From sequence record OK254197.1: a DNA stretch of 64,000 bases; one strand, given 5' to 3'. The position numbers and the translations under genes are program-made. Source of the stretch: Escherichia phage PNJ1902. Each line of letters starts with the position of its first letter. Position 1 is the stretch's first letter. This document shows, piece after piece, positions 1 to 64,000 of the stretch. Below the pieces are notes generated by a model that worked only from the letters and a program-made list of their open reading frames with translations, was not told the DNA's origin and did no database searches.

Positions 1-1806
1 ACGACGTAATGCCATACCCTTCTCATTCAGTTCATCCGGCCCACAGTCAGATACTAGGATAGATTTCTCACCCATCTCTAGAGAAGTCTGAAGTGCAACC
101 CAAATACTGGATTCATCCGGGAACTCATAAGCATGAGCTTTTGACAGCATCTTACGGTGATGGTTGTAAAATGCAACCGGTTTATCAAAATCAATTAGAG
201 AACCGTAGGCTTCAATCGTCTCAGCACTAATATCACCATCAGATAAGATTACAGTTTTAGCTGTCATGAGGATGTCACGTAGAACTTGAATACATTCGCG
301 ACGTTGTTTAACAACGGGGGCGAATAATAGATCATTCATTACAGCGTCACATTCATCAATAAAAATGGTGTCTATTTGACCAATAAAACTCTTGAACTTA
401 TGCAAAGAGTGAATAGTTGTGGACATACGGTCAATAGCGCCACGCTTAAAATTAAGCATATCTACAGACTTATCATATTGTCCTGCACTAAATTTCTTAG
501 CATTTGAAGATACCAGCGCTCTAGTATTTGTAACTGCTAAAAAGTTGCCAGGAAGAACACCTGCGTCCAGCCATTTAGTTACTGCCGTAGTTTTACCAGT
601 ACCAAGACTTGCCTTAACAAATGTTATATGGCCTTTTGGGGGCACAATGTTAATCTTCAGGTATGGAACTTCTGGTGGAGAATCCACTTCTAATTTCTTG
701 AGTGGAACACCTTTCAGATTTAATGGAATCTCACGTTTAGAATTATTAACAAACGCTTTGAGAGCCTGCTTGCGACCGTTATTAAAGTAATCTTGAATAT
801 TACGACTATTATCTTTAGTTGCAATATATTCAGATAAAGCGGGTTTAATCTCACGTTCTAGCCATGCGAAATCAACACCATCCTCTAATGCTCTATGGTA
901 TAGTTTGGGGATAATACGCAAGTACACCCCATCCTCAGCTTCTTCCAATTCGCTGATGGTTTCTTCTACTTTATCAGACGCGATCTTTTTGCCTTTAATT
1001 TGGTCAAGTAAGGAATAGAATTCCTCTTTAAACTCTCCTCTAGTTGTTTCATAATCAACCAGATTATTGGGCAAATTTACCTTCGAACCTTTAACATACA
1101 CCAGACGTGGCTTACTCTCCGCTTTAAACGGATCTACAATACCATCGCTAAATAAAGGGTCGGCAAAATAGTGAAGCTGGACAGATGAATAATAAGCTAA
1201 GTCGGCAATGTCAAAACCGAATTTTTGCTTACTACTATCGTTGATGGATGTAAATAAGAACTTTAGCTGACCCTGAGTTACCTTGACGTTAGATTCTAGC
1301 ATTAAGTGCATTCGGATACCTGGTTTTAGGCCAGCCGAAGATGATGCATGAGCAATAAACCCTGCATCAAGAGGAAACATGTCCTCACTAATACTATTCA
1401 ACATCTTAATAATGTGGCGGGCCATGCCTACAAGATTAAACTTGTCGTACCCACCGGTATCTAGGATACCATCCACGTCCATAGCAATAATATTGCTGGG
1501 GTTGGATACATTAAAGTTACCTTTCTTACGCCGCACGTTATTTTTAGGTGCAAGACATCGACCTCGTACCGCAACGATATGAGGATCAGACGTTAAACGT
1601 CTCATAAGTGGTAACATTTCGGCAAGGCTTTGCGGGTCATGCTCTTCTATTACATCAAATTTGAAGGGCATAGAGGCTGGTTTACCTTCTGGATGCTCTT
1701 TCGAGAATCGCTTGGCAAAGGTATAATCCTCCGCTTTGATTTCTCGCCAAATACCTGTTGCTAAATCACGAGAAAATCCGGCGTGACCTTGAAGAATAGA
1801 AAACAC
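1..1806 (-). CDS. Replication-associated P-loop NTPase (helicase/primase-like), 5' portion; continues beyond window start
   Basis: Continuous minus-strand reading frame from about 1806 (GTG after AGGAGT RBS) to position 1, absent from ORF track because stop lies outside window; Walker A motif GTGKTT and DExD-like IDECD in my translation. Confidence 0.55.
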   Translation of the reverse strand, partial: MFSILQGHAGFSRDLATGIWREIKAEDYTFAKRFSKEHPEGKPASMPFKFDVIEEHDPQSLAEMLPLMRRLTSDPHIVAVRGRCLAPKNNVRRKKGNFNVSNPSNIIAMDVDGILDTGGYDKFNLVGMARHIIKMLNSISEDMFPLDAGFIAHASSSAGLKPGIRMHLMLESNVKVTQGQLKFLFTSINDSSKQKFGFDIADLAYYSSVQLHYFADPLFSDGIVDPFKAESKPRLVYVKGSKVNLPNNLVDYETTRGEFKEEFYSLLDQIKGKKIASDKVEETISELEEAEDGVYLRIIPKLYHRALEDGVDFAWLEREIKPALSEYIATKDNSRNIQDYFNNGRKQALKAFVNNSKREIPLNLKGVPLKKLEVDSPPEVPYLKINIVPPKGHITFVKASLGTGKTTAVTKWLDAGVLPGNFLAVTNTRALVSSNAKKFSAGQYDKSVDMLNFKRGAIDRMSTTIHSLHKFKSFIGQIDTIFIDECDAVMNDLLFAPVVKQRRECIQVLRDILMTAKTVILSDGDISAETIEAYGSLIDFDKPVAFYNHHRKMLSKAHAYEFPDESSIWVALQTSLEMGEKSILVSDCGPDELNEKGMALRR

Positions 1807-2427
1807 AACAATACTCCTGTGTTGGTTAATCGAAAATCTTTTCTTTAGGACTATTCAGAAAGAATAGAACAACTATTACTACTGTTTACGTAAACATCAA
1901 TTATCATCAAGCAATATGAATAAGTTATCATATCTCAGTGCTGTGCTCTCTTCGCTCATATACAGAATAGAACCTAGGTCATTGGCCGCTAAGCCGATTC
2001 TATTTGTCCTCACTATCCTATTGGTAGGTGACTACTGTACGTGCCGCCATTCGCTGCTCTTTTCGTTCGCACCCCCATATAAAGCTCTGCCTATATAACG
2101 AGCTAAATATGCACGGTTTGGATTTACCTTTCCGAATTCAGGGTACACAGATCACTTAATTGAAGATTAACTAATGCAATATAAACACTAGTAATAGTTA
2201 AAACAACCCTTAATGGGGCAGCCTAACTGTTCCGTATCGCGGATTGTAAACAAGAAAAATTAGCAAAATCAATTTTTACTAATGTCTCTCAATTCAATAT
2301 AAATATTATATCAAGATTTTGGGCATCCGGCAAGTAAAATTTTCCGGATGGTGCTATCAGTGTCTTTGAGCATAGAGAAAACCGAGCCAAAATGACTCGG
2401 TAATCAGAGTTCAGCTAATAAAAATCA

Positions 2428-2817
2428 TTAGTCATTTAATCCCGGAACATAGATCCCAACACGGCTTAACTGTTCTTTAGCTTCTGCGAGAATATCTGGA
2501 GTGTACTCCCAAATATCATCTTCCACCTGTAAAAGATGGGGCGAACAACCGTCACCAGGCACACGACATATGGCCAAACCACGTGGATGGAATATAGAGA
2601 AGTTTAGGGCAACAATTAAACCCATAGCGGACAATTCATTCCAGTCCATCTCCCACTCCCTGGCATATCCAGATAGGAAAACGCCAATGCATGGATCATC
2701 TATTTGCTGCTCAGGAAAAGTGAAGGAGGCTTGTCTTACCCCCAACCAACGTTGTAGCAGCTTCTCCGCACGTTTCACCAAACTAGGGTCAATCTGACGC
2801 CAATATACTTGTTCCAT
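2428..2817 (-). CDS. Hypothetical protein, paralog of 2827..3255
   Basis: ORF track; shares CIG...W.E.D.MGL..ALN...PGL motifs with the adjacent ORF. Confidence 0.5.
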   Translation of the reverse strand: MEQVYWRQIDPSLVKRAEKLLQRWLGVRQASFTFPEQQIDDPCIGVFLSGYAREWEMDWNELSAMGLIVALNFSIFHPRGLAICRVPGDGCSPHLLQVEDDIWEYTPDILAEAKEQLSRVGIYVPGLND

Positions 2818-2826
2818 TCTGCCTCC

Positions 2827-3255
2827 TTAAGCAGTTAAACCTGGGATCATATACCCGAAACGGCGAAGTTTCTGAATCCCCTCATTTACTTCTTCCGGTG
2901 AGTAAGACCAACCATAACGTTCATTAACCTGAAAACCAGGAGATTCACTAGTTTTATAGTTAACAACGAGGCGATGCTTAACAGGCATAAACAGCTTATA
3001 ATTTAACGCAAAAACTAAGCCCATTTCGTCTAACTCTTTCCAGCCGACAATCTCTTCAAGACCCTCCTCTACCTGAACAATTAAACCAATACAGGGAGCC
3101 TCATCAATATCATCTTTAAAAGCAAAGGAGATTTCGTTATTCTCACACCATATTTTCAAGGAATTAATAGCCTCATTATACAGGCTAGAGGGGAGAGTAC
3201 GCCAAAAGTTAACTAAAATTGGGTTAACTTCTTTAGAGAAGACATTATTGAACAT
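2827..3255 (-). CDS. Hypothetical protein, paralog of 2428..2817
   Basis: ORF track; tandem paralog pair. Confidence 0.5.
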   Translation of the reverse strand: MFNNVFSKEVNPILVNFWRTLPSSLYNEAINSLKIWCENNEISFAFKDDIDEAPCIGLIVQVEEGLEEIVGWKELDEMGLVFALNYKLFMPVKHRLVVNYKTSESPGFQVNERYGWSYSPEEVNEGIQKLRRFGYMIPGLTA

Positions 3256-3257
3256 AT

Positions 3258-3764
3258 TTACACCTTAAATTGTTGTAAGGATTTACACATTTCAAGATCT
3301 GGGCTAAATTCTAGCATATAGCTAACAGCTTTTAAATCTTGAAGATTTATCCCAGTCCTACCGTTGACTATAACCGTTGGATACTGATACATCATAGCAC
3401 CCGCATCATCAAGCACACACCAATGTTTGAGCTTATGATTTTCAACAAAGCGAAGAACAGAATTACCCCTAGATAATCCACCCCCAGTAAAATCCGTTGT
3501 ACCAAGAAAACGATCGATAAGACCTAATCTGGTCATAATCTGAACGTTCTCCATTTCATTTCTGACAGAAAACCAAGATGATACTCCAACAATCATTATC
3601 GGAGAAGGACGAATAAAGTCCTGAAAAGCCTTGAGAAGCGGTTTGAAAACCCAATCACTTCCAAAGAAAATCTTTTCATCATCAGGTGCATGATGGTGGG
3701 AGATGCTCGAATTGAGCACCCCATCAATATCTAGAAAAATAATTGGAGTATTACTTATTTCCAT
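3258..3764 (-). CDS. HAD-superfamily phosphatase-like protein
   Basis: N-terminal FLDIDGVLN (HAD motif I, DxDG) in ORF translation. Confidence 0.5.
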   Translation of the reverse strand: MEISNTPIIFLDIDGVLNSSISHHHAPDDEKIFFGSDWVFKPLLKAFQDFIRPSPIMIVGVSSWFSVRNEMENVQIMTRLGLIDRFLGTTDFTGGGLSRGNSVLRFVENHKLKHWCVLDDAGAMMYQYPTVIVNGRTGINLQDLKAVSYMLEFSPDLEMCKSLQQFKV

Positions 3765-3960
3765 TTTTGTTCCTTTCTAAGAACGTATCATACTCAACCG
3801 TATCAACATATATAACACCATAGTCATCGGATTTATAGTCCATTTCCCACAGCTCACAGCGATAGCACCAACTACCATCCGCCCACACAAATATATCATC
3901 GGGATGTGTATACACAGGTTTAACTATGGACATATCTGTTTCCCTTGCTTCTCGACACAT
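3751..3960 (-). CDS. Hypothetical small protein
   Basis: ORF track, in operon context on minus strand. Confidence 0.35.
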   Translation of the reverse strand: MCREARETDMSIVKPVYTHPDDIFVWADGSWCYRCELWEMDYKSDDYGVIYVDTVEYDTFLERNKNGNK

Positions 3961-4756
3961 AAGGTCTACCCTCTAAATGAGCTTCTACACGAGCAATAAA
4001 ATTAGGGTCACTAAAAGCATCTACCGCACCTTTACTCCAGTAGGGGATACCACGTTCTTCTAGCTGGTACATCTCACTACGAGTCATACCTTGATAGCCC
4101 GGTTCCGCCGCTAGGGCACTATCATAGTAGTTAACAACCATAAGTTTCGCAGCAGTCAAATTAAGAACAGGAAATAATTCCCAGTAGAAGTTAATTACTT
4201 GGTTAGAGCAACCAACCACAATGATCATATCTTGACTGGTAATACCATCAAAAACATTATACATTTCTGCGTATGCAGGAGCATGCTCCCCAAAGAAGAT
4301 TACATTAGGTTTAACCCATTTATAATCATCTGGGTCAATAGAATTGTATCCTACATCAATAATCCGTTTATTGCTACTATTGTAGCTATCAGCTACAACA
4401 ACCTCTTTTAAATATCCGTGAATGTGCAGAATGTCACTATGTGGAACGCCAGCACGCTCAATAAGGTCATCAACGTTGGTAGTCAAGTTTACTACTTGAC
4501 CTGGATATTGTTTATACCATTCACCAATACGCAAATGCGCAAGATTGGGTTCAACAGTTTTTAGCTCTTCACGACGCTTGTTGTAAAACATATGGGTTTT
4601 ATGGTAAAAATTACCACGAAAGGCATGAATATTACATACTTCTTCTAGGTCATAATCATCCCACAGTGCTTTACCACTAGCAGTATCAGTACGAAAAGCT
4701 CGTACACCACTTTCAACACTCAAACCTGCACCGCTAATAATAATTAATCTACGCAT
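3920..4756 (-). CDS. Sir2-family (sirtuin-like) NAD-dependent deacylase/ADP-ribosyltransferase-like protein
   Basis: GAGLSVESG...FR near N-terminus and TTNVDDLIERAG...ILHIHG resemble sirtuin NAD-binding and catalytic His motifs. Confidence 0.55.
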   Translation of the reverse strand: MRRLIIISGAGLSVESGVRAFRTDTASGKALWDDYDLEEVCNIHAFRGNFYHKTHMFYNKRREELKTVEPNLAHLRIGEWYKQYPGQVVNLTTNVDDLIERAGVPHSDILHIHGYLKEVVVADSYNSSNKRIIDVGYNSIDPDDYKWVKPNVIFFGEHAPAYAEMYNVFDGITSQDMIIVVGCSNQVINFYWELFPVLNLTAAKLMVVNYYDSALAAEPGYQGMTRSEMYQLEERGIPYWSKGAVDAFSDPNFIARVEAHLEGRPYVSRSKGNRYVHS

Positions 4757-4970
4757 TTTTCACCTGTTCTCTGAAGTTTTGCCCAATACTGTCTAATAGC
4801 TCAGCTAATTCTTTATTGCCTTTCTCCATGAAGGTATTGGCAATAACTTCTAGCATAGTAGCGCAGGATTCAACACCATCCTTATAGCCAGTCTCCCAGT
4901 GCTGCATTAATGCGTTTTCCAAAGCGGAGTTTAAACCCTTATCTGGCAGCATCAGCTTCGAGAATGCCAT
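4749..4970 (-). CDS. Hypothetical small protein
   Basis: ORF track. Confidence 0.35.
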   Translation of the reverse strand: MAFSKLMLPDKGLNSALENALMQHWETGYKDGVESCATMLEVIANTFMEKGNKELAELLDSIGQNFREQVKNA

Positions 4971-5142
4971 AAAGTTTCTCCTCTAGTTCCATAACACGAT
5001 TTTCATAAGAGGCACGCAACTTTTCAATTGCCAGCGCACGCACTGTAACCTCATTAGAATTAATAGCTAACTGGGCCAGGTCTTCTGTTTCCATACGTCC
5101 GTTGTAAATTAAGCGATATTTAAGATGTTTTACGTTTTTCAT
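4939..5142 (-). CDS. Hypothetical small protein
   Basis: ORF track. Confidence 0.35.
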   Translation of the reverse strand: MKNVKHLKYRLIYNGRMETEDLAQLAINSNEVTVRALAIEKLRASYENRVMELEEKLYGILEADAAR

Positions 5143-5151
5143 TCTTGTTCC

Positions 5152-5433
5152 TTAGTTCTGTACTGTAAACTCATTCTTATCACAGTGAGCATAATAATAC
5201 CCATACATACGATAAATTTTCACAGCCTTAGTAGACCCCTTCGATTCTTCATAATCAATCCAGAGCCACTTGTCTTTACCTACATAATGTACCCGAAACT
5301 TCTTAACTTTCTTATCATTCCATGTTGCAACAACACGACGATAATCAAATCCTCCCAACCAATCTAGAGCCTTACGTTCTTCGCTAGGCTCTCCAAAATG
5401 GGAGACATCTACTTTAGGAAGCAACTCACTCAT
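5152..5433 (-). CDS. Hypothetical protein
   Basis: ORF track. Confidence 0.4.
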   Translation of the reverse strand: MSELLPKVDVSHFGEPSEERKALDWLGGFDYRRVVATWNDKKVKKFRVHYVGKDKWLWIDYEESKGSTKAVKIYRMYGYYYAHCDKNEFTVQN

Positions 5434-5532
5434 AGCTTTCTCCTCTCAAATTTATAAATCTATTATATATAAATTTTTGGCTGAAAGCAAATAAAATAAA
5501 AGCCAGGTCGACTAGCAACCCGGCTGATTAGC

Positions 5533-7407
5533 TTATTTAGCTCGAATATCCTGATGTTTCACCCTGCCCATCACCTCGTGCTGTTTGCCGGGGTTAAATG
5601 GACGAGCACCCGGATTTCCAAGATACCCACAAACTCGACGAGTTACTTCAAGAGTTTCGGGGTCATGATTACCACAGATAGGGCACTTAAATCCATCTTC
5701 GGATGCTATTGTTTCACCTAAGAATCCACATTTACCACAAGAATCCACTGGGGTATTAATACCGAAATAATGAACCTTACTAGCAGCATAATTAATAACC
5801 CATTCCAGTGCATCTGGGAATCGTTTCATATCCGGTAGTTCTACATAGGAAATGCACCCACCAGAAGCAATAGGAGTAAAGTTAGATTCATAATCAAATT
5901 TCACATTGGGAGCAACTTTACGTTCTACATCAAGGTGGTGCGAGTTAGTGTAGTATCCTTTGGACAGAATATCTTCATGCTCTGGGAAATATTCACGGTC
6001 TAGACGACAAAAACGGTCACATAGGGATTCTGATGGTGTAGCATACAGGCTATAACCTAATTTAGTTTCTTCCTTCTTCTGATCGACTCTATCCCGCATG
6101 TATTGCAATACACGCTGAACAAACTTGATGCAGGTCTCGGACATTGTGTCTACCTCTTTGCCAAACATGAACTGTAGCATTTCATGGCAACCAATATACC
6201 CTAGAGATACAGAAGCACGGTTATAGAAATGATCGAATACATATTCATCAGGCCCCAAGCGTAACCCAAAGGCTCCTGACATATAGAGGATAGGTGCAGC
6301 TTTAGCTTGAATGTATTTTAAGCGATCAACTCTCCATTCCAACGCTTTTAATGCTGTATCCACACGTAGCTCAAGCAAATCAAAGAATAGATCAATATTT
6401 CCTTCAGCTTCGATAGCAATTCTAGGCAAGTTTACAGAAACAACACCTAAGTTATTACGACCGGCAGTTTCACCATCTTCTGTAGCAGCTAGGAATGAAC
6501 GGCAGCCCATAGAAACTTTGTAGTCTCCAGTAACCTCTACAACCTTGTCATAGCTGATATAATCTGGATACATACGTTCAGCAGTACATTTCATAGCTAA
6601 CTTCTTGATGTCATAATTAACATCTCCTGGTTTCATATTTACTCCATCACGAAGTACAAATACCAGTTTCGGGAAGATAGCTGTACGTTTATTGATACCT
6701 AAACCATCCATGCGTACTTTCAGTATTGCTTTCTGTACTAGACGTGCTTCCCAAGAAGTTCCTAGACCAAAACCAAAGGTAATAAATGGACTCTGACCAT
6801 TAGAGTTGAACATGGTATTGATTTCATATTCTAAACCCTGACAAGCGTCATAGACTTCTTTTTCAGTCATCTCCGTAGCCATTACGGATGCTTTGGCTTC
6901 ATCCTTAGTCCAACGTTTTGCAAACGCATGATTTTTATCATAGGATTTACGTACATAAGGGGCTAATACTTCATCAAGGCGATCTACAGAAGTACCACCA
7001 TACTGATGGGAGCTAACCTGAGTGATAATCTGAGCAGTAATAGCCGCCGCAGTAGTGATAGAGTTTGGAGTGCTAATTTCAGCATTACCAACCTTCATAC
7101 CATTCTTCAACATATCTTCCAGAGCTACCAGACAACAGTTAGTCATACCTAATGCAGCATAATCAGCATCATGGAAATGAATATCCCCAATCATATGAGC
7201 ATTTCGAATCTGAATTGGCATTTCTTCTAGAATCAGATACTTACTCAATTCACCTGCAAGCATATCCCTTTGTGTAGGGAAACGTTCTGAGGGTTTATTA
7301 GCATTATTAAACAGCAGCTCTTCATCTGCTGACCCTTCGATAATCTCTTTGCAGTTTCTAATTAACGCCTGCATTTCTTTATACTTTAATTCTTCATTGC
7401 GATTCAT
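5533..7407 (-). CDS. nrdD: Anaerobic ribonucleoside-triphosphate reductase (class III RNR)
   Basis: 624 aa; C-terminal glycyl-radical motif RVCGYLG and Zn-ribbon CGKCGF...CPICGN; ATP-cone-like N-terminus. Confidence 0.85.
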   Translation of the reverse strand: MNRNEELKYKEMQALIRNCKEIIEGSADEELLFNNANKPSERFPTQRDMLAGELSKYLILEEMPIQIRNAHMIGDIHFHDADYAALGMTNCCLVALEDMLKNGMKVGNAEISTPNSITTAAAITAQIITQVSSHQYGGTSVDRLDEVLAPYVRKSYDKNHAFAKRWTKDEAKASVMATEMTEKEVYDACQGLEYEINTMFNSNGQSPFITFGFGLGTSWEARLVQKAILKVRMDGLGINKRTAIFPKLVFVLRDGVNMKPGDVNYDIKKLAMKCTAERMYPDYISYDKVVEVTGDYKVSMGCRSFLAATEDGETAGRNNLGVVSVNLPRIAIEAEGNIDLFFDLLELRVDTALKALEWRVDRLKYIQAKAAPILYMSGAFGLRLGPDEYVFDHFYNRASVSLGYIGCHEMLQFMFGKEVDTMSETCIKFVQRVLQYMRDRVDQKKEETKLGYSLYATPSESLCDRFCRLDREYFPEHEDILSKGYYTNSHHLDVERKVAPNVKFDYESNFTPIASGGCISYVELPDMKRFPDALEWVINYAASKVHYFGINTPVDSCGKCGFLGETIASEDGFKCPICGNHDPETLEVTRRVCGYLGNPGARPFNPGKQHEVMGRVKHQDIRAK

Positions 7408-7436
7408 TATACTCTCCTTCTCTAACTAAGACTACT

Positions 7437-7465
7437 ATTATAACTCATTCGAGGGCGGATGTCAA
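7437..7465 (-). promoter_or_regulatory. Consensus sigma70 promoter for nrdD (TTGACA-17-TATAAT on minus strand)
   Basis: Reverse complement reads ttgaca tccgccctcgaatgagt tataat. Confidence 0.6.
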
Positions 7466-7506
7466 CAATATTTTACTATAAAGTTCTGTAACATGATCTG
7501 AGTCAA

Positions 7507-7535
7507 AAAATTTTATTTGCCAATCTCTATTAAAA
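7507..7535 (+). promoter_or_regulatory. sigma70-type promoter (TTGCCA-17-TATAAT)
   Basis: Spacing and hexamers read from sequence. Confidence 0.45.
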
Positions 7536-7657
7536 ATTGTATAATCACGCACTCGTGCACGCGATATAAAATGATTATCTAGTATCACACATCTCACGTT
7601 AAAAGCAAGCAAATTTTTTATTTAAATGCAATATCATAGGCTTATTTAAAATTGTAG

Positions 7658-7686
7658 TTGCTTTTTACTGTATATATTGGTATAAT
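7658..7686 (+). promoter_or_regulatory. sigma70-type promoter (TTGCTT-17-TATAAT) upstream of phoH
   Basis: Hexamers with 17-bp spacer. Confidence 0.55.
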
Positions 7687-7759
7687 ATATTTGTAAGTTG
7701 ATAAACAAGATCTTTTTGTTGATCCTCTGTTAGCGAAGTACACTATAGGAGTGTTATTT

Positions 7760-8512
7760 ATGGGAAAAGCACGTCAAAAAAGAGAGAACCGCAATGGTTC
7801 AAGAAAGCGTGGCAACAAATATGAGAACAACGTAATTCAGGCTGATTTTTCTAATGATTACGCTAATCCAGTTGCTAAATCCCTAGTAGGTAAAAACCGC
7901 GAGCAAAAATCATATATCAATATGATCAAGAACAACACAGTGACTGTGGGTATCGGTGAGCCGGGTACTGGTAAAACCTTTATTCCGTCCGTTCTTGCAG
8001 CTCAGGAACTCGTAGACATTCACTCAGATATTGAGCAAGTGATCCTCGTACGTCCTAATGAACCTCTAGGTAAGTCTCTTGGTATGCTTCCTGGTGATCT
8101 AGCGGAAAAGCTAGAGCCTTGGTTGGAACCAATAGCTGATGGTATGAAATGGGCCATCGGCGATCATGCATATAAGGGATATGTCGAACGTCAGAAAATT
8201 AAATTTTTGGCTATCGAACATGCTCGTGGCAGAACTTTCAACAACTCCTATGTAATTGTCGATGAAGCTCAGAATATTTCCGTTGAGGCAATGATTTGTC
8301 TCCTAACTCGTGTAGGACAAGACTGCCGTTTAATTATCTGCGGAGATATAGCTCAGAAAGACATTAAAGGTGACTCAGGTCTAGCACTCCTTATGGAAGT
8401 CTATGAAAAATACGAAAATGCCCCATTCTCAATGATCGAATTGATTGATAACGTTCGTTCTGCTGAGTCTAAAGCATTCTATGACATTTTTAAAGACATG
8501 GGGAAGGTGTAA
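7760..8512 (+). CDS. phoH: PhoH-like ATPase
   Basis: Walker A GEPGTGKTF, DEAQN Walker B-like; start moved to ATG 7760 after AGGAG. Confidence 0.75.
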   Translation: MGKARQKRENRNGSRKRGNKYENNVIQADFSNDYANPVAKSLVGKNREQKSYINMIKNNTVTVGIGEPGTGKTFIPSVLAAQELVDIHSDIEQVILVRPNEPLGKSLGMLPGDLAEKLEPWLEPIADGMKWAIGDHAYKGYVERQKIKFLAIEHARGRTFNNSYVIVDEAQNISVEAMICLLTRVGQDCRLIICGDIAQKDIKGDSGLALLMEVYEKYENAPFSMIELIDNVRSAESKAFYDIFKDMGKV

Positions 8513-8514
8513 TA

Positions 8515-8756
8515 TGGGAAACGTCGTTCATCTGAGCCGTAAAACTAAAATACATCGTACTTCACTGAGTGCTGCTAATATGATTACACGTAAGGAAGGG
8601 GAAGAAAGTCCTAAGACAACCCTAGCGTGGAAAATTGTAACCTCAAATCCAAATAAACCATTCAATTATAACGAGCTGAGCACCTCCATAGATATTCTAT
8701 TAAAAGAGGCAGCTAGAGCTAAAGTAATTGAACAAGCTAAAAAGCTAGACTGGTAA
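8515..8756 (+). CDS. Hypothetical protein
   Basis: ATG 8515 after GAAGGTG RBS; in-frame part of track ORF 8445..8756. Confidence 0.4.
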
Positions 8757-8763
8757 TATACAG

Positions 8764-8797
8764 GGCCTGGGTATGAAAATACCCGGGCCTTTTCTAT
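8764..8797 (+). terminator. Rho-independent terminator-like hairpin
   Basis: gggcctgggtat...tacccgggcc followed by T-run. Confidence 0.4.
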
Positions 8798-8877
8798 CAG
8801 AAAATTTTATTTGCCTAATGACCGATAATAAAGTAGAATATTCCTTAAATCCTGATAACTATAAAAAGGAAAGCCAA

Positions 8878-11208
8878 ATGAGCCATCGCATTGAAAAAGT
8901 AATTAAACGTGACGGTACTGTAGAAGACTTTGCTCCCGAAAAAATCAATGGTTGGGCAGAGTATGGTTGCAAAACAGTTGATGTAAGTTGGTCAGCCATT
9001 ACTATGGCTGCTCAAAAAACTCTGCCTAAAGGGGTTGTAGATTCCGACACTCTGATGGATGCATTAATTAAAGCTGCTGAAAGTCTTATTAAAGATAATC
9101 CAGCATATGATGTGCCAGCAAAGGAATTACGTCTTGCGCAAATGCGTAAACGCCTTTATGATTCTTTCGAACCACCTTCTCTACGCTTCTTCCATGATCA
9201 CATGGTTAGCGTAGGTGCATGGGAAGACATGAGTGCATGGATTACCGATGAGCAATTTGAAGCTCTGAATCAAGTTATCGACCATGATCGTGATCGTCTT
9301 TTTACTAGTGGTGGACTGAAACAGTTCTTTGATAAGTATTCCCGTCGTAACATAGCCACTGGTGAAATTTATGAAACTCCGCAGTTTGCCTACATGGGTA
9401 TGGCAATGGCGATGTTATCTCAACCTAACTGGACAATTCTAGATGCAATCGACCTCTACAACGCAATGTCACTCCACAAAATCAACGTTCCTACGCCGCC
9501 ACTGGTTGGTCTGCGCTCTAGTGACCGTGGATTTGCTAGTTGCTGTCTCGTGGATTCCACTGACACGTTGGATTCAATCGACACCGCCGAGCACATCGTC
9601 TTCAAAATGGTCGCAGCCAGAGCGGGAATCGGGTATCATCTTGAAAGCCGATCAATTGCTGATCCGGTGCGAAATGGGGCATTCCCGCATTCCGGAAAAC
9701 TGCCATATTATCGACACATTGACCGCTCAGTAAAGGCCAATACTCAGCAAACTCGTGGTGGTTCTGCCACAGTGTCTTATCCGTACTTCGACCCTGAAAT
9801 CATTCAATTGATGCAGGTTAAGCAACAACGTGCTACAGATGAGAATAAAATCGATAAGATGGATTATTCTCTGAGCTTTAACAATCTTTTGTTAAAACGT
9901 TATCTTAAAAACGAAGATATTACGCTAATGTCATACTTCTATGCTCCAGAAGTTCATGAAGCGTTTTATAGTGATGACGAGGCTAAATTTGAAGAAATCT
10001 ACGTGGCAGCGGAGAAACGTGTGGCATCTCTTACAAAGATCGACCACGAAGGAAAAACAGTTCCTGCAGCTCCTAAAGTCTCTGCAAAAGAAATCCTAGA
10101 TACTTGGCTACGTATCCGAATGGAAACAGGACGTATGTATGCTCACCACATTGGGGAATCTAATCGTCACGGTAACTTCCTTGATCCGATCCGTATGACA
10201 AACCTTTGTGTTGAAATTACTCAGCCTACACGCCCGTTCCATCACATTACAGAGCTGTACAAGACAAAAGAGCAGCTTGATCAAATGAAGCCGGAGGATA
10301 TTGGTGAAGTATCTCTGTGTAACTTAGGTGGTGTTGTACTTGGACGCATGGAATCTCTGGCTGAGTGGGAAAAAACTTGCTACATCCTTCTGAAATTCGT
10401 TGATACAATTATTGAAATTCAGGATTATCCGTTCCCAACTATGGAATATACGGCTAAGAAACGTCGTAATGTTGGTATTGGCCTGATGAACGCAGCAGGT
10501 GCAATGGCAGCAGAAGGTCTGGCTTACGAAGGTATTGAAGCTCGTAACTGGATTCACCGTGAGGCTGAAAAACTGTCTTACTTCCTGCATAAAGCCTCTG
10601 TACGCCTAGCTAAAGAACAGGGTGCATGTGAGTGGTTTGATCGTACTAAACCATCTAAAGGAATCCTGGTAATCGACACGTACAAGAAAACTGTTGATGA
10701 ACTGGTATCCGTAGGTCTAGAAATGGATTGGGAGTCTCTGCGTGCAGATATTCTGAAATATGGTATGCGTAACTCTGTTCTGACTGCTCAGATGCCAGGA
10801 GAAAGTTCTTCTGTTCTGTTAGGTGTTACTAACTCTATCGAACCACCTCGTAAGATTGTATCTATCAAGGGTAGTGCAGTAAATAAAGTAATTGCAATTG
10901 CTCCAGGTGCAACCGATTGGGAAACGTTAATGAGCTATAAACTGGCTTATGATGTAGATCGTATCGAGTGGATCAAGTGGGTAGCAACTATGCAGAAATT
11001 CTTCAGTCAGTCTATCAGTACGAATATGTACTATGACTACACCAAGTTTGAGAATGAAATCATTCCTGGCCCAGTAGTAGTTCGTGATTTCATGACTGCT
11101 GTTAAGTATGGATGGAAAACTTGGTATTATGCTAACTTCAATACCGCAAATGGTGGAGGTGCTGGAGAAGAAGCAGCCGGTTGTGCATCCGGTGGTTGTA
11201 CTATTTAA
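8878..11208 (+). CDS. nrdA: Ribonucleoside-diphosphate reductase large subunit (class Ia)
   Basis: ATP-cone N-terminus (IKRDGTVEDF), NLCVEI active-site region, C-terminal Cys pair; start taken at ATG 8878 after AAAGGAAAG. Confidence 0.85.
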   Translation: MSHRIEKVIKRDGTVEDFAPEKINGWAEYGCKTVDVSWSAITMAAQKTLPKGVVDSDTLMDALIKAAESLIKDNPAYDVPAKELRLAQMRKRLYDSFEPPSLRFFHDHMVSVGAWEDMSAWITDEQFEALNQVIDHDRDRLFTSGGLKQFFDKYSRRNIATGEIYETPQFAYMGMAMAMLSQPNWTILDAIDLYNAMSLHKINVPTPPLVGLRSSDRGFASCCLVDSTDTLDSIDTAEHIVFKMVAARAGIGYHLESRSIADPVRNGAFPHSGKLPYYRHIDRSVKANTQQTRGGSATVSYPYFDPEIIQLMQVKQQRATDENKIDKMDYSLSFNNLLLKRYLKNEDITLMSYFYAPEVHEAFYSDDEAKFEEIYVAAEKRVASLTKIDHEGKTVPAAPKVSAKEILDTWLRIRMETGRMYAHHIGESNRHGNFLDPIRMTNLCVEITQPTRPFHHITELYKTKEQLDQMKPEDIGEVSLCNLGGVVLGRMESLAEWEKTCYILLKFVDTIIEIQDYPFPTMEYTAKKRRNVGIGLMNAAGAMAAEGLAYEGIEARNWIHREAEKLSYFLHKASVRLAKEQGACEWFDRTKPSKGILVIDTYKKTVDELVSVGLEMDWESLRADILKYGMRNSVLTAQMPGESSSVLLGVTNSIEPPRKIVSIKGSAVNKVIAIAPGATDWETLMSYKLAYDVDRIEWIKWVATMQKFFSQSISTNMYYDYTKFENEIIPGPVVVRDFMTAVKYGWKTWYYANFNTANGGGAGEEAAGCASGGCTI

Positions 11209-11212
11209 TAAA

Positions 11213-11240
11213 AACAAGGAGATCTTCGGGTCTCCTTTTT
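11213..11240 (+). terminator. Rho-independent terminator
   Basis: ggagatcttcgggtctcc + TTTTT. Confidence 0.55.
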
Positions 11241-11254
11241 CTTTGAAATTTTAC

Positions 11255-11283
11255 TTGCTAATCGCTACCAGATTTGCTATAAT
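11255..11283 (+). promoter_or_regulatory. sigma70-type promoter (TTGCTA-17-TATAAT) for nrdB
   Basis: Read from sequence. Confidence 0.55.
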
Positions 11284-11314
11284 ATTCCTGAAATAGTGAG
11301 AAAGAGGAAAATCA

Positions 11315-12460
11315 ATGACTACTTTACTAAACCTGAATTGGGATCATACTAACGCTGACCTTTTCCTGGGAGATTCTCTCGGTATCGCAGATTATGTACG
11401 TGTAGCACACCCAGAACTAGAACGTCTAGCACTTTTGCAACGCTCTCAATTTTGGACTGAAACTGAAATCAGTCTAGAAGCAGATAAGAAACAATGGCCT
11501 AATCTCCCACGTGAAATTCAGGAAATTACACTCCTGAACTTAGCATGGCAGACTCAAACTGATTCCTTTATCAGTCGTGCTCCTGAAGCAGCTATTATGC
11601 CGCTTGTAAGTCGTCCAGAATTGGAAGGTATGCTCAAACAGTGGAGCTATTTTGAAGACCTGCATAGTCGTGCTTATAGCAATATTATTCGTAATGTGCT
11701 AACTGATCCAGCAGAATTTATTGATTCTGTAACCAAAAACCAAGAAGCATTCGCACGCATCGCTGATTCTGTTGAACTATTCGATGAACTGTACCAGTTA
11801 GGTCAGTATTTCATCGCAGTACGCGATCATCGTGGTGACAATACATATCCAGAAACTGAGTTCCCTGAAGTTAAACGTGAAACTCAGGCTAAACTATTAG
11901 ACGCTTACTTTGCGATCTACGGTCTGGAAGCAATGCAGTTTTACGCATCCTTTGCATGTACCTTTGCATTAGCAGAAAACGATATTCTGCAAGGTATTGC
12001 TAAAAATCTGCAATTAATCGCTAAAGATGAAGCTCTGCACACTCAGATGTCCAAAGCAATCATCCAGATTATGTTTCAACAATTTGACAAAGATCTGGTA
12101 GAGGAAGCAGTGGCTAAAGCACCAGCACAGCTCCTGAAAACTCTGAAAACTGAAATTGAATGGGGTCATTTCATTTTCAAAGGTCGTAGTCTGATTGGCT
12201 TGAATGCAGAACTTCTAGAAGAATATCTGTACTTTGTGGGGCGTAATGCATTTATGCACATCGGTGTAGAATGGCCAAGTAACCTGCCGGTAATCACCAA
12301 GAACCCTATTCCATGGATCATGAACTGGTTGGATACCACTTCTTTACAGCCTGCTCCACAAGAAATCCAGATTGGTGCAGCATATCGTGTAGGTCAGGTA
12401 ACTGAGACCTCTACTGATACTCTGAAAGATCTGGGCAATGAATTTGGAGATTTCTTATGA
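11315..12460 (+). CDS. nrdB: Ribonucleoside-diphosphate reductase small subunit
   Basis: 381 aa directly downstream of nrdA; di-iron ligand-like E/H motifs. Confidence 0.8.
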   Translation: MTTLLNLNWDHTNADLFLGDSLGIADYVRVAHPELERLALLQRSQFWTETEISLEADKKQWPNLPREIQEITLLNLAWQTQTDSFISRAPEAAIMPLVSRPELEGMLKQWSYFEDLHSRAYSNIIRNVLTDPAEFIDSVTKNQEAFARIADSVELFDELYQLGQYFIAVRDHRGDNTYPETEFPEVKRETQAKLLDAYFAIYGLEAMQFYASFACTFALAENDILQGIAKNLQLIAKDEALHTQMSKAIIQIMFQQFDKDLVEEAVAKAPAQLLKTLKTEIEWGHFIFKGRSLIGLNAELLEEYLYFVGRNAFMHIGVEWPSNLPVITKNPIPWIMNWLDTTSLQPAPQEIQIGAAYRVGQVTETSTDTLKDLGNEFGDFL

Positions 12461-12990
12461 TAACGGCATTATATGCAGTTGGGCCGAATGGGGAGTTCGG
12501 CCTCCGAGGTAAACTCCCCTGGGGTTCCTTCAAAGAAGAACTAGATGCTTTCTACTCTCAACTGGACGTGTTGAACCCAGATAACATCATCATTGGTGCG
12601 GGCACTTATTTAGCACTTCCAGAAGTTGTTCGGCAACGTATGATTGGAGAATCTGACCTCTTTATTCGTGCGGATCGTCCTCTGCCTGATGATATTAAAC
12701 ATGGTATTTACACTCCAATTTCTAAGATTGGGGATACATTACCTACATTCTTAAAAGATCAACAGACAGTGGTTTTAGGTGGCGCAACATTATTGTACGA
12801 AATGTATATTCATGGACATATTGAAAGTGCTTTTGTATCCACAATCTTTAGTAATCAAAAACTAGAGGCAGATGTACATCTGGATAATACGATTCTAGAT
12901 TACAACTATGAATCTACTCGTTTAGTTTACGCAACTGGCGCAAACAGTGATAACAGCCTGCGATTTGTACAGGAATTGGTTACTTATTAA
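12457..12990 (+). CDS. frd: Dihydrofolate reductase
   Basis: 177 aa, N-terminal M.ITALYAV...G..G.LPW pattern; sits between nrdB and thyA; overlapping stop/start codons. Confidence 0.65.
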
Positions 12991-13844
12991 TGGATCAGTA
13001 TATCGAAGTTGGAAAACGTATTCTATCAGAGGGTCAGTGGGTAACGAATCCTAGAACAGGGGTTCGTTGCCTAACTATTATTGACGCAGATTTTACTTTT
13101 AACGTAGGTGCAGGTGAATTCCCCCTTATTACTACCCGTAAGGCGTTTGCAAAACAAGCAATAATGGAAATGATTGGGTATCTACGTGGATATGACTCAG
13201 CAGCACAATTCCGCGCTATTGGTGTTAACACATGGAATGCTAATGCAAATGAAAACTTAGCTTGGCTAGACAATCCATACCGTAAAGGTGAGGATGATAT
13301 GGGGCGAGTCTATGGTGTTCAAGGACGTCAGTGGACTAATTCCGATGGTCTTATGTTTGACCAACTAGCCAAGATTTATCATAATCTGAAGAAGGGCATT
13401 GATGATCGTGGGGAAATTCTAACATTCTGGAATCCGGGAGAGTTCTCAAAGGGTTGCTTACGTCCATGTATGCACACTCATCAGTTCTCTATTTTGGGAG
13501 ATACATTATACCTGAACTCTTTCCAGAGATCTAATGACTTCCTGTTAGGCCAAGTATTTAACATGGTTCAGTGCTATACGCTTCTAGCATTAATGGCACA
13601 GATTACAGGCCTTAAACCAGGAATTGCACGCCAGAAGATTATCAATCTTCATATCTATGAGGATCAGTATAATGTTTTGATGGAGCATAAGCAATTCGAT
13701 CGTGAACCTTTTGCACATCCTACTCTAGAAATCAATCCAAATATCCGAACTCTGGAGGATGTATTGACCTGGGTAAGTAAGGATGATTTTACTGTCCGTG
13801 GTTACGAACACCACCCTGCTATTGCATATCCATTCACTGTGTAA
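12990..13844 (+). CDS. thyA: Thymidylate synthase
   Basis: 284 aa; RPCMHTHQF (catalytic Cys region) and S/Q-R-S-N-D-F-LG motif. Confidence 0.75.
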
Positions 13845-13848
13845 TTTA

Positions 13849-13872
13849 AATAGCCCTTCGGGGCTATTATAT
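13849..13872 (+). terminator. Rho-independent terminator
   Basis: tagcccttcggggcta + T-rich. Confidence 0.55.
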
Positions 13873-13883
13873 TTAAATTTCAT

Positions 13884-13912
13884 TTGCTTATTTAGTGAAA
13901 TTTAAATATAAT
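13884..13912 (+). promoter_or_regulatory. sigma70-type early promoter (TTGCTT-17-TATAAT)
   Basis: Read from sequence. Confidence 0.55.
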
Positions 13913-13937
13913 ATATTTTATAAATTGGAGGCATATA

Positions 13938-14219
13938 ATGATCTCAGCCAAAGAAGCTCAAGAACTTGCAGGATTAACAGAAGTACCTGCATTTCTAAAG
14001 TTTATAGAAGAAAAGATCGTAGAAGCTGCTAAGTCTGGAAATACAGAAGTAATTATTCGAGATAATCCTTACGCTAGGTGGCTATATAATCCTAGAGAAA
14101 TGCCAGGAGCAGCTAAATCGGTACTAAAAACCTTATCGGATAAGGGGTATCATATCTCTCAATACTACCGAGAAGCTGCCTTTGTAGACATGGGTCTTAA
14201 AATTAGTTGGGAGGTATAA
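13938..14219 (+). CDS. Hypothetical protein
   Basis: ORF track; GGAGG RBS upstream. Confidence 0.5.
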   Translation: MISAKEAQELAGLTEVPAFLKFIEEKIVEAAKSGNTEVIIRDNPYARWLYNPREMPGAAKSVLKTLSDKGYHISQYYREAAFVDMGLKISWEV

Positions 14220-14695
14220 TGTCGGTTTTCCACATTTACACAGATGGTGCTTGTAAGTCTAACCCAGGTCCAGGTGCTTGGGGTTTTATTGTCTATAATG
14301 ATAACGACGATCGTTTAGGTTCTAAATCTGGTTATAATCCTAAAACTACAAATAATGAGATGGAACTCACAGCTATTGTAGAGGCTTTACGTTGGTCTGT
14401 TAAAAAAGATAATAGACCAATTGCTATCTATACTGACTCTGCTTATTGCAAAAATGGCATGGAAAGTTGGATGTTTTCTTGGCAAAGGAAAGGCTGGAAG
14501 AAAGCAGATGGTGAAGCTCCTCTTAATCTAGAACTTTGGCAGGAAGCATTTAAATTAACACAGCAGTATATCAACTTTCATAATACTAACCCTACCTTTA
14601 TTAAGGTTAAAGGACACTCTGGTATTAGTGGTAATGAAGCTGTAGATGCATTGTGTAATACAGTTATTACTGAAGCTGAAATGGCTGAGATGTAA
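14219..14695 (+). CDS. rnh: Ribonuclease H
   Basis: YTDGAC...TNNEMEL...YTDS...GHSG..GNE..D motifs (DEDD of RNase H); start moved to ATG 14219 after GGGAGG. Confidence 0.8.
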   Translation: MSVFHIYTDGACKSNPGPGAWGFIVYNDNDDRLGSKSGYNPKTTNNEMELTAIVEALRWSVKKDNRPIAIYTDSAYCKNGMESWMFSWQRKGWKKADGEAPLNLELWQEAFKLTQQYINFHNTNPTFIKVKGHSGISGNEAVDALCNTVITEAEMAEM

Positions 14696-14715
14696 TAAAT
14701 AAATTAAAAATTCAC

Positions 14716-14744
14716 TTGCTTAAAGCCCTCTAATTTAGTATAAT
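14716..14744 (+). promoter_or_regulatory. sigma70-type early promoter (TTGCTT-17-TATAAT)
   Basis: Read from sequence. Confidence 0.55.
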
Positions 14745-14771
14745 ATTCGTATTGAAAGTGAGGAGGGCTTT

Positions 14772-15056
14772 ATGCGGATTTATAACTCAAATTCATTAGG
14801 ATTTAAGCCATTGAGAAAACGTGCACAATCACCTCGTCAAATAAGAAAGGCTAATATTGGTGAGCCAGAAACACGTCTTCCACCTCCTCCAGAGCAACGT
14901 TTAGTTTATCTGGACGAAGAGTTAGCTGAACGCGAAAGAAAAGCTCAAGAAGAGATTGAGCGTAAGAAAATGTGTACTGCTCCAGCCTACTCCAAAGGAG
15001 CTTATCAGTATATCTATACAGCCGAGGAGGCTAAAGATGCGGGGCGTAAAAAATGA
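14772..15056 (+). CDS. Hypothetical protein
   Basis: ORF track; GAGGAGGG RBS. Confidence 0.5.
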   Translation: MRIYNSNSLGFKPLRKRAQSPRQIRKANIGEPETRLPPPPEQRLVYLDEELAERERKAQEEIERKKMCTAPAYSKGAYQYIYTAEEAKDAGRKK

Positions 15057-15502
15057 AGATTACCGAATTTAAAGGTACTTATAGTTTCTTATCTAACTTT
15101 TATTTATCACCAATTACTTTCGAATACCTAAACGAGATATGGCATGCTGATACTGTAGAACATGCTTTTCAGGCTATGAAATCCGACCAAAAAGATGATG
15201 TAGCTCATGTACTGCGCTCCCTAAATGCAGGAGTTGCCAAACGTAGAGGACGTAAATTAACTCTACGCTCTGACTGGGATAAGGTAAAAGATGATGTAAT
15301 GCTAGAGCTTTTACGGTTAAAGTTTGCAATCCCTGATTTGAGAGACAAACTGTTAGCAACAAAAAATGCAACTTTGATCGAAGGAAATACCTGGGGAGAT
15401 ACATATTGGGGTGTTTGCCGAGGCATCGGGGATAATACTCTAGGTGTTCTTTTGATGCAGGTAAGGTCTGAAATTAAAAGAAGCTTACAGTTAATAAATT
15501 AA
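15053..15502 (+). CDS. NADAR-domain (YbiA-like) protein, putative
   Basis: SNFY...EHAFQAMK...NTWGDTYWGV pattern resembles the NADAR/YbiA family. Confidence 0.4.
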   Translation: MKITEFKGTYSFLSNFYLSPITFEYLNEIWHADTVEHAFQAMKSDQKDDVAHVLRSLNAGVAKRRGRKLTLRSDWDKVKDDVMLELLRLKFAIPDLRDKLLATKNATLIEGNTWGDTYWGVCRGIGDNTLGVLLMQVRSEIKRSLQLIN

Positions 15503-15510
15503 AAATTCAT

Positions 15511-15539
15511 TTGCTAAATGCTTCAAATTCTCGTATAAT
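15511..15539 (+). promoter_or_regulatory. sigma70-type early promoter (TTGCTA-17-TATAAT) with A-rich upstream element
   Basis: aaaaattcatttgcta...tataat. Confidence 0.6.
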
Positions 15540-15577
15540 ATACTTCATAAATTGATAAACAAAAAGGAAAACAAATA

Positions 15578-16093
15578 ATGGCTAAGCAGAAAAACGCAAA
15601 AACTCAAGCAGCTCCGGCAGTTAAAACTTTCCCGCAGACCGAGGCTAATCGCAAAGCTCGCCTGGAACGTCACCTGCGTAAGCATCCTACCGATACCCAG
15701 GCTGCGCAAGCACTGAATAATCCGGCTCCGATTCGTCAGAAGCCTAAAGCTAAAAATGCCACCCGTAAATCCTACAAAATGGTTATGTATGTAGAAAATT
15801 ACGGCCACAAATCTGTCCCAGTTTCCCTGAGCTTTAACGCTGGGGCTGAATTGTTCTCTCGTAATGGTATGTCTATGAAAGACTATGAGAAGGCAGTTAA
15901 CCAGAAGCGTAAACCAACAGCAGATGTATTGCGCGATACTCGTGGACAGTTTGGTTCTGTTAAGCCAAATATCTTTGGCGTAGAGTATAGTAAAGATAAT
16001 GTTCGTGCTCTGTGTTACGGTGTAGGCATTAAGTTCACGGGTGATTCTGCTTGTAAATCTGCTAAACCAGCTCGTAAGCGTAAAGCGAAGTAA
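15578..16093 (+). CDS. Hypothetical basic protein
   Basis: ORF track; strong RBS AAGGAAAACAAATAATG. Confidence 0.55.
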   Translation: MAKQKNAKTQAAPAVKTFPQTEANRKARLERHLRKHPTDTQAAQALNNPAPIRQKPKAKNATRKSYKMVMYVENYGHKSVPVSLSFNAGAELFSRNGMSMKDYEKAVNQKRKPTADVLRDTRGQFGSVKPNIFGVEYSKDNVRALCYGVGIKFTGDSACKSAKPARKRKAK

Positions 16094-16102
16094 TAGATAA
16101 AT

Positions 16103-16120
16103 AGGGGCGAAAGCCCCTAC
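16103..16120 (+). terminator. Terminator-like hairpin
   Basis: aggggcgaaagcccct. Confidence 0.4.
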
Positions 16121-16157
16121 AATCGATTAATTCTCTAACTAATCAAGGATATTTTTT

Positions 16158-16373
16158 ATGTTCTCTAAGAAACCACGTTCTGTTACTGAAATTGTTGCTT
16201 CCTTTACCACTATCACTGATGAGCTTCAAGCTCGTATTGAGGCTGATCAAAAAATCGCAGCTGATATTCAGAAACAGCAGGAAGAACTCGCTTTAAAGTT
16301 GGCTGAAACTAACAAGAGTGAAAAATCTGCCCAAACTATTATGGAAAATATCCTTAAACTGCTGGGCAAGTGA
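16158..16373 (+). CDS. Hypothetical small protein
   Basis: ORF track. Confidence 0.45.
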   Translation: MFSKKPRSVTEIVASFTTITDELQARIEADQKIAADIQKQQEELALKLAETNKSEKSAQTIMENILKLLGK

Positions 16374-16380
16374 TTTAAAT

Positions 16381-16400
16381 CAGGGGGCAAAAGCCCCTCT
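16381..16400 (+). terminator. Terminator-like hairpin
   Basis: agggggcaaaagcccct + T-rich. Confidence 0.4.
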
Positions 16401-16414
16401 TATTTGGAGAAACT

Positions 16415-16636
16415 ATGCGTAATTTTGTAGCAAAGAATGATTTTAACCGTGCTAGCACCCATAAGTCAGCTAGGGATTATACACGACTTTCTAGTCATGA
16501 GGTAATGGATTTAGCAGTGGATGAGTTAGACTTAGATGACCCCTATATGGAAGAGAACTGGGATGTCAGTGAGGATATGCTTCCTGGTTTTAAAGACCCC
16601 AAGAAGTGGGAGTCTATTAAAGAGACAGCTCTTTAA
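16415..16636 (+). CDS. Hypothetical small protein
   Basis: ORF track. Confidence 0.45.
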   Translation: MRNFVAKNDFNRASTHKSARDYTRLSSHEVMDLAVDELDLDDPYMEENWDVSEDMLPGFKDPKKWESIKETAL

Positions 16637-16664
16637 TAGTTTTCTACACAATAAAGGATAAGTT

Positions 16665-17366
16665 ATGAAAGTAAAACCATTTGGTATGCTAGATATTGAA
16701 TCTCTAGGAACTCCAGGAGATTGTGGTACTACTCATATCGCAATGCCTTCTTTCGCTTTTGTGGCTATGCATGGAATTGATAAAGACCCTGATCTAGTAT
16801 TTGTTACTTTGGATGTGCAAGATCAACTTAATTCTGGTGCCAAAGTTACAGCATCTACTCTAGCATTCTGGATGGATCAAGCTAAAAATAGTCCGTCTGC
16901 TATCCACATTATGGAAGCTATGAAGGAACGTAATCCAAAACTGATTGCCTTCCAAAATGGTAAACATCATTGCACTAATAAATTAGGCTCAAACTATGCT
17001 GCCTTCTCTATGGCTCAAAATATTATGGAGTTGGCTCTAGGCGAAAATGCTTTGTATTATGGCAATGGCCCAGAGTTTGATATGACTATCTACTCTGCAA
17101 ATACGTTCCATGCTGGAACCAATGAAGAGGTAGTTCCGTGGAAATTCTGGAATTTGGGCAATGTTCGATCTCTTCGTAATCTCTGGATGCAAGCTGGATA
17201 CAGTTATAAAGCTCTAGAGACCGAAGGTATTAGCTGGGCAATAGCTAAAATGGAGAAGATGGACACTATTCGTTATGGGATCTATCCGGTTAAGCACGAC
17301 CCAGCATTCGATGCCTTAGTTGAGAGCTATTGTGTTGCAGCTATGATCGAAAAAATGAAAATTTGA
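16665..17366 (+). CDS. DnaQ-like (DEDDh) 3'-5' exonuclease, putative
   Basis: MLDIESLG (Exo I D-x-E), ...EFD... and HDPAFDAL (Exo III H...D) motifs. Confidence 0.45.
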   Translation: MKVKPFGMLDIESLGTPGDCGTTHIAMPSFAFVAMHGIDKDPDLVFVTLDVQDQLNSGAKVTASTLAFWMDQAKNSPSAIHIMEAMKERNPKLIAFQNGKHHCTNKLGSNYAAFSMAQNIMELALGENALYYGNGPEFDMTIYSANTFHAGTNEEVVPWKFWNLGNVRSLRNLWMQAGYSYKALETEGISWAIAKMEKMDTIRYGIYPVKHDPAFDALVESYCVAAMIEKMKI

Positions 17367-17367
17367 T

Positions 17368-17396
17368 TTGCTTCCGGCTCCAAAATTCTGTATAAT
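17368..17396 (+). promoter_or_regulatory. sigma70-type early promoter (TTGCTT-17-TATAAT)
   Basis: Read from sequence. Confidence 0.55.
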
Positions 17397-17436
17397 ATAT
17401 TCATAAATTTGAGAAAACAATAAAAGGAAAACAAAT

Positions 17437-17619
17437 ATGCCAGTATCTAAAAATGTTCGTAAAAATGGTAAGAAAGCTACTCGTGATCTGGGTATCCGTC
17501 GTATGGCTGAACGTCAATCAGGTATCCAGAAAATCTTTAATCTACTAAATCGTGCTAATCCTAAAATTGATAACAGTAACGATACTGTTCTGCGCACTCT
17601 GCTGGCAATTGGTCTGTAA
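17437..17619 (+). CDS. Hypothetical small basic protein
   Basis: ORF track; AAGGAAAACAAATATG RBS. Confidence 0.5.
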   Translation: MPVSKNVRKNGKKATRDLGIRRMAERQSGIQKIFNLLNRANPKIDNSNDTVLRTLLAIGL

Positions 17620-17672
17620 TAGACCAAATTTAAACAAATTCAAATCTCAAACTTCATATAAGGAAGCAAATA

Positions 17673-18311
17673 ATGACTACTCGTATTTCTAAAACTCGTG
17701 CTCTGGCAACTATCAAATCTCTGGAAGCTAAAATCCGTAAAGCTACTGAACAGCAGCTTCTGATCGCTGTTGGTGAAGGTAAGGATAAAAACCAGGTTGT
17801 AGTTGGCGCTGCAATCGAAGTAGCCGATCTGTCTACTCGTATTAAGACTGATTTCCAGTCTCTGCTGGATATGATGTCTAAGCGTGATAGTATCAAATCT
17901 GCTCTGATTAAGAGCAATGCAGAAACAATCGTTGAGATTGGTTCTCGTAAGATGACTGTTGCGGAAGCAATTGAAGCTAAGCGTTCTATGGAGCTTAAAG
18001 CTCAGCTGCTGGCTAACATGCGTAAGCAGTTCCATGCCGCTACGGTTAAGTTTAATACGCAGAAAGCACAGTTTGACGCTAAATATGAGCGTTTGCAGGA
18101 TAGCATGGCTACCCGCGATAAGAAAACTTCCGAAGATGAAGTTAAAATGCAGCTCAACCTGCTGGAACTCAAGAATACTCCATTCTTGATTGATCCGCTG
18201 GAACTGGAGAAGCTGATTAAGCAGCATGACGAGGAATACCAGGACTTTGCAACAAATGTTGACTTTGTTCTGTCCGAGTCTAACGCCTCTACCTTCATTG
18301 AAGTAGAGTAA
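17673..18311 (+). CDS. Hypothetical coiled-coil protein
   Basis: ORF track; AAGGAAGCAAATAATG RBS; opposite-strand ORFs look like low-complexity artefacts. Confidence 0.55.
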   Translation: MTTRISKTRALATIKSLEAKIRKATEQQLLIAVGEGKDKNQVVVGAAIEVADLSTRIKTDFQSLLDMMSKRDSIKSALIKSNAETIVEIGSRKMTVAEAIEAKRSMELKAQLLANMRKQFHAATVKFNTQKAQFDAKYERLQDSMATRDKKTSEDEVKMQLNLLELKNTPFLIDPLELEKLIKQHDEEYQDFATNVDFVLSESNASTFIEVE

Positions 18312-18694
18312 TAATTTAAAAGCTAGTAAATCGGTAGACGAAAGCCTAAGCATCTTACCTCGCAGCAGCGGTTGAAATACGAGGTTAAATAAGACCGCTG
18401 ACCATACTATAAAGTATAATCTATTGGAGATTATGTTTATTACACCAGCCTTTTAAGCTGACACGTAAGAACAAAGCGTCGTTGATATTACCGACACAAC
18501 TTCAAAGATCAACATTTAAGTATGAAAGCTGAAAAGTTTAAAGAACTCAAACTTCTAAACTTCTAAAGCTAAAAGATGCAAAGTATTCGTTGATGATTCA
18601 AACCCTAGATCAAAGGTACATGGCTCATAAGATATGGCCTGTGGCGCCTCTAGGCTGTTTATCGGTTTACTAGTTTCACAATTTAAAAATGTAT

Positions 18695-18723
18695 TTGCTA
18701 ATCTACTAAATTATATGTATAAT
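18695..18723 (+). promoter_or_regulatory. sigma70-type early promoter (TTGCTA-17-TATAAT)
   Basis: Read from sequence. Confidence 0.55.
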
Positions 18724-18753
18724 ATATTTTTAAATTGATGAAACGAGGCTATT

Positions 18754-19071
18754 ATGACTTTTCATATTTTGATTGATGATGTGCGTAATCTTCACGGAAT
18801 GGACATTATCATTCGAACCCCAGAAGCCGCTGTAGAGTTTCTGAATAAAACTGATACCACAGGCCATTTTGTTTATATGGATAATGACTTGGCTGTAGAT
18901 GGTATGGAAGGTTATCAAATTCTTCGTTTACTCTTAGAATTTGGGCAGAGACCAAAGAAAGTGGTACTAGTAACCTCGAACCCAGTAGCTAAGCAAAATA
19001 TGCGTAATGATTTGCTTGACTTAGGGTATAAAGAAAATCCCAATCGTGTTGAATATGATTGGCAGGAGTAA
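18754..19071 (+). CDS. Hypothetical protein
   Basis: ORF track. Confidence 0.5.
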   Translation: MTFHILIDDVRNLHGMDIIIRTPEAAVEFLNKTDTTGHFVYMDNDLAVDGMEGYQILRLLLEFGQRPKKVVLVTSNPVAKQNMRNDLLDLGYKENPNRVEYDWQE

Positions 19072-19076
19072 AAAGA

Positions 19077-19526
19077 ATGAAGGCAGCTTTGCTTTTAGTA
19101 GCTGCCCTTACCTTCAGCTTTAGTAGTCAGGCATCGCACGATGCAAAAGAAATAGATTGCATTGCTAAAAATATCTATTTCGAGAGTCGTGGTGAGGGCA
19201 TAAAGGGAATGACGGCGATTGCACATGTTACTAAAAACCGTGTAAACTCCGGTAAATTCCCAGATTCCTACTGTAAAGTAGTATATCAGTCTAACCAGTT
19301 CTCTTGGGTATCTAAGAGACCAAAAGTTGATAAAACCGATGAGGCTTGGCAAACAGCCAAGAATTTAGCTAGAGTGATATACTACGTTGATTTACCACAA
19401 GATCCTACACATGGAGCACTATACTTCCATAGTGGTAAAGATAAACCTTATTGGACAAAGAAGTTTAAGAAAACAACTAAGATTAAGGGACATACGTTTT
19501 ATAAACCTGTTGTCACTAAAACTTAA
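19077..19526 (+). CDS. Secreted cell-wall hydrolase (SleB/Hydrolase_2-like), putative
   Basis: Signal-peptide-like N-terminus MKAALLLVAALTFSFSSQA; IYFESRGEG...AHV..NRV...FP...C.VV.Q.NQFSW pattern; start moved to ATG 19077. Confidence 0.55.
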   Translation: MKAALLLVAALTFSFSSQASHDAKEIDCIAKNIYFESRGEGIKGMTAIAHVTKNRVNSGKFPDSYCKVVYQSNQFSWVSKRPKVDKTDEAWQTAKNLARVIYYVDLPQDPTHGALYFHSGKDKPYWTKKFKKTTKIKGHTFYKPVVTKT

Positions 19527-19534
19527 AAATTTAC

Positions 19535-19563
19535 TTGCTTAAATACTTAAATTTCTGTATAAT
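19535..19563 (+). promoter_or_regulatory. sigma70-type early promoter (TTGCTT-17-TATAAT)
   Basis: Read from sequence. Confidence 0.55.
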
Positions 19564-19594
19564 ACTTCCATAAACTAATGAGAGGAAGCGAAAT

Positions 19595-19765
19595 ATGAAA
19601 TCAGTTGTAATTATTGGTGTTAACACTCGCGGTATTCGTACTACGAAAACTGTTAAAACATCTAACGTGGCTGAAATTACTACTAACCCTAAAAAGTTTG
19701 ATTTCGCCAAAGTCTCGGCAGTTATGACAGAACAATCTTTTAACCAAGCGTTAGGAATGAAATAA
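19595..19765 (+). CDS. Hypothetical 56-aa protein (below ORF-track size cutoff)
   Basis: ATG 19595 after GAGGAAG RBS, directly downstream of promoter. Confidence 0.4.
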   Translation: MKSVVIIGVNTRGIRTTKTVKTSNVAEITTNPKKFDFAKVSAVMTEQSFNQALGMK

Positions 19766-20208
19766 TGGAAGAGAATATTTTAGATGTTTTGCGTAGAGCT
19801 TTGCAGGATTCTAAGTTTAATGGTTCTGATAAAGAAGTCGCTAAAAGCTACCAGACCATAATCGGGGATCTTCAGCGTATTGATAAAGATTTCATCACTT
19901 CTGAACAATTTGTGTCTTATCTCAAAGCTCAACTAAAAAGCATTAACCAGATGAAAGCTAAACTTCATGGTCAAGATCTTGATAGTTATAGCTTGCAGTC
20001 TGCTCAGTATGAGTACATTCTAAATAAATGGTTGCAGGAGTATCTGCCTCCTCAGTTATCTGATACTGAGATTCGTAAATACTTTGCAGAATTAGTTAAG
20101 CTAAACCCTGGAATTACAAAGGGTATGCTGATGAAAGCGATTAAGGAAGAATTTCCTGGGCGTTATGATGGCGGTACTGCTGCTCAGATTGCTGGCGAAT
20201 TTAATTAA
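19765..20208 (+). CDS. Hypothetical protein (possibly GatB/YqeY-domain-like)
   Basis: ORF track; weak resemblance only. Confidence 0.3.
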   Translation: MEENILDVLRRALQDSKFNGSDKEVAKSYQTIIGDLQRIDKDFITSEQFVSYLKAQLKSINQMKAKLHGQDLDSYSLQSAQYEYILNKWLQEYLPPQLSDTEIRKYFAELVKLNPGITKGMLMKAIKEEFPGRYDGGTAAQIAGEFN

Positions 20209-20216
20209 AAATTTAT

Positions 20217-20245
20217 TTGCTAAATGCCTTTAAATTCTGTATAAT
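20217..20245 (+). promoter_or_regulatory. sigma70-type early promoter driving the non-coding/tRNA region
   Basis: TTGCTA-17-TATAAT with no ORF downstream for about 900 bp. Confidence 0.55.
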
Positions 20246-20468
20246 ATATTCATAAATTAGGGAACAGCGAGCCGATTACGCTGAGTGCAGAATCCCAACC
20301 GGAGCGCATTGAATAGAGTCGGTGGGTTAGTTGTAAAACTAGTACACAGGGGGCGGCAATCCCGGTTAGTGGCTAGAACGTGTAAAATGAGGCGTCTGAA
20401 ACCTCTCCCCTAAACTCTTCTCTAATTTATAAATAGTGGGGTGTGGAAATCACTTATGTAGTAACACT

Positions 20469-20540
20469 GCCGTCCTAGTATAATTGGTATTATCAAGCCG
20501 TAACTGGTGGAAGATGTAGGTTCGAATCCTACGGTCGGTA
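20469..20540 (+). tRNA. Possible tRNA or tRNA-like element (anticodon not resolved)
   Basis: T-arm gtagg-ttcgaat-cctac with acceptor-like pairing; anticodon arm could not be folded by hand. Confidence 0.25.
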
Positions 20541-21042
20541 AGAACTGGATAACTGGTGCTTTTAATGTAAAAGCTTCCGAGGTTAGTTGCGCACTGCCTA
20601 AACCACGCGGTAGTTGGTTCCAGACTAGCCAACCAGTCTGCTGAATAGTTTTATTACGATTTAACTATGTCCAGACTAAAGAAGAACTTTAGAAGGTATT
20701 CTAGGATAGTGAAGTTCTTTCTCCATATCGGAGTAGTTTTTCAAGCTATCCACAAAGTGGGAAATGCTGACATGAGAGATGTCACTAATGGTGCACAATA
20801 GCACAGGTAATTCGCGATAATTCCTGTTGAGTAGCAGCAAAAGGCGGGAAGTCATGACCCCAAGCCTAACCGAGTCCTCAATATACCGCAGGACATAACC
20901 ACTAAGTCACCCTGACTTAAACTGGAAAATAATAGACGTTACCGTATTTTGTCTTGAAATACTTAATGAGTGAGACTTATGACTCTCCCGGTATCGTCTG
21001 TATTTTTAAGAGTTTTTACGAGAGTTCTTAAAAATACTTAAA

Positions 21043-21117
21043 CGGGGTGTAGTCTAAGGGAGAGGCAGGAGTCTTCTAAATTCCTTTATGCAGGTTCGAA
21101 TCCTGTCACCTCGGCCA
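21043..21117 (+). tRNA. tRNA-Arg (anticodon UCU)
   Basis: Cloverleaf folded by hand: 7-bp acceptor, T-arm gcagg-ttcgaat-cctgt, anticodon loop cttctaa, encoded CCA. Confidence 0.65.
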
Positions 21118-21151
21118 ATTTTATTAACTGTAACTAAAACAAAGGAAATAT

Positions 21152-22099
21152 ATGTTTGCTACTAAAAACACTAAAGAACTGACTTATGAGCAAAAATTAA
21201 TGCGTAATATCAAACGTTGGGGTATTGGGGCTGCAGTTGGTTTGGTAGGTTTAGTTCTGGCTCTTAACTCTTACACTGTTGTTCAAGACGGTACTGTTAA
21301 AACCCAGACTTTCCTGGGTAAAGTTGACCCTAGCCCAGTATTACCCGGCTTTCATATTGTAAATCCTTTTGCTTCTTTCGATACTTTTAGTACTAAAGAT
21401 ATTGCTCTAAAATTAGATAAACTTCAGGTTCCTAGTCAGGATAAGTTTAAATCCACTGTTGACCTGACTGTTATGTTGCAGTTTGATGGTTCTAAGGCAC
21501 CGATTAACCGTATTAATGCAGGTACTCAGGATCAAGCATTAGACAAATATGTAACTGAAAAATTACTGTCTACTATTCGTGAGTTTGGTAAGTCTGTACC
21601 TAAAGCACAAGATTTATTTGATGCTAAAATTCAGGCTCAATTGCAAACCGCAATTCAACAGGAAGTTGAAGAGTATGCACGCCCATATGGTTACACAGTT
21701 AAGCAGGTGTTTCTTCAGGATATTACTTTGCCACCGGTAATCATGGAACAGGTACAGAATACCAAAGTTCGTGAAGAGCAAGTTAACGCTGCGAAAGCTG
21801 AACTTGCCCGCGTTGAACAGGAAGCACAGCAAAAAGTTAAACAAGCAGAAGCAGATCGTGAAGCTCGCAACAACCAAGCTATTGCTAATGAACGTGACGC
21901 AGATGCTAAACTGTACGCAGCTAAGAAAGAAGCTGAAGCTAACGCCGCACTGCAACGTACCATTACTCCTGAGATGATTCGTTGGAAACAACTGGAAGTT
22001 GAAATGATTCGTGCTCAGAAGTATCAAGGTGGTGTACCTCAGACTGTAGTTGGCACTGGCTATGATGGTCAAATGATTATGGATATGCGTAACAAGTAA
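21152..22099 (+). CDS. SPFH/band-7 (prohibitin/HflC-like) membrane protein
   Basis: N-terminal TM helix, SPFH-like core and C-terminal charged coiled coil (EAQQKVKQAEADREARN...). Confidence 0.5.
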   Translation: MFATKNTKELTYEQKLMRNIKRWGIGAAVGLVGLVLALNSYTVVQDGTVKTQTFLGKVDPSPVLPGFHIVNPFASFDTFSTKDIALKLDKLQVPSQDKFKSTVDLTVMLQFDGSKAPINRINAGTQDQALDKYVTEKLLSTIREFGKSVPKAQDLFDAKIQAQLQTAIQQEVEEYARPYGYTVKQVFLQDITLPPVIMEQVQNTKVREEQVNAAKAELARVEQEAQQKVKQAEADREARNNQAIANERDADAKLYAAKKEAEANAALQRTITPEMIRWKQLEVEMIRAQKYQGGVPQTVVGTGYDGQMIMDMRNK

Positions 22100-22124
22100 T
22101 AGTTACACGTAATCTTCGAACTAA

Positions 22125-22155
22125 GCCCGCGTTTTCTCCGAGAGCGCGGGCTTTT
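22125..22155 (+). terminator. Rho-independent terminator
   Basis: agcccgcg...cgcgggct + TTTT. Confidence 0.55.
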
Positions 22156-22183
22156 CTGTATTTAAGGCAAAAGAAAAAGCCCC

Positions 22184-22208
22184 TAAGTCTTTCGACTAGG
22201 GGCTTTAC
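22184..22208. terminator. Bidirectional terminator hairpin
   Basis: aaaaagcccctaagtctttcgactaggggcttt; A/T runs on both sides. Confidence 0.5.
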
Positions 22209-22219
22209 TGTTTGGTTCT

Positions 22220-22414
22220 TTAGAACCATATACTCTTGTTACAGCAACCACCCATACGGGAGGCCAATCTTGACTGAAAATCTACTCTAGGGGGCAGGAT
22301 AAGAGTAGGCTTAAAGGCAAACGGATTGAACGCCGGTATTTGCGTAAACATTGCTGGAGAGCAACAACGTGCTACAGGCATTGGGCAGCACGAAACAGAT
22401 TTTCTGCAACACAT
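22220..22414 (-). CDS. Hypothetical Cys-rich small protein
   Basis: ORF track; AGGAGG RBS 5 nt upstream of ATG on minus strand; 10 Cys in 64 aa. Confidence 0.4.
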   Translation of the reverse strand: MCCRKSVSCCPMPVARCCSPAMFTQIPAFNPFAFKPTLILPPRVDFQSRLASRMGGCCNKSIWF

Positions 22415-22423
22415 AATTCCTCC

Positions 22424-22840
22424 TTAGGAGTTATTACCACCATTTTGAGCTTTTGCAACTTGGCTTTGGCAGAAGCTATTAAACTTACCCATAAGTGATA
22501 CAAGCTGCTTCCCATCCTCTGTCTTTGCGAAGTCTTCGAAAAGGGCTAGTACTGCCTGTCCTTCCGCAGAAACCTGCGGTTGTTGGGTTTGTTGCTGAAC
22601 TTGCTGCTGCGGCATCTGTTGCTGCATTTGTTGGGGCATTTGCGACTGCCCGCTCATTTGCTGCATCATTTGCATAGGACTCACACTTCCAGGGTTTTGC
22701 TGGAGTTGTTGCTGCATCTGTTGCGCTTCTGCTAAACGCTGTTGCAATTGTTGTAAGTAGGGGTTATCCAGACCCGGAATGGGCTGCTGGGAGCCCATAC
22801 TTTGATTAAGTCCGTTATTTACAAAACCATATTTACTCAT
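22424..22840 (-). CDS. Gln-rich low-complexity protein
   Basis: ORF track; long Q/M-rich repeats. Confidence 0.45.
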   Translation of the reverse strand: MSKYGFVNNGLNQSMGSQQPIPGLDNPYLQQLQQRLAEAQQMQQQLQQNPGSVSPMQMMQQMSGQSQMPQQMQQQMPQQQVQQQTQQPQVSAEGQAVLALFEDFAKTEDGKQLVSLMGKFNSFCQSQVAKAQNGGNNS

Positions 22841-22861
22841 AATGGGCTCCTCCCCTTAATA

Positions 22862-23848
22862 TTAAGCCGGCAGTTTAGCCTGCAGACCAGCCAGAGTCTG
22901 AGTGATAGCACCAAGACTTAAAGCGATTTGATTAATTACCTGACCGTTAGCACCACTACCCGCAGCGATTGCTTCACGTAGGCGACATGCGTCTAACTCG
23001 TCCTGGATACGTGCAGTAGTTACACCAGCGATCGCAGTCTGAAGTTCACAGCAACATTCAGCGATCTGACGTTCCAGAGAGTTCTGGTTAGCACACATCT
23101 GAGCCTGAACAGCGGCAAACTGGTTATTAGTTTGTAAAGTCTGCTGGAAAGCGATCTGTGCAGAATCAAACTTATCTTGTGCACGAGCTATCTGGTTAGC
23201 TGCGAAAGATTGATCAATCTGGCGAGAAAGATCGAACTGACCCTGAATAACGTTGCGAGTTTCCTGGCAGATCTGATTAGACAGATTAGCACCTGTACCA
23301 TAGATCGTAGTTAGTACAGACTGAGTATCACGGCTCTGGTTTTGGGATGTCTGGCTAAAACCATTGTTAACTGCGCTTAAAACAGCCCCAGTACCCTGGT
23401 TAGCTTCTGTACGAGTAGTGTTAATAGCTGCTAGAATACTAGCGGTATCTTGATTCTGAAGTACTGCATCAACTGCGCTACCATCACCAACTACACCACG
23501 TCCACCGAATCCACCGAAACCACCGAATCCGCCTGTTAATAGAGCACCGATTAGGATAGCTCCGAATAGTCCCATACCTTCACCACCGAAAGCACCTGCG
23601 TTTGCTGGGTAACCACCTAGTAGGCCAGGGAAGCCACTAGTGAATACGTTTACTGGTTCTTGCATTTTATGTTTTCCATGTTTATGACAATGTTCATCAT
23701 CGTCATCTTCTTCATCATCATGTTCACGATGTTTTTCTTCGTAGGCTCTGACCTTCTCCCACTTTTTCTTATCTGATTCCTCGTGACGGTGCAGTTCTGC
23801 TGCAACGCTAGCGACGGTCTCAGGACTCTTAGCTACTTCTTCTGTCAT
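22862..23848 (-). CDS. Hypothetical protein with His/acidic N-terminus, Gly-rich hydrophobic segment and Q/N-rich coiled-coil region
   Basis: ORF track; upstream divergent promoter-like TTGACA-17-TAAAGT on minus strand. Confidence 0.5.
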   Translation of the reverse strand: MTEEVAKSPETVASVAAELHRHEESDKKKWEKVRAYEEKHREHDDEEDDDDEHCHKHGKHKMQEPVNVFTSGFPGLLGGYPANAGAFGGEGMGLFGAILIGALLTGGFGGFGGFGGRGVVGDGSAVDAVLQNQDTASILAAINTTRTEANQGTGAVLSAVNNGFSQTSQNQSRDTQSVLTTIYGTGANLSNQICQETRNVIQGQFDLSRQIDQSFAANQIARAQDKFDSAQIAFQQTLQTNNQFAAVQAQMCANQNSLERQIAECCCELQTAIAGVTTARIQDELDACRLREAIAAGSGANGQVINQIALSLGAITQTLAGLQAKLPA

Positions 23849-24055
23849 TTTTTAACACCTCCTAGTATATAGAAAATGTGTGTCTCTTTGATCACTCATC
23901 CATAACATATACTTTACACTACCCCAACAAAAATGTCAAGGGGTCTTTAAAAATTGCCCCCGGATTTTTAGTGGGGTCACAAATTTTGGTCCTCACCACT
24001 TATCTGCTACCCTTAAGTGCCCTATGATTTTCCTCTAAAAAGTTAAAAATTTTGA

Positions 24056-24084
24056 TTGCTTGAATGCTAAATTCTCTGTATAAT
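24056..24084 (+). promoter_or_regulatory. sigma70-type early promoter (TTGCTT-17-TATAAT)
   Basis: Read from sequence. Confidence 0.55.
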
Positions 24085-24114
24085 ATATCTATAAATTTGA
24101 GAGAGGAATAAGAT

Positions 24115-24633
24115 ATGAATGTTGATGAGCTAACACAGCACCTCTTATCTAGAGGATTTGATACAGATAAATATCATTGCTGGTTAAGCCCGGAAGGGTG
24201 GCTAACAGTCCCATTGTATGACTTCTCTGGGATGTTGCGGGGCTATCAGACGTATAATCCTTCTGCTCCAAAAGGGCATGGTAAGTGCCCCTTTGAGGCT
24301 AAATATTTTACCTACTCCACTACACAGTGTGTATGGGGACTAGAAACTCTCAATGGAGATGAAAAAGTAGTATTGATTGCTGAATCTGTATTTAAGGCAG
24401 TTGCATTACATAATGCTGGTTATCCAGCCCTAGCAATGTTGGGTTCTACCCCAGGAAAAGCGTTATTAAAGCAACTGAAATTACTACCTTTTAAATTGGT
24501 AGCTGTCGGGGATAATGATCCTGCGGGTGAAAAATTTGCTAGAAAATTGAACGGCTTTGTTTCTCCTGTAGATGTGGATGAGATGTCTACCGAAAACTTG
24601 AAAAATTTTCTTGCTATGAAGCTAAATTTCTAA
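24115..24633 (+). CDS. Toprim-domain protein (primase-like), putative
   Basis: VVLIAESVFKAVAL (Toprim Glu) and AVGDNDPAGEKFA (DxD) motifs. Confidence 0.45.
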   Translation: MNVDELTQHLLSRGFDTDKYHCWLSPEGWLTVPLYDFSGMLRGYQTYNPSAPKGHGKCPFEAKYFTYSTTQCVWGLETLNGDEKVVLIAESVFKAVALHNAGYPALAMLGSTPGKALLKQLKLLPFKLVAVGDNDPAGEKFARKLNGFVSPVDVDEMSTENLKNFLAMKLNF

Positions 24634-24654
24634 TATAATATATCTTATAAATTC

Positions 24655-24743
24655 GGAAGAATAGCATAACGGTATTGCAGCAGATTGCTAATCTGTCGGT
24701 TTGAAATATAGCCTTGTGGGTTCGATTCCCACTTCTTCCGCCA
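24655..24743 (+). tRNA. tRNA-Ser (anticodon GCU), class II
   Basis: Acceptor ggaagaa/ttcttcc, T-arm gtggg-ttcgatt-cccac, anticodon loop ttgctaa, long variable arm, encoded CCA. Confidence 0.65.
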
Positions 24744-24749
24744 GATTTT

Positions 24750-24827
24750 GGTTCTCAAGCTCATATGGTATGAGCACCCGGCTCATAACCGGAAGGTACG
24801 TAGGTTCGAATCCTCGGGGAGCCACCA
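24750..24827 (+). tRNA. tRNA with CAU anticodon (Met or Ile2)
   Basis: Acceptor ggttctc/gggagcc, D-arm gctc...gagc, anticodon loop ctcataa; T-stem partly mismatched. Confidence 0.5.
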
Positions 24828-24845
24828 ATTAAATAGAGGTCACAA

Positions 24846-25034
24846 ATGGATCTATATATAGTTTATGTTGTGTTTATTCAAGATAGAGAATACCCGGATG
24901 AATATAAAAAAGGATATAGGCTAGCCAGAGCTACCTCTGAAGCCCAAGCTATGGATAAAGTGGCAGATTATATGATTACGGTAGAAAACGTACACTATAT
25001 AGACTACCTCGAAGCCTCAAAAGTAATTGACTAA
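24846..25034 (+). CDS. Hypothetical small protein
   Basis: ORF track. Confidence 0.4.
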   Translation: MDLYIVYVVFIQDREYPDEYKKGYRLARATSEAQAMDKVADYMITVENVHYIDYLEASKVID

Positions 25035-25043
25035 GGAGACTAT

Positions 25044-25229
25044 ATGTCCAAGTTTCAAGAACTCAAGCAAGAGCTAGAAGAATGTGCCTGCCCTGAGTGT
25101 AGGGGAATTGGTGAAAGTTCTGATGCAGAAGCAGGAGATACTTTTTGCAATATCTGGGTTTGCCCAAATTGCAGTGGTACAGGTATTAATCCTAACTGTG
25201 GTATTTCCCTAGATATTGAACGAGGATAA
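25044..25229 (+). CDS. Small zinc-ribbon protein (CPECRG...CPNCSG)
   Basis: ORF track; two CxxC pairs. Confidence 0.4.
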   Translation: MSKFQELKQELEECACPECRGIGESSDAEAGDTFCNIWVCPNCSGTGINPNCGISLDIERG

Positions 25230-25330
25230 TACCTATGAAACTAAAAGATTATTATATTGGTTGGTTTGTGGGACTAGTAGTAGGATTTTCACTAGGCTAT
25301 AATATGTATCAACTAATAAACTGATTACAC

Positions 25331-25407
25331 GGGGGTGTAATCGAATTGGCATAGGTACTGGACTTAAAATTCAGGTTTTGTGGGTTCGAATCCCACCACC
25401 CCTACCA
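25331..25407 (+). tRNA. tRNA (anticodon tentatively UAA, Leu-like)
   Basis: Acceptor gggggtg/cacccct, T-arm gtggg-ttcgaat-cccac, CCA encoded; D-arm non-canonical. Confidence 0.45.
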
Positions 25408-25582
25408 AATTAAGGAAATAAGATGTATAGACATCCACCTCCGCCAACACGTCGTTCTAGGGAAGTTATCCTCATGGAATTGACTAAAAACTTCAAGGCA
25501 ACTCTTGAAGACAGAGATCTAGGCACGGATGAAGACATTGATTTTATTTGTAGACTATTAAAGATGAAACTGGAGAAAAAAC

Positions 25583-25789
25583 ATGGCTAATCCTGAAATT
25601 ACAGCACAACGTTTCATGCTTAAAGGCATGATTGCTGAGGCAGGTATAACTCAAGAGGTTGCAGATTTTCATAAGCAATTTCTTGACATTATAACTCTAG
25701 CTAAAGAGACTGGAGAAAAAGAGCATGGAGCGGCAATTATGGCTATATCTCTTATTAGTCTAGACTTGGCTGAAGAATCTGGAATTTAG
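25583..25789 (+). CDS. Hypothetical small protein
   Basis: ORF track. Confidence 0.4.
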   Translation: MANPEITAQRFMLKGMIAEAGITQEVADFHKQFLDIITLAKETGEKEHGAAIMAISLISLDLAEESGI

Positions 25790-25819
25790 CTCCTCCAAAC
25801 AGAATTTTTAAAAATGTAC

Positions 25820-25849
25820 TTGCCTTTTGCTTTAAATTTCTGATATAAT
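25820..25849 (+). promoter_or_regulatory. sigma70-type promoter (TTGCCT-18-TATAAT)
   Basis: Read from sequence. Confidence 0.45.
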
Positions 25850-25879
25850 AGTTATATAAATTGATGAAGGAGTTAATGA

Positions 25880-26155
25880 ATGCAAAATCGTGTTATAGCA
25901 GCTGGTATTGAAAGTGCAATCTGTAAATCCTGGGAAGGCTGGGAAGGTGAGATTGAATGGCTTTATTTCTACGATGTAGAACTTCTGCCGGAAATTAAAG
26001 CTAAATGTATTGAAGCTGGCATGGCTCCAGATGCAAAAGCTGATATTGATATTTCAATGTCTGAACTTAAAGGTCGTGTAATTACTGTTAGTGATGAGGG
26101 CGAAGAAGTTTTCGAACTTCCGTTCTCCTTAACTGTCGCTCCTAAGTTCGACTAA
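25880..26155 (+). CDS. Hypothetical protein
   Basis: ORF track; GAAGGAG RBS. Confidence 0.5.
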   Translation: MQNRVIAAGIESAICKSWEGWEGEIEWLYFYDVELLPEIKAKCIEAGMAPDAKADIDISMSELKGRVITVSDEGEEVFELPFSLTVAPKFD

Positions 26156-26191
26156 CTAATACAGCACTGAGCAAGTTCTTTAAAATTTGAC

Positions 26192-26220
26192 TTGCTCAGT
26201 GCCTTAAAACTTGGTATAAT
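26192..26220 (+). promoter_or_regulatory. sigma70-type promoter (TTGCTC-17-TATAAT) upstream of tRNA block
   Basis: Read from sequence. Confidence 0.5.
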
Positions 26221-26286
26221 AGTTATCTAATTTGGAAACATATTTAAAAGTGTTTAAATTAGAATTTTTTTGAATACTTCTAAATA

Positions 26287-26374
26287 TGGGGAAATATTCT
26301 GTAAGTGGTAGCAGAGCTGACTGTAAATCAGTTGTCATTGCGACTCGGGTGGTTCGACTCCATCTTTCCCCACC
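26287..26374 (+). tRNA. tRNA-Tyr (anticodon GUA), class II
   Basis: Acceptor ggggaaa/tttcccc, anticodon loop ctgtaaa, T-arm ggtgg-ttcgact-ccatc, CCA. Confidence 0.65.
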
Positions 26375-26380
26375 AATTTA

Positions 26381-26457
26381 AGTCCTGTTAGACAAACTGG
26401 TAAAGTCACTACCCTTTCAAGGTAGGATTTGCGGGTTCGATCCCCGCACAGGACGCC
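26381..26457 (+). tRNA. tRNA-Glu (anticodon UUC)
   Basis: Acceptor gtcctgt/acaggac, anticodon stem ctacc/ggtag, loop ctttcaa, T-arm gcggg-ttcgatc-cccgc, CCA. Confidence 0.65.
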
Positions 26458-26465
26458 AATTCCTG

Positions 26466-26542
26466 CATTCCTAGAGTGTTACTGGACAGCATGTCGGTCT
26501 CCAAAACCGTACGGTCTAGGTTCGAGTCCTAGTAGGTTTGCC
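26466..26542 (+). tRNA. tRNA-Trp-like (anticodon CCA), acceptor stem imperfect
   Basis: Anticodon arm cggt-ctccaaa-accg, T-arm ctagg-ttcgagt-cctag; 5' boundary uncertain. Confidence 0.4.
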
Positions 26543-26548
26543 AAAATT

Positions 26549-26623
26549 TGCACCTTTAGCTGAGATGGATTAGCGCTTGCCTGAAGAGCTTGAGAGGTTC
26601 GTTCGATACGAACAGGGTGCACC
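26549..26623 (+). tRNA. tRNA (anticodon not resolved)
   Basis: Acceptor gcacctt/agggtgc with CCA, T-arm gttcg-ttcgata-cgaac. Confidence 0.45.
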
Positions 26624-26641
26624 AATTTGAAGGAGCTGCTT

Positions 26642-26914
26642 ATGCATCCTGAAAACTTCTTTATTTACTGCGCGGATAAGTCGCTGAAACGTAGAATTAA
26701 CAAAGTCTATCATTATCGTGCTAGTCAACAGCCTTATGTATACGCTTTTGACGGTGATCACATTCCATTAGAACAATTATCTTGTGATTACATGATATTG
26801 AAGAACTTTGACGAGACAAAGATCTCAAGCGTTCACAATCGACAGAATCCATTAACGTGGAAATATAAGAAGAAAAAGAAAGGCATCAAATTCTTAAAAA
26901 ATGTAGTTGCTTAG
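26642..26914 (+). CDS. Hypothetical protein
   Basis: ATG 26642 after GAAGGAG; in-frame part of track ORF 26627..26914. Confidence 0.45.
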   Translation: MHPENFFIYCADKSLKRRINKVYHYRASQQPYVYAFDGDHIPLEQLSCDYMILKNFDETKISSVHNRQNPLTWKYKKKKKGIKFLKNVVA

Positions 26915-26935
26915 TTTCCAAAAGTTCTGTATAAT
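26907..26935 (+). promoter_or_regulatory. sigma70-type promoter (TTGCTT-17-TATAAT)
   Basis: Read from sequence. Confidence 0.55.
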
Positions 26936-26983
26936 AATTACATAAATTGAACTGGAGAAGCAACATGATAGAATAAGATAAAT

Positions 26984-27059
26984 CGACCGTTGGCTGAATG
27001 GCTTAGGCGAAGGATTGCAAATCCTTTTTATGTGAGTTCAAATCTCATGCGGTCGTCCA
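26984..27059 (+). tRNA. tRNA-Cys (anticodon GCA)
   Basis: Acceptor cgaccgt/gcggtcg, anticodon stem aagga/tcctt, loop ttgcaaa, T-arm gtgag-ttcaaat-ctcat, CCA. Confidence 0.65.
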
Positions 27060-27061
27060 AT

Positions 27062-27201
27062 TTGCTGAAAGAATTGTTTTAACAATTCAGGCACGCGTAG
27101 GAACACTGTCTCCGTAATTGAAAGATGAGGCACGGTTTGGAGAGGTATGCCGCTACACGCTACGGTGCTAACTCCGTCTAGGTGAAAATCCTAGTCAGCA
27201 A
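27062..27201 (+). ncRNA. Long tRNA-like element (about 140 nt) closed by a perfect 7-bp terminal helix
   Basis: ttgctga...tcagcaa closure; internal T-arm-like ctagg-tgaaaat-cctag. Confidence 0.3.
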
Positions 27202-27211
27202 TATAAATTTA

Positions 27212-27294
27212 GGGTCGTTAGCCAAGCGGTTTGGCGGTGGACTGTTAATCCATGTCGAAAGACAACGTAGGTTCGAATCCTACACGGCCCGCCA
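27212..27294 (+). tRNA. tRNA-Asn-like (anticodon GUU) with unusually long variable arm
   Basis: Acceptor gggtcgt/acggccc, D-stem gcca/tggc, anticodon loop ctgttaa, hairpinned 13-nt variable arm, CCA. Confidence 0.55.
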
Positions 27295-27396
27295 AATTCT
27301 GTGTAGAGTTAAGTAAACCGGTAGCCAACCAGCTATCATTGCTGACATCGAATTCAGCCACAGATACCATTTTCATTAATAACTGAGGAAACAAGC

Positions 27397-27582
27397 ATGT
27401 CCAAGAATGTAATTGCGCAGCTAGAAGTTCATCGTGATAGCACTATCAACAATATTGAAGTTGAGAAGAAATACATCGAAGAACTTAAACATGATATACT
27501 AGTAAGTCTTAATCGTCTTAATGTACGAAAAGAGTTTCTTAAGGAACTTAATGCAGCTATTGAAAAACTCAAAGCTGAGTAA
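27397..27582 (+). CDS. Hypothetical small protein
   Basis: ORF track; GAGGAAACAAGCATG. Confidence 0.45.
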   Translation: MSKNVIAQLEVHRDSTINNIEVEKKYIEELKHDILVSLNRLNVRKEFLKELNAAIEKLKAE

Positions 27583-27591
27583 ATGAATTAT

Positions 27592-27668
27592 GCGACAGGG
27601 GCTGGCTTGGTAATGGTACTCCCCTGTCACGGGAGAGAATGTGGGTTCGAATCCCATCGGTCGCGCCA
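27592..27668 (+). tRNA. tRNA-Asp (anticodon GUC)
   Basis: Anticodon stem ctccc/gggag, loop ctgtcac, T-arm gtggg-ttcgaat-cccat, CCA. Confidence 0.65.
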
Positions 27669-27694
27669 AATTAAACTAGCACGAGAAATATGCT

Positions 27695-28042
27695 ATGATT
27701 AATGCTAAAGAAGAGTTGTTACTTGCCCTAAAGAATACTAATTCTGAAGTTAAGTGTATTAAGATAGAATTCGGTTATTATGGAGACAAAGAAGTTTGGG
27801 TATTGCCCGTAGGTTATACAGAAAAAGATATTGAAGATTTTCTAAATAATCTAGACTTTAAATATGACTCGGGTTTCGGTGGACAATTGCTTTATGGTAA
27901 CGTATGGTTTACTGATGGAACTTGGTTAGAACGTGGTGAATATGATGGTTCTGAATGGTGGGAGTATAAGACTACACCAGCAATCCCTGAGGAATGCCGA
28001 ACAATTAATGGTGAAGTAGATAATACTTTACGGTTAAACTAA
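27695..28042 (+). CDS. Hypothetical protein
   Basis: ORF track. Confidence 0.5.
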   Translation: MINAKEELLLALKNTNSEVKCIKIEFGYYGDKEVWVLPVGYTEKDIEDFLNNLDFKYDSGFGGQLLYGNVWFTDGTWLERGEYDGSEWWEYKTTPAIPEECRTINGEVDNTLRLN

Positions 28043-28046
28043 TAAA

Positions 28047-28157
28047 ATTTCAGTGCAGAACACGGAGCTAGCAATTCGGAAGTGCTGACTCATGATAAGC
28101 TGCCTATGTACTTGCGAAGCGGTCGTGTCCAAGACTCGGACTCTTGCACTGAAAACA
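28047..28157 (+). ncRNA. Candidate structured RNA closed by 10-bp terminal helix
   Basis: tttcagtgca...tgcactgaaa complementarity; no ORF. Confidence 0.25.
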
Positions 28158-28165
28158 ATCAAACA

Positions 28166-28287
28166 TTCTAGCGTGGTTGATGGGGAAACCAGCTTGGCTA
28201 GGGCAGAAGCTCGTTCGATTCGAGTGAAAGAATGGTTCTCGTAAGTCCGCACAAGTGATAACAGGTTCGAGTCCTGTCTAGAATGAC
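28166..28287 (+). ncRNA. Long tRNA-like element (about 120 nt)
   Basis: 7-bp closure attctag/ctagaat, D-arm-like tggt...acca, T-arm acagg-ttcgagt-cctgt with about 60-nt insertion. Confidence 0.3.
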
Positions 28288-28434
28288 ACTATAAAGTTTA
28301 CTTATTATGTAGGTTCCGATAGATCGGCGGGTCTATTCTGGCATTTAAGAGAGGTCTCGCAAACTTCTTTGTCAGCCGTGGGGTTGGTAGCCTCCAGGTG
28401 GCCTACACAATAAGTAAATTTATTAAAAATTCAT

Positions 28435-28463
28435 TTGCTATTCTGCTTAATTCTCTGTATAAT
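28435..28463 (+). promoter_or_regulatory. sigma70-type early promoter (TTGCTA-17-TATAAT)
   Basis: Read from sequence. Confidence 0.55.
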
Positions 28464-28496
28464 ATATTTTATAAAGTGAAGAGAAGGAAAGCAAAA

Positions 28497-28655
28497 TGAA
28501 ACACAAGATAGCTCAAGTTTTTATGGCATTATGGTGTATGCCAGTAGCTATAACAGCATTTAATCTAGATACTTTTACTATAGAAGAAAAATGTATCGGG
28601 TTAGTTAGCGGCTTTAGTATGCTGGGCTTATCCTTGTTGTGGTTGAAGAAATAAT
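28497..28655 (+). CDS. Hypothetical 52-aa membrane protein
   Basis: ATG after GAAGGAAAG RBS downstream of promoter; hydrophobic. Confidence 0.35.
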
Positions 28656-28658
28656 ATT

Positions 28659-28736
28659 CTCCGTGTAGCTCAGTTTGGCCAGAGCGTTTCGTTTGGGGCG
28701 ATAGGGTCGGGGGTTCAAATCCTCCCACGGAGACCA
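28659..28736 (+). tRNA. tRNA-Pro (anticodon UGG)
   Basis: D-arm gctc...gagc, anticodon loop tttgggg, T-arm ggggg-ttcaaat-cctcc, CCA. Confidence 0.65.
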
Positions 28737-28742
28737 AACAAT

Positions 28743-28820
28743 TGCGGGTTAGATCTCTGGTAGAGATCGCTAGTCTCATAAGCTAGAAAGAGGTAGGTTC
28801 GATTCCTGCACCCGCTTCCA
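28743..28820 (+). tRNA. tRNA with CAU anticodon (Met/Ile2), 1-72 mismatch
   Basis: D-arm gatc...gatc, anticodon stem ctagt/gctag, loop ctcataa, T-arm gtagg-ttcgatt-cctgc. Confidence 0.55.
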
Positions 28821-28840
28821 TTTTAATAGAGGATTTCGAA

Positions 28841-29001
28841 ATGAAAGTATTTCGATTAGTAGTAAGTGACAAACGTTTAGGTAAGAATACATCAAAATCC
28901 TTAATCGCTCATTACGGTAAAAATTGGGATGAAGTAATGGCAGAGTTTAATACTAATCACCCTTACTTGAAAGTTCACTCTATTAAAGAAGTATACAATG
29001 G
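28841..29001 (+). CDS. Hypothetical 52-aa protein
   Basis: ATG 28841 after GAGGA; below ORF-track cutoff. Confidence 0.3.
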
Positions 29002-29009
29002 TTACTAAT

Positions 29010-29088
29010 AGATCGCTAGCTCAATAGGTTTAGTAGCATCCGACTTTTAATCGGAAGGTTCTGGGTTCGAGTCCCAGGCGATCTACCA
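29010..29088 (+). tRNA. tRNA-Lys (anticodon UUU)
   Basis: Acceptor agatcgc/gcgatct, anticodon stem tccga/tcgga, loop cttttaa, T-arm ctggg-ttcgagt-cccag, CCA. Confidence 0.7.
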
Positions 29089-29107
29089 ATTTCAAGAAAA
29101 ACGCAGT

Positions 29108-29135
29108 TGCTTGATGCTTAATTTCTTGTTATAAT
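29108..29135 (+). promoter_or_regulatory. sigma70-type promoter (TTGCTT-16-TATAAT)
   Basis: Read from sequence. Confidence 0.5.
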
Positions 29136-29182
29136 ATTTATATAAATTGATGAGGAGAGATCCTCATCATAGTTCACTAAGG

Positions 29183-29350
29183 TATTAGCTCGACCTAGGA
29201 CTGGCTGCCAAAAAGCACGATCCCTTCTACTTGGGAGAAGTTCTAGATTAGTCCACTAGATTCAGCGGCAACTGAATAGTGTATCGGGTTTGCGAGATGA
29301 CGCAGTTCCTTCCGCTCGAAGCGAAGGTGCTGTAGTTACGCCGAGCTAAT
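29183..29350 (+). ncRNA. Candidate structured RNA closed by 9-bp terminal helix
   Basis: attagctcg...cgagctaat complementarity; multiple internal hairpins; no ORF. Confidence 0.25.
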
Positions 29351-29373
29351 AGCCTTAGTAAACTAAAGATTTT

Positions 29374-29448
29374 GGGCGGTTAGTTTATCTGGGAAAATAC
29401 CTGACTTGCACTCAGGAGTGAGGAGTTCGACTCTCCTACTGTCCACCA
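29374..29448 (+). tRNA. tRNA-Ala (anticodon UGC)
   Basis: Anticodon stem cctga/tcagg, loop cttgcac, T-arm aggag-ttcgact-ctcct, CCA. Confidence 0.65.
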
Positions 29449-29466
29449 AATTAAAGGGTATGTAGT

Positions 29467-29967
29467 ATGAAGGTAGCTAAAAATGGGAGAAAAGATAACT
29501 TAAATGAGTTAGAAATATTCCTCCACAATAACAAACTAGACGTAACCGCTAGTAATTACATGCAAATAGCTCTATGGTATAATGGGTATATAGTTAGGAA
29601 GGCCAATCCTAGTAAGGATAAGAAGTCAAATACATACCAAAAGAGACTAGAGCATAGCTATCAAAGATCCCTAAGAGTAGTACAGCTTTATTGTTATATC
29701 AATAATATAAATAATAAGCTGGGATATATTTATATAATATCTAATCCAGCTTTTCCAGGCTGGTTTAAAGTAGGAGCAGCCAAAGATGCTGAGACTAGAT
29801 TAAATACCTATCAAACATACTCCCCTTTTCGGGACTATGTATTAGAGTATTATAAACTAGTAGATAATTATGAACTCAAAGAAAAAGAAATCCTAAGTTC
29901 TTTTTCATCTAGAAATAATGAGTGGGTTCATGCTCCACTTGAAGAAATAATTGCTTGCGTGGCGTAA
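29467..29967 (+). CDS. GIY-YIG / T5orf172-type nuclease-domain protein (homing-endonuclease-like)
   Basis: GYIYIISNPAFPGWFKVGAAKD...R...Y..Y...E motif; 3' end overlaps tRNA-Leu by about 15 nt. Confidence 0.5.
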   Translation: MKVAKNGRKDNLNELEIFLHNNKLDVTASNYMQIALWYNGYIVRKANPSKDKKSNTYQKRLEHSYQRSLRVVQLYCYINNINNKLGYIYIISNPAFPGWFKVGAAKDAETRLNTYQTYSPFRDYVLEYYKLVDNYELKEKEILSSFSSRNNEWVHAPLEEIIACVA

Positions 29968-30035
29968 TTGGTAGACGCGCGATCCTTAGGAGTTCGTGTT
30001 AATTCGTGTGGGTTCGAGTCCCTCCGCAAGCACCA
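29953..30035 (+). tRNA. tRNA-Leu (anticodon UAG), class II
   Basis: Acceptor gcttgcg/cgcaagc, D-loop aattggtagac, anticodon loop cttagga, long variable arm, CCA. Confidence 0.65.
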
Positions 30036-30039
30036 AATT

Positions 30040-30112
30040 TGATGGTCAGAGTAAATTAAACCTACTATCTCGGTTGAGCTGTTTTAATGGGTTCGAATCC
30101 CAGCGAGGCGTA
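30040..30112 (+). tRNA. Possible degenerate tRNA or pseudo-tRNA
   Basis: T-arm-like tggg-ttcgaat-ccca but no complementary acceptor strand found. Confidence 0.2.
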
Positions 30113-30147
30113 ACTGCCTGGTGTGATAGGGGCATCATCTTATTATT

Positions 30148-30238
30148 GGAAGAGCAAATCGAATTGGCGACGAAAACCGCTTGGAAAGTGGCTGACTGGT
30201 AAAACGGCTTGAGAGTTCAAATCTCTCCTCTTCCGCCA
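30148..30238 (+). tRNA. tRNA-Ser (anticodon GGA), class II
   Basis: Acceptor ggaagag/ctcttcc, anticodon loop ttggaaa, T-arm gagag-ttcaaat-ctctc, CCA. Confidence 0.65.
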
Positions 30239-30250
30239 AACAATTTATAT

Positions 30251-30345
30251 GGTAGGTCAATCCAACGGCTGGCGCTGGACTCCGACTTGAAATCGGTTGA
30301 TCGTAGTGATACGGTGTAAGGGTTCGATCCCCTTACCTACCTCCA
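30251..30345 (+). tRNA. tRNA-Ser (anticodon UGA), class II
   Basis: Acceptor ggtaggt/acctacc, anticodon loop cttgaaa, T-arm aaggg-ttcgatc-ccctt, CCA. Confidence 0.6.
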
Positions 30346-30350
30346 AATCT

Positions 30351-30482
30351 TGAAGTATGCCGGAATTGGTAGACGGGGCTGCCTAAAAGGTTTATAGAGA
30401 ACATCCACTCTCTACAACATACCTCATAAAGCGGCTGAGATAAATGGTCTATCTCGTGAAGGTTCAAGTCCTTCTGCTTCTT
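30351..30482 (+). ncRNA. Long tRNA-like element with Leu-type D-arm and canonical T-arm, about 55-nt insertion
   Basis: D-loop aattggtagac, T-arm gaagg-ttcaagt-ccttc, acceptor-like pairing of ends. Confidence 0.3.
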
Positions 30483-30711
30483 GATACATCTATGGCTCAA
30501 AGTGTAACGGTGCTATTTGATGCTCTTAGTAAGACTTCCCCGACATGCGTTCGGGAGTAAGCTGCTAAGGCTAGGGTAGAAGAGTTTCGGAGAGCCGCCA
30601 CAATTGAAAATTCGTACTCGTCTTGAGCTGCGTGCAATAGGAGATAACTTGATTAGTATTCTAGAACATGCTAATTGAGGAAGGTTTCGCTAACCCTGCG
30701 AGTTTTCAATT

Positions 30712-30788
30712 GTGGCTATATCATAATTGGTTAATGATCCTGATTGTGAATCAGGCCTATGTGGATTCGAATTCCACTAGCCACCCCA
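30712..30788 (+). tRNA. tRNA-His (anticodon GUG)
   Basis: Acceptor gtggcta/tagccac, anticodon stem cctga/tcagg, loop ttgtgaa, T-arm gtgga-ttcgaat-tccac, CCA. Confidence 0.7.
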
Positions 30789-30813
30789 AATTAACTTAAA
30801 TAGGAAATAAAAT

Positions 30814-31008
30814 ATGGCTGATTTCTGCAAACAATGCTCCATTGATATGTGGGGCAGAGATACTGGTGATCTTTCTGGTTTGATTACAGAAGCTGAAGTT
30901 AAAGAAGGCTACGGTGCTGTTGTGATTTGCGAGGGATGCGGAGTTATTCGAGTAGATCATGAAGGCAAACGTTTGGAAGAATCTGAGCCAACAACAATTT
31001 TTCCGTAG
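30814..31008 (+). CDS. Small Cys-rich (zinc-binding-like) protein
   Basis: ORF track; CKQC...CEGC. Confidence 0.45.
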   Translation: MADFCKQCSIDMWGRDTGDLSGLITEAEVKEGYGAVVICEGCGVIRVDHEGKRLEESEPTTIFP

Positions 31009-31020
31009 AATAAAAATTAT

Positions 31021-31096
31021 TGGGATGTAGATCAATTGGCAGATCGTCGGCCTCTGACTCCGAAGGTTCCACGTTCGATCCGTGGCATCCCAGCCA
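31021..31096 (+). tRNA. tRNA-Gln (anticodon CUG)
   Basis: Acceptor tgggatg/catccca, loop ctctgac, T-arm ccacg-ttcgatc-cgtgg, CCA. Confidence 0.6.
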
Positions 31097-31102
31097 AATA
31101 AT

Positions 31103-31178
31103 TGGAGAGTAGTGTAACGGTTAGCACAACGGCCTTTGACTCCGTTAATGGTAGGTTCGATTCCTCCTTCTCCAGCCA
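31103..31178 (+). tRNA. tRNA-Gln (anticodon UUG)
   Basis: Acceptor tggagag/ttctcca, D-arm gtgt...caca, loop ctttgac, CCA. Confidence 0.55.
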
Positions 31179-31186
31179 AACAATAA

Positions 31187-31262
31187 GCGGTTAAGCACAC
31201 GGGTTGTGCCGCAGGCCTTCCAAGCCTCGCTGAGTAGGGTTCGATTCCCTCTAGCCGCTCCA
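31187..31262 (+). tRNA. tRNA-Gly (anticodon UCC)
   Basis: Acceptor gcggtta/tagccgc, loop cttccaa, T-arm taggg-ttcgatt-ccctc, CCA. Confidence 0.55.
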
Positions 31263-31278
31263 ACTTTAAGGAAACGTT

Positions 31279-31533
31279 ATGCACGTTTTTGAATTTCGTA
31301 ATAAAAGTACCGATAAACGAGTTATTGTTATTGGGGAAACATACCGAGCATACGAACAAACTGACGGCTCTGTTATCCTGAATGATGAGAAAGGAGGTTT
31401 TAGCTTTTATCCAGAAGAACCTTATGAAGAGTTTCGAAAACAATTTAACCTAGACTGGAGAAAGCATTTAAACACTGTTGCTTCATCTGTAATACTGCCA
31501 ACTACCAGTACTGAGTCCTCTAATGGCCGATAA
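31279..31533 (+). CDS. Hypothetical protein
   Basis: ORF track. Confidence 0.5.
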   Translation: MHVFEFRNKSTDKRVIVIGETYRAYEQTDGSVILNDEKGGFSFYPEEPYEEFRKQFNLDWRKHLNTVASSVILPTTSTESSNGR

Positions 31534-31687
31534 CCTAAAAGTAAAGATCGATAAACAAAAGAAACGTGTAGAAGTAGAGATTGGTGAAGAACGTGTAGCC
31601 TTCACCTTTGAATTTCTACAACAAATGGCAATGACAGTTATGACTGACAAGTCTCCTATTATTGAAAAAGAAATCCCGTTGGAATAA
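31523..31687 (+). CDS. Hypothetical 54-aa protein
   Basis: ATG overlapping previous stop; below ORF-track cutoff. Confidence 0.3.
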   Translation: MADNLKVKIDKQKKRVEVEIGEERVAFTFEFLQQMAMTVMTDKSPIIEKEIPLE

Positions 31688-31695
31688 CGGGTTCT

Positions 31696-31782
31696 GCTGG
31701 GTTGGCAGAATGGTTGAATGCACCTGATTTGTAATCAGGAGGAGTAATCCCGTTGCAGGTTCGAATCCTGTGCCCAGCACCA
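31696..31782 (+). tRNA. tRNA-Thr-like (anticodon UGU) with long hairpinned variable arm
   Basis: Acceptor gctgggt/gcccagc, anticodon stem cctga/tcagg, loop tttgtaa, T-arm gcagg-ttcgaat-cctgt, CCA. Confidence 0.55.
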
Positions 31783-31797
31783 ATTTAAGGATTAGTA

Positions 31798-31964
31798 TGT
31801 TTAAACTCCTAGTAGTTATCTGGTATAGCCAATCAAACAGAGCTAATACCTCTCACGTTATAGACTTTAATACTAAAAATGAAGCTGAAGAAGCATATGC
31901 TAATTTAATACAACGTAATAAAGAATCTCGTAGTATAGTTTATGAAGTGACTAAACTTTATTAA
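31798..31964 (+). CDS. Hypothetical 55-aa protein
   Basis: ATG 31798 after AAGGA; track ORF 31770 start would overlap tRNA. Confidence 0.35.
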
Positions 31965-31973
31965 AAATTCATT

Positions 31974-32001
31974 TGCCTTCTCTCTTATTTCTTGTTATAA
32001 T
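31974..32001 (+). promoter_or_regulatory. sigma70-type promoter (TTGCCT-16-TATAAT)
   Basis: Read from sequence. Confidence 0.5.
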
Positions 32002-32031
32002 ATTTATATAAATTAATGAGAGGGAAACCAA

Positions 32032-32325
32032 ATGAAACGTTATCTTTCTGTTATGTTCCAAACTGGTGGTCAACGCTATACTTATGAATTTCCTAGCTCT
32101 TGGAAGATCAAAGAAGGTGATCAAGTAGTAGTGTTAACACCGCGCGAGGGTTTCAAGGTAGTAACGGTTAAGCAAGTATTTCCAAAAGATCGTGAACCAG
32201 CTAAAGGCATTCGCTATAAGATGATTCATGGTGTAGTTCGTCAAGTACCACGAGCGGAAGTCGAAATCAAAGTAGATAAAGATGGTAAACTTAAATATAC
32301 CTCTTGCTTAGACGAGTTGCTATAA
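32032..32325 (+). CDS. Hypothetical protein
   Basis: ORF track; GAGGGAAACCAAATG. Confidence 0.5.
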   Translation: MKRYLSVMFQTGGQRYTYEFPSSWKIKEGDQVVVLTPREGFKVVTVKQVFPKDREPAKGIRYKMIHGVVRQVPRAEVEIKVDKDGKLKYTSCLDELL

Positions 32326-32531
32326 TGAGAATTACTTTCACAGAAAAGATTATGGGTAATGGTGTTATGATCATTACCGCATGGGATGGTAATCAGTGGT
32401 GTAGTGTTTCAGGTATTAAGCCTGAAGAACAAACACTAGAAAATATCTCAAAGATTAAGCGAAGAATGGCAGAACGTGCACGACTTCCAGGTGCGCCTAG
32501 AAATGGTAAACGTTCTGCAATTAAATATTAA
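32325..32531 (+). CDS. Hypothetical protein
   Basis: ATG 32325 overlapping previous stop. Confidence 0.4.
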   Translation: MRITFTEKIMGNGVMIITAWDGNQWCSVSGIKPEEQTLENISKIKRRMAERARLPGAPRNGKRSAIKY

Positions 32532-32532
32532 T

Positions 32533-32609
32533 GCTTCGGTAGCTTAGCGATCTAAAGCACTCGGCTGATAACCGAGAGATCGGGGGTTTAAATCCCTCCC
32601 GGAGTACCA
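32533..32609 (+). tRNA. tRNA-Ile (anticodon GAU)
   Basis: D-arm gctt...aagc, anticodon stem ctcgg/ccgag, loop ctgataa, T-arm ggggg-tttaaat-ccctc, CCA. Confidence 0.65.
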
Positions 32610-32705
32610 AATTTAGGAATTAAGACTATGCGTCCAGGAAAGTTTAAAAAAGCTAATTGGTCTAAAGAGTATAAAGAATACTTACTTAGTCTAGTAAAAC
32701 ATAAC

Positions 32706-32781
32706 AGTTAGTTGGCAGAGTGGTTATGCACCTCCTTCATACGGAGCGACTACAGTGGTTCAAATCCACTACTAACTACCA
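32706..32781 (+). tRNA. tRNA with CAU anticodon (Met/fMet/Ile2)
   Basis: Acceptor agttagt/actaact, loop ttcatac, T-arm agtgg-ttcaaat-ccact, CCA. Confidence 0.6.
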
Positions 32782-32818
32782 TTAAAATAGCTAGAGATAG
32801 CTAAATTTAGGAGCAGCT

Positions 32819-33013
32819 ATGTTAACAATTAAAATAATGTCAGCCAAGAATGGTGAACATATCCATACGGGCAAAAGCGTAAGCTTTAATCCTAGAAATA
32901 AGAGATTGGCTATAGTTGGAGTAGATCAAGCCATCTTTTTAAAAGAAGATGAAGTAGCATACGTCATGAACCAAACTGGTAAGACAGTTTCCGTATACTA
33001 TGGAAAAGTATAA
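32819..33013 (+). CDS. Hypothetical small protein
   Basis: ORF track; AGGAGCAGCTATG. Confidence 0.45.
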   Translation: MLTIKIMSAKNGEHIHTGKSVSFNPRNKRLAIVGVDQAIFLKEDEVAYVMNQTGKTVSVYYGKV

Positions 33014-33055
33014 AGAATAAAGAGCTGAGCCAAATTCTAACATCGGGGAGATCTA

Positions 33056-33424
33056 ATGAAAGCATATCAAAATCTTAAATCTGGCGTAATTAACCTTGTT
33101 CATGAAAATCAGATTATTCAGCTATACTCCGACAATGGTGAACTTAAACAGAAAGTTCTAGTTGAAGATCTAGAAGGTATCACACCACAATTCGATCCCG
33201 AAGCCTTCCGTGAAGTCAAAGTGGAAGTCGCCCCTCAAATCGAAGGTGGTCAGCACCTAAATGTCAATGTGTTAAGCCGTGATCAGCTTTTGGATGCGCA
33301 GAAACATCCTGAAAAATATCCTCAGTTGACCATCCGTGTTTCCGGGTACGCTGTACGTTTTAATGCACTGACTCGTGAACAGCAGAACGACGTTATTAGT
33401 CGTACATTTACTCAGGCGATGTAA
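33056..33424 (+). CDS. grcA: Autonomous glycyl-radical cofactor (GrcA/YfiD-like)
   Basis: C-terminal half [11 protein letters not shown]...[37 protein letters not shown] closely matches the E. coli YfiD/GrcA sequence as I recall it, including the RVSGY glycyl-radical motif. Confidence 0.8.
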
Positions 33425-33505
33425 TGGGGTTTGGATACGATTTCTACCAGCTACGCAAGGTAGTCGAGCAAACTCCATTTATCTCCCAAGTTTTAGGAGA
33501 AATGT

Positions 33506-33811
33506 GTGGATCGAGCATTAAGACGCCATCACCGGCAACGTGTGAAGAACAACCGCAAGAAGTATTGGACAGTCTTTCCACATGAAGAAAGCCCTAAGCG
33601 GTTAGGTATTGTCACTACTACTCCTTGCATCTGTTCTTGTTGGATGTGTGGGAACCCTCGCAAATACTATAAGAATAGTAAAGCAGGCATGAAAACCTCG
33701 GAGATCCGGAAAATGGAAGCGATGATTGCTGACATCACCTATACTGGTGGTATTTCAAATGATGAATTTGATGGCTTCGTGGCGTTCGAAGATGAACGCC
33801 CCGATCTGTAA
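33506..33811 (+). CDS. Hypothetical basic Cys-containing protein
   Basis: ORF track (GTG start after AGGAGAAA). Confidence 0.4.
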   Translation: MDRALRRHHRQRVKNNRKKYWTVFPHEESPKRLGIVTTTPCICSCWMCGNPRKYYKNSKAGMKTSEIRKMEAMIADITYTGGISNDEFDGFVAFEDERPDL

Positions 33812-33825
33812 TTAATAACAAACCC

Positions 33826-33866
33826 CAGCTATTGAATAAGTAGTCTGGGGTTTTTCTGTATAAAGG
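33826..33866 (+). terminator. Rho-independent terminator
   Basis: aaaccccag...ctggggttttt. Confidence 0.6.
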
Positions 33867-33932
33867 TACATAATATATGTATAATAAAATTCATCCACAT
33901 TAGGTTAATTTAAAAGACTTAATGGAGGTAAT

Positions 33933-34280
33933 ATGAGCCGTACTTACCGTAAACAATCTGGTGATCAGTGGTGGAAGTCTAAAGAACAATTCTCTCAAGA
34001 ATATTCTTTCCTCAAAGAAAATGGCTACTGGATTCGTGTTATTTATGCCAAATCTTGGGATGACATCAAGAAAGAAATGAAGGAAGCAACCATTCGTAAT
34101 GAGAAAAAGGATGGTTATAACTGGAATTCTATTAGTAAGAATGTTAAGTGGCATTCTAATAAAATGGTTCGTCAAGGGAATCGTCAAGAACTCCACCGCG
34201 TGATGAAAGATCCAGAAAATTATGACTATAATCGCGATCATGACATGCGTAAGCGTGGATTATGGTGGTGCTATGACTAA
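33933..34280 (+). CDS. Hypothetical protein
   Basis: ORF track; GGAGG RBS. Confidence 0.5.
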   Translation: MSRTYRKQSGDQWWKSKEQFSQEYSFLKENGYWIRVIYAKSWDDIKKEMKEATIRNEKKDGYNWNSISKNVKWHSNKMVRQGNRQELHRVMKDPENYDYNRDHDMRKRGLWWCYD

Positions 34281-34297
34281 ATTCTGAAATAATTCAT

Positions 34298-34326
34298 TTG
34301 CTAAACCTCTCTTTTCTTGCTATAAT
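34298..34326 (+). promoter_or_regulatory. sigma70-type early promoter (TTGCTA-17-TATAAT)
   Basis: Read from sequence. Confidence 0.55.
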
Positions 34327-34356
34327 ATGTTTATAAATTGATGAGAGAGGTTTGAA

Positions 34357-34638
34357 ATGAAAACTCGTCTAGACTGTGCTGTTCATGTTCTTGAACATGA
34401 TGTTGCAGGAACCTGTATGTCTTACCACGAAGCAGGTCGTTTAATTAAAGAACGTGTGGCAGATGTGTGCGGATTGAAGATTACTGCTGAGGAAGCTGAT
34501 GATCTTTTAGGCCAAGCACTGGAGAAAACCGAAATGTTTCTCTGCGATTCTTGTTCTTGGTGGTGTGAAGCTCACGAACGTTCTTTCAACGATTATGATG
34601 TATGTCGTGACTGTAGTGGGGAGGATGAAGATGAATAA
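34357..34638 (+). CDS. Small Cys-rich protein (CDSCSWWC...CRDCSG)
   Basis: ORF track. Confidence 0.5.
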   Translation: MKTRLDCAVHVLEHDVAGTCMSYHEAGRLIKERVADVCGLKITAEEADDLLGQALEKTEMFLCDSCSWWCEAHERSFNDYDVCRDCSGEDEDE

Positions 34639-34930
34639 GTTTATTATTGCACTGGTGATCTCCGCAGTTAGTTTAGGTTCTCTAGCGTCTACCAAAGTTT
34701 CTATGAAAAATGGCAGTGTTAAAGTCCAACAGAACGGCATTATTACCGAGTATGGTAAAGTTCGTGATGTTAAGGAACGTAATGGTAAAGTAGAAATCTA
34801 TACTAATAAAAACTTCTCTACTCCAGCCGTTACTATTAGCAAACGCGGTGAAATAACCACTCAACGTACTAATAGCTCCAGTTCTTTTACTTGTCGTTAT
34901 GATTGCGACTTTGAAGGTGAAGATGAATAA
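34631..34930 (+). CDS. Secreted/periplasmic small protein with signal peptide
   Basis: MNKFIIALVISAVSLGSLAS N-terminus; ATG 34631 overlapping previous stop. Confidence 0.45.
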   Translation: MNKFIIALVISAVSLGSLASTKVSMKNGSVKVQQNGIITEYGKVRDVKERNGKVEIYTNKNFSTPAVTISKRGEITTQRTNSSSSFTCRYDCDFEGEDE

Positions 34931-35318
34931 TTTAGACCCTAGAATTAAATTTGCAATTACAGAAATCCAAGATCAAATTGATGAGGATTTCACTGTTTGG
35001 TCAAGGTCTGGTAATGGAGAATATTGCCAGCTTTATAGTATGAAAATGGGTATCTCAATTGAGCTTAATATCAACTCTGAAGGTAGAGTAGAAGCCCGAC
35101 CCATGTTCAGTGTTCCAGGCTTCTCTGGATTTGTTGCAGGTATAAAATTGTGTCTACCAAATAACCATCTTCATCGAGTTATTTGTCAGCTAGAGACTAT
35201 TAAGCATTTCTTACCAGAAGGTAACATTAATGACTACTACCATGAAGTTGTAGCAGCTCATATGATGAAAGAAACTAAACGTAGGAGAGAAGAACGTGAA
35301 AAGACTAAACATCAATAG
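34923..35318 (+). CDS. Hypothetical protein
   Basis: In-frame part of track ORF 34899..35318. Confidence 0.45.
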   Translation: MNNLDPRIKFAITEIQDQIDEDFTVWSRSGNGEYCQLYSMKMGISIELNINSEGRVEARPMFSVPGFSGFVAGIKLCLPNNHLHRVICQLETIKHFLPEGNINDYYHEVVAAHMMKETKRRREEREKTKHQ

Positions 35319-35592
35319 CACGGTGCAGATTCCAGCAACTAAGGATGTTTTAACATTCCTACGTAGTGAGAATACCCAGTTTTGGCATGACTATATTCAG
35401 GAAAATAAAAATAATCCAGATGTAGTTGCCTTTGCCAAAAAACGTATCGAAGAATATAAAGATCCAGAGATTAAAGATGGGATGATTACTATGCAATTGT
35501 GGGTAGCCATGAATACGTTTGGACCCACTATGAGTCTAGGAGTTACTCCACTGTTTACTAATATTCTAATTAATGAAAAGGATCTGAAATGA
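35296..35592 (+). CDS. Hypothetical protein
   Basis: ORF track. Confidence 0.4.
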   Translation: MKRLNINSTVQIPATKDVLTFLRSENTQFWHDYIQENKNNPDVVAFAKKRIEEYKDPEIKDGMITMQLWVAMNTFGPTMSLGVTPLFTNILINEKDLK

Positions 35593-35873
35593 TTATCTCT
35601 CCATTTGCTCTTTGGTTCGTCATTGGATCTATAGTAGCTATTTACAGCTTGGTTGATGATCTGTATATTTCTAAGAATAAAGATGTAATATTATACGTTA
35701 TACATAAAACTCGACCGTTAGATCTGTCTCCTCTTGATGATAAAACATTACTCAGATGTGCTAGATCTATGATATTTATTGTGGATATTCTTCTAGGCCC
35801 AACATCTGTGTTTTTCTTTTATAGAAAAACTCGTAATATGAAAAAATTTAAAGCTGAAATGCAGAATACCTAA
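35589..35873 (+). CDS. Hypothetical membrane protein
   Basis: ORF track; hydrophobic N-terminus. Confidence 0.45.
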   Translation: MIISPFALWFVIGSIVAIYSLVDDLYISKNKDVILYVIHKTRPLDLSPLDDKTLLRCARSMIFIVDILLGPTSVFFFYRKTRNMKKFKAEMQNT

Positions 35874-35947
35874 AGAACTCGCGTAGGACCGAGTTGCGTC
35901 ACCTGCAACTGTTACGGATAAGGGAGTCGTGCCCCTTAGTGCGGTAA

Positions 35948-36328
35948 GTGGTGAGGTGGCTGCTAGCCCTAACTGGAGATAATATGACTATATTACTAAT
36001 TCTTGTTACAACCTGGTTTTTAATCAGTGCTGGATATGCGATAGCTATTATTAGACATTTGGATGAATATTCTGCTGAATGGTTTGTTAAGTATCTACGT
36101 ATTGATGATCAAGAACAGAAGTTTAAAGATGAAAAGCAGAAAAAAGCAGTAAATAATATGACAGCCAAAGAATACTTGTTCTACATGCGTATTGTAGGGT
36201 TCTTTGGACTATTAGTTGCTGGCCCAATTGGTTCCACCATTGCTCCATATAAGGAAACAGTTGCTGACATCAAATTGTGGAGAAATGCAGGGGTACTGCA
36301 CAAAGCTAGAAAAACTAATATTACATAA
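35948..36328 (+). CDS. Hypothetical membrane protein
   Basis: ORF track; two hydrophobic segments. Confidence 0.45.
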   Translation: MVRWLLALTGDNMTILLILVTTWFLISAGYAIAIIRHLDEYSAEWFVKYLRIDDQEQKFKDEKQKKAVNNMTAKEYLFYMRIVGFFGLLVAGPIGSTIAPYKETVADIKLWRNAGVLHKARKTNIT

Positions 36329-36372
36329 GATTGACACTAAGTCAACTTACTAGCAAAAGCAAATAATGACAA

Positions 36373-36412
36373 AGCCCAGCCTGCACTTTTGCGACTGGGC
36401 TATTTTTATAAT
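36373..36412 (+). terminator. Rho-independent terminator
   Basis: cccagcc...ctggg + TTTTT. Confidence 0.5.
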
Positions 36413-36422
36413 AAAATTTTAG

Positions 36423-36451
36423 TTGCTTAGATGCCCAAACTTTTGTATAAT
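36423..36451 (+). promoter_or_regulatory. sigma70-type early promoter (TTGCTT-17-TATAAT)
   Basis: Read from sequence. Confidence 0.55.
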
Positions 36452-36482
36452 ATGTTTATAGATTGAGGCAAGAGGATTAAAT

Positions 36483-37181
36483 ATGAGGATTATTTCTAAG
36501 TTCGCCGATGTGTATGATTTGCAGAACAGTTTGTTCGACCCAGATCGTGTGTGGGAACGTAAAACTGAGGAGTTACTGGTTAAAGTAACTGATGATGCAG
36601 AAAAGAACATTGTGCATACTCGCCAGGTATTTCGTGATGGTTCGCTATCTTTCCATGGTGATTTCGAATATTTTGTAAACCCACTATTTGTTGCAGGTGA
36701 AGTTTACTGGTTACACGAGCTGTACTGCTGGCATCCAGCATTTAGCTTCAAAACGTTTAATCTCGACACTATGTTCGATAAAATGGAAGAGATGGGATTG
36801 CATGCTCGCTCTTACTTAATGGATAAGAGTCGTGGAGATGTTCGTGAAACAATGCGTGATTTGCTCGCTGAAGCAAAACCTAAAGCAGAACGTATCTTAT
36901 CCGAACTGCGTGTACCGATTGCATATGTGAAAGGTATTAAAAAGAACGATAACGATGATGTTCGTAACTTCGTGATTCAGACTAACATTCGTTTCCATCA
37001 GTCAGGTATTCCGTGGCAGGAAATTGAAAGTAACTTATACCGTTTACACCAAGTTCTCGAACAGTATATCTTCGGTGTACTAGGAACTGGTGAGCCTGAT
37101 ATGATTAAAGTATCAGATAAAGACAGGTTAGCAGCGCATGGATTTGATACAAAAACTTCTTTCAGGAATATGGCACGGTAA
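36483..37181 (+). CDS. Hypothetical protein
   Basis: ORF track; AGAGGATTAAATATG. Confidence 0.55.
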   Translation: MRIISKFADVYDLQNSLFDPDRVWERKTEELLVKVTDDAEKNIVHTRQVFRDGSLSFHGDFEYFVNPLFVAGEVYWLHELYCWHPAFSFKTFNLDTMFDKMEEMGLHARSYLMDKSRGDVRETMRDLLAEAKPKAERILSELRVPIAYVKGIKKNDNDDVRNFVIQTNIRFHQSGIPWQEIESNLYRLHQVLEQYIFGVLGTGEPDMIKVSDKDRLAAHGFDTKTSFRNMAR

Positions 37182-37587
37182 GTGGTATATCCTGGGAGCA
37201 GGTCTAGCGATAGGCATCGGGTTCGGTGCTTATCACTTAGTAGATAGAGTGGAGACTTTAGCGGGAGATCTTGCAGTAGCTACTAAAAAGATCTCTTCTC
37301 TAGAGACTTCCCTTAATAAGGTGAAAGCTGAAAGCGAACTTCGTGAGACTAGAATGAATCAGTATTTCACAATGAATAATATTTCGCAAGCAGATCTAGA
37401 CAAAAAGATTAAGCAGCTAGATAAAGCTCTTAGTCGTCAAGATGTTATCGCTGCAAAGCCTGGATTGGTAACATTAATTGCTAAAAAGCAGAATAAAGAG
37501 TTCGAGGAAAGATTAGCATGTTTAACTGGAAACTTGGAGTACTGCTCGCAGCCACAATCACAATCACAGGCTGTGCAGAAGAAATAA
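37138..37587 (+). CDS. Membrane-anchored coiled-coil protein
   Basis: ORF track; N-terminal TM then coiled coil. Confidence 0.4.
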   Translation: MDLIQKLLSGIWHGKWYILGAGLAIGIGFGAYHLVDRVETLAGDLAVATKKISSLETSLNKVKAESELRETRMNQYFTMNNISQADLDKKIKQLDKALSRQDVIAAKPGLVTLIAKKQNKEFEERLACLTGNLEYCSQPQSQSQAVQKK

Positions 37588-37871
37588 AACCAGAGCCATC
37601 TCATGAGTTAAAGCAAGCTCATGTAGACTGGCCTAAAGGACTTCAACCTTGTAGCTTTGACTTTAAGTTTGAAAAGAAATTAGCTACAAATGGAGAAGAT
37701 GGCGTAGTAGTTGTTATACCATACAAAGATTGGAATGCAAAAGCAAAATGTGAGGAAGCAGTTTACTCTTACATTTCACGACTGACTGGTATGGTCTGCT
37801 TCTATCGTCAAGATTTACAAGAAAAACGTTGCTTAGTTTACTATCCACCCATTACAAATAGGAAAGATTAA
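37518..37871 (+). CDS. Putative lipoprotein (signal peptide + lipobox ITGC)
   Basis: MFNWKLGVLLAATITITGC... Confidence 0.4.
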   Translation: MFNWKLGVLLAATITITGCAEEIKPEPSHELKQAHVDWPKGLQPCSFDFKFEKKLATNGEDGVVVVIPYKDWNAKAKCEEAVYSYISRLTGMVCFYRQDLQEKRCLVYYPPITNRKD

Positions 37872-38623
37872 TGTCAGTATTAGTCGGTTTACATGGTGAA
37901 GCTGGTTCGGGAAAAGATACCGTTGCAAAATTAATTATCGATTGGTGTAATGACACATATCCAACGTGTTTATCACGTCGTTACAGTTTTGCTAAGCCCG
38001 TTTATGAACTTGCATCTGTAATCCTCGGTGTAACTCCAGAGTTTCTAGGAGAGCGCAAGGGAAAAGAGATTGACCAATGGTTTACGGTCACACAATCTCA
38101 ATTGGAGCGAGCCAGAGATGTGTGGTTTAAGTACGGTATCGATAAGTTTGAAGATTTCTCGTACGTTTGGCCTATTTTTGAGGAAAAATATCTTAATCCT
38201 CAACAACTTATCTCAGAGAGTAAAGAAGACGGACTTTATAGTTTATTTATTTCTCCGAGAAAAATGTTACAGCTCGTAGGGACAGAGCTAGGAAGGCAGC
38301 TGGTGCATGAACGCATTTGGCTCATAATTCTGGAGCAATCCATCGCTAAAGACGACCCAGATGTCGCCGTAATAACAGATGTTAGATTCCCCAATGAAGG
38401 AGAGTTACTCAGAGAAACAAACCATTTAGATATGGATTCTTTGATAGTAAATGTAGTGCCCGCTGAGCAGAAGTTCACTATTAAATCAGATCATCCATCT
38501 GAAAGTGGTATTCCTGCAAAATATATTACTCACGAATTAGTTAATAAATTCGATGGTATCAATAACCTTAAACTAGAAGTTTATAACTTCTGTGACTTAG
38601 AGCTAGAACCACTAGTTGGATAA
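37871..38623 (+). CDS. dnk: Deoxynucleoside monophosphate kinase
   Basis: N-terminal P-loop LHGEAGSGKDT typical of phage dNMP kinases; 250 aa. Confidence 0.65.
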   Translation: MSVLVGLHGEAGSGKDTVAKLIIDWCNDTYPTCLSRRYSFAKPVYELASVILGVTPEFLGERKGKEIDQWFTVTQSQLERARDVWFKYGIDKFEDFSYVWPIFEEKYLNPQQLISESKEDGLYSLFISPRKMLQLVGTELGRQLVHERIWLIILEQSIAKDDPDVAVITDVRFPNEGELLRETNHLDMDSLIVNVVPAEQKFTIKSDHPSESGIPAKYITHELVNKFDGINNLKLEVYNFCDLELEPLVG

Positions 38624-38635
38624 TCAAGGATCGCT

Positions 38636-39235
38636 ATGACTAATAAAAAAGAAGAAAAGACTAACCTGTTTCACTCCATTCGCCAATCTAATGAGTATAC
38701 CTTTTTCTTTGATGAAGAATTAGGCCCGCCGGATGAATACCGTGATTTATCAATGGTACTTATGCAGGCACATGAGGACGACGAAATTAATCTGATGATT
38801 AATGGCCCGGGTGGTTATGTTGATACTGCTGCACAGTTATCTAACTTAATTGCTAATTGCCGTGGAACAGTTATAGGACATCTGGTTGGTCCTAGTGCTT
38901 CTGCTTACTGCACAATTTTCCTATCCTGTCATGGATGGGTAGTACATCCACATGCTACGCTAATGGGACACACGTTCTCTGGCGGATTCTGTGAGAAGGG
39001 TCAAGAAATCAAGAAAGCCTATGAATCTTACAACAAGTTCGTAGAAGATATGATGTTAGATGTCTACTATCCGTTCTTCTCAATAGACGAAATCGACGAG
39101 ATGGTAAAAGACAACAAAAATATCTATCTAGATAGCAAAGAAATCCATAAGCGTATTGAAATCTTGGCAAAATATCGATCTGAGCAATATAATAAAGCCC
39201 AGTTACCTCAACCAGAAGAGCATAACGAAGGGTAA
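38636..39235 (+). CDS. ClpP-like serine protease domain protein, putative
   Basis: INGPGG...GPSASAYC...H pattern resembling the ClpP/S14 Ser-His region. Confidence 0.4.
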   Translation: MTNKKEEKTNLFHSIRQSNEYTFFFDEELGPPDEYRDLSMVLMQAHEDDEINLMINGPGGYVDTAAQLSNLIANCRGTVIGHLVGPSASAYCTIFLSCHGWVVHPHATLMGHTFSGGFCEKGQEIKKAYESYNKFVEDMMLDVYYPFFSIDEIDEMVKDNKNIYLDSKEIHKRIEILAKYRSEQYNKAQLPQPEEHNEG

Positions 39236-39242
39236 GTAATTT

Positions 39243-39275
39243 TAAGCCAGGGTTTAACGACCCTGGCTTTTCTTT
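39243..39275 (+). terminator. Rho-independent terminator
   Basis: agccagggtttaacgaccctggct + TTTT. Confidence 0.6.
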
Positions 39276-39391
39276 TATCTAAAATTCTTCTTGACAACGA
39301 CAAAATTTTATGCTCCAGAAGTGATCTTTAAAAACACATTGTAATTTTCCTCCAAAATTAGTATAATGGTACTGGTTAGAGGAGGTTACAA

Positions 39392-40048
39392 TTGGAAAAG
39401 TTCTTACAATTATTAACGGTACTGCTCCAAGAAGCGAAAGATCCAGCATCGCTTCTTAAACGTCTGCTAACTATCTTAGTTGCTGTCATTATTTTCTTAT
39501 TTGTTAGTAATACTAGTGAGGTGATGTCATTCTTAAAGACTTTCTCCACGTCTGCGGTTCTACAGGATGTTCAAACTCAAAGGATAGATAACTTTCCTAA
39601 TGTAGCTAGAGAAAAGAGCATGGTACTCTTTTCTCAAACGGGTGCGGATGCTGTTTTTGTCGTCAAGTATAAACCCGATGCCATTAATGATTATTCTAAC
39701 ATTATTGCATGGGAAAGCAATGCGCAATTAGATAGGGCTGACTTGGCCGATAAAGCGGTAAATAAAACGTCTGAGCTATATAGACGTCACTTGGAAGGCT
39801 TTAACTACGCATCGGATTTAAGTGTAAAAGTAAATAAATACATGGGGTTAAATATACCTGCGTTTAAGAACGTTACTTTTAATTACATATACACTTGTCC
39901 GTATTTCAATCTAAACAATATCTATGCTGGATATATTGGTATTGCTTGGAAAGATAATCCTGTAGATGCAGCCGATTCTGAGAAATTTAACGAGTATTTA
40001 ACAAAGCTCTGTTCCCCACAACAGAGATCTTTAGGTAGATCAATATGA
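39392..40048 (+). CDS. Holin (T5-type), putative
   Basis: 218 aa with TM segment LTILVAVIIFLFV, immediately upstream of and overlapping endolysin gene; TTG start after GAGGAGG. Confidence 0.5.
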   Translation: MEKFLQLLTVLLQEAKDPASLLKRLLTILVAVIIFLFVSNTSEVMSFLKTFSTSAVLQDVQTQRIDNFPNVAREKSMVLFSQTGADAVFVVKYKPDAINDYSNIIAWESNAQLDRADLADKAVNKTSELYRRHLEGFNYASDLSVKVNKYMGLNIPAFKNVTFNYIYTCPYFNLNNIYAGYIGIAWKDNPVDAADSEKFNEYLTKLCSPQQRSLGRSI

Positions 40049-40458
40049 GTTTTAAATTTGGTAAAAATAGCGAAAAACAATTAGCTACCGTTAAGCCAGA
40101 GCTACAAAAAGTAGCTCGTAGAGCTTTAGAATTATCTCCGTATGATTTCACGATCGTACAGGGTATTCGTACAGTAGCACAAAGTGCCCAGAATATCGCT
40201 AATGGTACTTCATTTTTAAAAGATCCTAGTAAAAGCAAGCATATTACTGGGGATGCACTTGATTTTGCTCCATACATTAATGGCAAAATTGATTGGAATG
40301 ATTTAGAAGCATTTTGGGCAGTTAAAAAGGCTTTTGAACAAGCTGGTAAAGAACTAGGCATTAAACTTCGCTTTGGTGCTGATTGGAATGCTTCGGGAGA
40401 TTATCATGATGAAATAAAACGTGGTACCTATGATGGCGGTCATGTCGAACTAGTTTAA
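40045..40458 (+). CDS. Endolysin, L-alanyl-D-glutamate peptidase (M15-like)
   Basis: 137 aa; H...D...H zinc ligand pattern (HITGDALDF ... GGHVE); size and position match T5 endolysin as I recall it. Confidence 0.65.
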   Translation: MSFKFGKNSEKQLATVKPELQKVARRALELSPYDFTIVQGIRTVAQSAQNIANGTSFLKDPSKSKHITGDALDFAPYINGKIDWNDLEAFWAVKKAFEQAGKELGIKLRFGADWNASGDYHDEIKRGTYDGGHVELV

Positions 40459-40471
40459 TTAATAACTTAGG

Positions 40472-40496
40472 CGGGAATATTCCCGCCTTTTTAGGC
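40472..40496 (+). terminator. Rho-independent terminator
   Basis: ggcgggaatattcccgcc + TTTTT. Confidence 0.6.
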
Positions 40497-40535
40497 AAAG
40501 GGGGCTTTAATAATTTTTGAAGATAGGAGAAAGCC

Positions 40536-40952
40536 ATGTTTGCAGAACTATTCACTATGATGCTGCTAGGTATCTGGAAAATAAGTCTAGTAGTATTCGT
40601 TTTAATGATAGTCTTTACTATCCTTGCATTAACTACCCGAAATAGCTTATTAATAAAGGTTATTCACGGACTAGAGTATATAATTATGGGTTCATTCGGC
40701 GTTTGTAAATGCAATTGCCATAGAGATACGAAATATTGTTGGTTATGGATGGAACTAGAGAATCCTATATCCATAGCTTTGGCTGTTTCATTCGGCATGA
40801 TTCTTATGGCCCTTACTCTAGCATTAATACCTTTGATGTTAGCTGGGGGAGTTACAGCGTATTTCACCCTTTTCTCCCCGATACTTATGTACTCAATTTA
40901 CCCAATAACTATGTATCTAGTTAGGAAAAGATTTATACATACAGTAGATTAA
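40536..40952 (+). CDS. Polytopic membrane protein
   Basis: ORF track; 3-4 hydrophobic segments. Confidence 0.5.
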   Translation: MFAELFTMMLLGIWKISLVVFVLMIVFTILALTTRNSLLIKVIHGLEYIIMGSFGVCKCNCHRDTKYCWLWMELENPISIALAVSFGMILMALTLALIPLMLAGGVTAYFTLFSPILMYSIYPITMYLVRKRFIHTVD

Positions 40953-40965
40953 GATAAAAAAGTAG

Positions 40966-40994
40966 TTGACTTTTAGCCCTAGTTATTATATAAT
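40966..40994 (+). promoter_or_regulatory. sigma70-type promoter (TTGACT-17-TATAAT)
   Basis: Read from sequence. Confidence 0.55.
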
Positions 40995-41027
40995 ATATAC
41001 ATAAATTAGTTAAGAGAGGTATATATT

Positions 41028-41459
41028 ATGTCTGATCGTTTCTATACTCAAATGGCGGAACATTTTCGTATACCACATTACGAGCTAAACATTGCACTCC
41101 GTGATCATGACTCTCCTGAGTACAAAAAGCTCGAAAAGAAAGCGGAAAAATCTATTGATACAAAGGTAGGTGCATCTATGTCTAAGGGCAAAAAGTTAAC
41201 TCGTCTTGATCTTAATAAAATTTTAACTGAACTTTTGGGTACTGATATTGAAGGTGCTAAATTACCGCTTCTTGTACTAGAGACTATGATTAAAAAGGTC
41301 AAAAATAAAGAGTATAAAAAGGTAGAAGTCCCAGAAGGCAGATTGAAGGCTCCTTATCAGGAAGCATTAACCGAGTGTTTGGGTGTAAATCTTGATCTAA
41401 GCACCGCAACCGTAAAAACTATGAAAAACTTCTTAGAGGCCATTAATAACTATGAGTAA
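41028..41459 (+). CDS. Hypothetical protein
   Basis: ORF track; GAGAGG RBS. Confidence 0.5.
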   Translation: MSDRFYTQMAEHFRIPHYELNIALRDHDSPEYKKLEKKAEKSIDTKVGASMSKGKKLTRLDLNKILTELLGTDIEGAKLPLLVLETMIKKVKNKEYKKVEVPEGRLKAPYQEALTECLGVNLDLSTATVKTMKNFLEAINNYE

Positions 41460-41742
41460 ATTAGTATATCTATTGAAAGGTTCCACTTGCAATCCTTGCA
41501 AAATGTTTGAGCCAGTATTTGATAAAGTAGTCAATGACTATAATTTGGAAATCCATAAAGAGACTGATAATACAGAATTAATGCAGAAATTTGGTGTGCG
41601 CCAAGTTCCTGTAGTAGTTCTGGCAGATCGCTTACCTAATGGTCGAGTAGAAGCTAATCATATTCTGATTGGACGTCAGCTTCGTAAAGAAACTATGCAC
41701 GAAGCTATTAAAAATTTCCTGGATGATAATCCAGAGGACTAA
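41452..41742 (+). CDS. Thioredoxin-fold protein (CxxC motif CNPC)
   Basis: STCNPCKMFEP...VRQVPVVV pattern typical of thioredoxin family. Confidence 0.5.
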   Translation: MSKLVYLLKGSTCNPCKMFEPVFDKVVNDYNLEIHKETDNTELMQKFGVRQVPVVVLADRLPNGRVEANHILIGRQLRKETMHEAIKNFLDDNPED

Positions 41743-41744
41743 TA

Positions 41745-41780
41745 AACAAAGCCTGATCTTAGCTGATCAGGCTTTTATTT
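41745..41780 (+). terminator. Rho-independent terminator
   Basis: agcctgatcttagctgatcaggct + TTTATTTT. Confidence 0.6.
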
Positions 41781-41783
41781 TAC

Positions 41784-41812
41784 TTGCTTTTTGCTAAAAA
41801 TTTTGGTATAAT
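41784..41812 (+). promoter_or_regulatory. sigma70-type promoter (TTGCTT-17-TATAAT)
   Basis: Read from sequence. Confidence 0.5.
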
Positions 41813-41839
41813 AATTATATAAATTGATTGGAGGATTAA

Positions 41840-42085
41840 ATGTTAGCGGAACAAGCAAAACGTTTAGCCAGGATAAATAGAGCTACACTCCTTAAGAGCA
41901 GAAAGAAACCATATAAATACGTTAAAAAGAGAATAGTTTCTTCTGTGGAGATTGGGGGTTCTTTTGTACAGTTTAATCGTGATGAAATTAGTTATGAAGC
42001 TATAAAAGCCCTATATAAAGAGGGTTATAATCTCCAACTATCTAATGATTATGGCACAACTATTTTAACTGTTATTTGGGAATAA
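41840..42085 (+). CDS. Hypothetical protein
   Basis: ORF track. Confidence 0.45.
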   Translation: MLAEQAKRLARINRATLLKSRKKPYKYVKKRIVSSVEIGGSFVQFNRDEISYEAIKALYKEGYNLQLSNDYGTTILTVIWE

Positions 42086-42087
42086 TT

Positions 42088-42951
42088 ATGAAAAAAGAAT
42101 TTAATGTACATAAAACTCTAGTAGTGCCGGATGACGCCAACTTGTTTTTCGTTGGTGATATTCATGGATGCAACGATTTACTAGAAGATGCGTTGAAATT
42201 AGCTGGGTATAATAGCAAAAAAGATTATGTAGTATGTGTTGGTGACTTAATTGACCGAGGCACACAAAACTTACAAGTTTTAGCCAAATTCCTGTATAAT
42301 CCACGTTTTATTAGTGTCCGTGGTAATCATGACCAATTTATGATTGTAGGAGATTGGGCTAATTGGATGTATAATGGTGGTATGTGGGCCATGAATGAAC
42401 TAGATGCAGACACCATTAAAAATATTGCCGAAGATATGGCTGAAAAAATGCCAGTATTCCTAACTGTTAGACATCGTGGTAAGAAATTTGGTGTTGTTCA
42501 CGGTGGTGTACCTTTTACATACAAAGAATGTGGTAATGAAGTAGAAACCCCAGTATGGGATAATCTTATTGCACAAGTAGAAGCAGCTAAGGAAGACCCA
42601 CATGACCATCCTGGATACCATATTGAACCATATTTATGGGATCGAGATGTAATCCAAGAAATAGGCTTCTACTTGTCCAAAAATAGTGAGGAACACCCGT
42701 ATTTCCAGCGTTATGCAGGATTTAAAGAAAAATACATGGTAGAAGTGCCAGAAGTTAAAGGTGTAGATTTCGTGTTTCACGGACATACTGGAGTTCCTTA
42801 CCCACTTCTTTATAAGAACCGTGTTTATCTTGATACTGGCGGTGTTTTCAACGGGCAGTTGACGGTTGCGCAAGTTAACGATGAAACTGGCAAAATCACC
42901 ACATTTACCACACTCCGGGAAGATAGCTGTGGTGTACAGAGGGTTCTTTAA
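42088..42951 (+). CDS. Ser/Thr protein phosphatase (calcineurin-like metallophosphoesterase)
   Basis: GDIHG, GDLIDRG, GNHD motifs. Confidence 0.7.
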   Translation: MKKEFNVHKTLVVPDDANLFFVGDIHGCNDLLEDALKLAGYNSKKDYVVCVGDLIDRGTQNLQVLAKFLYNPRFISVRGNHDQFMIVGDWANWMYNGGMWAMNELDADTIKNIAEDMAEKMPVFLTVRHRGKKFGVVHGGVPFTYKECGNEVETPVWDNLIAQVEAAKEDPHDHPGYHIEPYLWDRDVIQEIGFYLSKNSEEHPYFQRYAGFKEKYMVEVPEVKGVDFVFHGHTGVPYPLLYKNRVYLDTGGVFNGQLTVAQVNDETGKITTFTTLREDSCGVQRVL

Positions 42952-43472
42952 TGAAAGTTTGTTTTTGGAGTGATCTCCACTTGGGGCATGCAAATATTAC
43001 TAAATTCAGACCAATCTTCTCTACTATGGAAGAGCATGACGAATTTATTATGGATACTATTACATCCGTGAAAGATAAGCGTACAGTATTCTATATTTTA
43101 GGAGACGCATTTGTATCTAGAAATGGTTTGGAAAAGTTCGAAAAACTCTTTGGCAATGTTAGAACTACGTTAGTTTTGGGAAACCACGACTTAGAACGAG
43201 AAGGATTATCTTTCAAAGACTTAATAGGGGTTGTAGATAACGTACAATCACTAGTTAAGTATAAAAACTTCTGGCTTTCCCATGCTCCAATACACCATGG
43301 GGAGCTGAGGGGTAAGAAGAACTTACATGGGCATACTCACTTTGAGCTAATGGGGGATCCTCGTTATATTAACGTTTGTGTCGAGTATGCAAAATCACCA
43401 GTACGTCTGGAAGACATCATGAGTGGTAAGTATACCTCACATGATAAAACTAGCTGGATGTTAAATGTCTAA
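42951..43472 (+). CDS. Calcineurin-like metallophosphoesterase
   Basis: SDLHLGH, GD, GNHD, HGHTH motifs. Confidence 0.6.
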   Translation: MKVCFWSDLHLGHANITKFRPIFSTMEEHDEFIMDTITSVKDKRTVFYILGDAFVSRNGLEKFEKLFGNVRTTLVLGNHDLEREGLSFKDLIGVVDNVQSLVKYKNFWLSHAPIHHGELRGKKNLHGHTHFELMGDPRYINVCVEYAKSPVRLEDIMSGKYTSHDKTSWMLNV

Positions 43473-43580
43473 GTATATAGCTGAGGCTATTATTAAACGA
43501 ATCATACAAGCGATAGCAATACTTATAATCATTTGTATTGCTATTGGTACAGGATTAGGCATTTTAATTAAAAGTTTTAT

Positions 43581-43609
43581 TTGCTAAAATGCTTAAGTTT
43601 CTGTATAAT
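43581..43609 (+). promoter_or_regulatory. sigma70-type early promoter (TTGCTA-17-TATAAT)
   Basis: Read from sequence. Confidence 0.55.
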
Positions 43610-43639
43610 TACTTTATAAATTGATGAGAAGGAATCAAA

Positions 43640-44071
43640 ATGAACAAAGTTGATAAAGCTCTAGTTTTCGCAGCAGCAGATAAGTTTGAACAAGTTAAGG
43701 CAACTTTCCGAACCTTGTTCCAGTCTTACGTTCAGGATAAGTCTAATCCTATCTCTGAACGTTTGATGGTCTGGGAATGTCATGCTTGCAATGCCCTATT
43801 AATTGCGGATTATCGTAGCGATATAGATAAAGATCTGTGCGAAATTCTTATCGCTGAGGAGGCAGAACGTTATCAGTTAATCTCTTTCCAAGATTTGGCG
43901 GAGCATATCATTCCTGATGATCTTTGGGATAAATACTATGGGGATCCTGAAGATGAAGGAATGACTCCAGAAGCCTGTATTGAGCTAATCTGCAAAAATC
44001 ATCCTGAAATTGCAGAGAAATTTGAAAAAGTTTTTGCTTCTGAGTTCTCCGGCGTTGTTAACGATTGGTAA
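43640..44071 (+). CDS. Hypothetical acidic protein
   Basis: ORF track; GAAGGAATCAAAATG. Confidence 0.5.
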   Translation: MNKVDKALVFAAADKFEQVKATFRTLFQSYVQDKSNPISERLMVWECHACNALLIADYRSDIDKDLCEILIAEEAERYQLISFQDLAEHIIPDDLWDKYYGDPEDEGMTPEACIELICKNHPEIAEKFEKVFASEFSGVVNDW

Positions 44072-44088
44072 GTAATTAAAAAATTCAG

Positions 44089-44116
44089 TTGCTTTAAGCC
44101 TTAAAATTCTGTATAA
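44089..44116 (+). promoter_or_regulatory. sigma70-type promoter (TTGCTT-16-TATAAT)
   Basis: Read from sequence. Confidence 0.5.
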
Positions 44117-44131
44117 TAAGTTCATAAATTA

Positions 44132-44401
44132 ATGAGAGAGGAAATTCTAATGGAAAACATGACTAAAAACGAAATGGCTAACGTTCTGGCAATTCTCCTC
44201 GACATGCAGGGTTTTGAGGGTCAGCTCATGAAGATGTCTATTCCGGCAATGAAAAAGATGTATGATTCTCTAAATAAGAATGCTATGGCATTCAACCTCG
44301 CAAAACAGGAAGCACGTTTTGCGAAAGAACATCAGGCTACTGCTGAACGCCGTGCAGCATCTTTTGAGCGTGAAGTTAAGCAACTGAAAGGTAAGAAATA
44401 A
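44132..44401 (+). CDS. Hypothetical protein
   Basis: ORF track. Confidence 0.45.
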   Translation: MREEILMENMTKNEMANVLAILLDMQGFEGQLMKMSIPAMKKMYDSLNKNAMAFNLAKQEARFAKEHQATAERRAASFEREVKQLKGKK

Positions 44402-44565
44402 TGGAAAGAGTATCAATCTCAATACTGTCATTCCTTATAGGAATACTAATATATAATATAGTTGCTCTTAATGTACACTTAACTGAGGTAGACAAATCTC
44501 TCCATGAGTTAAATGTAGAAATGTGTAAATTAGTCCCGGATAACGAAAAATGTAGGGGTACTTAA
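44401..44565 (+). CDS. Small membrane protein (54 aa)
   Basis: Hydrophobic; below ORF-track cutoff; translationally coupled. Confidence 0.3.
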   Translation: MERVSISILSFLIGILIYNIVALNVHLTEVDKSLHELNVEMCKLVPDNEKCRGT

Positions 44566-44846
44566 TGTTAATTGAAATTCTTATTGGATTGCTAGTGCTT
44601 ATGACACTAGTAGCTATAGGTGGGATTATTGGTATTGTAAGCATACGAAAAAATATGGAGAGTATGCTTATTACTAATAGTGGACTTCATTGCCGCTTAA
44701 TAGAACAAGAACAAGATATTGAACTAGCGCAAAGACGCTCAGATATTCTAAAAGAAAAACTAAACAATATTGAAGCAATAGCTGGGAATACAAAATTACC
44801 TAATAAAGTAATGCGTGCACAGATAATTACGGAGATTAAAAAATGA
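44565..44846 (+). CDS. Small membrane protein
   Basis: ORF track; N-terminal TM. Confidence 0.45.
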   Translation: MLIEILIGLLVLMTLVAIGGIIGIVSIRKNMESMLITNSGLHCRLIEQEQDIELAQRRSDILKEKLNNIEAIAGNTKLPNKVMRAQIITEIKK

Positions 44847-45088
44847 TGATGTTTATTCTAGCGTTTTATCTAATTGTGGTTGGTGTACTGGTTACTAAGT
44901 ATCACACATGGGCACCAAAGAATGTTGTTAAGGTAGCTTTATTTGTTATTCCAGTTCCACTTATTATCTTTTCTATGCTACTGGTAATGTTAGTTGGTAA
45001 AGTAACAAAAACCGATATTAAACGAATTGCGGATGAATTGCAACAGTCTTGTGATATGGTAGAGGACATTCTTAAAGATGAAGCTTAA
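44843..45088 (+). CDS. Small membrane protein
   Basis: ORF track; two TM segments. Confidence 0.45.
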   Translation: MMMFILAFYLIVVGVLVTKYHTWAPKNVVKVALFVIPVPLIIFSMLLVMLVGKVTKTDIKRIADELQQSCDMVEDILKDEA

Positions 45089-45404
45089 TTTTAATGAATT
45101 AAATACCTTACATGAGATATTACAGTTTGTGAATAATAATATTAGTATTCCAGATAATACATTAGAAGTTCTCATGTTAATCGAGAAAAAGGTAGGGATT
45201 GAAATTGAGGACTCTTGGAAACCACTTTCTGTATTAACACCTCTTAATATGAAAGTGATAGTTAAAAATATCGATACTGGTGAAGAATGTAAGATGATTC
45301 GTAAAGAGCTAGCTGATAGTTATTCACCAAAGTCTGTAGTAATGTATCATGATGACACACCTAAGGTTCTACAGACAGCTAATTACGTATGGCGTCTCCC
45401 ATGA
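45078..45404 (+). CDS. Hypothetical protein
   Basis: ORF track. Confidence 0.45.
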   Translation: MKLNFNELNTLHEILQFVNNNISIPDNTLEVLMLIEKKVGIEIEDSWKPLSVLTPLNMKVIVKNIDTGEECKMIRKELADSYSPKSVVMYHDDTPKVLQTANYVWRLP

Positions 45405-45503
45405 TTGATTTAGTACCAATTACTGCGGGGCTATTAGCACTATTAGTGCTTGCAGTTTTTATTATAGTGGAGCAGGCCAAAGTAATAAGGAGACTTAAAA
45501 ACA

Positions 45504-45704
45504 ATGATAAAACGTCTTGTTTATCAGGCACCAAAGATTGTAACTGAGTATTTTGTATTACTGCCTCAGATTGTATTTCTAACAGCATTATTTAATATAC
45601 TTTTTCGACATCTAGGAATAACAGAAAATATCTTCTACACTTCTGGACTACTTCCTTTTATGTACGAAGGCATCATCGTGGCAATTAACGGAGTTCGTAA
45701 ATGA
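45504..45704 (+). CDS. Small membrane protein
   Basis: ORF track. Confidence 0.4.
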   Translation: MIKRLVYQAPKIVTEYFVLLPQIVFLTALFNILFRHLGITENIFYTSGLLPFMYEGIIVAINGVRK

Positions 45705-46162
45705 CAGCACTACAACAACTACAGAATTACTGGTTTGATAACCAATTTAACGATCTCTTCATCCAGTTGTTTGTCGAAACGAACGGACGCTTCAACTACC
45801 GATTCTTTAATAAGTTTCACGAAACAAAATTCTCGCATACAGAAATTAATACAGCGATCCAAGACCTAACTGGTTCTAAAGTAGTTCAATATCGTGAAGT
45901 AGACTTTACACCAGATTGTTTTGGGTTTGAATTGTTTAAGAAAGCATATAAATTTGGTAAGTTTGAGGATGCTCGTCAATGGGTTCATGATTTCTGGTAC
46001 AACACTGATATTGTTCCTAGTCGTGTACTGATTCTTAACTGGATTGCTAAACAACATCCGCCTAAAGCTCAATCGTCCTTCTTACCAACTGACACAGGAA
46101 ACCTCTACCATGACAGAAAAGAAAAATCCATTGCTGGAGCAGATGAAGGAATGGGAGAGTAA
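45701..46162 (+). CDS. Hypothetical protein
   Basis: ORF track. Confidence 0.5.
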   Translation: MTALQQLQNYWFDNQFNDLFIQLFVETNGRFNYRFFNKFHETKFSHTEINTAIQDLTGSKVVQYREVDFTPDCFGFELFKKAYKFGKFEDARQWVHDFWYNTDIVPSRVLILNWIAKQHPPKAQSSFLPTDTGNLYHDRKEKSIAGADEGMGE

Positions 46163-46481
46163 TATTGAATCTGGTCTAGTAGACGGAGAAGATATTGTTA
46201 ACTCCATGTTAGAAGTAACAATAGATAATATTGATCCTATTTTGGCCAGTGAAACTTCAGATCTTATAGGACTTTCTATTGCATTTGATTCTTTGGGTCG
46301 GTTAGCCTTAGATGACGAAGAGATAACTAAAGAAGATCTTGCGAAGGCCATGGATATGGCTATTGTAGCTTACATTAGTAAACGCACTGATGAACTCGGC
46401 AAACAGATCAAAAAGCGTGATACAACATTAAATCTTATGGAAACGGCCACTATTTTAAGAAGTGGTAAACAACTTCATTAA
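46107..46481 (+). CDS. Hypothetical acidic protein
   Basis: In-frame ATG within track ORF 46044..46481. Confidence 0.4.
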   Translation, partial: TMTEKKNPLLEQMKEWESNIESGLVDGEDIVNSMLEVTIDNIDPILASETSDLIGLSIAFDSLGRLALDDEEITKEDLAKAMDMAIVAYISKRTDELGKQIKKRDTTLNLMETATILRSGKQLH

Positions 46482-46488
46482 TTCTAGA

Positions 46489-46517
46489 GGCCAGGACTTA
46501 ATTGTTCTGGCCTTTTG
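46489..46517 (+). terminator. Rho-independent terminator
   Basis: ggccaggacttaattgttctggcc + TTTT. Confidence 0.55.
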
Positions 46518-46739
46518 TGTTTCAAGGAACTTCAGATGCAAGTATATGTACTTACTAGAGATATAAATGAGTATAATCAGGATGGTGAATATTTTGTAAA
46601 GGTATTCGCTGAAAAGCCAAGTAAACAACAATTATTAGATGCTGGAGTACCAGAAGACCAGGCTAAGTGTATACTACAAGATAAAGAATTTACTGGTGAT
46701 GCTTACGAATGTTTCTACCTTAGCTGTGAGAATATCTAA
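46515..46739 (+). CDS. Hypothetical small protein
   Basis: ORF track. Confidence 0.4.
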   Translation: MCFKELQMQVYVLTRDINEYNQDGEYFVKVFAEKPSKQQLLDAGVPEDQAKCILQDKEFTGDAYECFYLSCENI

Positions 46740-46740
46740 T

Positions 46741-47187
46741 ATGAGAGAAAAAGTAAATGAATTACTAATCGAGGAAGCTAACAACTTTCCAATAAACAGG
46801 TTTATCAAATCGGATGGATCTATTAATAGAACTAAGATTAAGCAGCTACATCCTGACTTTCAACAAGAAGCACTAAACCTTATATTTATCAAGAAAGCTA
46901 TTGCAGTTCATGGAGCTTTCTTTGGATATGAGCGTGTAAATTACAAAACAATGCAACAGCAAGTCGAGATCTATTGTCCAGATCATGATGGTTATTACTG
47001 GCAAACTGCTAGATCTCATTTAGAAGGGCATGGTTGTCGACTGTGTGCACACAAGGTTGTGCAGCGTGTCACAGATTATGGAACCTATACCGTACCAGCA
47101 TGTTATCATAAATTTGTAGTTGACGATAATCATATAGTTTGGTATAATAAGTTTTCAAAGTTAAGAATGGAGATAAATAGTGAGTAG
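46741..47187 (+). CDS. Zn-finger domain protein, paralog of N-terminal domain of 49208..49936
   Basis: Shared block QLHPDFQQEALNLIFI.KA...YERVNYKT...QTARSHL.GHGC..CA. Confidence 0.5.
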   Translation: MREKVNELLIEEANNFPINRFIKSDGSINRTKIKQLHPDFQQEALNLIFIKKAIAVHGAFFGYERVNYKTMQQQVEIYCPDHDGYYWQTARSHLEGHGCRLCAHKVVQRVTDYGTYTVPACYHKFVVDDNHIVWYNKFSKLRMEINSE

Positions 47188-47470
47188 CTATATTATATGG
47201 TCAAATCCATTAGCAGCACTTAGTAACAAACTATTTAAAACAACATGGGGCTATAATGAAATAGACTTAAGCAGTCGCCCCATACCAAATACATGCTCTC
47301 TAGTCCCAGATCTGTATAAAGTAGTAATAAATAACGTAGAATATTTGGTTGACGAATTTGACAGAAGGTATATACTAGAGTGCATTTATGATAACAATAC
47401 ATCAATGAATGAACTAATAGATCATGCCCAAATGTGTGATAAAAGCTGGATGTTAATATGGAAATCATAG
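47180..47470 (+). CDS. Hypothetical protein
   Basis: ORF track. Confidence 0.45.
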   Translation: MSSYIIWSNPLAALSNKLFKTTWGYNEIDLSSRPIPNTCSLVPDLYKVVINNVEYLVDEFDRRYILECIYDNNTSMNELIDHAQMCDKSWMLIWKS

Positions 47471-47691
47471 CAATTATTTTAGTAGTTATGTTATTCATCG
47501 TAGTACTTGTATCTTTTGCTATTATGCGTAGAGCTAGAGAACTAGCAGAAGATCTAATAAAATTACGTGGTGAGGTAGCGGGTCTAAAACTACAACGTGA
47601 AGCTCTCAAGCTATTCGTAGCTCAAGGTAGTGTAGAGCATACAGCAGAAGACTTCATCATATATCTCAAACGTTACATGGGAGTTAAATAA
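47458..47691 (+). CDS. Small membrane protein
   Basis: ORF track; N-terminal TM. Confidence 0.45.
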   Translation: MEIIAIILVVMLFIVVLVSFAIMRRARELAEDLIKLRGEVAGLKLQREALKLFVAQGSVEHTAEDFIIYLKRYMGVK

Positions 47692-47876
47692 TGGAAACTC
47701 TTTTTCTTTTAATGCTCGTAGGTTCTCTGTTACTAATACTAGCACTTCTACTAATCTGCAACATTCTTAACAACAAGAATCTAGAATTAAAGTGTGAGAA
47801 CCAAATCCTTAATCGTGAACTTAAACAATATAACATCGCAGCCCATAAACTATTAGACAAACTGGAGAATAAATAA
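47691..47876 (+). CDS. Small membrane protein
   Basis: ORF track. Confidence 0.4.
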   Translation: METLFLLMLVGSLLLILALLLICNILNNKNLELKCENQILNRELKQYNIAAHKLLDKLENK

Positions 47877-48490
47877 TGTTTACACAACAACCTATTCAAG
47901 TAGTACCAGACCATGAACTGAACACATGGGATTATAGCTTTAAAGATTTAATTGCTACTGTACAATTCAAATCTATGAAGCTAACATTTGCACACAATGA
48001 CCTTAGAGCCTGTAAAGATCTTGAAAGTAAGCTCGAAGATGCTCGTAAGATTTTTGGCAAGGCTCGCATCCCAGCTGATAATCTAATTAACGCATTAATC
48101 GATGCAGGGTACAAACTTGTGAAGACTGAGGTGAACCGCCCTAGTACTCCAGTGACTATTAGAGATCCGTGGCAGTCAGGGACAATCTCAATGCTGAATA
48201 ACTCCGATAAAAGATTAATGTCGGATTTGCACAATGTTCCTTGTGGGGGTGTGGTAAGTAGTACGCAGTCATATAAGTTTGCGGAAGATTACGGCCCTTC
48301 TGTACAGTTGAAACATACTCAAGAAGCTTTTGAATCTGATATGCAAAGCGTAGCACCTGCGGATGCTGGAGTTTCTAGGAGTTCTGTTTGTACTATTCAT
48401 TTTAATAATCCTAGTAAACATGGAAGTTTAGAGGATGCTATTATGGAGGCGTTGGGAGCTGCTCTTAATGAAGATAAGAGAGGTAATTAA
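47876..48490 (+). CDS. Hypothetical protein
   Basis: ORF track. Confidence 0.5.
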   Translation: MFTQQPIQVVPDHELNTWDYSFKDLIATVQFKSMKLTFAHNDLRACKDLESKLEDARKIFGKARIPADNLINALIDAGYKLVKTEVNRPSTPVTIRDPWQSGTISMLNNSDKRLMSDLHNVPCGGVVSSTQSYKFAEDYGPSVQLKHTQEAFESDMQSVAPADAGVSRSSVCTIHFNNPSKHGSLEDAIMEALGAALNEDKRGN

Positions 48491-49215
48491 TGAGTATAAA
48501 AAAGAATTTAGCAGAGATTATTAAGTTAGCTAGAGCTTGTAATGGGAAATATGTTTCTCAGCTTAATGAACTAGAGGCACATGCAGTAGCATTTTGTGCA
48601 GAGTTTTATCCTGCATACCTTAATGCTAGTGGACAGCCCAAATATAATAAAGATGCAGGAGAAGTTACGTTAGCTCCTTCATATATTAGCTTGCGTCGTC
48701 TAATCCAAACTGTTGATCCTACTATTAAAGGATTCTCAGCAGATTCATTCCACGTCTTTGCAGATAAAGAACTCCCGTATTTTAAAGAAGGAAATGCAAA
48801 GTCATGTTTAGAATGTTATCCAAATATTCTGATGATTCCTCAAAAGCAATGTAAATACGATCATCTTCCTAGACTTACAAAGAAAGTAGAACCACCTTAT
48901 TCTTCTCTATCTGAATTAAAGCTAGGAATTGTATCTACACTTGCGCAGGTTCATCTAAGTATAGTTGACGACTCAACAACATCTAATCCTATTCTAGATG
49001 CTGCACACTTTGAAATTTTACGTGATCCTGAACAAGCTAGAAAAGTTGCAAAGTCTGTTAAGTTTGATATATCAACAATTCTTGACACTAAACAAGAAAC
49101 TAGACCTAGAGGAAGTGTAGATTATTCTGCACTAAATTCCGAGTCATCTTATTTAGCAACATTCCTTTTCATGGCGTCAAAAGGGGTTATTCTAAAGGTT
49201 AATAAAGATGGATGA
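48490..49215 (+). CDS. Hypothetical protein
   Basis: ORF track. Confidence 0.5.
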   Translation: MSIKKNLAEIIKLARACNGKYVSQLNELEAHAVAFCAEFYPAYLNASGQPKYNKDAGEVTLAPSYISLRRLIQTVDPTIKGFSADSFHVFADKELPYFKEGNAKSCLECYPNILMIPQKQCKYDHLPRLTKKVEPPYSSLSELKLGIVSTLAQVHLSIVDDSTTSNPILDAAHFEILRDPEQARKVAKSVKFDISTILDTKQETRPRGSVDYSALNSESSYLATFLFMASKGVILKVNKDG

Positions 49216-49936
49216 TTTACGTGCTGAAATTAATAAAAAGCTACGCGAGGAAGCCAGGAGGTTTCCTCTTAAAAACTTTTTGAAGTCAAATGGCTCTACT
49301 AATATAACGAAGATTAGGCAACTTCACCCTGACTTCCAACAAGAGGCCTTAAACCTTATCTTTATTAGGAAAGCTTTAAAAGTCCAGAAAGAAGAGTATG
49401 GGTATGAAAGAGTTAATTATAAGACAGCCAATCAGTTAGTAGAGATATGGTGCTATAAACACAAAGGATACTTTATGCAAACTGCTAGATCTCACCTAGA
49501 TGGGCACGGTTGTTTACAATGTGCTAGAGAAAGCAACCTCAATACACCTATCGAGAAACCGGAAGTAGAAGAAGATGTTCAGTTCCCCACATATCTCTAT
49601 ATCTTCTCTAATAAAGATCAGTCTAGGAAGAAATTAAAGACAAAGATTGGGGTTTCTAGAGAGCCACATCAAAGGTTTAAGAATCTAGAGTATGATAAAT
49701 TACGTGTGCCGGGTTTTGAAGATATGGAAGTATTTGGTATCTACCAATATAAGAAAGGATCGAAAGAACTCGCTTACAAAATAGAACACCAAGCACATAA
49801 ATTTTTCGAGAATAAATTTGCTAATCATTATAAATTCGATGGAGCAAAAGAGATATTCAACATTAAAGCTGTAGAGGCAGAAGAATATCTATTAAGTCAA
49901 GGTTGCATAAAAATTTACCCAACTCCAAACTCATGA
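49208..49936 (+). CDS. Zn-finger + GIY-YIG-like nuclease domain protein (putative homing endonuclease)
   Basis: N-terminal paralogous Zn-finger block; C-terminal YLYIFSNKD...KIGVS...R...Y pattern. Confidence 0.4.
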   Translation: MDDLRAEINKKLREEARRFPLKNFLKSNGSTNITKIRQLHPDFQQEALNLIFIRKALKVQKEEYGYERVNYKTANQLVEIWCYKHKGYFMQTARSHLDGHGCLQCARESNLNTPIEKPEVEEDVQFPTYLYIFSNKDQSRKKLKTKIGVSREPHQRFKNLEYDKLRVPGFEDMEVFGIYQYKKGSKELAYKIEHQAHKFFENKFANHYKFDGAKEIFNIKAVEAEEYLLSQGCIKIYPTPNS

Positions 49937-49963
49937 CAAAAATTTAAAAGTAACGAAATTTGC

Positions 49964-49993
49964 TTGACATTCGTGAGAATAATGTGTTATAAT
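49964..49993 (+). promoter_or_regulatory. Consensus sigma70 promoter (TTGACA-18-TATAAT) reading into ORF-free repeat region
   Basis: Read from sequence. Confidence 0.5.
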
Positions 49994-50344
49994 AATCTCA
50001 TAGATTAAAAACATCAACTTGTTTTTACCTCTAGGCCGTAGATTTACATCATTCCTCGTAGGAAAACACTTGATGACGGTTCTGCTCGCAGGTTCTCGTC
50101 AATTGTTCTTCCACACCGAGACTTAGGAGGATGTATCAAATCGCACGCGCCTAGAGGGGCTAACTCTCATGAAATGGGGGTATATTTACTTTTAAATAAC
50201 TAAAAATATTTAAAGGCAATATCTGTGTTCAAGATGATACACCGGTTGCCTCTCATCTGCTAGGATGGCACAACACTTTCTCCTAGACTCCTAAGTTTCT
50301 AGGAATAGTTGAACACTACCTCTAGCGTTTACACTAAACTTTAA

Positions 50345-51082
50345 ATCGGATTTGCACATGTTCTAGGGCAGTTTTTCACCTACTATAAATATCCTAGGCC
50401 GGTTTTCCTATACAGGGCGGTTATGGGGAGGGCGGTTATTTCTAGACAACATTTTTTGAAAACACATTTCTGGATTTTACTGTCGGATTTGCACATTGTG
50501 TTTCTAGAAATTTATGGTCGGATTTGCACAATTGCCTAAGTTTTTAGGAACATATAATCTCCTGAAAATGGCAGCATTATTTCGGGCCGAAGGCCCATGT
50601 TTGCCTGAGTTTTTGGAGCCACAGAAATTTTCACTTGTCAAACTATTTTGCCCCATTTTGCTAATAAAATTTTACTTTATCTCCTCTAATCTCAAATTAA
50701 CCTAAATCTTCTCAACTCTTCCCCAAAATCCCCGCAAATCGGGTGCCCCGCACCAAACATGCGCCCCTCCAGTTTCTCCTCTTATTTTCTCTCGCTCTCT
50801 CATCTTCTCCCCAAACCCACACAATCACACACCCTCCAATCGAAGTCACAAAAATCTTGTCGGATTCGCACATCTTAATCCTAGAAAAACCATGTCGGAT
50901 TTGCACATACCCCACAGGATTCGAACGCAGTTCGTGATTGCTGGAGTTTTTGGGAAAATTCATTGTCGGATTTGCACACTATAAAAATTTTTCGGGTCGG
51001 ATTTGCACACTACCAAAAATTGTCGGATTCGCACATACACGCCCGCACGTAACACCCGTGGAGCAATGTCGGATTTGCACAA
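50345..51082. repeat. Array of at least 9 dispersed direct repeats of a 14-bp motif GTCGGATT(T/C)GCACA (iteron-like)
   Basis: Copies near 50345, 50482, 50518, 50859, 50894, 50965, 50998, 51022, 51068. Confidence 0.8.
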
Positions 51083-51084
51083 AA

Positions 51085-51106
51085 GCGCAGGGCAATTGCC
51101 CTGCGC
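51085..51106. repeat. Perfect 22-bp palindrome gcgcagggcaattgccctgcgc
   Basis: Seen in sequence. Confidence 0.8.
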
Positions 51107-51109
51107 TAA

Positions 51110-51310
51110 AATACGAATGATAATAAGAATCATTCTCATTTAAAAAGCGGAATGAGAATGATAATAATTCGCATTTAGAAAGTGAAATGATAATCATTAT
51201 CATTTAAAAAGCGGAATGATTCTCATTTAAGAAGTGAAACGATTCTCATTTAAGAAGTGAAACGATTCTCATTTAGAAAGTGAAATGCAAATGATAATGA
51301 TTCTCATTTA
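51110..51310. repeat. Tandem and palindromic repeats resembling Fur boxes
   Basis: aatgataatcattatcatt palindrome; three tandem copies of about 22-bp unit gattctcatttaagaagtgaaac. Confidence 0.7.
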
Positions 51311-51339
51311 AGAATGGAAGTGAGAAACACTATTATTTA

Positions 51340-51520
51340 AGTTATCCACAGACTTATCAACAGCACGATTTGACTTGACAAAATTCTAGCCGTTTTGAAG
51401 CGTTATCAACAGACTTATCCACAGCTTATCCTACTGTATAAATATACAGTATTCCTACGCAGCGAATAATTCTAATATACCGCTAAAACGCTCTCAAACG
51501 CATTCTAACGCGTTTAATTT
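51340..51520. repeat. Left arm of imperfect inverted repeat with DnaA-box 9-mers and LexA-box-like palindrome
   Basis: TTATCCACA at 51342 and 51415, TTATCAACA at 51355 and 51403; CTGTATAAATATACAG at 51434-51449. Confidence 0.7.
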
Positions 51521-51641
51521 TGTTGGGGATACTAAAACAAGGGCAAAATTGGAGGAGGCTTGAAAATTAGTTAGCCCGCTAACGATCACACAAGGCGACA
51601 CGTAACACCCTAACCATTAGCAGGCTAACCATCGCGGGCGC

Positions 51642-51662
51642 GGTCAAATGAGAATGATTCTC
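51642..51662. promoter_or_regulatory. Fur-box-like 21-bp palindrome aaatgagaatgattctcattt
   Basis: Seen in sequence. Confidence 0.4.
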
Positions 51663-51707
51663 ATTTGAGAATTGGGGGCACTTCCAGATAGTTGCGCCCC
51701 GTGATTA

Positions 51708-51902
51708 TTAGTCGGGTAGTCGATGCGTGATTTTTTCCTCCTCCCCATAGGAATCTACCAAATACTGATAATAACCATCGTGATCATAAATCACTTTATC
51801 ATAATCGCCACGCTCGACCGCTTGTCGGTTTTCCGGCGTATCGGGCACGTAAAAAATATCAACCATTGTACTAGTTTTGGTTACAACAATTTTATTGCTC
51901 AT
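51708..51902 (-). CDS. Hypothetical small protein
   Basis: ORF track. Confidence 0.4.
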   Translation of the reverse strand: MSNKIVVTKTSTMVDIFYVPDTPENRQAVERGDYDKVIYDHDGYYQYLVDSYGEEEKITHRLPD

Positions 51903-52175
51903 AATAACGCCCTAGTAAATATATTTTTGCCAATAGTGGCGAACGTTATCGCCACCAGCGGAATCATTAGCGGCCTTACTATTACCAACGAAAGTATATA
52001 ATCTCATTAGTATTATTTTCCTTGCATTAATTTATATATAACGAACATCCCGCAAAACTGCCCTAATATAGTGCAGACAACAAGGGATAACACAATATTG
52101 CCGATCATGTTATAAGTAACCATACCAGTAATAAGGGATAGCGCATACCCTAGCAAAGCAATATAAACAGCCATA

Positions 52176-52526
52176 TTATTTACCTATTTTTCGAAACGCT
52201 GTTTCAATACTATCAGCCGTGGATTGAATATATGCGCCTTTCATTATCAGGCGCTCAGTGCATACTTTACGGAAAATATTAATAAAATCATCTTCATTTT
52301 CTGCGATTAATGCCTCACCCATAACCTGAACGTCGCAAGATGCAAAGGTCAAAAATTGAAACGCTAGTTCACGGGCAACGACCGCATTGATTTTATAATG
52401 CGCCTTTCCCTCGTAAATATTAATAACGCCCTTATATGCTGGCGAAAGCTGGTTTAAATAGTTTGCTAACAATGCCGGGCGGCAGTTAGCAACAAAACGA
52501 TTGCCCTCGTAAATGATCATTTGCAT
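52176..52526 (-). CDS. Hypothetical protein
   Basis: ORF track. Confidence 0.45.
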   Translation of the reverse strand: MQMIIYEGNRFVANCRPALLANYLNQLSPAYKGVINIYEGKAHYKINAVVARELAFQFLTFASCDVQVMGEALIAENEDDFINIFRKVCTERLIMKGAYIQSTADSIETAFRKIGK

Positions 52527-52644
52527 AACCTCCCGATCAGATAGCCTGATAAAAGCATAAAGACCCCCAACGAAATGGGATCATTCTTAAATAAGGTGGC
52601 GATAAAACCGCCAGCCATTGCAAGGAGAATAACAATAACGCTTT

Positions 52645-52857
52645 TCATAGTACCCCACGAAACGCAGCGTAAAAGGTGGCAAAATATTTAACCGTTTCAG
52701 TGATCACGTTGCCGCGCTTATCGAATTTCTTTTCAGTAACACGAAAAGCGTTTTTGTTACGTGCTACATATTCGATTTTACAGTCTGGGCGCTCGAACGT
52801 GTTAGCATCCACCAGCTTAAAACCTTTTGAACGTGCAAGAGAAACGTTGCGGATCAT
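52645..52857 (-). CDS. Hypothetical small protein
   Basis: ORF track. Confidence 0.4.
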   Translation of the reverse strand: MIRNVSLARSKGFKLVDANTFERPDCKIEYVARNKNAFRVTEKKFDKRGNVITETVKYFATFYAAFRGVL

Positions 52858-53058
52858 TTTTATTCTCCTTTACCAGTCATGCAGCCCAGCAGATAAGAAA
52901 ATGCAGCGATACCCGCGCCAATAATAACCGCGTGAACGTCGAAAGCTATTGCAAACAAAGATAAAATAGCGCCCAAGATACCCGCCAGAATAGCTCGAAA
53001 AATAACCATATGTAATACTCCCTAGTTAGTGGGGGCGAAAGTAACGCCCCGTTATTAA

Positions 53059-53322
53059 TTACATTAAAATAATTTTTGCCGCTTGTTTTTTGGTACAGTG
53101 TTCCGCCTTCAGGGTATCCAGCAAAAAGCCCGCCGTTTGCTGATCGATTTGATCATTATCATAAAGCGCCTGTATGGTAGTATAAGTTTTAGCGATGCCG
53201 TACTCTTGCACCATTTCCTGAATAATCCAGCGATTTGATACCCAGCCTTTACCAGTGAAAAGATGACTAGCAGAAGAATATGCAACCATTATAAGCCTCC
53301 AAAATTTTGGGAAAATTTTCAA
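53059..53322 (-). CDS. Hypothetical protein
   Basis: ORF track. Confidence 0.4.
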   Translation of the reverse strand: MKIFPKFWRLIMVAYSSASHLFTGKGWVSNRWIIQEMVQEYGIAKTYTTIQALYDNDQIDQQTAGFLLDTLKAEHCTKKQAAKIILM

Positions 53323-53519
53323 CCGTCCTCAAACGGTGTAAAGGCATTATAACAAAAAAGGCCACCATAAAAGGCGACCTTTACAAAACTTTACATTAGA
53401 TTATTTATTACTCGTTTTCGGTGTTATTGGTAAAAGTAGAAATATCGATACCTTTTACCATTTCCAGCATTGCCGCCACCTGGCCGCCGTGTTGGGTCTT
53501 TACTTTAATATTACCCCGC

Positions 53520-53705
53520 AGCGTTTAGCTCGTTAGAAAGCGTTTTAGGCCGCTTAAAATTGATTGCAGTCGTTAACACTACCTTTTTACCCTGTATATT
53601 TATACAGTAGGATAACCTGTGGATAAGTCTGTGTAAAAGTCCCTATATCGCCGCCTATCGTGTCAAGTCAAAAAGTGCTGTGGATAACGTTGTGGATAAC
53701 TTAAA
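53520..53705. repeat. Right arm of inverted repeat with DnaA boxes and LexA-box-like palindrome
   Basis: CTGTATATTTATACAG at 53592-53607; TGTGGATAA copies near 53617, 53681, 53693. Confidence 0.7.
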
Positions 53706-53890
53706 TGATAGTGGTTCTCACTAATTAATTTATGTAGTTATTATATCGTAAAATATAGTTAGTTGCCTAATAGGTTTTTAGAGTGATTATGAGTCAGCTA
53801 ATTAAACCTGAAAAACTCATTAGCTAGTCTGCTAATCATTTTGATATAATATAATAGAGATTAAAGTAATAACATAAGGAAACTATAACA

Positions 53891-54412
53891 ATGGGTAAAT
53901 ATAAAGAAATTAATTATAATGATATAAAAGATCACGTATATTATGATGAATCGTCGCCATCATTTCTACGATGGAAAGTAACGCGGGATAATATTTCAGC
54001 AGGTGATATTGCCGGTTGTATTAATTCCAGTGGTTATTATATCGTAACTATTAATAACGTTAGTTACCGAGTACATCGTATCATATGGGTATTATTTCAT
54101 AAAGAAATAGATAGCAATCTAACAATCGATCATATTGATCGTAACCGCGCTAATAATAACATTAAAAACTTACGCCTTGTTACTCATTCGCAGAATTGTA
54201 GTAACAAGGGTGATAGTTTGCGTGCTAATGGTTTACCTAGAAATATTTCATATCATTCTAATAATCGTGTTGATAGTAACGGGCGTAAATATATGACGGC
54301 TATGTTTCGAGTGCCTAATAGTAACAAGCGTGTTAGTAAGTCTGGTTATGATTTACAAGAGTTATTATTATGGCTTGAAACTAAAAAAGCTGAATTTGGA
54401 ATTGTCAATTAA
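53891..54412 (+). CDS. HNH homing endonuclease
   Basis: IDHIDRNRANNNIKNLRLVTHSQN (HNH_3-type motif); AT-rich relative to neighbours. Confidence 0.65.
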   Translation: MGKYKEINYNDIKDHVYYDESSPSFLRWKVTRDNISAGDIAGCINSSGYYIVTINNVSYRVHRIIWVLFHKEIDSNLTIDHIDRNRANNNIKNLRLVTHSQNCSNKGDSLRANGLPRNISYHSNNRVDSNGRKYMTAMFRVPNSNKRVSKSGYDLQELLLWLETKKAEFGIVN

Positions 54413-54925
54413 TTAATTTAATAAATTAAGTCATTTGATCTTGATTTTTAAAAGTCAAGACCTTTTCTAACTTTATTTCAATTTTGCTTTTGTTAAATAT
54501 TTGTTAAGTCCAATTTAAGGCATCTAGAACGCATTCTAAGCGCCTTAAAAACTAACCTAAGCAAGTGCATTGCTTATACGCCTTTATCGCCATCAGGAGG
54601 ATTCTAGATTTTGTCAATACCCCCAAAGCAAATATAAATGAAAAAATTACTTGCCTATCTGTCATGTTTTGTGGTATTCGCGCGCCCGTTTCTTTTAATT
54701 TTAATGCGCCGCGCCCAGGTCGCCGCACGGTGTCCGGTGGCGTTTGTCTTTACATTTCTTTACAAAAAGAAGGTTGCGCCTTTTTCGTTGTTTGTTATTA
54801 TTTATCTCGTAGGGCGGCAATGACGAACTACACGGCGGGAAGTTTACCGCCGCGCTCTTTAAAAATTGGGTATATCTTAAAGCCTATCGGCGGTAAACTT
54901 ATTTACATTATAAGGAATCGACGAT

Positions 54926-55084
54926 ATGACAACAATATTTAATGATCATCCAGCTACTCACGACACGATCGAAAAGATCGAGCAATGGGTAAAAAAGGCA
55001 AATGAATACTATGCTAATCATTCAGAAGCGGTAATAATCTGCAATGATGGCAAAGGTTTATACGCTTTGGAGGATCTCAAATAA
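54926..55084 (+). CDS. Hypothetical 52-aa protein
   Basis: ATG after AGGAATCGACGATATG; below ORF-track cutoff. Confidence 0.3.
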   Translation: MTTIFNDHPATHDTIEKIEQWVKKANEYYANHSEAVIICNDGKGLYALEDLK

Positions 55085-55284
55085 TGCAAACTTTATTGAT
55101 CACTGGTAAACCTAGCAAGGCACTGGATACCAGAACAAAAAATTTGTTGACAGTAGCGCAAAGATCGGTAAAATATCGATTTAAGCAGTACAAGAAAGGT
55201 CGCCAGCAGGGTCTGGAAATGATCTGGCGAAATATTATGATTGACCTGAAAGAAAATCATAAAAAATCTCAAAAAACTGTTTGA
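55084..55284 (+). CDS. Hypothetical small basic protein
   Basis: ORF track. Confidence 0.4.
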   Translation: MQTLLITGKPSKALDTRTKNLLTVAQRSVKYRFKQYKKGRQQGLEMIWRNIMIDLKENHKKSQKTV

Positions 55285-55514
55285 CAACCTAGCCGATAGG
55301 TTTTAAGATGTACCCAGTTCGATGAGAGCGATAACTTGATAAAATTTGACGGTCGGTGCTTACCATAATGCATCCCGCCCCCTAACTGGGATATAGCGGC
55401 CTGCGTGGAGTTCTTTAAATTGATTTAACTGGCGAGCGGATTGTTACTTATTACCTGCTACTATTTTCTAGCAGGTAATGCGAAACAATCCCCTAAATAA
55501 CTGGAGTTTATACT

Positions 55515-55766
55515 ATGCAAAACGTTACTAATGCGCCGAAAATTGGTCAATCCGTTTTTATCCCTTTCGTTACCAAAACGGATGAATTAACCGGAAAAGC
55601 CGAACGTATTAAAGGTGCGGCGCTTATGCCGTTTGATACAATCGATGCGGTATACGCTGAAAATGAACGCAGTAACAACGGAAAAACCGTTTATAACGTT
55701 CGCGTTAAATCCGGCGACGTTGTAAAGGTTGTTCAACGCAACGAAAAATGGGAAGCCGTTTTATAA
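55515..55766 (+). CDS. Hypothetical protein (pre-early-like module)
   Basis: ORF track; CTGGAG RBS; terminator hairpin downstream. Confidence 0.5.
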   Translation: MQNVTNAPKIGQSVFIPFVTKTDELTGKAERIKGAALMPFDTIDAVYAENERSNNGKTVYNVRVKSGDVVKVVQRNEKWEAVL

Positions 55767-55774
55767 ATTAGTGT

Positions 55775-55812
55775 TAACTTTATATGCCCCAGTAGTTCGG
55801 GGCATATAACGA
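55775..55812 (+). terminator. Rho-independent terminator
   Basis: atatgccccagtagttcggggcatat. Confidence 0.55.
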
Positions 55813-55863
55813 TTAACATTAGTTAATCTTATCCCTTAAATTAAATTAATTGGAGTTTTTACC

Positions 55864-56271
55864 ATGACTAACGCAAAAGCCGCAAAATTTTCTTGGAACG
55901 AAGAAAACACCCAAAAAGCTGTTACCATGTATCAGCAGTTAATCAATGAAAACGGTTTAGATTTCGCAAATAGCGACGGCCTGAAAGAGATTGCGAAAGC
56001 AGTTGGCGCGGCTTCTCCCGTGTCAGTTCGCTCAAAATTGACCAGCGCGAAAGCATATCAAAAAAGCGATAAGCCGCGCAAAGTTGGCGGCGGTAGTTCA
56101 ATCCGTAAAGCTCACTATGTACGAGTAATTGCAAAACACGCTATCGATTCCGGCATTATCAAGGACGCCGATGATCTGGCAAGCCTTGAAAGCGCAAAAT
56201 TAGAAACGTTGGACGCCGTGGCGCAACTGTTAGGCGTTGCCGATGAGGTAAAGCAGGCCGCAGGTGAATAA
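55864..56271 (+). CDS. Hypothetical protein (pre-early-like module)
   Basis: ORF track; TGGAG RBS. Confidence 0.5.
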   Translation: MTNAKAAKFSWNEENTQKAVTMYQQLINENGLDFANSDGLKEIAKAVGAASPVSVRSKLTSAKAYQKSDKPRKVGGGSSIRKAHYVRVIAKHAIDSGIIKDADDLASLESAKLETLDAVAQLLGVADEVKQAAGE

Positions 56272-56276
56272 ATTTA

Positions 56277-56310
56277 AATAGCGGGGGATTATTCCCCCGC
56301 TGTAATTCCC
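56277..56310 (+). terminator. Rho-independent terminator
   Basis: agcgggggattattcccccgct. Confidence 0.55.
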
Positions 56311-56330
56311 CTTTAATTGGAGTTATTAAA

Positions 56331-56528
56331 ATGATCTTTTACCCCGCTGAATCGCTCATTCTAGGCTTATTTATTATGGCGGCCTCATTATTGTTCGCTT
56401 ATTTTCAAAATGATTTAGATTCGTATTATTTTAAACGCAAATCTAAGTTAGCAAAGCGGTTAGGTCTGATTTGTTTTATTGCTGCCATTGTTTGTGGTGT
56501 TAGTTCTAGCCTGATGCCTATTAGTTGA
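56331..56528 (+). CDS. Small membrane protein
   Basis: ORF track; two hydrophobic segments. Confidence 0.45.
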   Translation: MIFYPAESLILGLFIMAASLLFAYFQNDLDSYYFKRKSKLAKRLGLICFIAAIVCGVSSSLMPIS

Positions 56529-56624
56529 ATGTTGCAAATTATAACGCCTATTATTGGAGGCGTTATATTTGGCAATATTGCCAATAATAAACGTTTTTTA
56601 ATCCCTTTAATGGAGTTTATTACT

Positions 56625-58289
56625 ATGATTTTTTCCGCAGAAAAACAAACCGTTATCCTGAAACTAGCCGCTGACTTTAATTTCTATGGTAAACGTCTGC
56701 GCGCTACTAAATTGGAGGTCTGCGACGATATTTCTAAAGCGGTTTATGATACTGCAAAGCATTCAACCGCTATCTGCGACTGGTTAGAAGCAAATAAACC
56801 AGCGAAACCGAAAACAGCGAAAGCGGTGAAAGCCATTAAAAACGACGAGCGCCCTGAAGCGGCTGGAATTATTTCCAGCACGGTGGAACAGTGGGAAGTA
56901 AAACAAGGCAAACGCTTTATTATTACGTCGATTCAGAATAATACTTTCCCGCATAAAAACTTTTTAGCCTCACTTGAACAATATGCTAAATTTATCGGCG
57001 CTGATTTGCTTGTTTCTAAGTATATTTATAATAAAAACGGTTTTCAGAATGGAGAAGGCGCAGACGGTGTAAAATATGCTTCCGCGTTTGATAAATATAT
57101 TTGCAGCAAAAACGTGTTTTTAAATAATCGCCGTTTTGCTTTCATGGCTGAAATTAATGTTTTGCCCACCGCGGATTATCCGCTATCTGGATTTGCAGAA
57201 ACTGCAACCGCGCTTAATCTGGAAGGTCTGGCAATTGGTCACGCTAAAATCACCGCCGAAAGCGTCCCAGCTCTCAAAGGTGAAGTAGTACGCCGCATGT
57301 ATTCAACCGGAACGGCAACGCTTAAAAACTACATTCAGCAAAAAGCAGGGCAAAAAGCGGAAGCATTACATAATTACGGCGCGCTTATTGTCGAGTTTGA
57401 CGAAGACGGTGAATTTTTTGTTCGCCAGCTTGAAACGATGGACGAAAGCGGCATGTTTTATGATCTTAATGTTTGCGCTACTCCCGCCGGATGTTTTGAA
57501 ACGTCGGGGCATGTTTTAGGCTTGCAGTATGGCGACGTGCACGCTGAAAAATTAGATGATGAGTGCGCCGCAGCGTCATGGGCTGGCGACAATAGTTTGC
57601 TCGATATTCTCAAACCAAAATATCAGTTTATCCATGACGTGCATGATTTTACATCACGCAATCATCACAACCGCGCGTCTGGTGTATTTCTAGCGAAACA
57701 GTATGCAGCCGGACGTGATAAAGTTCTGGATGATCTCATCGACACCGGGCGAGTGCTGGAATCAATGGAGCGCGATTTTAGTCAAACGATCATTGTCGAA
57801 TCGAATCACGATTTGGCGTTATCTCGTTGGCTTGATGATCGCAATGCTAACATTAAAGACGATCCAGCCAACGCCGAACTGTACCACCGCCTTAATGCCG
57901 CTATCTACGCAGCTATTGCAAAGCAGGATGATACTTTCAACGTGTTAGATTATGCGTTGCGTACGGTTGCAGGTTGCGAGTTTAACGCGATTTTCCTAAC
58001 GACTGATCAATCTTTCAAGATTGCAGGCATTGAATGCGGCGTACACGGTCACAACGGCATTAACGGCAGCCGTGGCAATCCTAAGCAGTTTAAGAAATTG
58101 GGCAAGTTAAACACGGGGCACACCCACACCGCCAGCATATACGGCGGCGTATATACGGCGGGCGTTGCTGGTTCCCTAGATATGGGCTATAACGTTGGCG
58201 CGTCAAGCTGGACGCAAACGCATTTAATTACCTATGCAAACGGTCAGCGCACTTTGATTGACTTTAAAAACGGTAAATTCTTTGCGTAA
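56625..58289 (+). CDS. A1: A1-like pre-early protein with calcineurin-like metallophosphatase/nuclease domain
   Basis: GDVHAE, HD, SNHD, HGHNG, GHTHT motifs; about 554 aa from ATG 56625 after GGAG; followed by A2-like and dmp-like genes. Confidence 0.55.
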   Translation: MIFSAEKQTVILKLAADFNFYGKRLRATKLEVCDDISKAVYDTAKHSTAICDWLEANKPAKPKTAKAVKAIKNDERPEAAGIISSTVEQWEVKQGKRFIITSIQNNTFPHKNFLASLEQYAKFIGADLLVSKYIYNKNGFQNGEGADGVKYASAFDKYICSKNVFLNNRRFAFMAEINVLPTADYPLSGFAETATALNLEGLAIGHAKITAESVPALKGEVVRRMYSTGTATLKNYIQQKAGQKAEALHNYGALIVEFDEDGEFFVRQLETMDESGMFYDLNVCATPAGCFETSGHVLGLQYGDVHAEKLDDECAAASWAGDNSLLDILKPKYQFIHDVHDFTSRNHHNRASGVFLAKQYAAGRDKVLDDLIDTGRVLESMERDFSQTIIVESNHDLALSRWLDDRNANIKDDPANAELYHRLNAAIYAAIAKQDDTFNVLDYALRTVAGCEFNAIFLTTDQSFKIAGIECGVHGHNGINGSRGNPKQFKKLGKLNTGHTHTASIYGGVYTAGVAGSLDMGYNVGASSWTQTHLITYANGQRTLIDFKNGKFFA

Positions 58290-58291
58290 TT

Positions 58292-58335
58292 AAATTATTC
58301 CCTAGCGGCTTGAAATATAGCCGCTATTATAGGAG
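58292..58335 (+). terminator. Terminator-like hairpin
   Basis: tagcggcttgaaatatagccgcta. Confidence 0.45.
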
Positions 58336-58342
58336 TCAAAAA

Positions 58343-58600
58343 ATGAAAGTTATTCTACCCAAAACACTAGACGAAAAAGCGTTTATTTCCCCCGATGAAA
58401 TGGAATCCGATAAAGTTTACAGCTTCGGGCCTATCCTAGCCGCCAAAACTAATACTGATGGAATTATTACAGTCGATTATCGTGATAATGATATTGTTCC
58501 TTTTGACGATGATGACGCTTTTTATGAGTGGTTAAGCGATAATAATTTACCCGTAAGTGGTGAATTAACGCCGTATCAGATGCAAATCATTATCAAATAA
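58343..58600 (+). CDS. Hypothetical acidic protein
   Basis: ATG 58343 after AGGAGT; track ORF 58310 start lies in the hairpin. Confidence 0.45.
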   Translation: MKVILPKTLDEKAFISPDEMESDKVYSFGPILAAKTNTDGIITVDYRDNDIVPFDDDDAFYEWLSDNNLPVSGELTPYQMQIIIK

Positions 58601-58638
58601 TTTAAATCCCCTATTAAACTAATTGGAGTTTTATAACT

Positions 58639-59031
58639 ATGAAAAAGCAAAATATTCCATTCGATCGCGCTCAATCTTCCATTGTTCTGGTTTATTCTAA
58701 TGGTGAACGTTACCACGTCGAGGCGGGGCACGTTATTGATGACCTATTAGATTTCAATGACGCATTGCAGGTTACAACATTTGCATATATGCAAGGCAAA
58801 CTAACAAGCCATATTAAAGCAAAAGGTGTTTATGTTGACACGATGAAACAAGAAACGATTATCATCGACGCAGTAAAATCCGGTCTAGCCTTTGCAGTTG
58901 TCGCGCCTTGTCCGGCTTGTCTTGATGATCAACTAATGAGCGCGAAGGTATTTACATGCGCGGGCATTCGTTCCCATGTATCCGGCGAAGATATTAGTTA
59001 TATCGCTGATGCGTTGGCGTATGGTCTTTGA
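58639..59031 (+). CDS. A2: A2-like pre-early protein, putative
   Basis: 130 aa, position between A1-like and dmp-like genes; assignment by synteny and size only. Confidence 0.35.
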   Translation: MKKQNIPFDRAQSSIVLVYSNGERYHVEAGHVIDDLLDFNDALQVTTFAYMQGKLTSHIKAKGVYVDTMKQETIIIDAVKSGLAFAVVAPCPACLDDQLMSAKVFTCAGIRSHVSGEDISYIADALAYGL

Positions 59032-59039
59032 TAGTTGAT

Positions 59040-59070
59040 TTATTATTGCCCGCTTATAAATAGCGGGCAA
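59040..59070 (+). terminator. Terminator-like hairpin
   Basis: ttgcccgctataaatagcgggcaa. Confidence 0.5.
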
Positions 59071-59111
59071 TGCTGGATAAACTACATCCCTTTAATGGAG
59101 AACGTAACAAA

Positions 59112-59846
59112 ATGAATCAAGTTAAAACGAATATTACCCGTAATTTCCCGCATATTTCCCGCGTCATGATTTGGGATCTTGATGGCACTATCGTTAATTC
59201 ATTCCATCGTGTCGCGCCTTGCTTTGATAGCGATGGGAATTTAGATTTAAATAAGTATAAAAATGAAGCGTGTAAGCATGATTTAATAATGCAAGATACT
59301 TTATTGCCTTTGGTGGAATATATGCGCCAATGCATGAATGACGCAAATACTTTAAACATTATTTGCACCGCTCGACTGATGAGCAAATCAGATTATTACT
59401 TCCTACGCAAACAAGGTTTGCGCGGTCGTGGTGATAGTAATATCCGTGTATTTTCCCGCGATACACTGCATAAATATTTTGAAGCTGATAAGGTTAGCGA
59501 GATATACCACAGCAAGGACGCAGTTTATAAAAGTTATTATTTTGAGCTATTCAAGCAACTATATCCGAACGCTGATTTTACAATGATTGATGATCATAAA
59601 GGTGTATTATCAGCGGCGGCATCATACGGATTTAAAACGCTGGACGCGCAAGCCGTTAATGATATTCTATCAATCGGCGTGGCATTGATAGGCGGAACCT
59701 TTATTGATGAATCTCTCGATGATGATAATGATTATCAGTTCCTAGCTGATCGCTTAAAGTTATGTTGGGAAAGTATGACAGAAGAAGAACGCGCAGAATA
59801 TAGTTGCAGCCCGCAACAATATATCGAGAAATTAAAAGTTGCGTAA
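59112..59846 (+). CDS. dmp: 5'-deoxyribonucleotidase (HAD-type), Dmp-like
   Basis: IWDLDGTIVNS (HAD motif I DxDGT); 244 aa from ATG 59112 after GGAGAA. Confidence 0.55.
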   Translation: MNQVKTNITRNFPHISRVMIWDLDGTIVNSFHRVAPCFDSDGNLDLNKYKNEACKHDLIMQDTLLPLVEYMRQCMNDANTLNIICTARLMSKSDYYFLRKQGLRGRGDSNIRVFSRDTLHKYFEADKVSEIYHSKDAVYKSYYFELFKQLYPNADFTMIDDHKGVLSAAASYGFKTLDAQAVNDILSIGVALIGGTFIDESLDDDNDYQFLADRLKLCWESMTEEERAEYSCSPQQYIEKLKVA

Positions 59847-59857
59847 TAATTAAAGTT

Positions 59858-59900
59858 GAGATAGTTTCACCTTGCAATTAAAATGGTTGCAGGGTGAAAC
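59858..59900 (+). terminator. Rho-independent terminator hairpin
   Basis: gtttcaccttgcaattaaaatggttgcagggtgaaac. Confidence 0.55.
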
Positions 59901-60021
59901 AGTTAGCATGGTAATAGTAACGGGGGTGGCGGTTAGCAGACTAAGTATTCTCCCCCTAGCCACTGCACCCACCCACGCGTACGTAATCCAAAGAATTTGA
60001 CAAAAGTCATTTTAGTGCTAA

Positions 60022-60558
60022 TTAACTGTTTAACTGAACAACATCTGGTATATTCCCTTTGAATGCCTCTTGTACTGCAAAGCTGCCATGAAATTTCTTT
60101 CTTAGTAAATTCGCATAATTTACTGCGTCTTCCAATCTGTCATAGGAAAAATACTTAGTAGTACCTTTTATAAGTCCATGCTTATCATGTAACCTTACCA
60201 TCCATTTCTGGAGTCCCTTATGCCACGTAACATTTAGGTAGCCTGAGGATGTTTTTGAGGTTCTACCATTATGATTATTTTCCGTAATTGTAGCTTCTCG
60301 CAGATTTGACCACCTATTATTTAGCTTATTTCTATCTATATGGTCTACACATTCCCCCGGCCACCTATTTTCCATAATAACAAAAGCTACTTGATGTGCA
60401 TAAGCTTTAAATCCTCGATACTTAAGCTGCCTATACCCCCTATTTAAAGTACCTGCTTCTTTATCCTTACGATTGCCACTTTTCCAGGTGAAAACTCCAG
60501 TTTCGGGATTATAAGCAAATGCTTCTTGTATATCCTGTATACTTAAATTATTCTTCAT
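60022..60558 (-). CDS. HNH homing endonuclease
   Basis: VDHIDRNKLNNRWSNLREAT..EN motif. Confidence 0.65.
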   Translation of the reverse strand: MKNNLSIQDIQEAFAYNPETGVFTWKSGNRKDKEAGTLNRGYRQLKYRGFKAYAHQVAFVIMENRWPGECVDHIDRNKLNNRWSNLREATITENNHNGRTSKTSSGYLNVTWHKGLQKWMVRLHDKHGLIKGTTKYFSYDRLEDAVNYANLLRKKFHGSFAVQEAFKGNIPDVVQLNS

Positions 60559-60772
60559 CGCTCACCTTTGTCCGAAATCTCTTCCGCGACGCCCGAGATC
60601 CATCCGACCATTCCCTCTCAAACTCCGCACGTTTCTCGTCAAACTTCCGCTCCCTTTCCGCAATCTCCCGCGACACTCCCGCAATATATTTACGATGCTC
60701 GTTGATTGCCGCAGTCGTCCCGAAAACTCCCGCAAGTATCCCGATAATAAAAGCAATTATAATACTAAACAT
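60548..60772 (-). CDS. Small membrane protein
   Basis: ORF track; N-terminal TM. Confidence 0.4.
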   Translation of the reverse strand: MFSIIIAFIIGILAGVFGTTAAINEHRKYIAGVSREIAERERKFDEKRAEFEREWSDGSRASRKRFRTKVSDEE

Positions 60773-60959
60773 CTAATTCCCTCTCAATTTGCAGAATACG
60801 GGTGCTATCACAACGTTGCAGTAGTACTAGCTTTTCTAGGATAACTTGTTGTTGTTTTACCTGAGCTTCTAGAGTTTTTAGGCGGAGATACACGATACGA
60901 GAGACAATGAGGATTACCCAGACTAATATTACTATTAGTGTAACTGCCACTTCCATCAT
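60765..60959 (-). CDS. Small membrane protein
   Basis: ORF track; N-terminal TM. Confidence 0.4.
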   Translation of the reverse strand: MMEVAVTLIVILVWVILIVSRIVYLRLKTLEAQVKQQQVILEKLVLLQRCDSTRILQIERELDV

Positions 60960-61368
60960 TTACGTTTCTCCGATAGTAAGGTTTCAATTCTAGCTAGATG
61001 ATTATCTAAAATACACTGCCCAATAATCACAATCCCCAGTAGTGTAATAATTACCCATTCCATTAAATCCACCCCGCCATAGCTGCCAACCAAAAACCTA
61101 CAAAAATAAAGAATAAGATAGTTCCGAACCCAAAACTATTTATCCAGCTATCATACACCTCTCCACGTCTGCTCTTTCTTTTATTTGACATATCTTTCAT
61201 GCTCCAATAAATATGGTATTTTAAAATATTTTATAGTTTGTGCATAACCAACCATGCTCGTGACTTCCTAGAAGGGCTTTTCACTTTCTTACATAGTGTT
61301 TTCTGCTAGTACACCATCCAAGAAATAAAAAATTTAGTTTACTTGGATGTCTTTTTGCTTTATACTAA

Positions 61369-61635
61369 TTACAGGTAGTTAGATTGCTCTAGTTTAAATT
61401 TACAATCACCATATTTAAGGTCAAACTGACTGAGATCCCACCATCCAAACTTAGTACGGAGCTGTACTACTGGAAAGCGATCTCCCTTAATACGAACTTT
61501 TTGAATCTTGAGACCGTAATGTTCTTCTCCCGCACCACCAAAAGATTTTACAAATCCAGTACAAAATGGTTTGGGAGCAGGTACACAACCAGATAACATA
61601 ACTGCGGCAACTAGTGCAATCACAAACTTTTTCAT
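61369..61635 (-). CDS. llp: Lipoprotein Llp-like (lytic-conversion / receptor-blocking lipoprotein), putative
   Basis: Signal peptide with lipobox LSGC; small; divergently adjacent to receptor-binding protein gene. Confidence 0.5.
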   Translation of the reverse strand: MKKFVIALVAAVMLSGCVPAPKPFCTGFVKSFGGAGEEHYGLKIQKVRIKGDRFPVVQLRTKFGWWDLSQFDLKYGDCKFKLEQSNYL

Positions 61636-61720
61636 ATTTATCTCTCCATTTCTAATTTATGAATCTATTATAGCAAAATAGAGGGATGAAAGCAAATACA
61701 TTTTTATAATAGGAGATTAT

Positions 61721-63508
61721 ATGGGGTTTTTCGCTGGAAAATATAGCGATGGTAAGACCGTACTATCTTTAAATACTGAATCTGGTGGTGACATTAATCG
61801 TCACTATAGTCCAAATGCCAATAGTATTTTTCATAGTGATATGCCATTTGTCCTAGTTGACGGTACTTATGAAGCTGGGTTAGGTAATGCCGGAAATGGG
61901 TTTTTTGTATGTCAGATGCCCTCTGACATAATAAATATTAAATCCAACGACCCAGGTAGAGTTATACTAACTGCTATTGAGATTAATGGTACTCATAGGG
62001 CTTTTCTTAATGGTACTCAGTCTCAAGTTGGTCAATTTACTGCATTTTTTGAAGATCCGCCTATTGGTAGGGCAGGTGCAGAAGTAGGTCTTACGTCAGC
62101 TTTTGCATCAGGTAATAGTTTAGCACATGGCACCTATATTTATAACTCTGGTTTAGGCCATGAAGAATCAATTGCTAGACAGGGTACAGGTGGTACCATA
62201 TCTCAAGCCTCCGGGTTTAATTTATATAGGCCTGGTGGTGCATATGCTGGTGAGGCTATTGGAAGGGCGTGGACTCTAGCAGGATTTCCAGCAGGAGCGT
62301 CTACAGTACCTATAGACGGTGGTAATGCTGACTACTGGCACCCTAATTGGCAAGCTCCTATAGGAGCCGCCTATAGAGGACATAATTGGTTCTACGTTTG
62401 TAACTCTAATATACGAGGTTACGTAGGTAAAAAGGGCACAGTACCAGCTAATGTTAACTTATTATACCAATCTCCTACGTACCCTGATAAGGTTTATATA
62501 TGTAAAGGTTCAACGTCTAATCTAGCAGCACAGGCCGCTAAGAAAGTGTATGTGCAGGATTGGTATAACATAACTCCTACTAAGGTTATTTGGTATGTAC
62601 TTAATCTAAGGTACTCTAATGGTAATATGGGCGTATCTGGTAATCCATTTACTGGGTCAGATATACTTATAACTCCATCTAATTTTACTATAAAAGGGGT
62701 TAGTTTACCAAATACTGGATATAAGTTTATTAACCAAAATGCTTTTGGTAACTTAGGTTATAGGCCAGATATGGAATACGTCGGAAATAACGCAGCGTAT
62801 ACTGGAGCCTTTGGAGATACCACTGCGCGTTGTGAAATTGTAGGATCTAGTAATGGATCTTTATGGTCTCCTGTAGATTATGGAGGAGCCAAGTCTCAAA
62901 TCAGTATTTACAAATTCGGAGCAGGTAAGCAATGGTACGTAAACTCAAATAATAACACTATTGGTAATGAGCATGGAGCTGTGTGGAGTCCTAGTACTGT
63001 ACCATTAAGACTATTTCCAAATAATGTTGCTAGCACCTACGTTGGTGATGACATAACCCCCGCATATCCTGGAGCAGGCAACTACTATAGAGCTTTGGCC
63101 ACCGTAGGATTAGGATTGCCTAACGCTAACGCAACGGTAATATTAACTACGGAAGTTATTATGGGTAATATTAATACGGCTGGAGGAGCCATACGCACAT
63201 ACGGTGGTACTGCTTGGCAAGTACAAGGAAGAAGGCAGCATAGTTACACGGAAGGTGATGGAATATTCCATCAAATATTAACCTTACCTCCTGGATACTT
63301 AGTCCCATATCACTCCACTACTGCATACAGTTATACTCAAACTTGGGCAAGTAGACCTGATGAGTTAACATTTAGAAGAAACGGATATATTTATACTATT
63401 AAAAATCTAGGAAATGGTAATGCTGAATTGGGCGTAATTATTCACGCTGATGAGGCTGCAGCTATTTTCCTACCGAGATTAAGAGTAACAGTTCAACGCC
63501 TTACCTAA
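61721..63508 (+). CDS. Receptor-binding tail protein (pb5/Oad-like), putative
   Basis: 595 aa Gly/Asn/Thr-rich protein divergent from the Llp-like gene; assignment by synteny and size. Confidence 0.45.
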
Positions 63509-63518
63509 AGGAGGAAAT

Positions 63519-64000
63519 ATGGCAAATGATGTATTAGTACCAGATCTTATGTCCCCTGAAGGGATGGATGTAATTGAAGCTTATTTACAGTGTGGCAGCG
63601 ATGTGCCTTCTGCCGCACGTAGTCTTGGAATGTCCGAAATTGCTTTTCGAGATATTATGAATCGTAGTGAAGTTAAGAACTACTTAAATGATATTTTTAT
63701 GGAAAGTGGTTTCCGTAATAGGGATCGTTTATTTGGTGTTCTAGATGAAGTTATTAAACGTAAACTAGAGGAACTAGAAGAAACTGGTATGGGTTCTGAC
63801 CAGGATATTATGGATATTCTCTGGAAAGCACACAAGATGAAGATGGAAGAGATGAAAATGATGGTAGAATTGGAGAAAGTGAAGGCAGCAGCCCGTACTC
63901 CAGCTAACCAGACCAACATCCAGAATAATATTATTGCTGGAGCTGGGGATCAAAACTACATGGATTTAATTACTTCCCTAGCTACTGGAGGTAAGAAGTA
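63519..64000 (+). CDS. Hypothetical HTH-containing protein (possibly terminase-small-subunit-like), 3' end beyond window
   Basis: ATG 63519 after AGGAGG; open to window end. Confidence 0.3.

What the first reader, a model, noticed from the sequence alone, without database searches (positions are those of the whole stretch)
20270..21040. About 770-bp promoter-driven non-coding stretch upstream of tRNA-Arg
A strong promoter at 20217-20245 is followed by about 770 bp without credible ORFs before the first clear tRNA at 21043. The stretch contains multiple hairpins (for example cagact...agtctg around 20600) and one T-arm-like motif. It could encode novel small RNAs or processed leader RNAs.
Basis: seen in the sequence. 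Interest (0 to 1): 0.45.

Follow-up and report, generated by a model that had tools for sequence, protein, structure and literature searches.

The report
Known T5 "RNAX" structured noncoding RNA
The 770-bp gap is this phage's copy of "RNAX", a long non-coding RNA already annotated in phage T5; relatives show it is a conserved, intricately folded RNA with a built-in tRNA look-alike, and its function is still unknown.

Summary
A strong sigma-70 promoter (20217-20245) is followed by about 790 nt with no conserved ORF, ending at tRNA-Arg(UCU) at 21043.

It is not new as an object. GenBank records of T5 and DT57C annotate the homologous stretch as misc_RNA "rnaX: stable RNA with unknown functions", behind "promoter P 16-17".

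Comparison with about 90 related loci shows a modular, strongly structured RNA on the + strand:
- A 13-bp hairpin starts at the inferred +1 and encloses an optional 5' domain that T5 lacks.
- A tRNA-like module lies at 20469-20540. Its acceptor, D and T arms covary. It has no canonical anticodon arm and no encoded CCA, whereas all 21 real tRNA genes here encode CCA.
- A variable middle domain follows.
- The 3' domain (20756-21037) is conserved across Tequintavirus, Epseptimavirus and Sugarlandvirus, where the whole RNA reaches 1.0-1.3 kb. It shows abundant compensatory changes.
- One apical loop keeps a self-complementary hexamer although its sequence changes.

No Rfam family other than tRNA matches. 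The most likely reading is a stable ncRNA released by tRNA-processing enzymes and acting in trans. Its function is unknown, and self-association through the palindromic loops is only a hypothesis.

The parts
20217..20245 (+). Sigma-70 promoter (-35 TTGCTA, 17-nt spacer, -10 TATAAT); homologue of T5 'promoter P 16-17'
   Evidence: The same T5 early-promoter consensus, with the TTCATAAATT start region, recurs upstream.
20252..20264 (+). 5' strand of terminal stem P1 (AUAAAUUAGGGAA), beginning at the inferred transcription start (A of TTCATAAATT)
   Evidence: 13 bp with 20418-20430. T5 keeps the same stem with an 8-nt loop. The start site is inferred, not mapped. T5 annotates the rnaX start at the equivalent of 20259.
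20265..20417 (+). Optional 5' domain ('module A'). Core hairpin CAGCG-AGCCGAUUA-CGCUG (20265-20283), variable hairpin (20284-20310), core UGAAUAGAGUCGGUGGGUU (20310-20328), hairpin GAGG/CCUC (20389-20405).
   Evidence: The cores are conserved while the hairpins between them are swapped among at least 5 versions. GAGG/CCUC changes to GUGG/CCAC in Klebsiella phages. The domain is absent in T5/DT57C and replaced by an HNH gene in some relatives. Its folding z-score of -0.39 is not significant.
20418..20430 (+). 3' strand of stem P1 (UUCUCUAAUUUAU)
20443..20453 (+). Small linker hairpin GUG-GAAAU-CAC upstream of the tRNA-like module
   Evidence: GUG/CAC changes to GUC/GAC in Epseptimavirus-type sequences. 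The model is ambiguous in L005.
20469..20540 (+). tRNA-like module. Acceptor (U5.U68 mismatch), D arm and T arm are present. The 'anticodon arm' is reduced to a 3-bp stem with the 6-nt loop GUAACU. There is no encoded CCA.
   Evidence: Rfam tRNA scores 35.5 bits, with the anticodon arm skipped in the alignment. Covariation: 7 of 19 pairs change on both sides, and 89% of cells pair versus 26-50% in slid controls. The arm is replaced by unrelated hairpins in Klebsiella phages, L121 and phiR2-01. It is the only tRNA-model hit in the window without CCA.
20558..20574 (+). Hairpin GCUUUUA-AUG-UAAAAGC after the tRNA-like module
   Evidence: the stem is kept with other sequences (GCUUAU/AUAAGC, GCUUC/GAAGC, GGUUC/GAACC).
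20575..20755 (+).
   Evidence: Folding z-score -2.40. Replaced by unrelated sequence in many Epseptimavirus and Klebsiella phages.
20756..20917 (+). Conserved 3' domain D1. Closing stem GUGG (20757-60) / CCAC (20899-902) around four hairpins: H1 20768-84; H2 20803-27 with apical palindrome UCGCGA 20812-17; H3 20843-66 with loop palindrome GUCAUGAC 20850-57; H4 20874-94. Hairpin H5 follows at 20905-17.
   Evidence: 32 pairs, 98% paired versus 34-47% slid, 9 pairs with double changes. A covariance model finds it once in the window, and also in Epseptimavirus, Enterobacter, Yersinia and Klebsiella phages. On that alignment 22 of 32 pairs have double changes. Palindromes.
20934..20999 (+). Three-way junction (AGACG-UACCG ... 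CGGUA-CGUCU enclosing two hairpins separated by CUUAAU)
   Evidence: relatives have different sequences that fold into the same architecture.
21000..21037 (+). 17-bp A/U-rich terminal hairpin ending 5 nt before the tRNA-Arg 5' end. Its 5' strand can alternatively pair with 20927-20932.
   Evidence: It is conserved as far as Klebsiella phages. It stays at the end of the RNA even where an ORF separates it from tRNA-Arg.
21043..21117 (+). tRNA-Arg(UCU) with encoded CCA; marks the 3' boundary of the RNA (presumed RNase P site at 21042/21043)
21152..22099 (+). Co-transcribed SPFH/Band 7 protein gene (T5.080 homologue)
22123..22153 (+). First intrinsic terminator downstream of the promoter (annotated in T5 as an efficient bidirectional terminator)

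Best explanation
The stretch is the orthologue of T5 rnaX.

Transcription. It is a roughly 790-nt non-coding, highly structured RNA made from a strong early sigma-70 promoter. It forms the first part of a polycistronic transcript RNAX - tRNA-Arg - SPFH gene.

Layout.
- A terminal stem starts at the inferred +1 and encloses an optional 5' domain.
- Next comes a tRNA-shaped module that cannot decode, because it lacks an anticodon loop and a CCA end.
- A replaceable middle domain follows.
- The universally conserved 3' domain consists of a multi-helix junction, a three-way junction and a long terminal hairpin.

Inferred mechanism.
- RNase P cuts 5' of tRNA-Arg, and probably 5' of the internal tRNA-like module. 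This detaches the RNA from the downstream mRNA, much as tRNA-like elements punctuate other long transcripts.
- The hairpins at both ends protect the product, which would explain why it was annotated as a 'stable RNA'.
- The conserved 3' domain is then the working part. It probably acts in trans as a structural RNA (scaffold or decoy) early in infection.

Status of the steps. Shown here: homology, non-coding nature, strand, structure and covariation. Inferred: start site, processing, stability and a trans-acting role. Unknown: the biological function.
For: Identity with RNAX. The region matches T5 at 91-98% and DT57C at 96% over 20413-21157, in the same position between the T5.081 homologue and tRNA-Arg, where those records annotate rnaX and promoter P 16-17.

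Non-coding. No ORF is conserved and no remnant of the mobile genes seen in relatives is present.

Structure under selection on the + strand.
- tRNA-like module: 7 pairs with double changes.
- Domain D1: 9 pairs with double changes among close relatives, and 22 of 32 across genera. About 94-98% of cells pair, versus 24-47% in slid controls.
- Many G.U pairs are present, which would be C.A mismatches on the other strand.
- Folding z-score is -2.84 on the + strand and -1.69 on the - strand.

The tRNA-like module is not a tRNA gene.
- Its anticodon arm is non-canonical and is replaced by three unrelated hairpins in relatives.
- It is the only tRNA-model hit here without encoded CCA; the other 21 of 22 have it.
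- Gene callers disagree on it: Ser(ACT), SeC(TCA), Pro, 'OTHER' or nothing.

Transcription unit. There is no + strand terminator before 22123.

End protection. The 13-bp stem starts at the conserved T5 start region, and the 17-bp hairpin ends 5 nt before tRNA-Arg.

Conserved synteny and growth. The RNA is 0.7 kb in T5, 0.8 kb here, about 1.0 kb in phiR2-01 and about 1.3 kb in Klebsiella phages.
Against: - No transcript data could be found. 'Stable RNA' rests only on the depositors' annotation.
- The RNA is mosaic. The 5' domain is absent in T5 and replaced by an HNH gene elsewhere, the middle domain is swapped, and the tRNA-like module is replaced by a plain hairpin in L008/L026/L027. Only the 3' domain is universal, so 'one RNA' may really be several.
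- The 5' domain's folding energy is not unusual (z = -0.39).
- The covariation alignments contain closely related sequences, and alignment A3 was fitted to the model, so its counts lean towards the structure.
- RNase P cleavage, the start site and any trans activity are untested.
Confidence: 0.75

Rival explanations
1. It is a cis-acting leader. On this view the structured RNA exists to control expression or processing of what follows, whether tRNA-Arg, the SPFH gene, or the ORFs placed behind it in other phages. One possible route is the alternative pairing of 21001-21006 with either 20927-20932 or 21031-21036.
For: It is co-transcribed with tRNA-Arg and the SPFH gene. The X:Y pairing covaries: AAAAUA/UAUUUU becomes AAGAUA/UAUCUU. 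The competing terminal hairpin acquires a C.A mismatch in Epseptimavirus and is restored in Klebsiella phages. In relatives an ORF with its Shine-Dalgarno sequence starts right after the hairpin.
Against: The downstream element differs between phages (tRNA, 170-aa ORF, T5orf172-like ORF, 109-aa ORF) while the RNA is conserved. About 800-1300 nt of covarying structure is far more than known leaders need. A tRNA between RNAX and the mRNA would separate them after processing.
Confidence: 0.12
2. It is transcribed junk. On this view the region is a graveyard of decayed tRNA genes and scars of homing-endonuclease traffic in the plastic T5 tRNA region, with no function of its own.
For: The region is a hot spot for mobile genes and module swapping. 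The tRNA-like element looks like a damaged tRNA, with a U.U mismatch, no CCA and a poor anticodon arm. Known T5 deletions show that much of the tRNA region is dispensable in the laboratory.
Against: Compensatory changes maintain helices across genera. Loop sequences such as GGAGUCAUGACC and AGUCACCYUGACU are invariant from T5 to Klebsiella phages. The cited viable T5 deletions (29191-32442 and 30661-38625) do not reach rnaX at 40848-41566.
Confidence: 0.06
3. The tRNA-like element is a real, unusual decoding tRNA (for example a suppressor, Sec-like or Ser(ACU) tRNA), and the rest is its precursor.
For: It scores above the Rfam tRNA gathering threshold. ARAGORN calls Ser(ACT) in T5 and SeC(TCA) in L005. 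Several GenBank records annotate a tRNA there.
Against: The anticodon arm is a 3-4-bp stem with a 6-nt loop. In relatives it is replaced by hairpins with GCUA, UUAUA or GCGAA loops. There is no encoded CCA, unlike all 21 real tRNAs here. The anticodon calls disagree between near-identical sequences.
Confidence: 0.03
4. It encodes one or more small proteins.
For: Six + strand ORFs of 23-45 aa exist. Several GenBank records annotate 'hypothetical proteins' over the homologous region.
Against: None has a Shine-Dalgarno sequence. All are interrupted by stops or frameshifts in close relatives, and indels are not in multiples of three.
Confidence: 0.02

Closest known systems
T5 rnaX / RNAX (misc_RNA in GenBank AY543070 and KM979354: 'stable RNA with unknown functions')
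   Same: Same position (promoter P 16-17 to tRNA-Arg). 91-98% identity over 20413-21157. Same tRNA-like module, middle domain, 3' domain and terminal hairpin.
   Different: The window carries an extra roughly 150-nt 5' domain (20265-20417) inside the loop of the 5' hairpin, which T5 and DT57C lack. T5 has an 84-nt duplication/insertion after hairpin H5.
GOLLD and ROOL large ornate RNAs of phages and prophages
   Same: Large (over 500 nt), elaborately folded, protein-free by annotation, encoded in phages next to tRNA islands. [quoted passage not shown] Kissing loops hold their multimers together (PMC12286853). RNAX likewise has a conserved 3' domain, variable 5' parts, an embedded tRNA-like element and conserved self-complementary apical loops.
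   Different: No Rfam large-RNA family, GOLLD and ROOL included, matches at E-value up to 5-10 in the window or in five relatives. Hosts are enterobacteria. Multimerisation is untested. RNAX modules are swapped much more freely.
tRNA-like processing signals in long transcripts (MALAT1-mascRNA; mitochondrial tRNA punctuation; T4 tRNA-cluster stable RNAs) - recalled from general knowledge
   Same: A tRNA-shaped element without decoding capacity sits inside a long non-coding transcript, where RNase P could define ends. In phages with an HNH gene upstream, it would separate that mRNA from the downstream RNA.
   Different: Cleavage has not been shown here. In some relatives the tRNA-like module is replaced by a simple hairpin, so it is not indispensable.
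Canonical tRNA (Rfam RF00005)
   Same: Acceptor, D and T arms, the GG of the D loop and the GGUUCGAAUCC T loop are present, all supported by covariation.
   Different: No 5-bp/7-nt anticodon arm, no CCA, a conserved U5.U68 mismatch, and G1.U72 or G1.A72.
Retroviral dimerisation initiation site (HIV-1 DIS kissing loop) - recalled from general knowledge
   Same: A hairpin whose apical loop carries a 6-nt self-complementary sequence flanked by purines. The sequence varies between lineages but stays palindromic: UCGCGA, CGCGCG, CUCGAG, CCGCGG, GUGCGCAC.
   Different: This is only an analogy in sequence logic. One lineage (L029/L070) keeps only CGCG. No dimer has been observed.

Membership tests
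T5 RNAX (annotated stable RNA) | Lies between the T5.081 homologue with promoter P 16-17 and tRNA-Arg(UCU) | tested here: met
   collinear with L001 1501-2387 and L002 1501-2304.
T5 RNAX (annotated stable RNA) | Sequence homology to the annotated rnaX | tested here: met
   91-98% identity to T5 and 96% to DT57C over 20413-21157. 441 phage records match in 'near' mode.
T5 RNAX (annotated stable RNA) | Accumulates as a stable RNA in infected cells | not testable with these tools
   Only the depositors' note exists. No paper in the searchable library describes it.
tRNA (RF00005) | Scores above the Rfam gathering threshold | tested here: met
   35.5 bits versus 29.
tRNA (RF00005) | Anticodon arm of 5 bp with a 7-nt loop carrying a conserved anticodon | tested here: not met
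   The arm is skipped in the model alignment. The best pairing is 3-4 bp with a 6-nt loop. Relatives have unrelated hairpins in its place.
tRNA (RF00005) | Encoded 3'-CCA, as in every tRNA gene of this genome | tested here: not met
   21 of 22 tRNA-model hits have CCA. This one is followed by AGA.
tRNA (RF00005) | Called by a dedicated tRNA finder with a consistent identity | tested here: not met
   ARAGORN calls nothing in the window, Ser(ACT) in T5 and SeC(TCA) in L005.
GOLLD / ROOL | Match to the curated covariance model | tested here: not met
   No hit at E-value up to 10 in the window or up to 5 in L001, L006, L008, L029 and L055.
GOLLD / ROOL | Large ornate RNA in a phage, adjacent to tRNA genes | tested here: met
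   0.7-1.3 kb, many covarying helices, at the edge of a 21-tRNA cluster.
GOLLD / ROOL | RNA-only multimer held by kissing loops | not testable with these tools
   Only suggestive: palindromic apical loops in H2 (variable but kept palindromic) and H3 (invariant GUCAUGAC).
tmRNA | tRNA-like domain plus a tag reading frame, detected by ARAGORN or Rfam | tested here: not met
   No tmRNA call and no Rfam hit.
Protein-coding gene / decayed mobile gene | Conserved ORF, or translated similarity to the HNH or 170-aa ORFs that occupy this locus in relatives | tested here: not met
   tblastn finds nothing in 20200-21160. The ORFs are broken in relatives.

The most novel reading that the evidence does not exclude
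RNAX may be an enterobacterial-phage counterpart of the GOLLD/ROOL class. On this reading it is a large RNA whose conserved 3' domain self-associates through two self-complementary apical loops. One is H2, whose hexamer changes between lineages but stays palindromic. The other is H3, with the invariant GUCAUGAC. The result would be dimers or closed multimers, with the embedded tRNA-like module serving as a processing or tethering element. This would extend RNA-only quaternary assemblies to the classic model phage T5, where genetics is easy.
Probability: 0.15. Interest if true: 0.8.

Novelty: already known. Interest (0 to 1): 0.45.

Why it matters
As an object it is already on record, as T5 RNAX. 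What the record lacks is any structure or function, and no Rfam family covers it.

The comparison made here shows a 0.7-1.3-kb RNA kept under structural selection in hundreds of T5-like phages of Escherichia, Salmonella, Klebsiella, Yersinia and other hosts. It carries a tRNA mimic that cannot decode and apical loops that stay self-complementary.

That makes it a tractable candidate for a large functional phage RNA in a well-developed genetic system. Possible roles include processing punctuation, a decoy or scaffold for host factors, and RNA self-assembly.

It also flags systematic mis-annotation. The tRNA-like module is variously called tRNA-Ser, Sec, Pro or OTHER, and small 'hypothetical proteins' are called over the RNA in many GenBank records.

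Tried and rejected
- **Rfam.** Permissive E-value searches on the window and on five relatives gave only tRNA hits. The weak SpF41, Hrs13 and miRNA matches are far below their thresholds.
- **Decayed genes.** tblastn with the HNH, 170-aa and 67-aa ORFs of relatives found nothing in the region. The only hits were two HNH genes elsewhere in the window.
- **Small ORFs.** None is conserved.
- **Module A core motif.** Scanning IMG/VR with it gave matches outside T5-like phages only as chance hits inside coding sequences. There is no second copy in the window.
- **Wider homologues.**
  - The metagenome scan with the H5 motif gave 80 loci, of which only 10 were real, all T5-like.
  - The IMG/VR scan with the H3-to-closing-stem motif gave 116 matching stretches and no new lineage.
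- **Alternative H2 pairing.** The RNAalifold model (CAAUAG/CUGUUG) was set aside in favour of ACAGG/CCUGU, which fits the Klebsiella sequence and the L026 wobble change.
- **AAUU/AAUU stem in the H2 loop.** Rejected because AAUU becomes AACU in many isolates.
- **T5 nick consensus (PuGCGC) as an explanation for the palindromes.** The window loop has CGCG, not GCGC.
- **Literature.** Searches for RNAX, T5 stable RNAs and T5 transcriptomes found no description.

Full report
**What is there.** The window is a T5-like phage, and the region is 99.8% identical to Salmonella phage vB_SenS_PHB06. At 20217-20245 lies the best sigma-70 match of the neighbourhood, TTGCTA-17-TATAAT, scoring 10/12. ARAGORN finds 21 tRNA genes, the first being tRNA-Arg(tct) at 21043-21117. 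Between promoter and tRNA the + strand holds only ORFs of 23-45 aa.

**It is already annotated.** The T5 record AY543070 and the DT57C record KM979354 annotate the homologous stretch as misc_RNA 'rnaX: RNAX, stable RNA with unknown functions'. It is preceded by 'promoter P 16-17' and abuts tRNA-Arg. The T5 record lists seven further 'stable' or 'tRNA-like' RNAs in the tRNA region. I found no paper in the searchable library that describes RNAX. The statement that it is a stable RNA therefore rests on the depositors' note alone.

**It is non-coding.**
- None of the six + strand ORFs has a Shine-Dalgarno sequence.
- All are interrupted in close relatives. For example, the 44-aa ORF at 20667 is frameshifted in T5, L003 and L004.
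- The mobile genes that sit in this locus in relatives (an HNH endonuclease, a 170-aa ORF, a T5orf172-like ORF) have left no translated trace here.

**It is modular.** Comparison with about 90 loci from GenBank phages, IMG/VR and metagenomes shows blocks that come and go.
- *Stem P1.* A 13-bp stem pairs 20252-20264 with 20418-20430. It starts at the conserved TTCATAAATT start region shared by T5 early promoters. T5 has the same stem with an 8-nt loop.
- *5' domain.* In the window the P1 loop is expanded to a roughly 150-nt domain. Two cores are conserved (GAACAGCGAGCCGATTACGCTG and TGAATAGAGTCGGTGGGTT) and are separated by hairpins that are swapped wholesale between lineages. This domain's folding energy is not unusual (z = -0.39).
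- *tRNA-like module* at 20469-20540.
- *Variable middle domain* at 20575-20755 (the 20541-20755 segment folds with z = -2.40).
- *Conserved 3' domain* at 20756-21037 (z = -2.84 on the + strand and -1.69 on the - strand).

**The tRNA-like module is not a tRNA gene.**
- Rfam's tRNA model scores 35.5 bits against a threshold of 29, but it skips the anticodon arm in the alignment.
- Across 21 distinct sequences the acceptor, D and T stems are maintained. Seven of 19 pairs change on both sides, and 89% of cells pair versus 26-50% when partners are slid.
- Examples of compensation:
  - C6-G67 becomes U-A in DT57C.
  - The U5.U68 mismatch is 'repaired' as A-U in T5 and as U-A in L034.
  - The whole D stem changes from GUAU/UUAU to AGUU/GACU in Klebsiella phages.
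- The 'anticodon arm' is only a 3-4-bp stem with a 6-nt loop (GUAACU or UUCACU).
- Relatives carry something unrelated in its place:
  - a longer hairpin with a GCUA loop in Klebsiella phages;
  - a hairpin with a UUAUA loop in L121, with a compensatory GGAGA/UCUCC stem;
  - the CUCCGG-GCGAA-CCGGGG hairpin in Yersinia phage phiR2-01.
- All 21 genuine tRNA genes of the window encode CCA. This element is followed by AGA.
- Gene finders and GenBank records call it Ser(ACT), SeC(TCA), Pro, 'OTHER' or nothing.
- In L008, L026 and L027 it is replaced by a plain hairpin.

**The 3' domain is the conserved core.** Domain D1 (20756-20917) is closed by GUGG/CCAC, which encloses hairpins H1-H4; H5 lies just 3' of the closing stem.
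- On 17 distinct close relatives, 98% of cells pair versus 34-47% in slid controls. Nine pairs change on both sides, versus 0-1 in the controls.
- A covariance model built from that alignment finds exactly one copy in the window.
- It also finds the domain in divergent Epseptimavirus (53.7 bits), an Enterobacter phage (43.7 bits), phiR2-01 (27.1 bits, E = 1e-5) and Klebsiella Sugarlandvirus phages (16 bits, E about 0.01).
- On that alignment 22 of 32 pairs have double changes. The caveat is that this alignment is fitted to the model and so leans towards the structure.
- Frequent G.U pairs fix the strand as +.
- Downstream, a three-way junction (20934-20999) is replaced in relatives by different sequences that fold into the same architecture.
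- A 17-bp A/U-rich hairpin (21000-21037) closes the RNA 5 nt before tRNA-Arg. It remains the last element even where an ORF is inserted before the tRNA.

**Distribution and size.**
- About 510-530 phage records carry the region. Hosts named in the records include Salmonella, Escherichia, Klebsiella, Shigella, Citrobacter, Yersinia, Pectobacterium and Enterobacter.
- The RNA measures about 0.72 kb in T5, 0.79 kb here, about 1.0 kb in phiR2-01 and about 1.3 kb in Klebsiella phages. The landmarks keep the same order in all of them.
- Motif scans of IMG/VR and metagenomes found no homologue outside T5-like phages.
- No Rfam family other than tRNA matches, in the window or in five relatives.

**How it most likely works.**
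- *Transcript.* No + strand terminator lies before 22123. The promoter should therefore produce RNAX - tRNA-Arg - SPFH mRNA.
- *Release (inference from established tRNA processing).* RNase P would cut at 21042/21043 and probably at 20468/20469, releasing RNAX or its parts.
- *Stability.* The stem at +1 and the terminal hairpin would shield the ends. This fits the 'stable RNA' label.
- *Punctuation.* Where an HNH gene replaces the 5' domain (L003-L005, L024), the tRNA-like module would separate that mRNA from the conserved 3' RNA.
- *Role.* The conserved 3' domain is then the working part, acting in trans. What it does is unknown.

**A lead worth testing.**
- The apex of H2 always carries a self-complementary sequence even though the sequence differs between lineages:
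  - UCGCGA here (20812-17);
  - CGCGCG in T5;
  - CUCGAG in L008/L027;
  - CCGCGG in Klebsiella phages;
  - GUGCGCAC in phiR2-01;
  - only CGCG in L029/L070.
- The H3 loop is the invariant palindrome GUCAUGAC (20850-57).
- Two homotypic loops per molecule could give dimers or closed multimers.
- GOLLD and ROOL RNAs are also large phage RNAs near tRNA islands. GOLLD has a conserved 3' region, a variable 5' region and sometimes a tRNA in its linker. Both assemble through kissing loops (PMC12286853).
- This is a resemblance, not membership, because the Rfam models do not match.

**Rivals.**
- *Cis-acting leader.* This is possible. The segment 21001-21006 can pair with either 20927-32 or 21031-36, and the first pairing covaries. 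However, the downstream gene differs between phages while the RNA is conserved.
- *Junk.* This is contradicted by the covariation and the invariant loops. The cited viable T5 deletions do not include rnaX.
- *A real decoding tRNA, or small proteins.* Both are excluded by the tests above.

**Verdict.** The added value here is its domain map, the evidence for selection on structure, the reclassification of the 'tRNA' as a non-decoding mimic, and a testable self-association hypothesis.

Noticed in passing
window 24750-24824, 30251-30341, 31186-31259, 30148-30234 (+): Further tRNA-clan Rfam hits that ARAGORN did not call. The first is a tRNA at 40.3 bits with CCA. The other three match the tRNA-Sec model at 38.3, 31.1 and 19.7 bits, below threshold. 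They probably correspond to T5's tRNA-Ile2 and the 'tRNA-like stable RNAs' RNA1, RNA2 and RNA3 listed in AY543070.
   Followed up: no
window 20927-20932 / 21001-21006 / 21031-21036: Three-segment alternative pairing. The 5' strand of the terminal hairpin can instead extend the closing stem of the three-way junction. The change from A to G and U to C covaries for the upstream pairing. It leaves a C.A mismatch in the hairpin of Epseptimavirus and is restored in Klebsiella phages.
   Followed up: partly
L003 1017-1499, L004, L005 1020-1499, L024 (relatives); L005 2086-2595, L007, L008, L027, L029; L153 (phiR2-01) about 6600-7100 on the minus strand: Mobile genes occupy two fixed insertion points of the RNAX locus. 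An HNH_3 endonuclease gene sits in place of the 5' domain. Just before tRNA-Arg there is either a 170-aa ORF with no Pfam hit or an unannotated T5orf172-like ORF (judged from the sequence motif only).
   Followed up: partly
window 60076-60531 (-) and 54029-54340 (+): Two HNH-endonuclease-like coding regions elsewhere in the window, found by tblastn with the relatives' HNH protein (E = 2e-16 and 2e-7).
   Followed up: no
window 19765-20208 (+): The gene just upstream (T5.081 homologue, 147 aa) has a sub-threshold YqeY / GatB-tail-like match (25.4 bits versus a cutoff of 27). By general knowledge this domain family is linked to tRNA binding. It is adjacent to the tRNA-like RNA in Tequintavirus and Epseptimavirus but not in Klebsiella phages.
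   Followed up: no
GenBank records of relatives (e.g. OR896840 GlastoCabaret, PV402694 SEL21, OR515477 Es2): Up to five small 'hypothetical protein' CDS, and tRNA-Ser, Sec, Pro or OTHER features, are annotated over the RNAX homologue. One record even has a 7.7-kb 'tRNA-Ser' feature. Given the non-conserved ORFs, these look like annotation artefacts.
   Followed up: partly
window 20850-20857 versus 20905-20917: The H3 loop (AGUCAUGAC) consists of the two arms of hairpin H5 (AGUCA-CCC-UGACU) without the CCC loop. The two elements could therefore exchange strands. T5 carries H5 twice.
   Followed up: no
window about 19532-19586 (+): A second copy of the same T5 early-promoter consensus, ending in TATAATACTT(T/C)CATAAATTA. 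It is homologous to T5 'promoter P-D/E 33', upstream of the T5.082 homologue. The coordinates are extrapolated from the T5 alignment offset.
   Followed up: no
L152 (metagenome contig OLXE01000031.1), tRNA-like region: A natural or assembly variant in which the D arm of the tRNA-like module is deleted (GCCGATCTAGTTTATCAAGCC...), while the rest of RNAX is intact.
   Followed up: no

What the first reader, a model, noticed from the sequence alone, without database searches (positions are those of the whole stretch)
22220..23848. Opposite-strand trio of low-complexity proteins (Cys-rich, Gln-rich, and a His/acidic plus Gly-rich plus Q/N-rich protein) inside the early region
These three minus-strand ORFs sit between a bidirectional terminator and a divergent promoter within an otherwise plus-strand block. 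The 328-aa protein combines a His/Asp/Glu-rich metal-binding-like N-terminus, a GFGGFGGFGG glycine zipper-like hydrophobic segment and Q/N-rich coiled coils. The 138-aa protein is extremely Gln/Met-rich. Such composition suggests membrane-active, condensate-forming or prion-like proteins, which are unusual in phages.
Basis: seen in the sequence. Interest (0 to 1): 0.6.

Follow-up and report, generated by a model that had tools for sequence, protein, structure and literature searches.

The report
Conserved accessory membrane/cysteine gene trio of T5
The three odd-looking reverse-strand genes are real, conserved but dispensable genes of T5-like phages (T5p075-077) that form a self-contained add-on operon, probably encoding a membrane-anchored, cysteine-linked protein complex of unknown role. 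The low-complexity tracts that drew attention are mostly variable spacers, not prion-like domains.

Summary
Three minus-strand ORFs (328, 138 and 64 aa) sit at the stated coordinates, each with a strong Shine-Dalgarno site. A sigma-70-type promoter lies upstream and a hairpin terminator downstream.

The window is a T5-like phage. The trio is T5p075/076/077, annotated as hypothetical with promoter P12 and terminator ter1.

- **The genes are real.** dN/dS is 0.15, 0.19 and 0.33. The three co-occur in 222/222/221 phage records. Diverged trios exist in other phage lineages.
- **The trio is accessory.** About half of T5-like genomes lack exactly this cassette, with different deletion boundaries. 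The laboratory deletion strains T5 st0 and T5Mos are viable.
- **ORF328 belongs to a large uncharacterised phage family.** It has a Gly-rich membrane segment, long helices and an invariant CCC motif. It has the highest optimal-codon use in the window.
- **ORF138** has two conserved ends joined by a variable P/Q/M-rich spacer.
- **ORF64** is a basic peptide whose conserved feature is vicinal Cys-Cys pairs.

No Pfam, NCBIfam, PADLOC, PDB or fold match was found.

Best reading: a moron-type early operon that makes a membrane-anchored, Cys-bridged complex, linked by metal or disulfide. Its role is probably conditional and envelope-related. The prion or condensate reading is not supported. Function remains untested.

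The parts
23911..23939 (-). Sigma-70-type promoter of the trio (TTGACA, 17 nt, TAAAGT); equivalent to promoter P12 of T5, BF23 and phage 5
   Evidence: Pattern scan, 10 of 12 matches. Promoter P12 is annotated at the homologous place in AJ604531, AY734508 and AJ604530. Function here was not tested.
22862..23848 (-). ORF328 (T5p075 homologue; phrog_8119): N-terminal helix, variable His/acidic tract, Gly-rich membrane segment, long helical domain with invariant CCC
   Evidence: ORF. SD AGGAGG at 23858-23863. dN/dS 0.15. Found in 222 phage records. Family alignments A1-A3. AF2 pLDDT 66, with helices at 12-45, 134-169 and 175-324. Fop 0.684, rank 1 of 48.
23666..23731 (-). His/Asp/Glu-rich tract of ORF328 (aa ~40-61); length and composition vary among relatives
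   Evidence: Sequence. Period-3/9/12/15 repeats at 23693-23726. In alignment A1 the tract is expanded (HHYHHHHHEHYEED...) or absent in relatives. Similar His-rich N-tails occur in other lineages (P0038, P0051, P0054, P0072, P0082).
23501..23578 (-). Gly-zipper-like hydrophobic segment of ORF328 (aa 91-116, GMGLFGAILIGALLTGGFGGFGGFGG): the predicted membrane anchor
   Evidence: Kyte-Doolittle maximum 1.72. G91, G93, G107, G110 and G112 are invariant in A1. The segment is conserved family-wide. The GFG x3 comes from a 9-nt repeat at 23501-23530.
23048..23056 (-). Invariant Cys-Cys-Cys motif of ORF328 (C265-C267; TGT TGC TGT) within the conserved QIAECCCE context
   Evidence: Invariant in A1. Present in 99 of 147 family representatives. 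The consensus QxAxCCCE is seen in A2 and A3.
22424..22840 (-). ORF138 (T5p076 homologue; phrog_7894): conserved N-terminal helix, variable P/Q/M-rich spacer (nt 22574-22720), conserved C-terminal ~45-aa domain with one invariant Cys
   Evidence: ORF. SD GGGGAGGAG at 22847-22855. dN/dS 0.19. Found in 222 records. Alignment A6. Spacer statistics. 12-nt repeat at 22604-22642.
22220..22414 (-). ORF64 (T5p077 homologue): basic, Pro/Cys-rich peptide with four vicinal Cys pairs; usually left unannotated in public genomes
   Evidence: ORF. SD AAGGAGG at 22419-22425 overlaps the ORF138 stop. Full length in 220 of 221 records and mostly labelled 'none'. Positional orthologues carrying CC pairs occur in L005, L006, L007 and L062. 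dN/dS 0.33 with low dS.
22167..22206 (-). Intrinsic terminator of the trio (hairpin 22176-22206 plus U-run); equivalent to 'ter1' of T5
   Evidence: -21.8 kcal/mol, z -4.9. ter1 is annotated at the homologous place.
22123..22163 (+). Convergent terminator of the SPFH gene; not part of the cassette (retained in trio-less IME178). It contains the site homologous to a T5 'major single-chain interruption'.
   Evidence: Scan. Fold -24.1 kcal/mol. Retained in L018. The nick maps to 22143/22144.

Best explanation
The region is a self-contained accessory early operon of T5-like phages, a 'moron' with its own sigma-70 promoter and its own terminator.

**Shown**
- The three genes are real and under purifying selection.
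- They are always inherited together.
- They are dispensable and are repeatedly lost.
- They are conserved as a trio in distant phage lineages.

**Inferred mechanism**
1. ORF328 is made in large amounts and inserts into the cytoplasmic membrane through its Gly-zipper-like segment, which probably also drives oligomerisation.
2. Its long helical domain carries the invariant CCC cluster. Family-wide charge bias and cysteine content suggest this domain faces the cytoplasm.
3. That domain recruits the two signal-less partners. One is ORF138, through its conserved Cys-containing C-terminal domain, held on a flexible P/Q/M spacer. The other is the vicinal-cysteine peptide ORF64.
4. The three are joined through shared thiol chemistry, either bound soft metal or disulfide.

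**Likely role.** The resulting membrane-bound scaffold most likely serves a conditional, envelope-directed purpose. Candidates are exclusion of competing phages, protection or tuning of the infected cell's membrane or its lysis, and metal handling. It is not a core replication or lysis function.
For: **Operon anatomy.** Promoter, three strong SD sites, 9-22 nt intercistronic gaps and a terminator. P12 and ter1 are annotated in T5, BF23 and phage 5.

**Real genes.** dN/dS is 0.15, 0.19 and 0.33. The three co-occur in 222/222/221 phage records.

**Diverged trios in other lineages.** They occur in L005 (Pseudomonas phage RSP, an UNVERIFIED record), in the ~110-kb contigs L006 and L007, and in the 24.8-kb lambdoid-lysis contig L062.

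**Accessory status.**
- IME178 lacks window 22162-24071.
- SB13 lacks 22249-24004 but keeps the last 29 nt of ORF64.
- Bas33 also lacks the trio.
- The T5 st0 deletion covers the trio.
- T5Mos (deletion 30661-38625) is viable (PMC11464382). By the coordinates its deletion should remove P12 and the 5' part of T5p075. That is an inference from coordinates.

**Membrane anchor.** The Gly-rich hydrophobic segment is conserved.

**Cys theme.** Conserved features are the CCC motif, C252, the single Cys of ORF138 and the CC pairs of ORF64. Gram-positive relatives carry a Cys-rich tail (…CGCGCNG) fused to the CCC protein, where T5 has a separate Cys peptide.

**Orientation.** K/R counts are 0.27 upstream and 0.83 downstream of the segment, with 46 members biased downstream against 8 upstream.

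**Abundance.** Fop is 0.684, the highest of 48 ORFs.

**Structure.** Long helices were predicted with moderate confidence.
Against: - No direct evidence of expression, localisation, interaction or metal binding was found.
- The only T5-like transcriptome/proteome found is for Bas33, which lacks the trio.
- Topology is unresolved for the T5 version. Its 90-aa N-terminal domain has about 12 K/R, which makes translocation doubtful. The C-domain could therefore be periplasmic, where the signal-less partners could not reach it.
- The AF2 model is only moderate (pLDDT 66, pTM 0.26) and is a monomer. No fold or sequence relative of known function exists.
- The fusion/fission argument linking ORF64 to the Gram-positive Cys tails rests on composition, not on demonstrated homology.
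- The biological role is a guess from architecture and context.
Confidence: 0.45

Rival explanations
1. Soft-metal or metalloid-binding module. The CCC cluster and the vicinal Cys pairs, helped in T5-likes by the His-rich tract of ORF328 and the Met-rich spacer of ORF138, would bind Cu(I), Zn, Cd, As(III) or Hg-type ions at the membrane. This could sequester metal or deliver it during infection.
For: - Vicinal Cys pairs are the only conserved feature of the ORF64 family.
- CCC is invariant.
- His-rich tracts ahead of the membrane segment recur in at least five separate lineages.
- The Markadamsvirinae spacers are up to 22% Met.
- From established knowledge, vicinal Cys pairs bind soft metals in ArsD, MerT and MerA, and CC/CxC motifs do so in metallothioneins.
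Against: - The His and Met tracts are not conserved in distant orthologues.
- There is no homology to any metal-binding family.
- No transporter or regulator lies nearby.
- Nothing was measured.
Confidence: 0.2
2. Lysis-associated or spanin-like device. ORF328 would act as a membrane-anchored helical stalk like an i-spanin, and ORF64 as a small Pro/Cys-rich partner like an o-spanin, or the trio would regulate holin timing.
For: - Relatives lie next to lysis genes in several lineages. Examples are CHAP endolysin plus holin (L008), holin plus amidase (L009, L010), M15 peptidase (L011) and holin-lysozyme-Rz (L062).
- Endolysin-type genes lie upstream in at least 16 of 41 Clostridia loci.
- The layout of an N-terminal anchor, a long helix and cysteines, with a ~60-aa Pro-rich partner, superficially resembles Rz/Rz1.
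Against: - ORF64 has no signal peptide or lipobox.
- L062 already has a PF03245 Rz-type gene.
- Gram-positive hosts have no outer membrane to fuse.
- In T5-likes the trio has an early-type sigma-70 promoter, is not in the lysis cassette, is missing from half of the genomes and is deletable without loss of plaque formation.
- Lysis adjacency is also simply where accessory cargo sits in temperate phages.
Confidence: 0.1
3. Prion-like or condensate-forming proteins. The Q/N/M-rich tracts would drive phase separation or amyloid-like assembly in the infected cell.
For: ORF138 has 31 Q+N in its richest 60-aa window. ORF328's helical part is Q/N/A-rich. Clostridial cassettes containing the CCC family also encode Q-rich, Q/M/N-rich and R/G/S/Y-rich small proteins.
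Against: - The Q/M tract varies in length and composition and is P-rich rather than Q/M-rich in distant orthologues, whereas the flanking ordered segments are invariant.
- It arises from short in-frame repeats.
- The Clostridial Q/M/N-rich family is not homologous to ORF138 (hhalign probability 1.2%).
- ORF328 is predicted to be helical and membrane-anchored, not disordered.
Confidence: 0.07
4. Superinfection-exclusion or anti-defence moron with no need for a three-protein complex. ORF328 alone would block DNA entry of competing phages, or counteract a membrane-associated host defence.
For: - The cassette has moron architecture and is present or absent in otherwise colinear genomes.
- It has an early promoter.
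- It is membrane-anchored.
- It occupies accessory slots in temperate phages of unrelated hosts.
Against: - There is no similarity to known exclusion proteins or to PADLOC models.
- The strict co-inheritance of all three genes across distant lineages argues that they work together.
- There is no phenotype data.
Confidence: 0.15

Closest known systems
T5p075 / T5p076 / T5p077 of phage T5 (ORF 327aa/138aa/64aa of phage 5; ORF 326aa/138aa/64aa of BF23), with promoter P12 and terminator ter1
   Same: They are direct orthologues. ORF328 is 78.7% identical to T5 and about 97% to phage 5. ORF64 is 100% identical to T5. Order, strand, promoter and terminator are the same.
   Different: Nothing of substance differs. 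The public records call all three 'hypothetical protein', and no function is published in the searched literature.
Phage morons (autonomous promoter-gene-terminator insertions, as defined for lambdoid phages)
   Same: - It has its own promoter and terminator.
- It is transcribed against its neighbours.
- It is present or absent between genes that are adjacent in relatives.
- Its G+C is 0.46 against 0.39 for its neighbours.
- It is dispensable.
   Different: - It sits in a strictly lytic phage, so it cannot be a lysogenic-conversion gene here.
- The G+C difference comes from amino-acid composition; GC3 is 0.33, the same as the window mean.
- The SB13 remnant points to loss rather than recent gain.
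Two-component spanins (lambda Rz/Rz1)
   Same: There is a membrane-anchored protein with a long helical domain and cysteines, plus a ~60-aa Pro/Cys-rich partner encoded next to it. Relatives often lie near lysis genes.
   Different: - ORF64 has no lipoprotein signal.
- The trio is not in the T5 lysis cassette.
- It has an early promoter and is dispensable.
- It also occurs in Gram-positive phages.
- L062 has its own Rz-type gene.
Vicinal-cysteine metal binders (ArsD, MerT/MerA C-terminus, metallothioneins)
   Same: Repeated CC (and CGCGC in relatives) motifs are the conserved feature.
   Different: There is no sequence or fold relationship. Metal binding is untested.
Influenza haemagglutinin HA2 (class I fusion protein)
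   Same: A profile of the family gives weak hits in which GLFGAI… of the membrane segment aligns with the HA2 fusion peptide GLFGAI… and the following helix (E = 0.011).
   Different: - The E-value is at chance level.
- The single sequence does not hit HA2 at all.
- The segment is internal, not a cleavage-generated N-terminus.
- Heptad periodicity is weak.

This is treated as coincidence of composition.
PHROG families phrog_16490 and phrog_9288 (Gram-positive phage proteins of unknown function)
   Same: They share the architecture of a Gly-rich membrane segment, helices and QxAxCCCE. ORF328 hits both weakly (E 0.0025 and 0.0019), and the Clostridial CCC protein hits phrog_16490 at 8e-23. An HMM of the T5-type family retrieves them.
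   Different: - They lack the 90-aa N-terminal domain.
- They often carry the Cys-rich tail fused.
- They sit in a different, seven-gene colinear cassette.

Membership tests
Phage moron (autonomous accessory transcription unit) | Own promoter upstream of the insert | tested here: met
   TTGACA-17-TAAAGT at 23939..23911. Annotated as P12 in T5, BF23 and phage 5. Activity was not measured.
Phage moron (autonomous accessory transcription unit) | Own factor-independent terminator downstream | tested here: met
   Hairpin 22176-22206 plus U-run, -21.8 kcal/mol, z -4.9.
Phage moron (autonomous accessory transcription unit) | Lies between genes that are adjacent in related genomes | tested here: met
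   The SPFH and Toprim genes are 96 nt apart in IME178 and 287 nt apart in Bas33. SB13 has a different deletion boundary.
Phage moron (autonomous accessory transcription unit) | Nucleotide composition distinct from neighbours (sign of foreign origin) | tested here: inconclusive
   G+C is 0.46 against ~0.39. GC3 is 0.33, equal to the window mean, so the shift reflects amino-acid composition.
Two-component spanin (Rz/Rz1) | o-spanin is an outer-membrane lipoprotein with a signal peptide and lipobox Cys | tested here: not met
   ORF64 starts MCCRKSVSCC…, with no hydrophobic signal and no lipobox.
Two-component spanin (Rz/Rz1) | Encoded in the lysis cassette and needed for lysis | tested here: not met
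   It has an early-type promoter among tRNA genes. It lies within the T5 st0 deletion and is missing from about half of T5-likes.
Two-component spanin (Rz/Rz1) | i-spanin is type II (N-in/C-out) with a periplasmic coiled coil | tested here: inconclusive
   An N-terminal anchor plus long helices is predicted. However, the charge bias favours C-in and heptad periodicity is weak.
Prion-like (Q/N-rich) domain protein | Extended Q/N-rich low-complexity region | tested here: met
   ORF138 has 31 of 60 Q+N at aa 30-89.
Prion-like (Q/N-rich) domain protein | The tract is the conserved, functional part of the protein | tested here: not met
   The spacer is 31-57 aa (shorter in three unparsed orthologues), with Q 0.16-0.47. 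It is P-rich in distant orthologues, while the flanks are invariant.
Prion-like (Q/N-rich) domain protein | Self-templating aggregation | not testable with these tools
   This needs in-vivo or in-vitro aggregation assays.
Class I viral fusion protein (HA2-like) | Detectable sequence or fold relationship | tested here: not met
   Profile E = 0.011 only. The single sequence gives no HA2 hit. Foldseek against PDB and BFVD found nothing.
Known metal-binding Cys families (metallothionein, ArsD, MerT, HMA, CCG domain) | Match to the family profile | tested here: not met
   No Pfam or NCBIfam hit above noise for any of the three proteins.
Known metal-binding Cys families (metallothionein, ArsD, MerT, HMA, CCG domain) | Metal binding by the Cys motifs | not testable with these tools
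   This needs purified protein and metal analysis.
Known anti-phage defence or counter-defence proteins (PADLOC-DB) | Match to a model | tested here: not met
   No hit at E ≤ 0.1.
NfeD-type partner of SPFH proteins | NfeD domain and co-transcription with the SPFH gene | tested here: not met
   There is no NfeD hit. The trio is convergent to the SPFH gene, not co-transcribed with it. The SPFH gene persists without the trio.
PHROG phrog_8119 / phrog_7894 (unknown function) | Full-length profile match | tested here: met
   E = 1.7e-203 and 2.7e-80. ORF64 has no PHROG.

The most novel reading that the evidence does not exclude
The trio is the minimal Gram-negative form of a widespread, undescribed phage accessory system. 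Its core is a membrane-anchored 'CCC' helical protein and a vicinal-cysteine partner, which is either separate or fused. Together they would build a metal- or redox-linked protein layer on the host membrane. The system would be shared by lytic T5-like phages and by temperate phages of gut Clostridia. It would give a conditional advantage, for example against competing phages, membrane-targeting defences or metal stress.
Probability: 0.2. Interest if true: 0.65.

Novelty: new variant of a known kind. Interest (0 to 1): 0.4.

Why it matters
T5 is a model phage, yet this operon has been labelled 'hypothetical' for two decades. Its third gene is missing from most genome annotations, and its second carries a spurious 'cAMP-dependent protein kinase' label.

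The work shows the three genes form one conserved, co-inherited, dispensable module. Its core protein belongs to a large phage family with an invariant CCC motif. That turns an oddity of composition into a defined target.

Natural and laboratory trio-minus phages already exist (IME178, Bas33, T5 st0), so the function can be tested directly by competition assays.

If the Cys-cluster complex proves to bind metal, or to act on the membrane against competitors or defences, it would add a new type of phage accessory system shared across Gram-negative and Gram-positive hosts. If nothing is found, it remains an ordinary accessory gene set.

Tried and rejected
- **Profile libraries.** Pfam, NCBIfam, PADLOC and PHROGs gave only noise-level hits (Rifin, Granulin and similar) or PHROGs of unknown function.
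- **PDB sequence searches.** The single sequence and the profile gave chance-level hits only (F-box protein 4; HA2 at E 0.011). These were rejected as homology.
- **Structure.** AF2 with 17 sequences gave pLDDT 45. With 51 sequences it gave pLDDT 66, mostly long helices. Foldseek against PDB and BFVD found nothing, with best E about 4-7.
- **Foreign origin from G+C.** Rejected, because GC3 is normal.
- **Homology between ORF138 and the Q/M/N-rich small proteins next to Clostridial CCC genes.** Rejected by hhalign (probability 1.2%).
- **Canonical coiled coil.** Heptad signal is weak.
- **Non-coding RNA explanation for the highly conserved ORF64 DNA.** No Rfam match beyond terminator-like noise. 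Positional ORFs with CC pairs in four distant lineages favour coding.
- **Expression data.** The only T5-like RNA-seq/proteome found (Bas33, PMC13250531) is from a phage that lacks the trio.
- **Literature searches.** Searches for T5p075-077 and T5.077-079 found nothing.
- **Genome-contig scan.** The broad alignment A2 failed because it had no conserved stretch. The scan was repeated with the narrower alignment A4.
- **'cAMP-dependent protein kinase catalytic subunit' label on ORF138 homologues.** There is no kinase domain. The label was rejected as annotation carry-over.
Full report
**What the window is.** The 4 kb around the finding is 98.7% identical to Escherichia phage fp01. It matches more than 450 T5-like (Demerecviridae, Markadamsvirinae) records. 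The window also carries 21 tRNA genes on the plus strand. [quoted passage not shown] There they appear as T5p075/076/077 (ORF 327aa, 138aa and 64aa), with promoter P12 upstream and 'bidirectional terminator ter1' downstream. All three are labelled hypothetical. Full-text searches for these names found no paper.

**Check of the observation.**
- The ORFs are at 23848..22862, 22840..22424 and 22414..22220 on the minus strand.
- Composition matches the description. ORF138 is 27.5% Q and 8% M. ORF64 is 12.5% C and 12.5% P. ORF328 is A/G/Q-rich with a hydrophobic GLFGAILIGALLTGGFGGF core.
- Each ORF has a strong Shine-Dalgarno site: AGGAGG, GGGGAGGAG and AAGGAGG. Gaps between genes are 21 and 9 nt.
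- A TTGACA-17-TAAAGT promoter-like site lies at 23939..23911.
- Downstream are two convergent hairpin terminators, one for each strand (-21.8 and -24.1 kcal/mol, z about -4.9 and -4.5).
The only caveat is that heptad periodicity in the helical part of ORF328 is weak (46 of 500 shuffles match it).

**Are they genes?**
- Across ten T5-like loci dN/dS is 0.15 for ORF328, 0.19 for ORF138 and 0.33 for ORF64.
- tblastn finds ORF328 in 222 phage records, ORF138 in 222 and ORF64 in 221. The organism tallies are nearly identical. ORF64 is full length in 220 of the 221.
- ORF64 is usually not annotated at all. Its DNA also has a low dS of 0.13, so close relatives alone cannot prove coding.
- The stronger evidence comes from diverged versions of the operon. 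These occur in Pseudomonas phage RSP (an UNVERIFIED record), in two ~110-kb metagenomic contigs, and in a 24.8-kb contig with a lambda-type lysis cassette.
- Each keeps a 60-91-codon ORF in the third position. It starts MCC (or MSCNCGCGG) and carries further Cys-Cys pairs. One example is RCCPMPVPRCCG…GGCCGLI, against SCCPMPVARCC…GGCCNKS in the window.

**The trio is an accessory cassette.**
- Roughly half of the T5-like records that match the flanks lack it (213 of 452 cover at least 80% of the 3.8-kb query).
- IME178 lacks exactly window 22162-24071: terminator, three genes, promoter and about 130 nt upstream. Its SPFH and Toprim genes are left 96 nt apart.
- SB13 lacks 22249-24004 but retains the last 29 nt of ORF64 and both hairpins. 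Bas33 lacks the trio too. Different boundaries and a remnant indicate repeated loss.
- In T5 itself the whole trio lies inside the 8.2-kb st0 deletion.
- T5Mos (deletion 30661-38625) is viable (PMC11464382). By the coordinates its deletion should remove P12 and the 5' part of T5p075; that is an inference.
- The gene on the promoter side varies (Toprim, NadR/PnuC or others). The convergent SPFH gene is constant and persists without the trio.
- The higher G+C of the cassette (0.46 against 0.39) comes from amino-acid composition, because GC3 is ordinary.

**ORF328.**
- Homologues at 36-97% identity come only from T5-like-sized contigs.
- Alignment A1 shows:
  - a conserved N-terminal helix;
  - a His/acidic tract that expands, contracts or disappears;
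  - a conserved MQEPVNVF motif;
  - the Gly-rich hydrophobic segment, with five invariant Gly;
  - a helical region with invariant C265-C266-C267 and nearly invariant C252;
  - a highly conserved C-terminus, NGQVINQIAVSLGAITQTLAALQAKL.
- An HMM search of 1.8 billion representatives found 180 proteins at E ≤ 1e-3. Most are 180-370 aa.
- These begin with the Gly-rich segment and share QxAxCCCE (99 of 147 have CCC). Thirty end in a Cys-rich tail such as …CGCGCNG. Several independent lineages again have His-rich N-tails.
- None has a Pfam domain or a name.
- Across 77 members, K/R are scarcer before the segment (0.27) than after it (0.83), with 46 members biased downstream against 8 upstream. An acidic residue commonly precedes the segment. 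This favours an N-out/C-in orientation.
- C-in also fits the well-known avoidance of cysteine in exported proteins of Firmicutes (general knowledge). However, the charged 90-aa N-domain of the T5 form makes that topology uncertain.
- AF2 improved from pLDDT 45 with 17 sequences to 66 with 51 sequences. The better model has a confident helix at 12-45, a disordered 49-132, and helices at 134-169 and 175-324.
- Fold searches found nothing.
- ORF328 has the highest fraction of E. coli optimal codons of all 48 ORFs of at least 120 aa in the window (0.684 against a mean of 0.489, sd 0.081). The SPFH gene ranks fourth. This suggests an abundant, structural protein.

**ORF138.**
- Homologues are confined to the same phage lineages.
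- The conserved parts are an N-terminal helix (YLQQLQQRLxEAQxxQQQL) and a C-terminal ~45-aa domain (EGQAVLALFEEFAKTEDGKQLVSxMGKFNSFCQS) with an invariant Cys.
- The Q/M-rich stretch between them is a spacer of 31-57 aa in the parsed orthologues. Three more were too short to parse. Q ranges from 0.16 to 0.47, M from 0.03 to 0.22 and P from 0.09 to 0.24. In T5-likes it is built from a 12-nt repeat.
- The recurrent label 'cAMP-dependent protein kinase catalytic subunit' has no basis.

**ORF64.**
- It is a basic peptide (about +7) with no acidic residues in most orthologues, no signal peptide and no membrane segment.
- Its only conserved trait is two to five vicinal Cys pairs.
- Its Pro/Cys-rich make-up, and the CGCG motif of the L062 orthologue, resemble the tails fused to Gram-positive CCC proteins. 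This hints that ORF64 and ORF328 interact. It is an inference from composition.

**Wider context.**
- In gut and rumen Clostridia MAGs the CCC gene sits in a colinear seven-gene cassette. In order, the genes are:
  1. a 125-aa Cys/His protein;
  2. a Q-rich 185-aa protein;
  3. a 65-90-aa Q/M/N-rich protein;
  4. the CCC protein;
  5. a 155-aa Cys-containing protein (phrog_20016);
  6. an R/G/S/Y-rich protein;
  7. a 115-aa protein.
- The cassette typically lies after the tail-fibre and endolysin genes, and in some loci before an integrase.
- The Q/M/N-rich family is not homologous to ORF138.
- In L062 the trio is divergent from holin-lysozyme-Rz. These are the usual cargo slots of temperate phages.

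**Interpretation.**
- Shown: the trio is a real, co-inherited, dispensable, autonomously transcribed three-gene module. It is conserved across distant phages, and its core is a member of a large uncharacterised phage family.
- Inferred: ORF328 is membrane-anchored and oligomeric, and the three proteins are joined through their conserved cysteines. This would be by metal if the C-domain is cytoplasmic and by disulfide if it is periplasmic. The abundant complex would serve a conditional, envelope-related role.
- I put 0.45 on this overall picture and much less on any specific role.
The evidence for and against each is listed in the structured fields.
- The weak HA2 hits, where GLFGAI aligns with the influenza fusion peptide (E 0.011), are at chance level. 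The single sequence does not reproduce them.

**Novelty and verdict.**
- The ORFs themselves are long known as hypothetical.
- New here are the definition of the conserved features (CCC, CC pairs, anchor), the extent of the family, the trio's conservation outside Demerecviridae, and its moron-like gain/loss behaviour.
- It fits a known kind of element, a phage accessory moron, but carries protein families with no described counterpart. I therefore class it as a new variant of a known kind, with moderate interest (0.4).
- The mechanism is untested. Natural and laboratory trio-minus phages make it easy to test.

Noticed in passing
window 22143-22144 (inside hairpin 22123-22153): The site annotated in T5 and BF23 as a 'major DNA single-chain interruption' (one of the T5 genome nicks) maps here, inside the SPFH-gene terminator hairpin next to the trio. 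The GCGC|T context is conserved.
   Followed up: partly
window 24750-24827 (+): This sequence is 100% identical to the tRNA-Ile2 (anticodon CAT) annotated in phage 5, T5 and BF23. Neither ARAGORN nor the Rfam tRNA model at E ≤ 0.1 reported it, so the tRNA count of 21 is an undercount.
   Followed up: partly
window 20469-20540 (+), within ~20400-21042: Rfam finds a tRNA-like match (35.5 bits) that ARAGORN does not call. It lies in the stretch annotated in T5, BF23 and phage 5 as 'RNAX, stable RNA with unknown functions', upstream of tRNA-Arg.
   Followed up: no
window 21152-22099 (+): An SPFH/band-7 protein (Pfam E 2.5e-17) lies convergent to the trio. Public records label it variously 'lipoprotein' or 'membrane protease'. 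It ranks fourth of 48 in optimal-codon use and is retained in genomes that lack the trio. Its function in phage is unknown.
   Followed up: partly
window 22424-22840 and 22220-22414; many public T5-like genomes: There are annotation problems. ORF138 homologues are repeatedly labelled 'cAMP-dependent protein kinase catalytic subunit' without any kinase domain. ORF64 is left unannotated in most of the 221 records that contain it.
   Followed up: yes
loci L009, L010, L020-L060 (Clostridia MAG or prophage contigs): A colinear, wholly uncharacterised seven-gene cassette surrounds the CCC-family gene. It includes a 125-aa protein with a GDC…H motif (phrog_3754; 38 of 45 loci), Q-rich and Q/M/N-rich small proteins, a Cys-containing 155-aa protein (phrog_20016; 39 of 45) and an R/G/S/Y-rich protein. 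It usually lies just after the endolysin.
   Followed up: partly
window 25044-25229 (+): This 61-aa ORF has two CxxCxGxG motifs (CPECRGIG, CPNCSGTG) of the DnaJ-type zinc-finger kind. Some relatives label it 'antitermination protein Q'.
   Followed up: no
locus L005 (MK443266, 'Pseudomonas phage RSP', UNVERIFIED, 63 kb): It carries a diverged complete trio. ORF328's C-terminal half is 59.5% identical, and the third ORF is MCCNQPVPQCC…. It is not clear whether this record is truly a Pseudomonas phage.
   Followed up: no
window 23693-23726, 23501-23530, 22604-22642: All three low-complexity tracts (acidic/His, GFG x3, Q/M) coincide with short in-frame tandem repeats of 3-15 nt. This is consistent with slippage-driven expansion and contraction.
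   Followed up: partly
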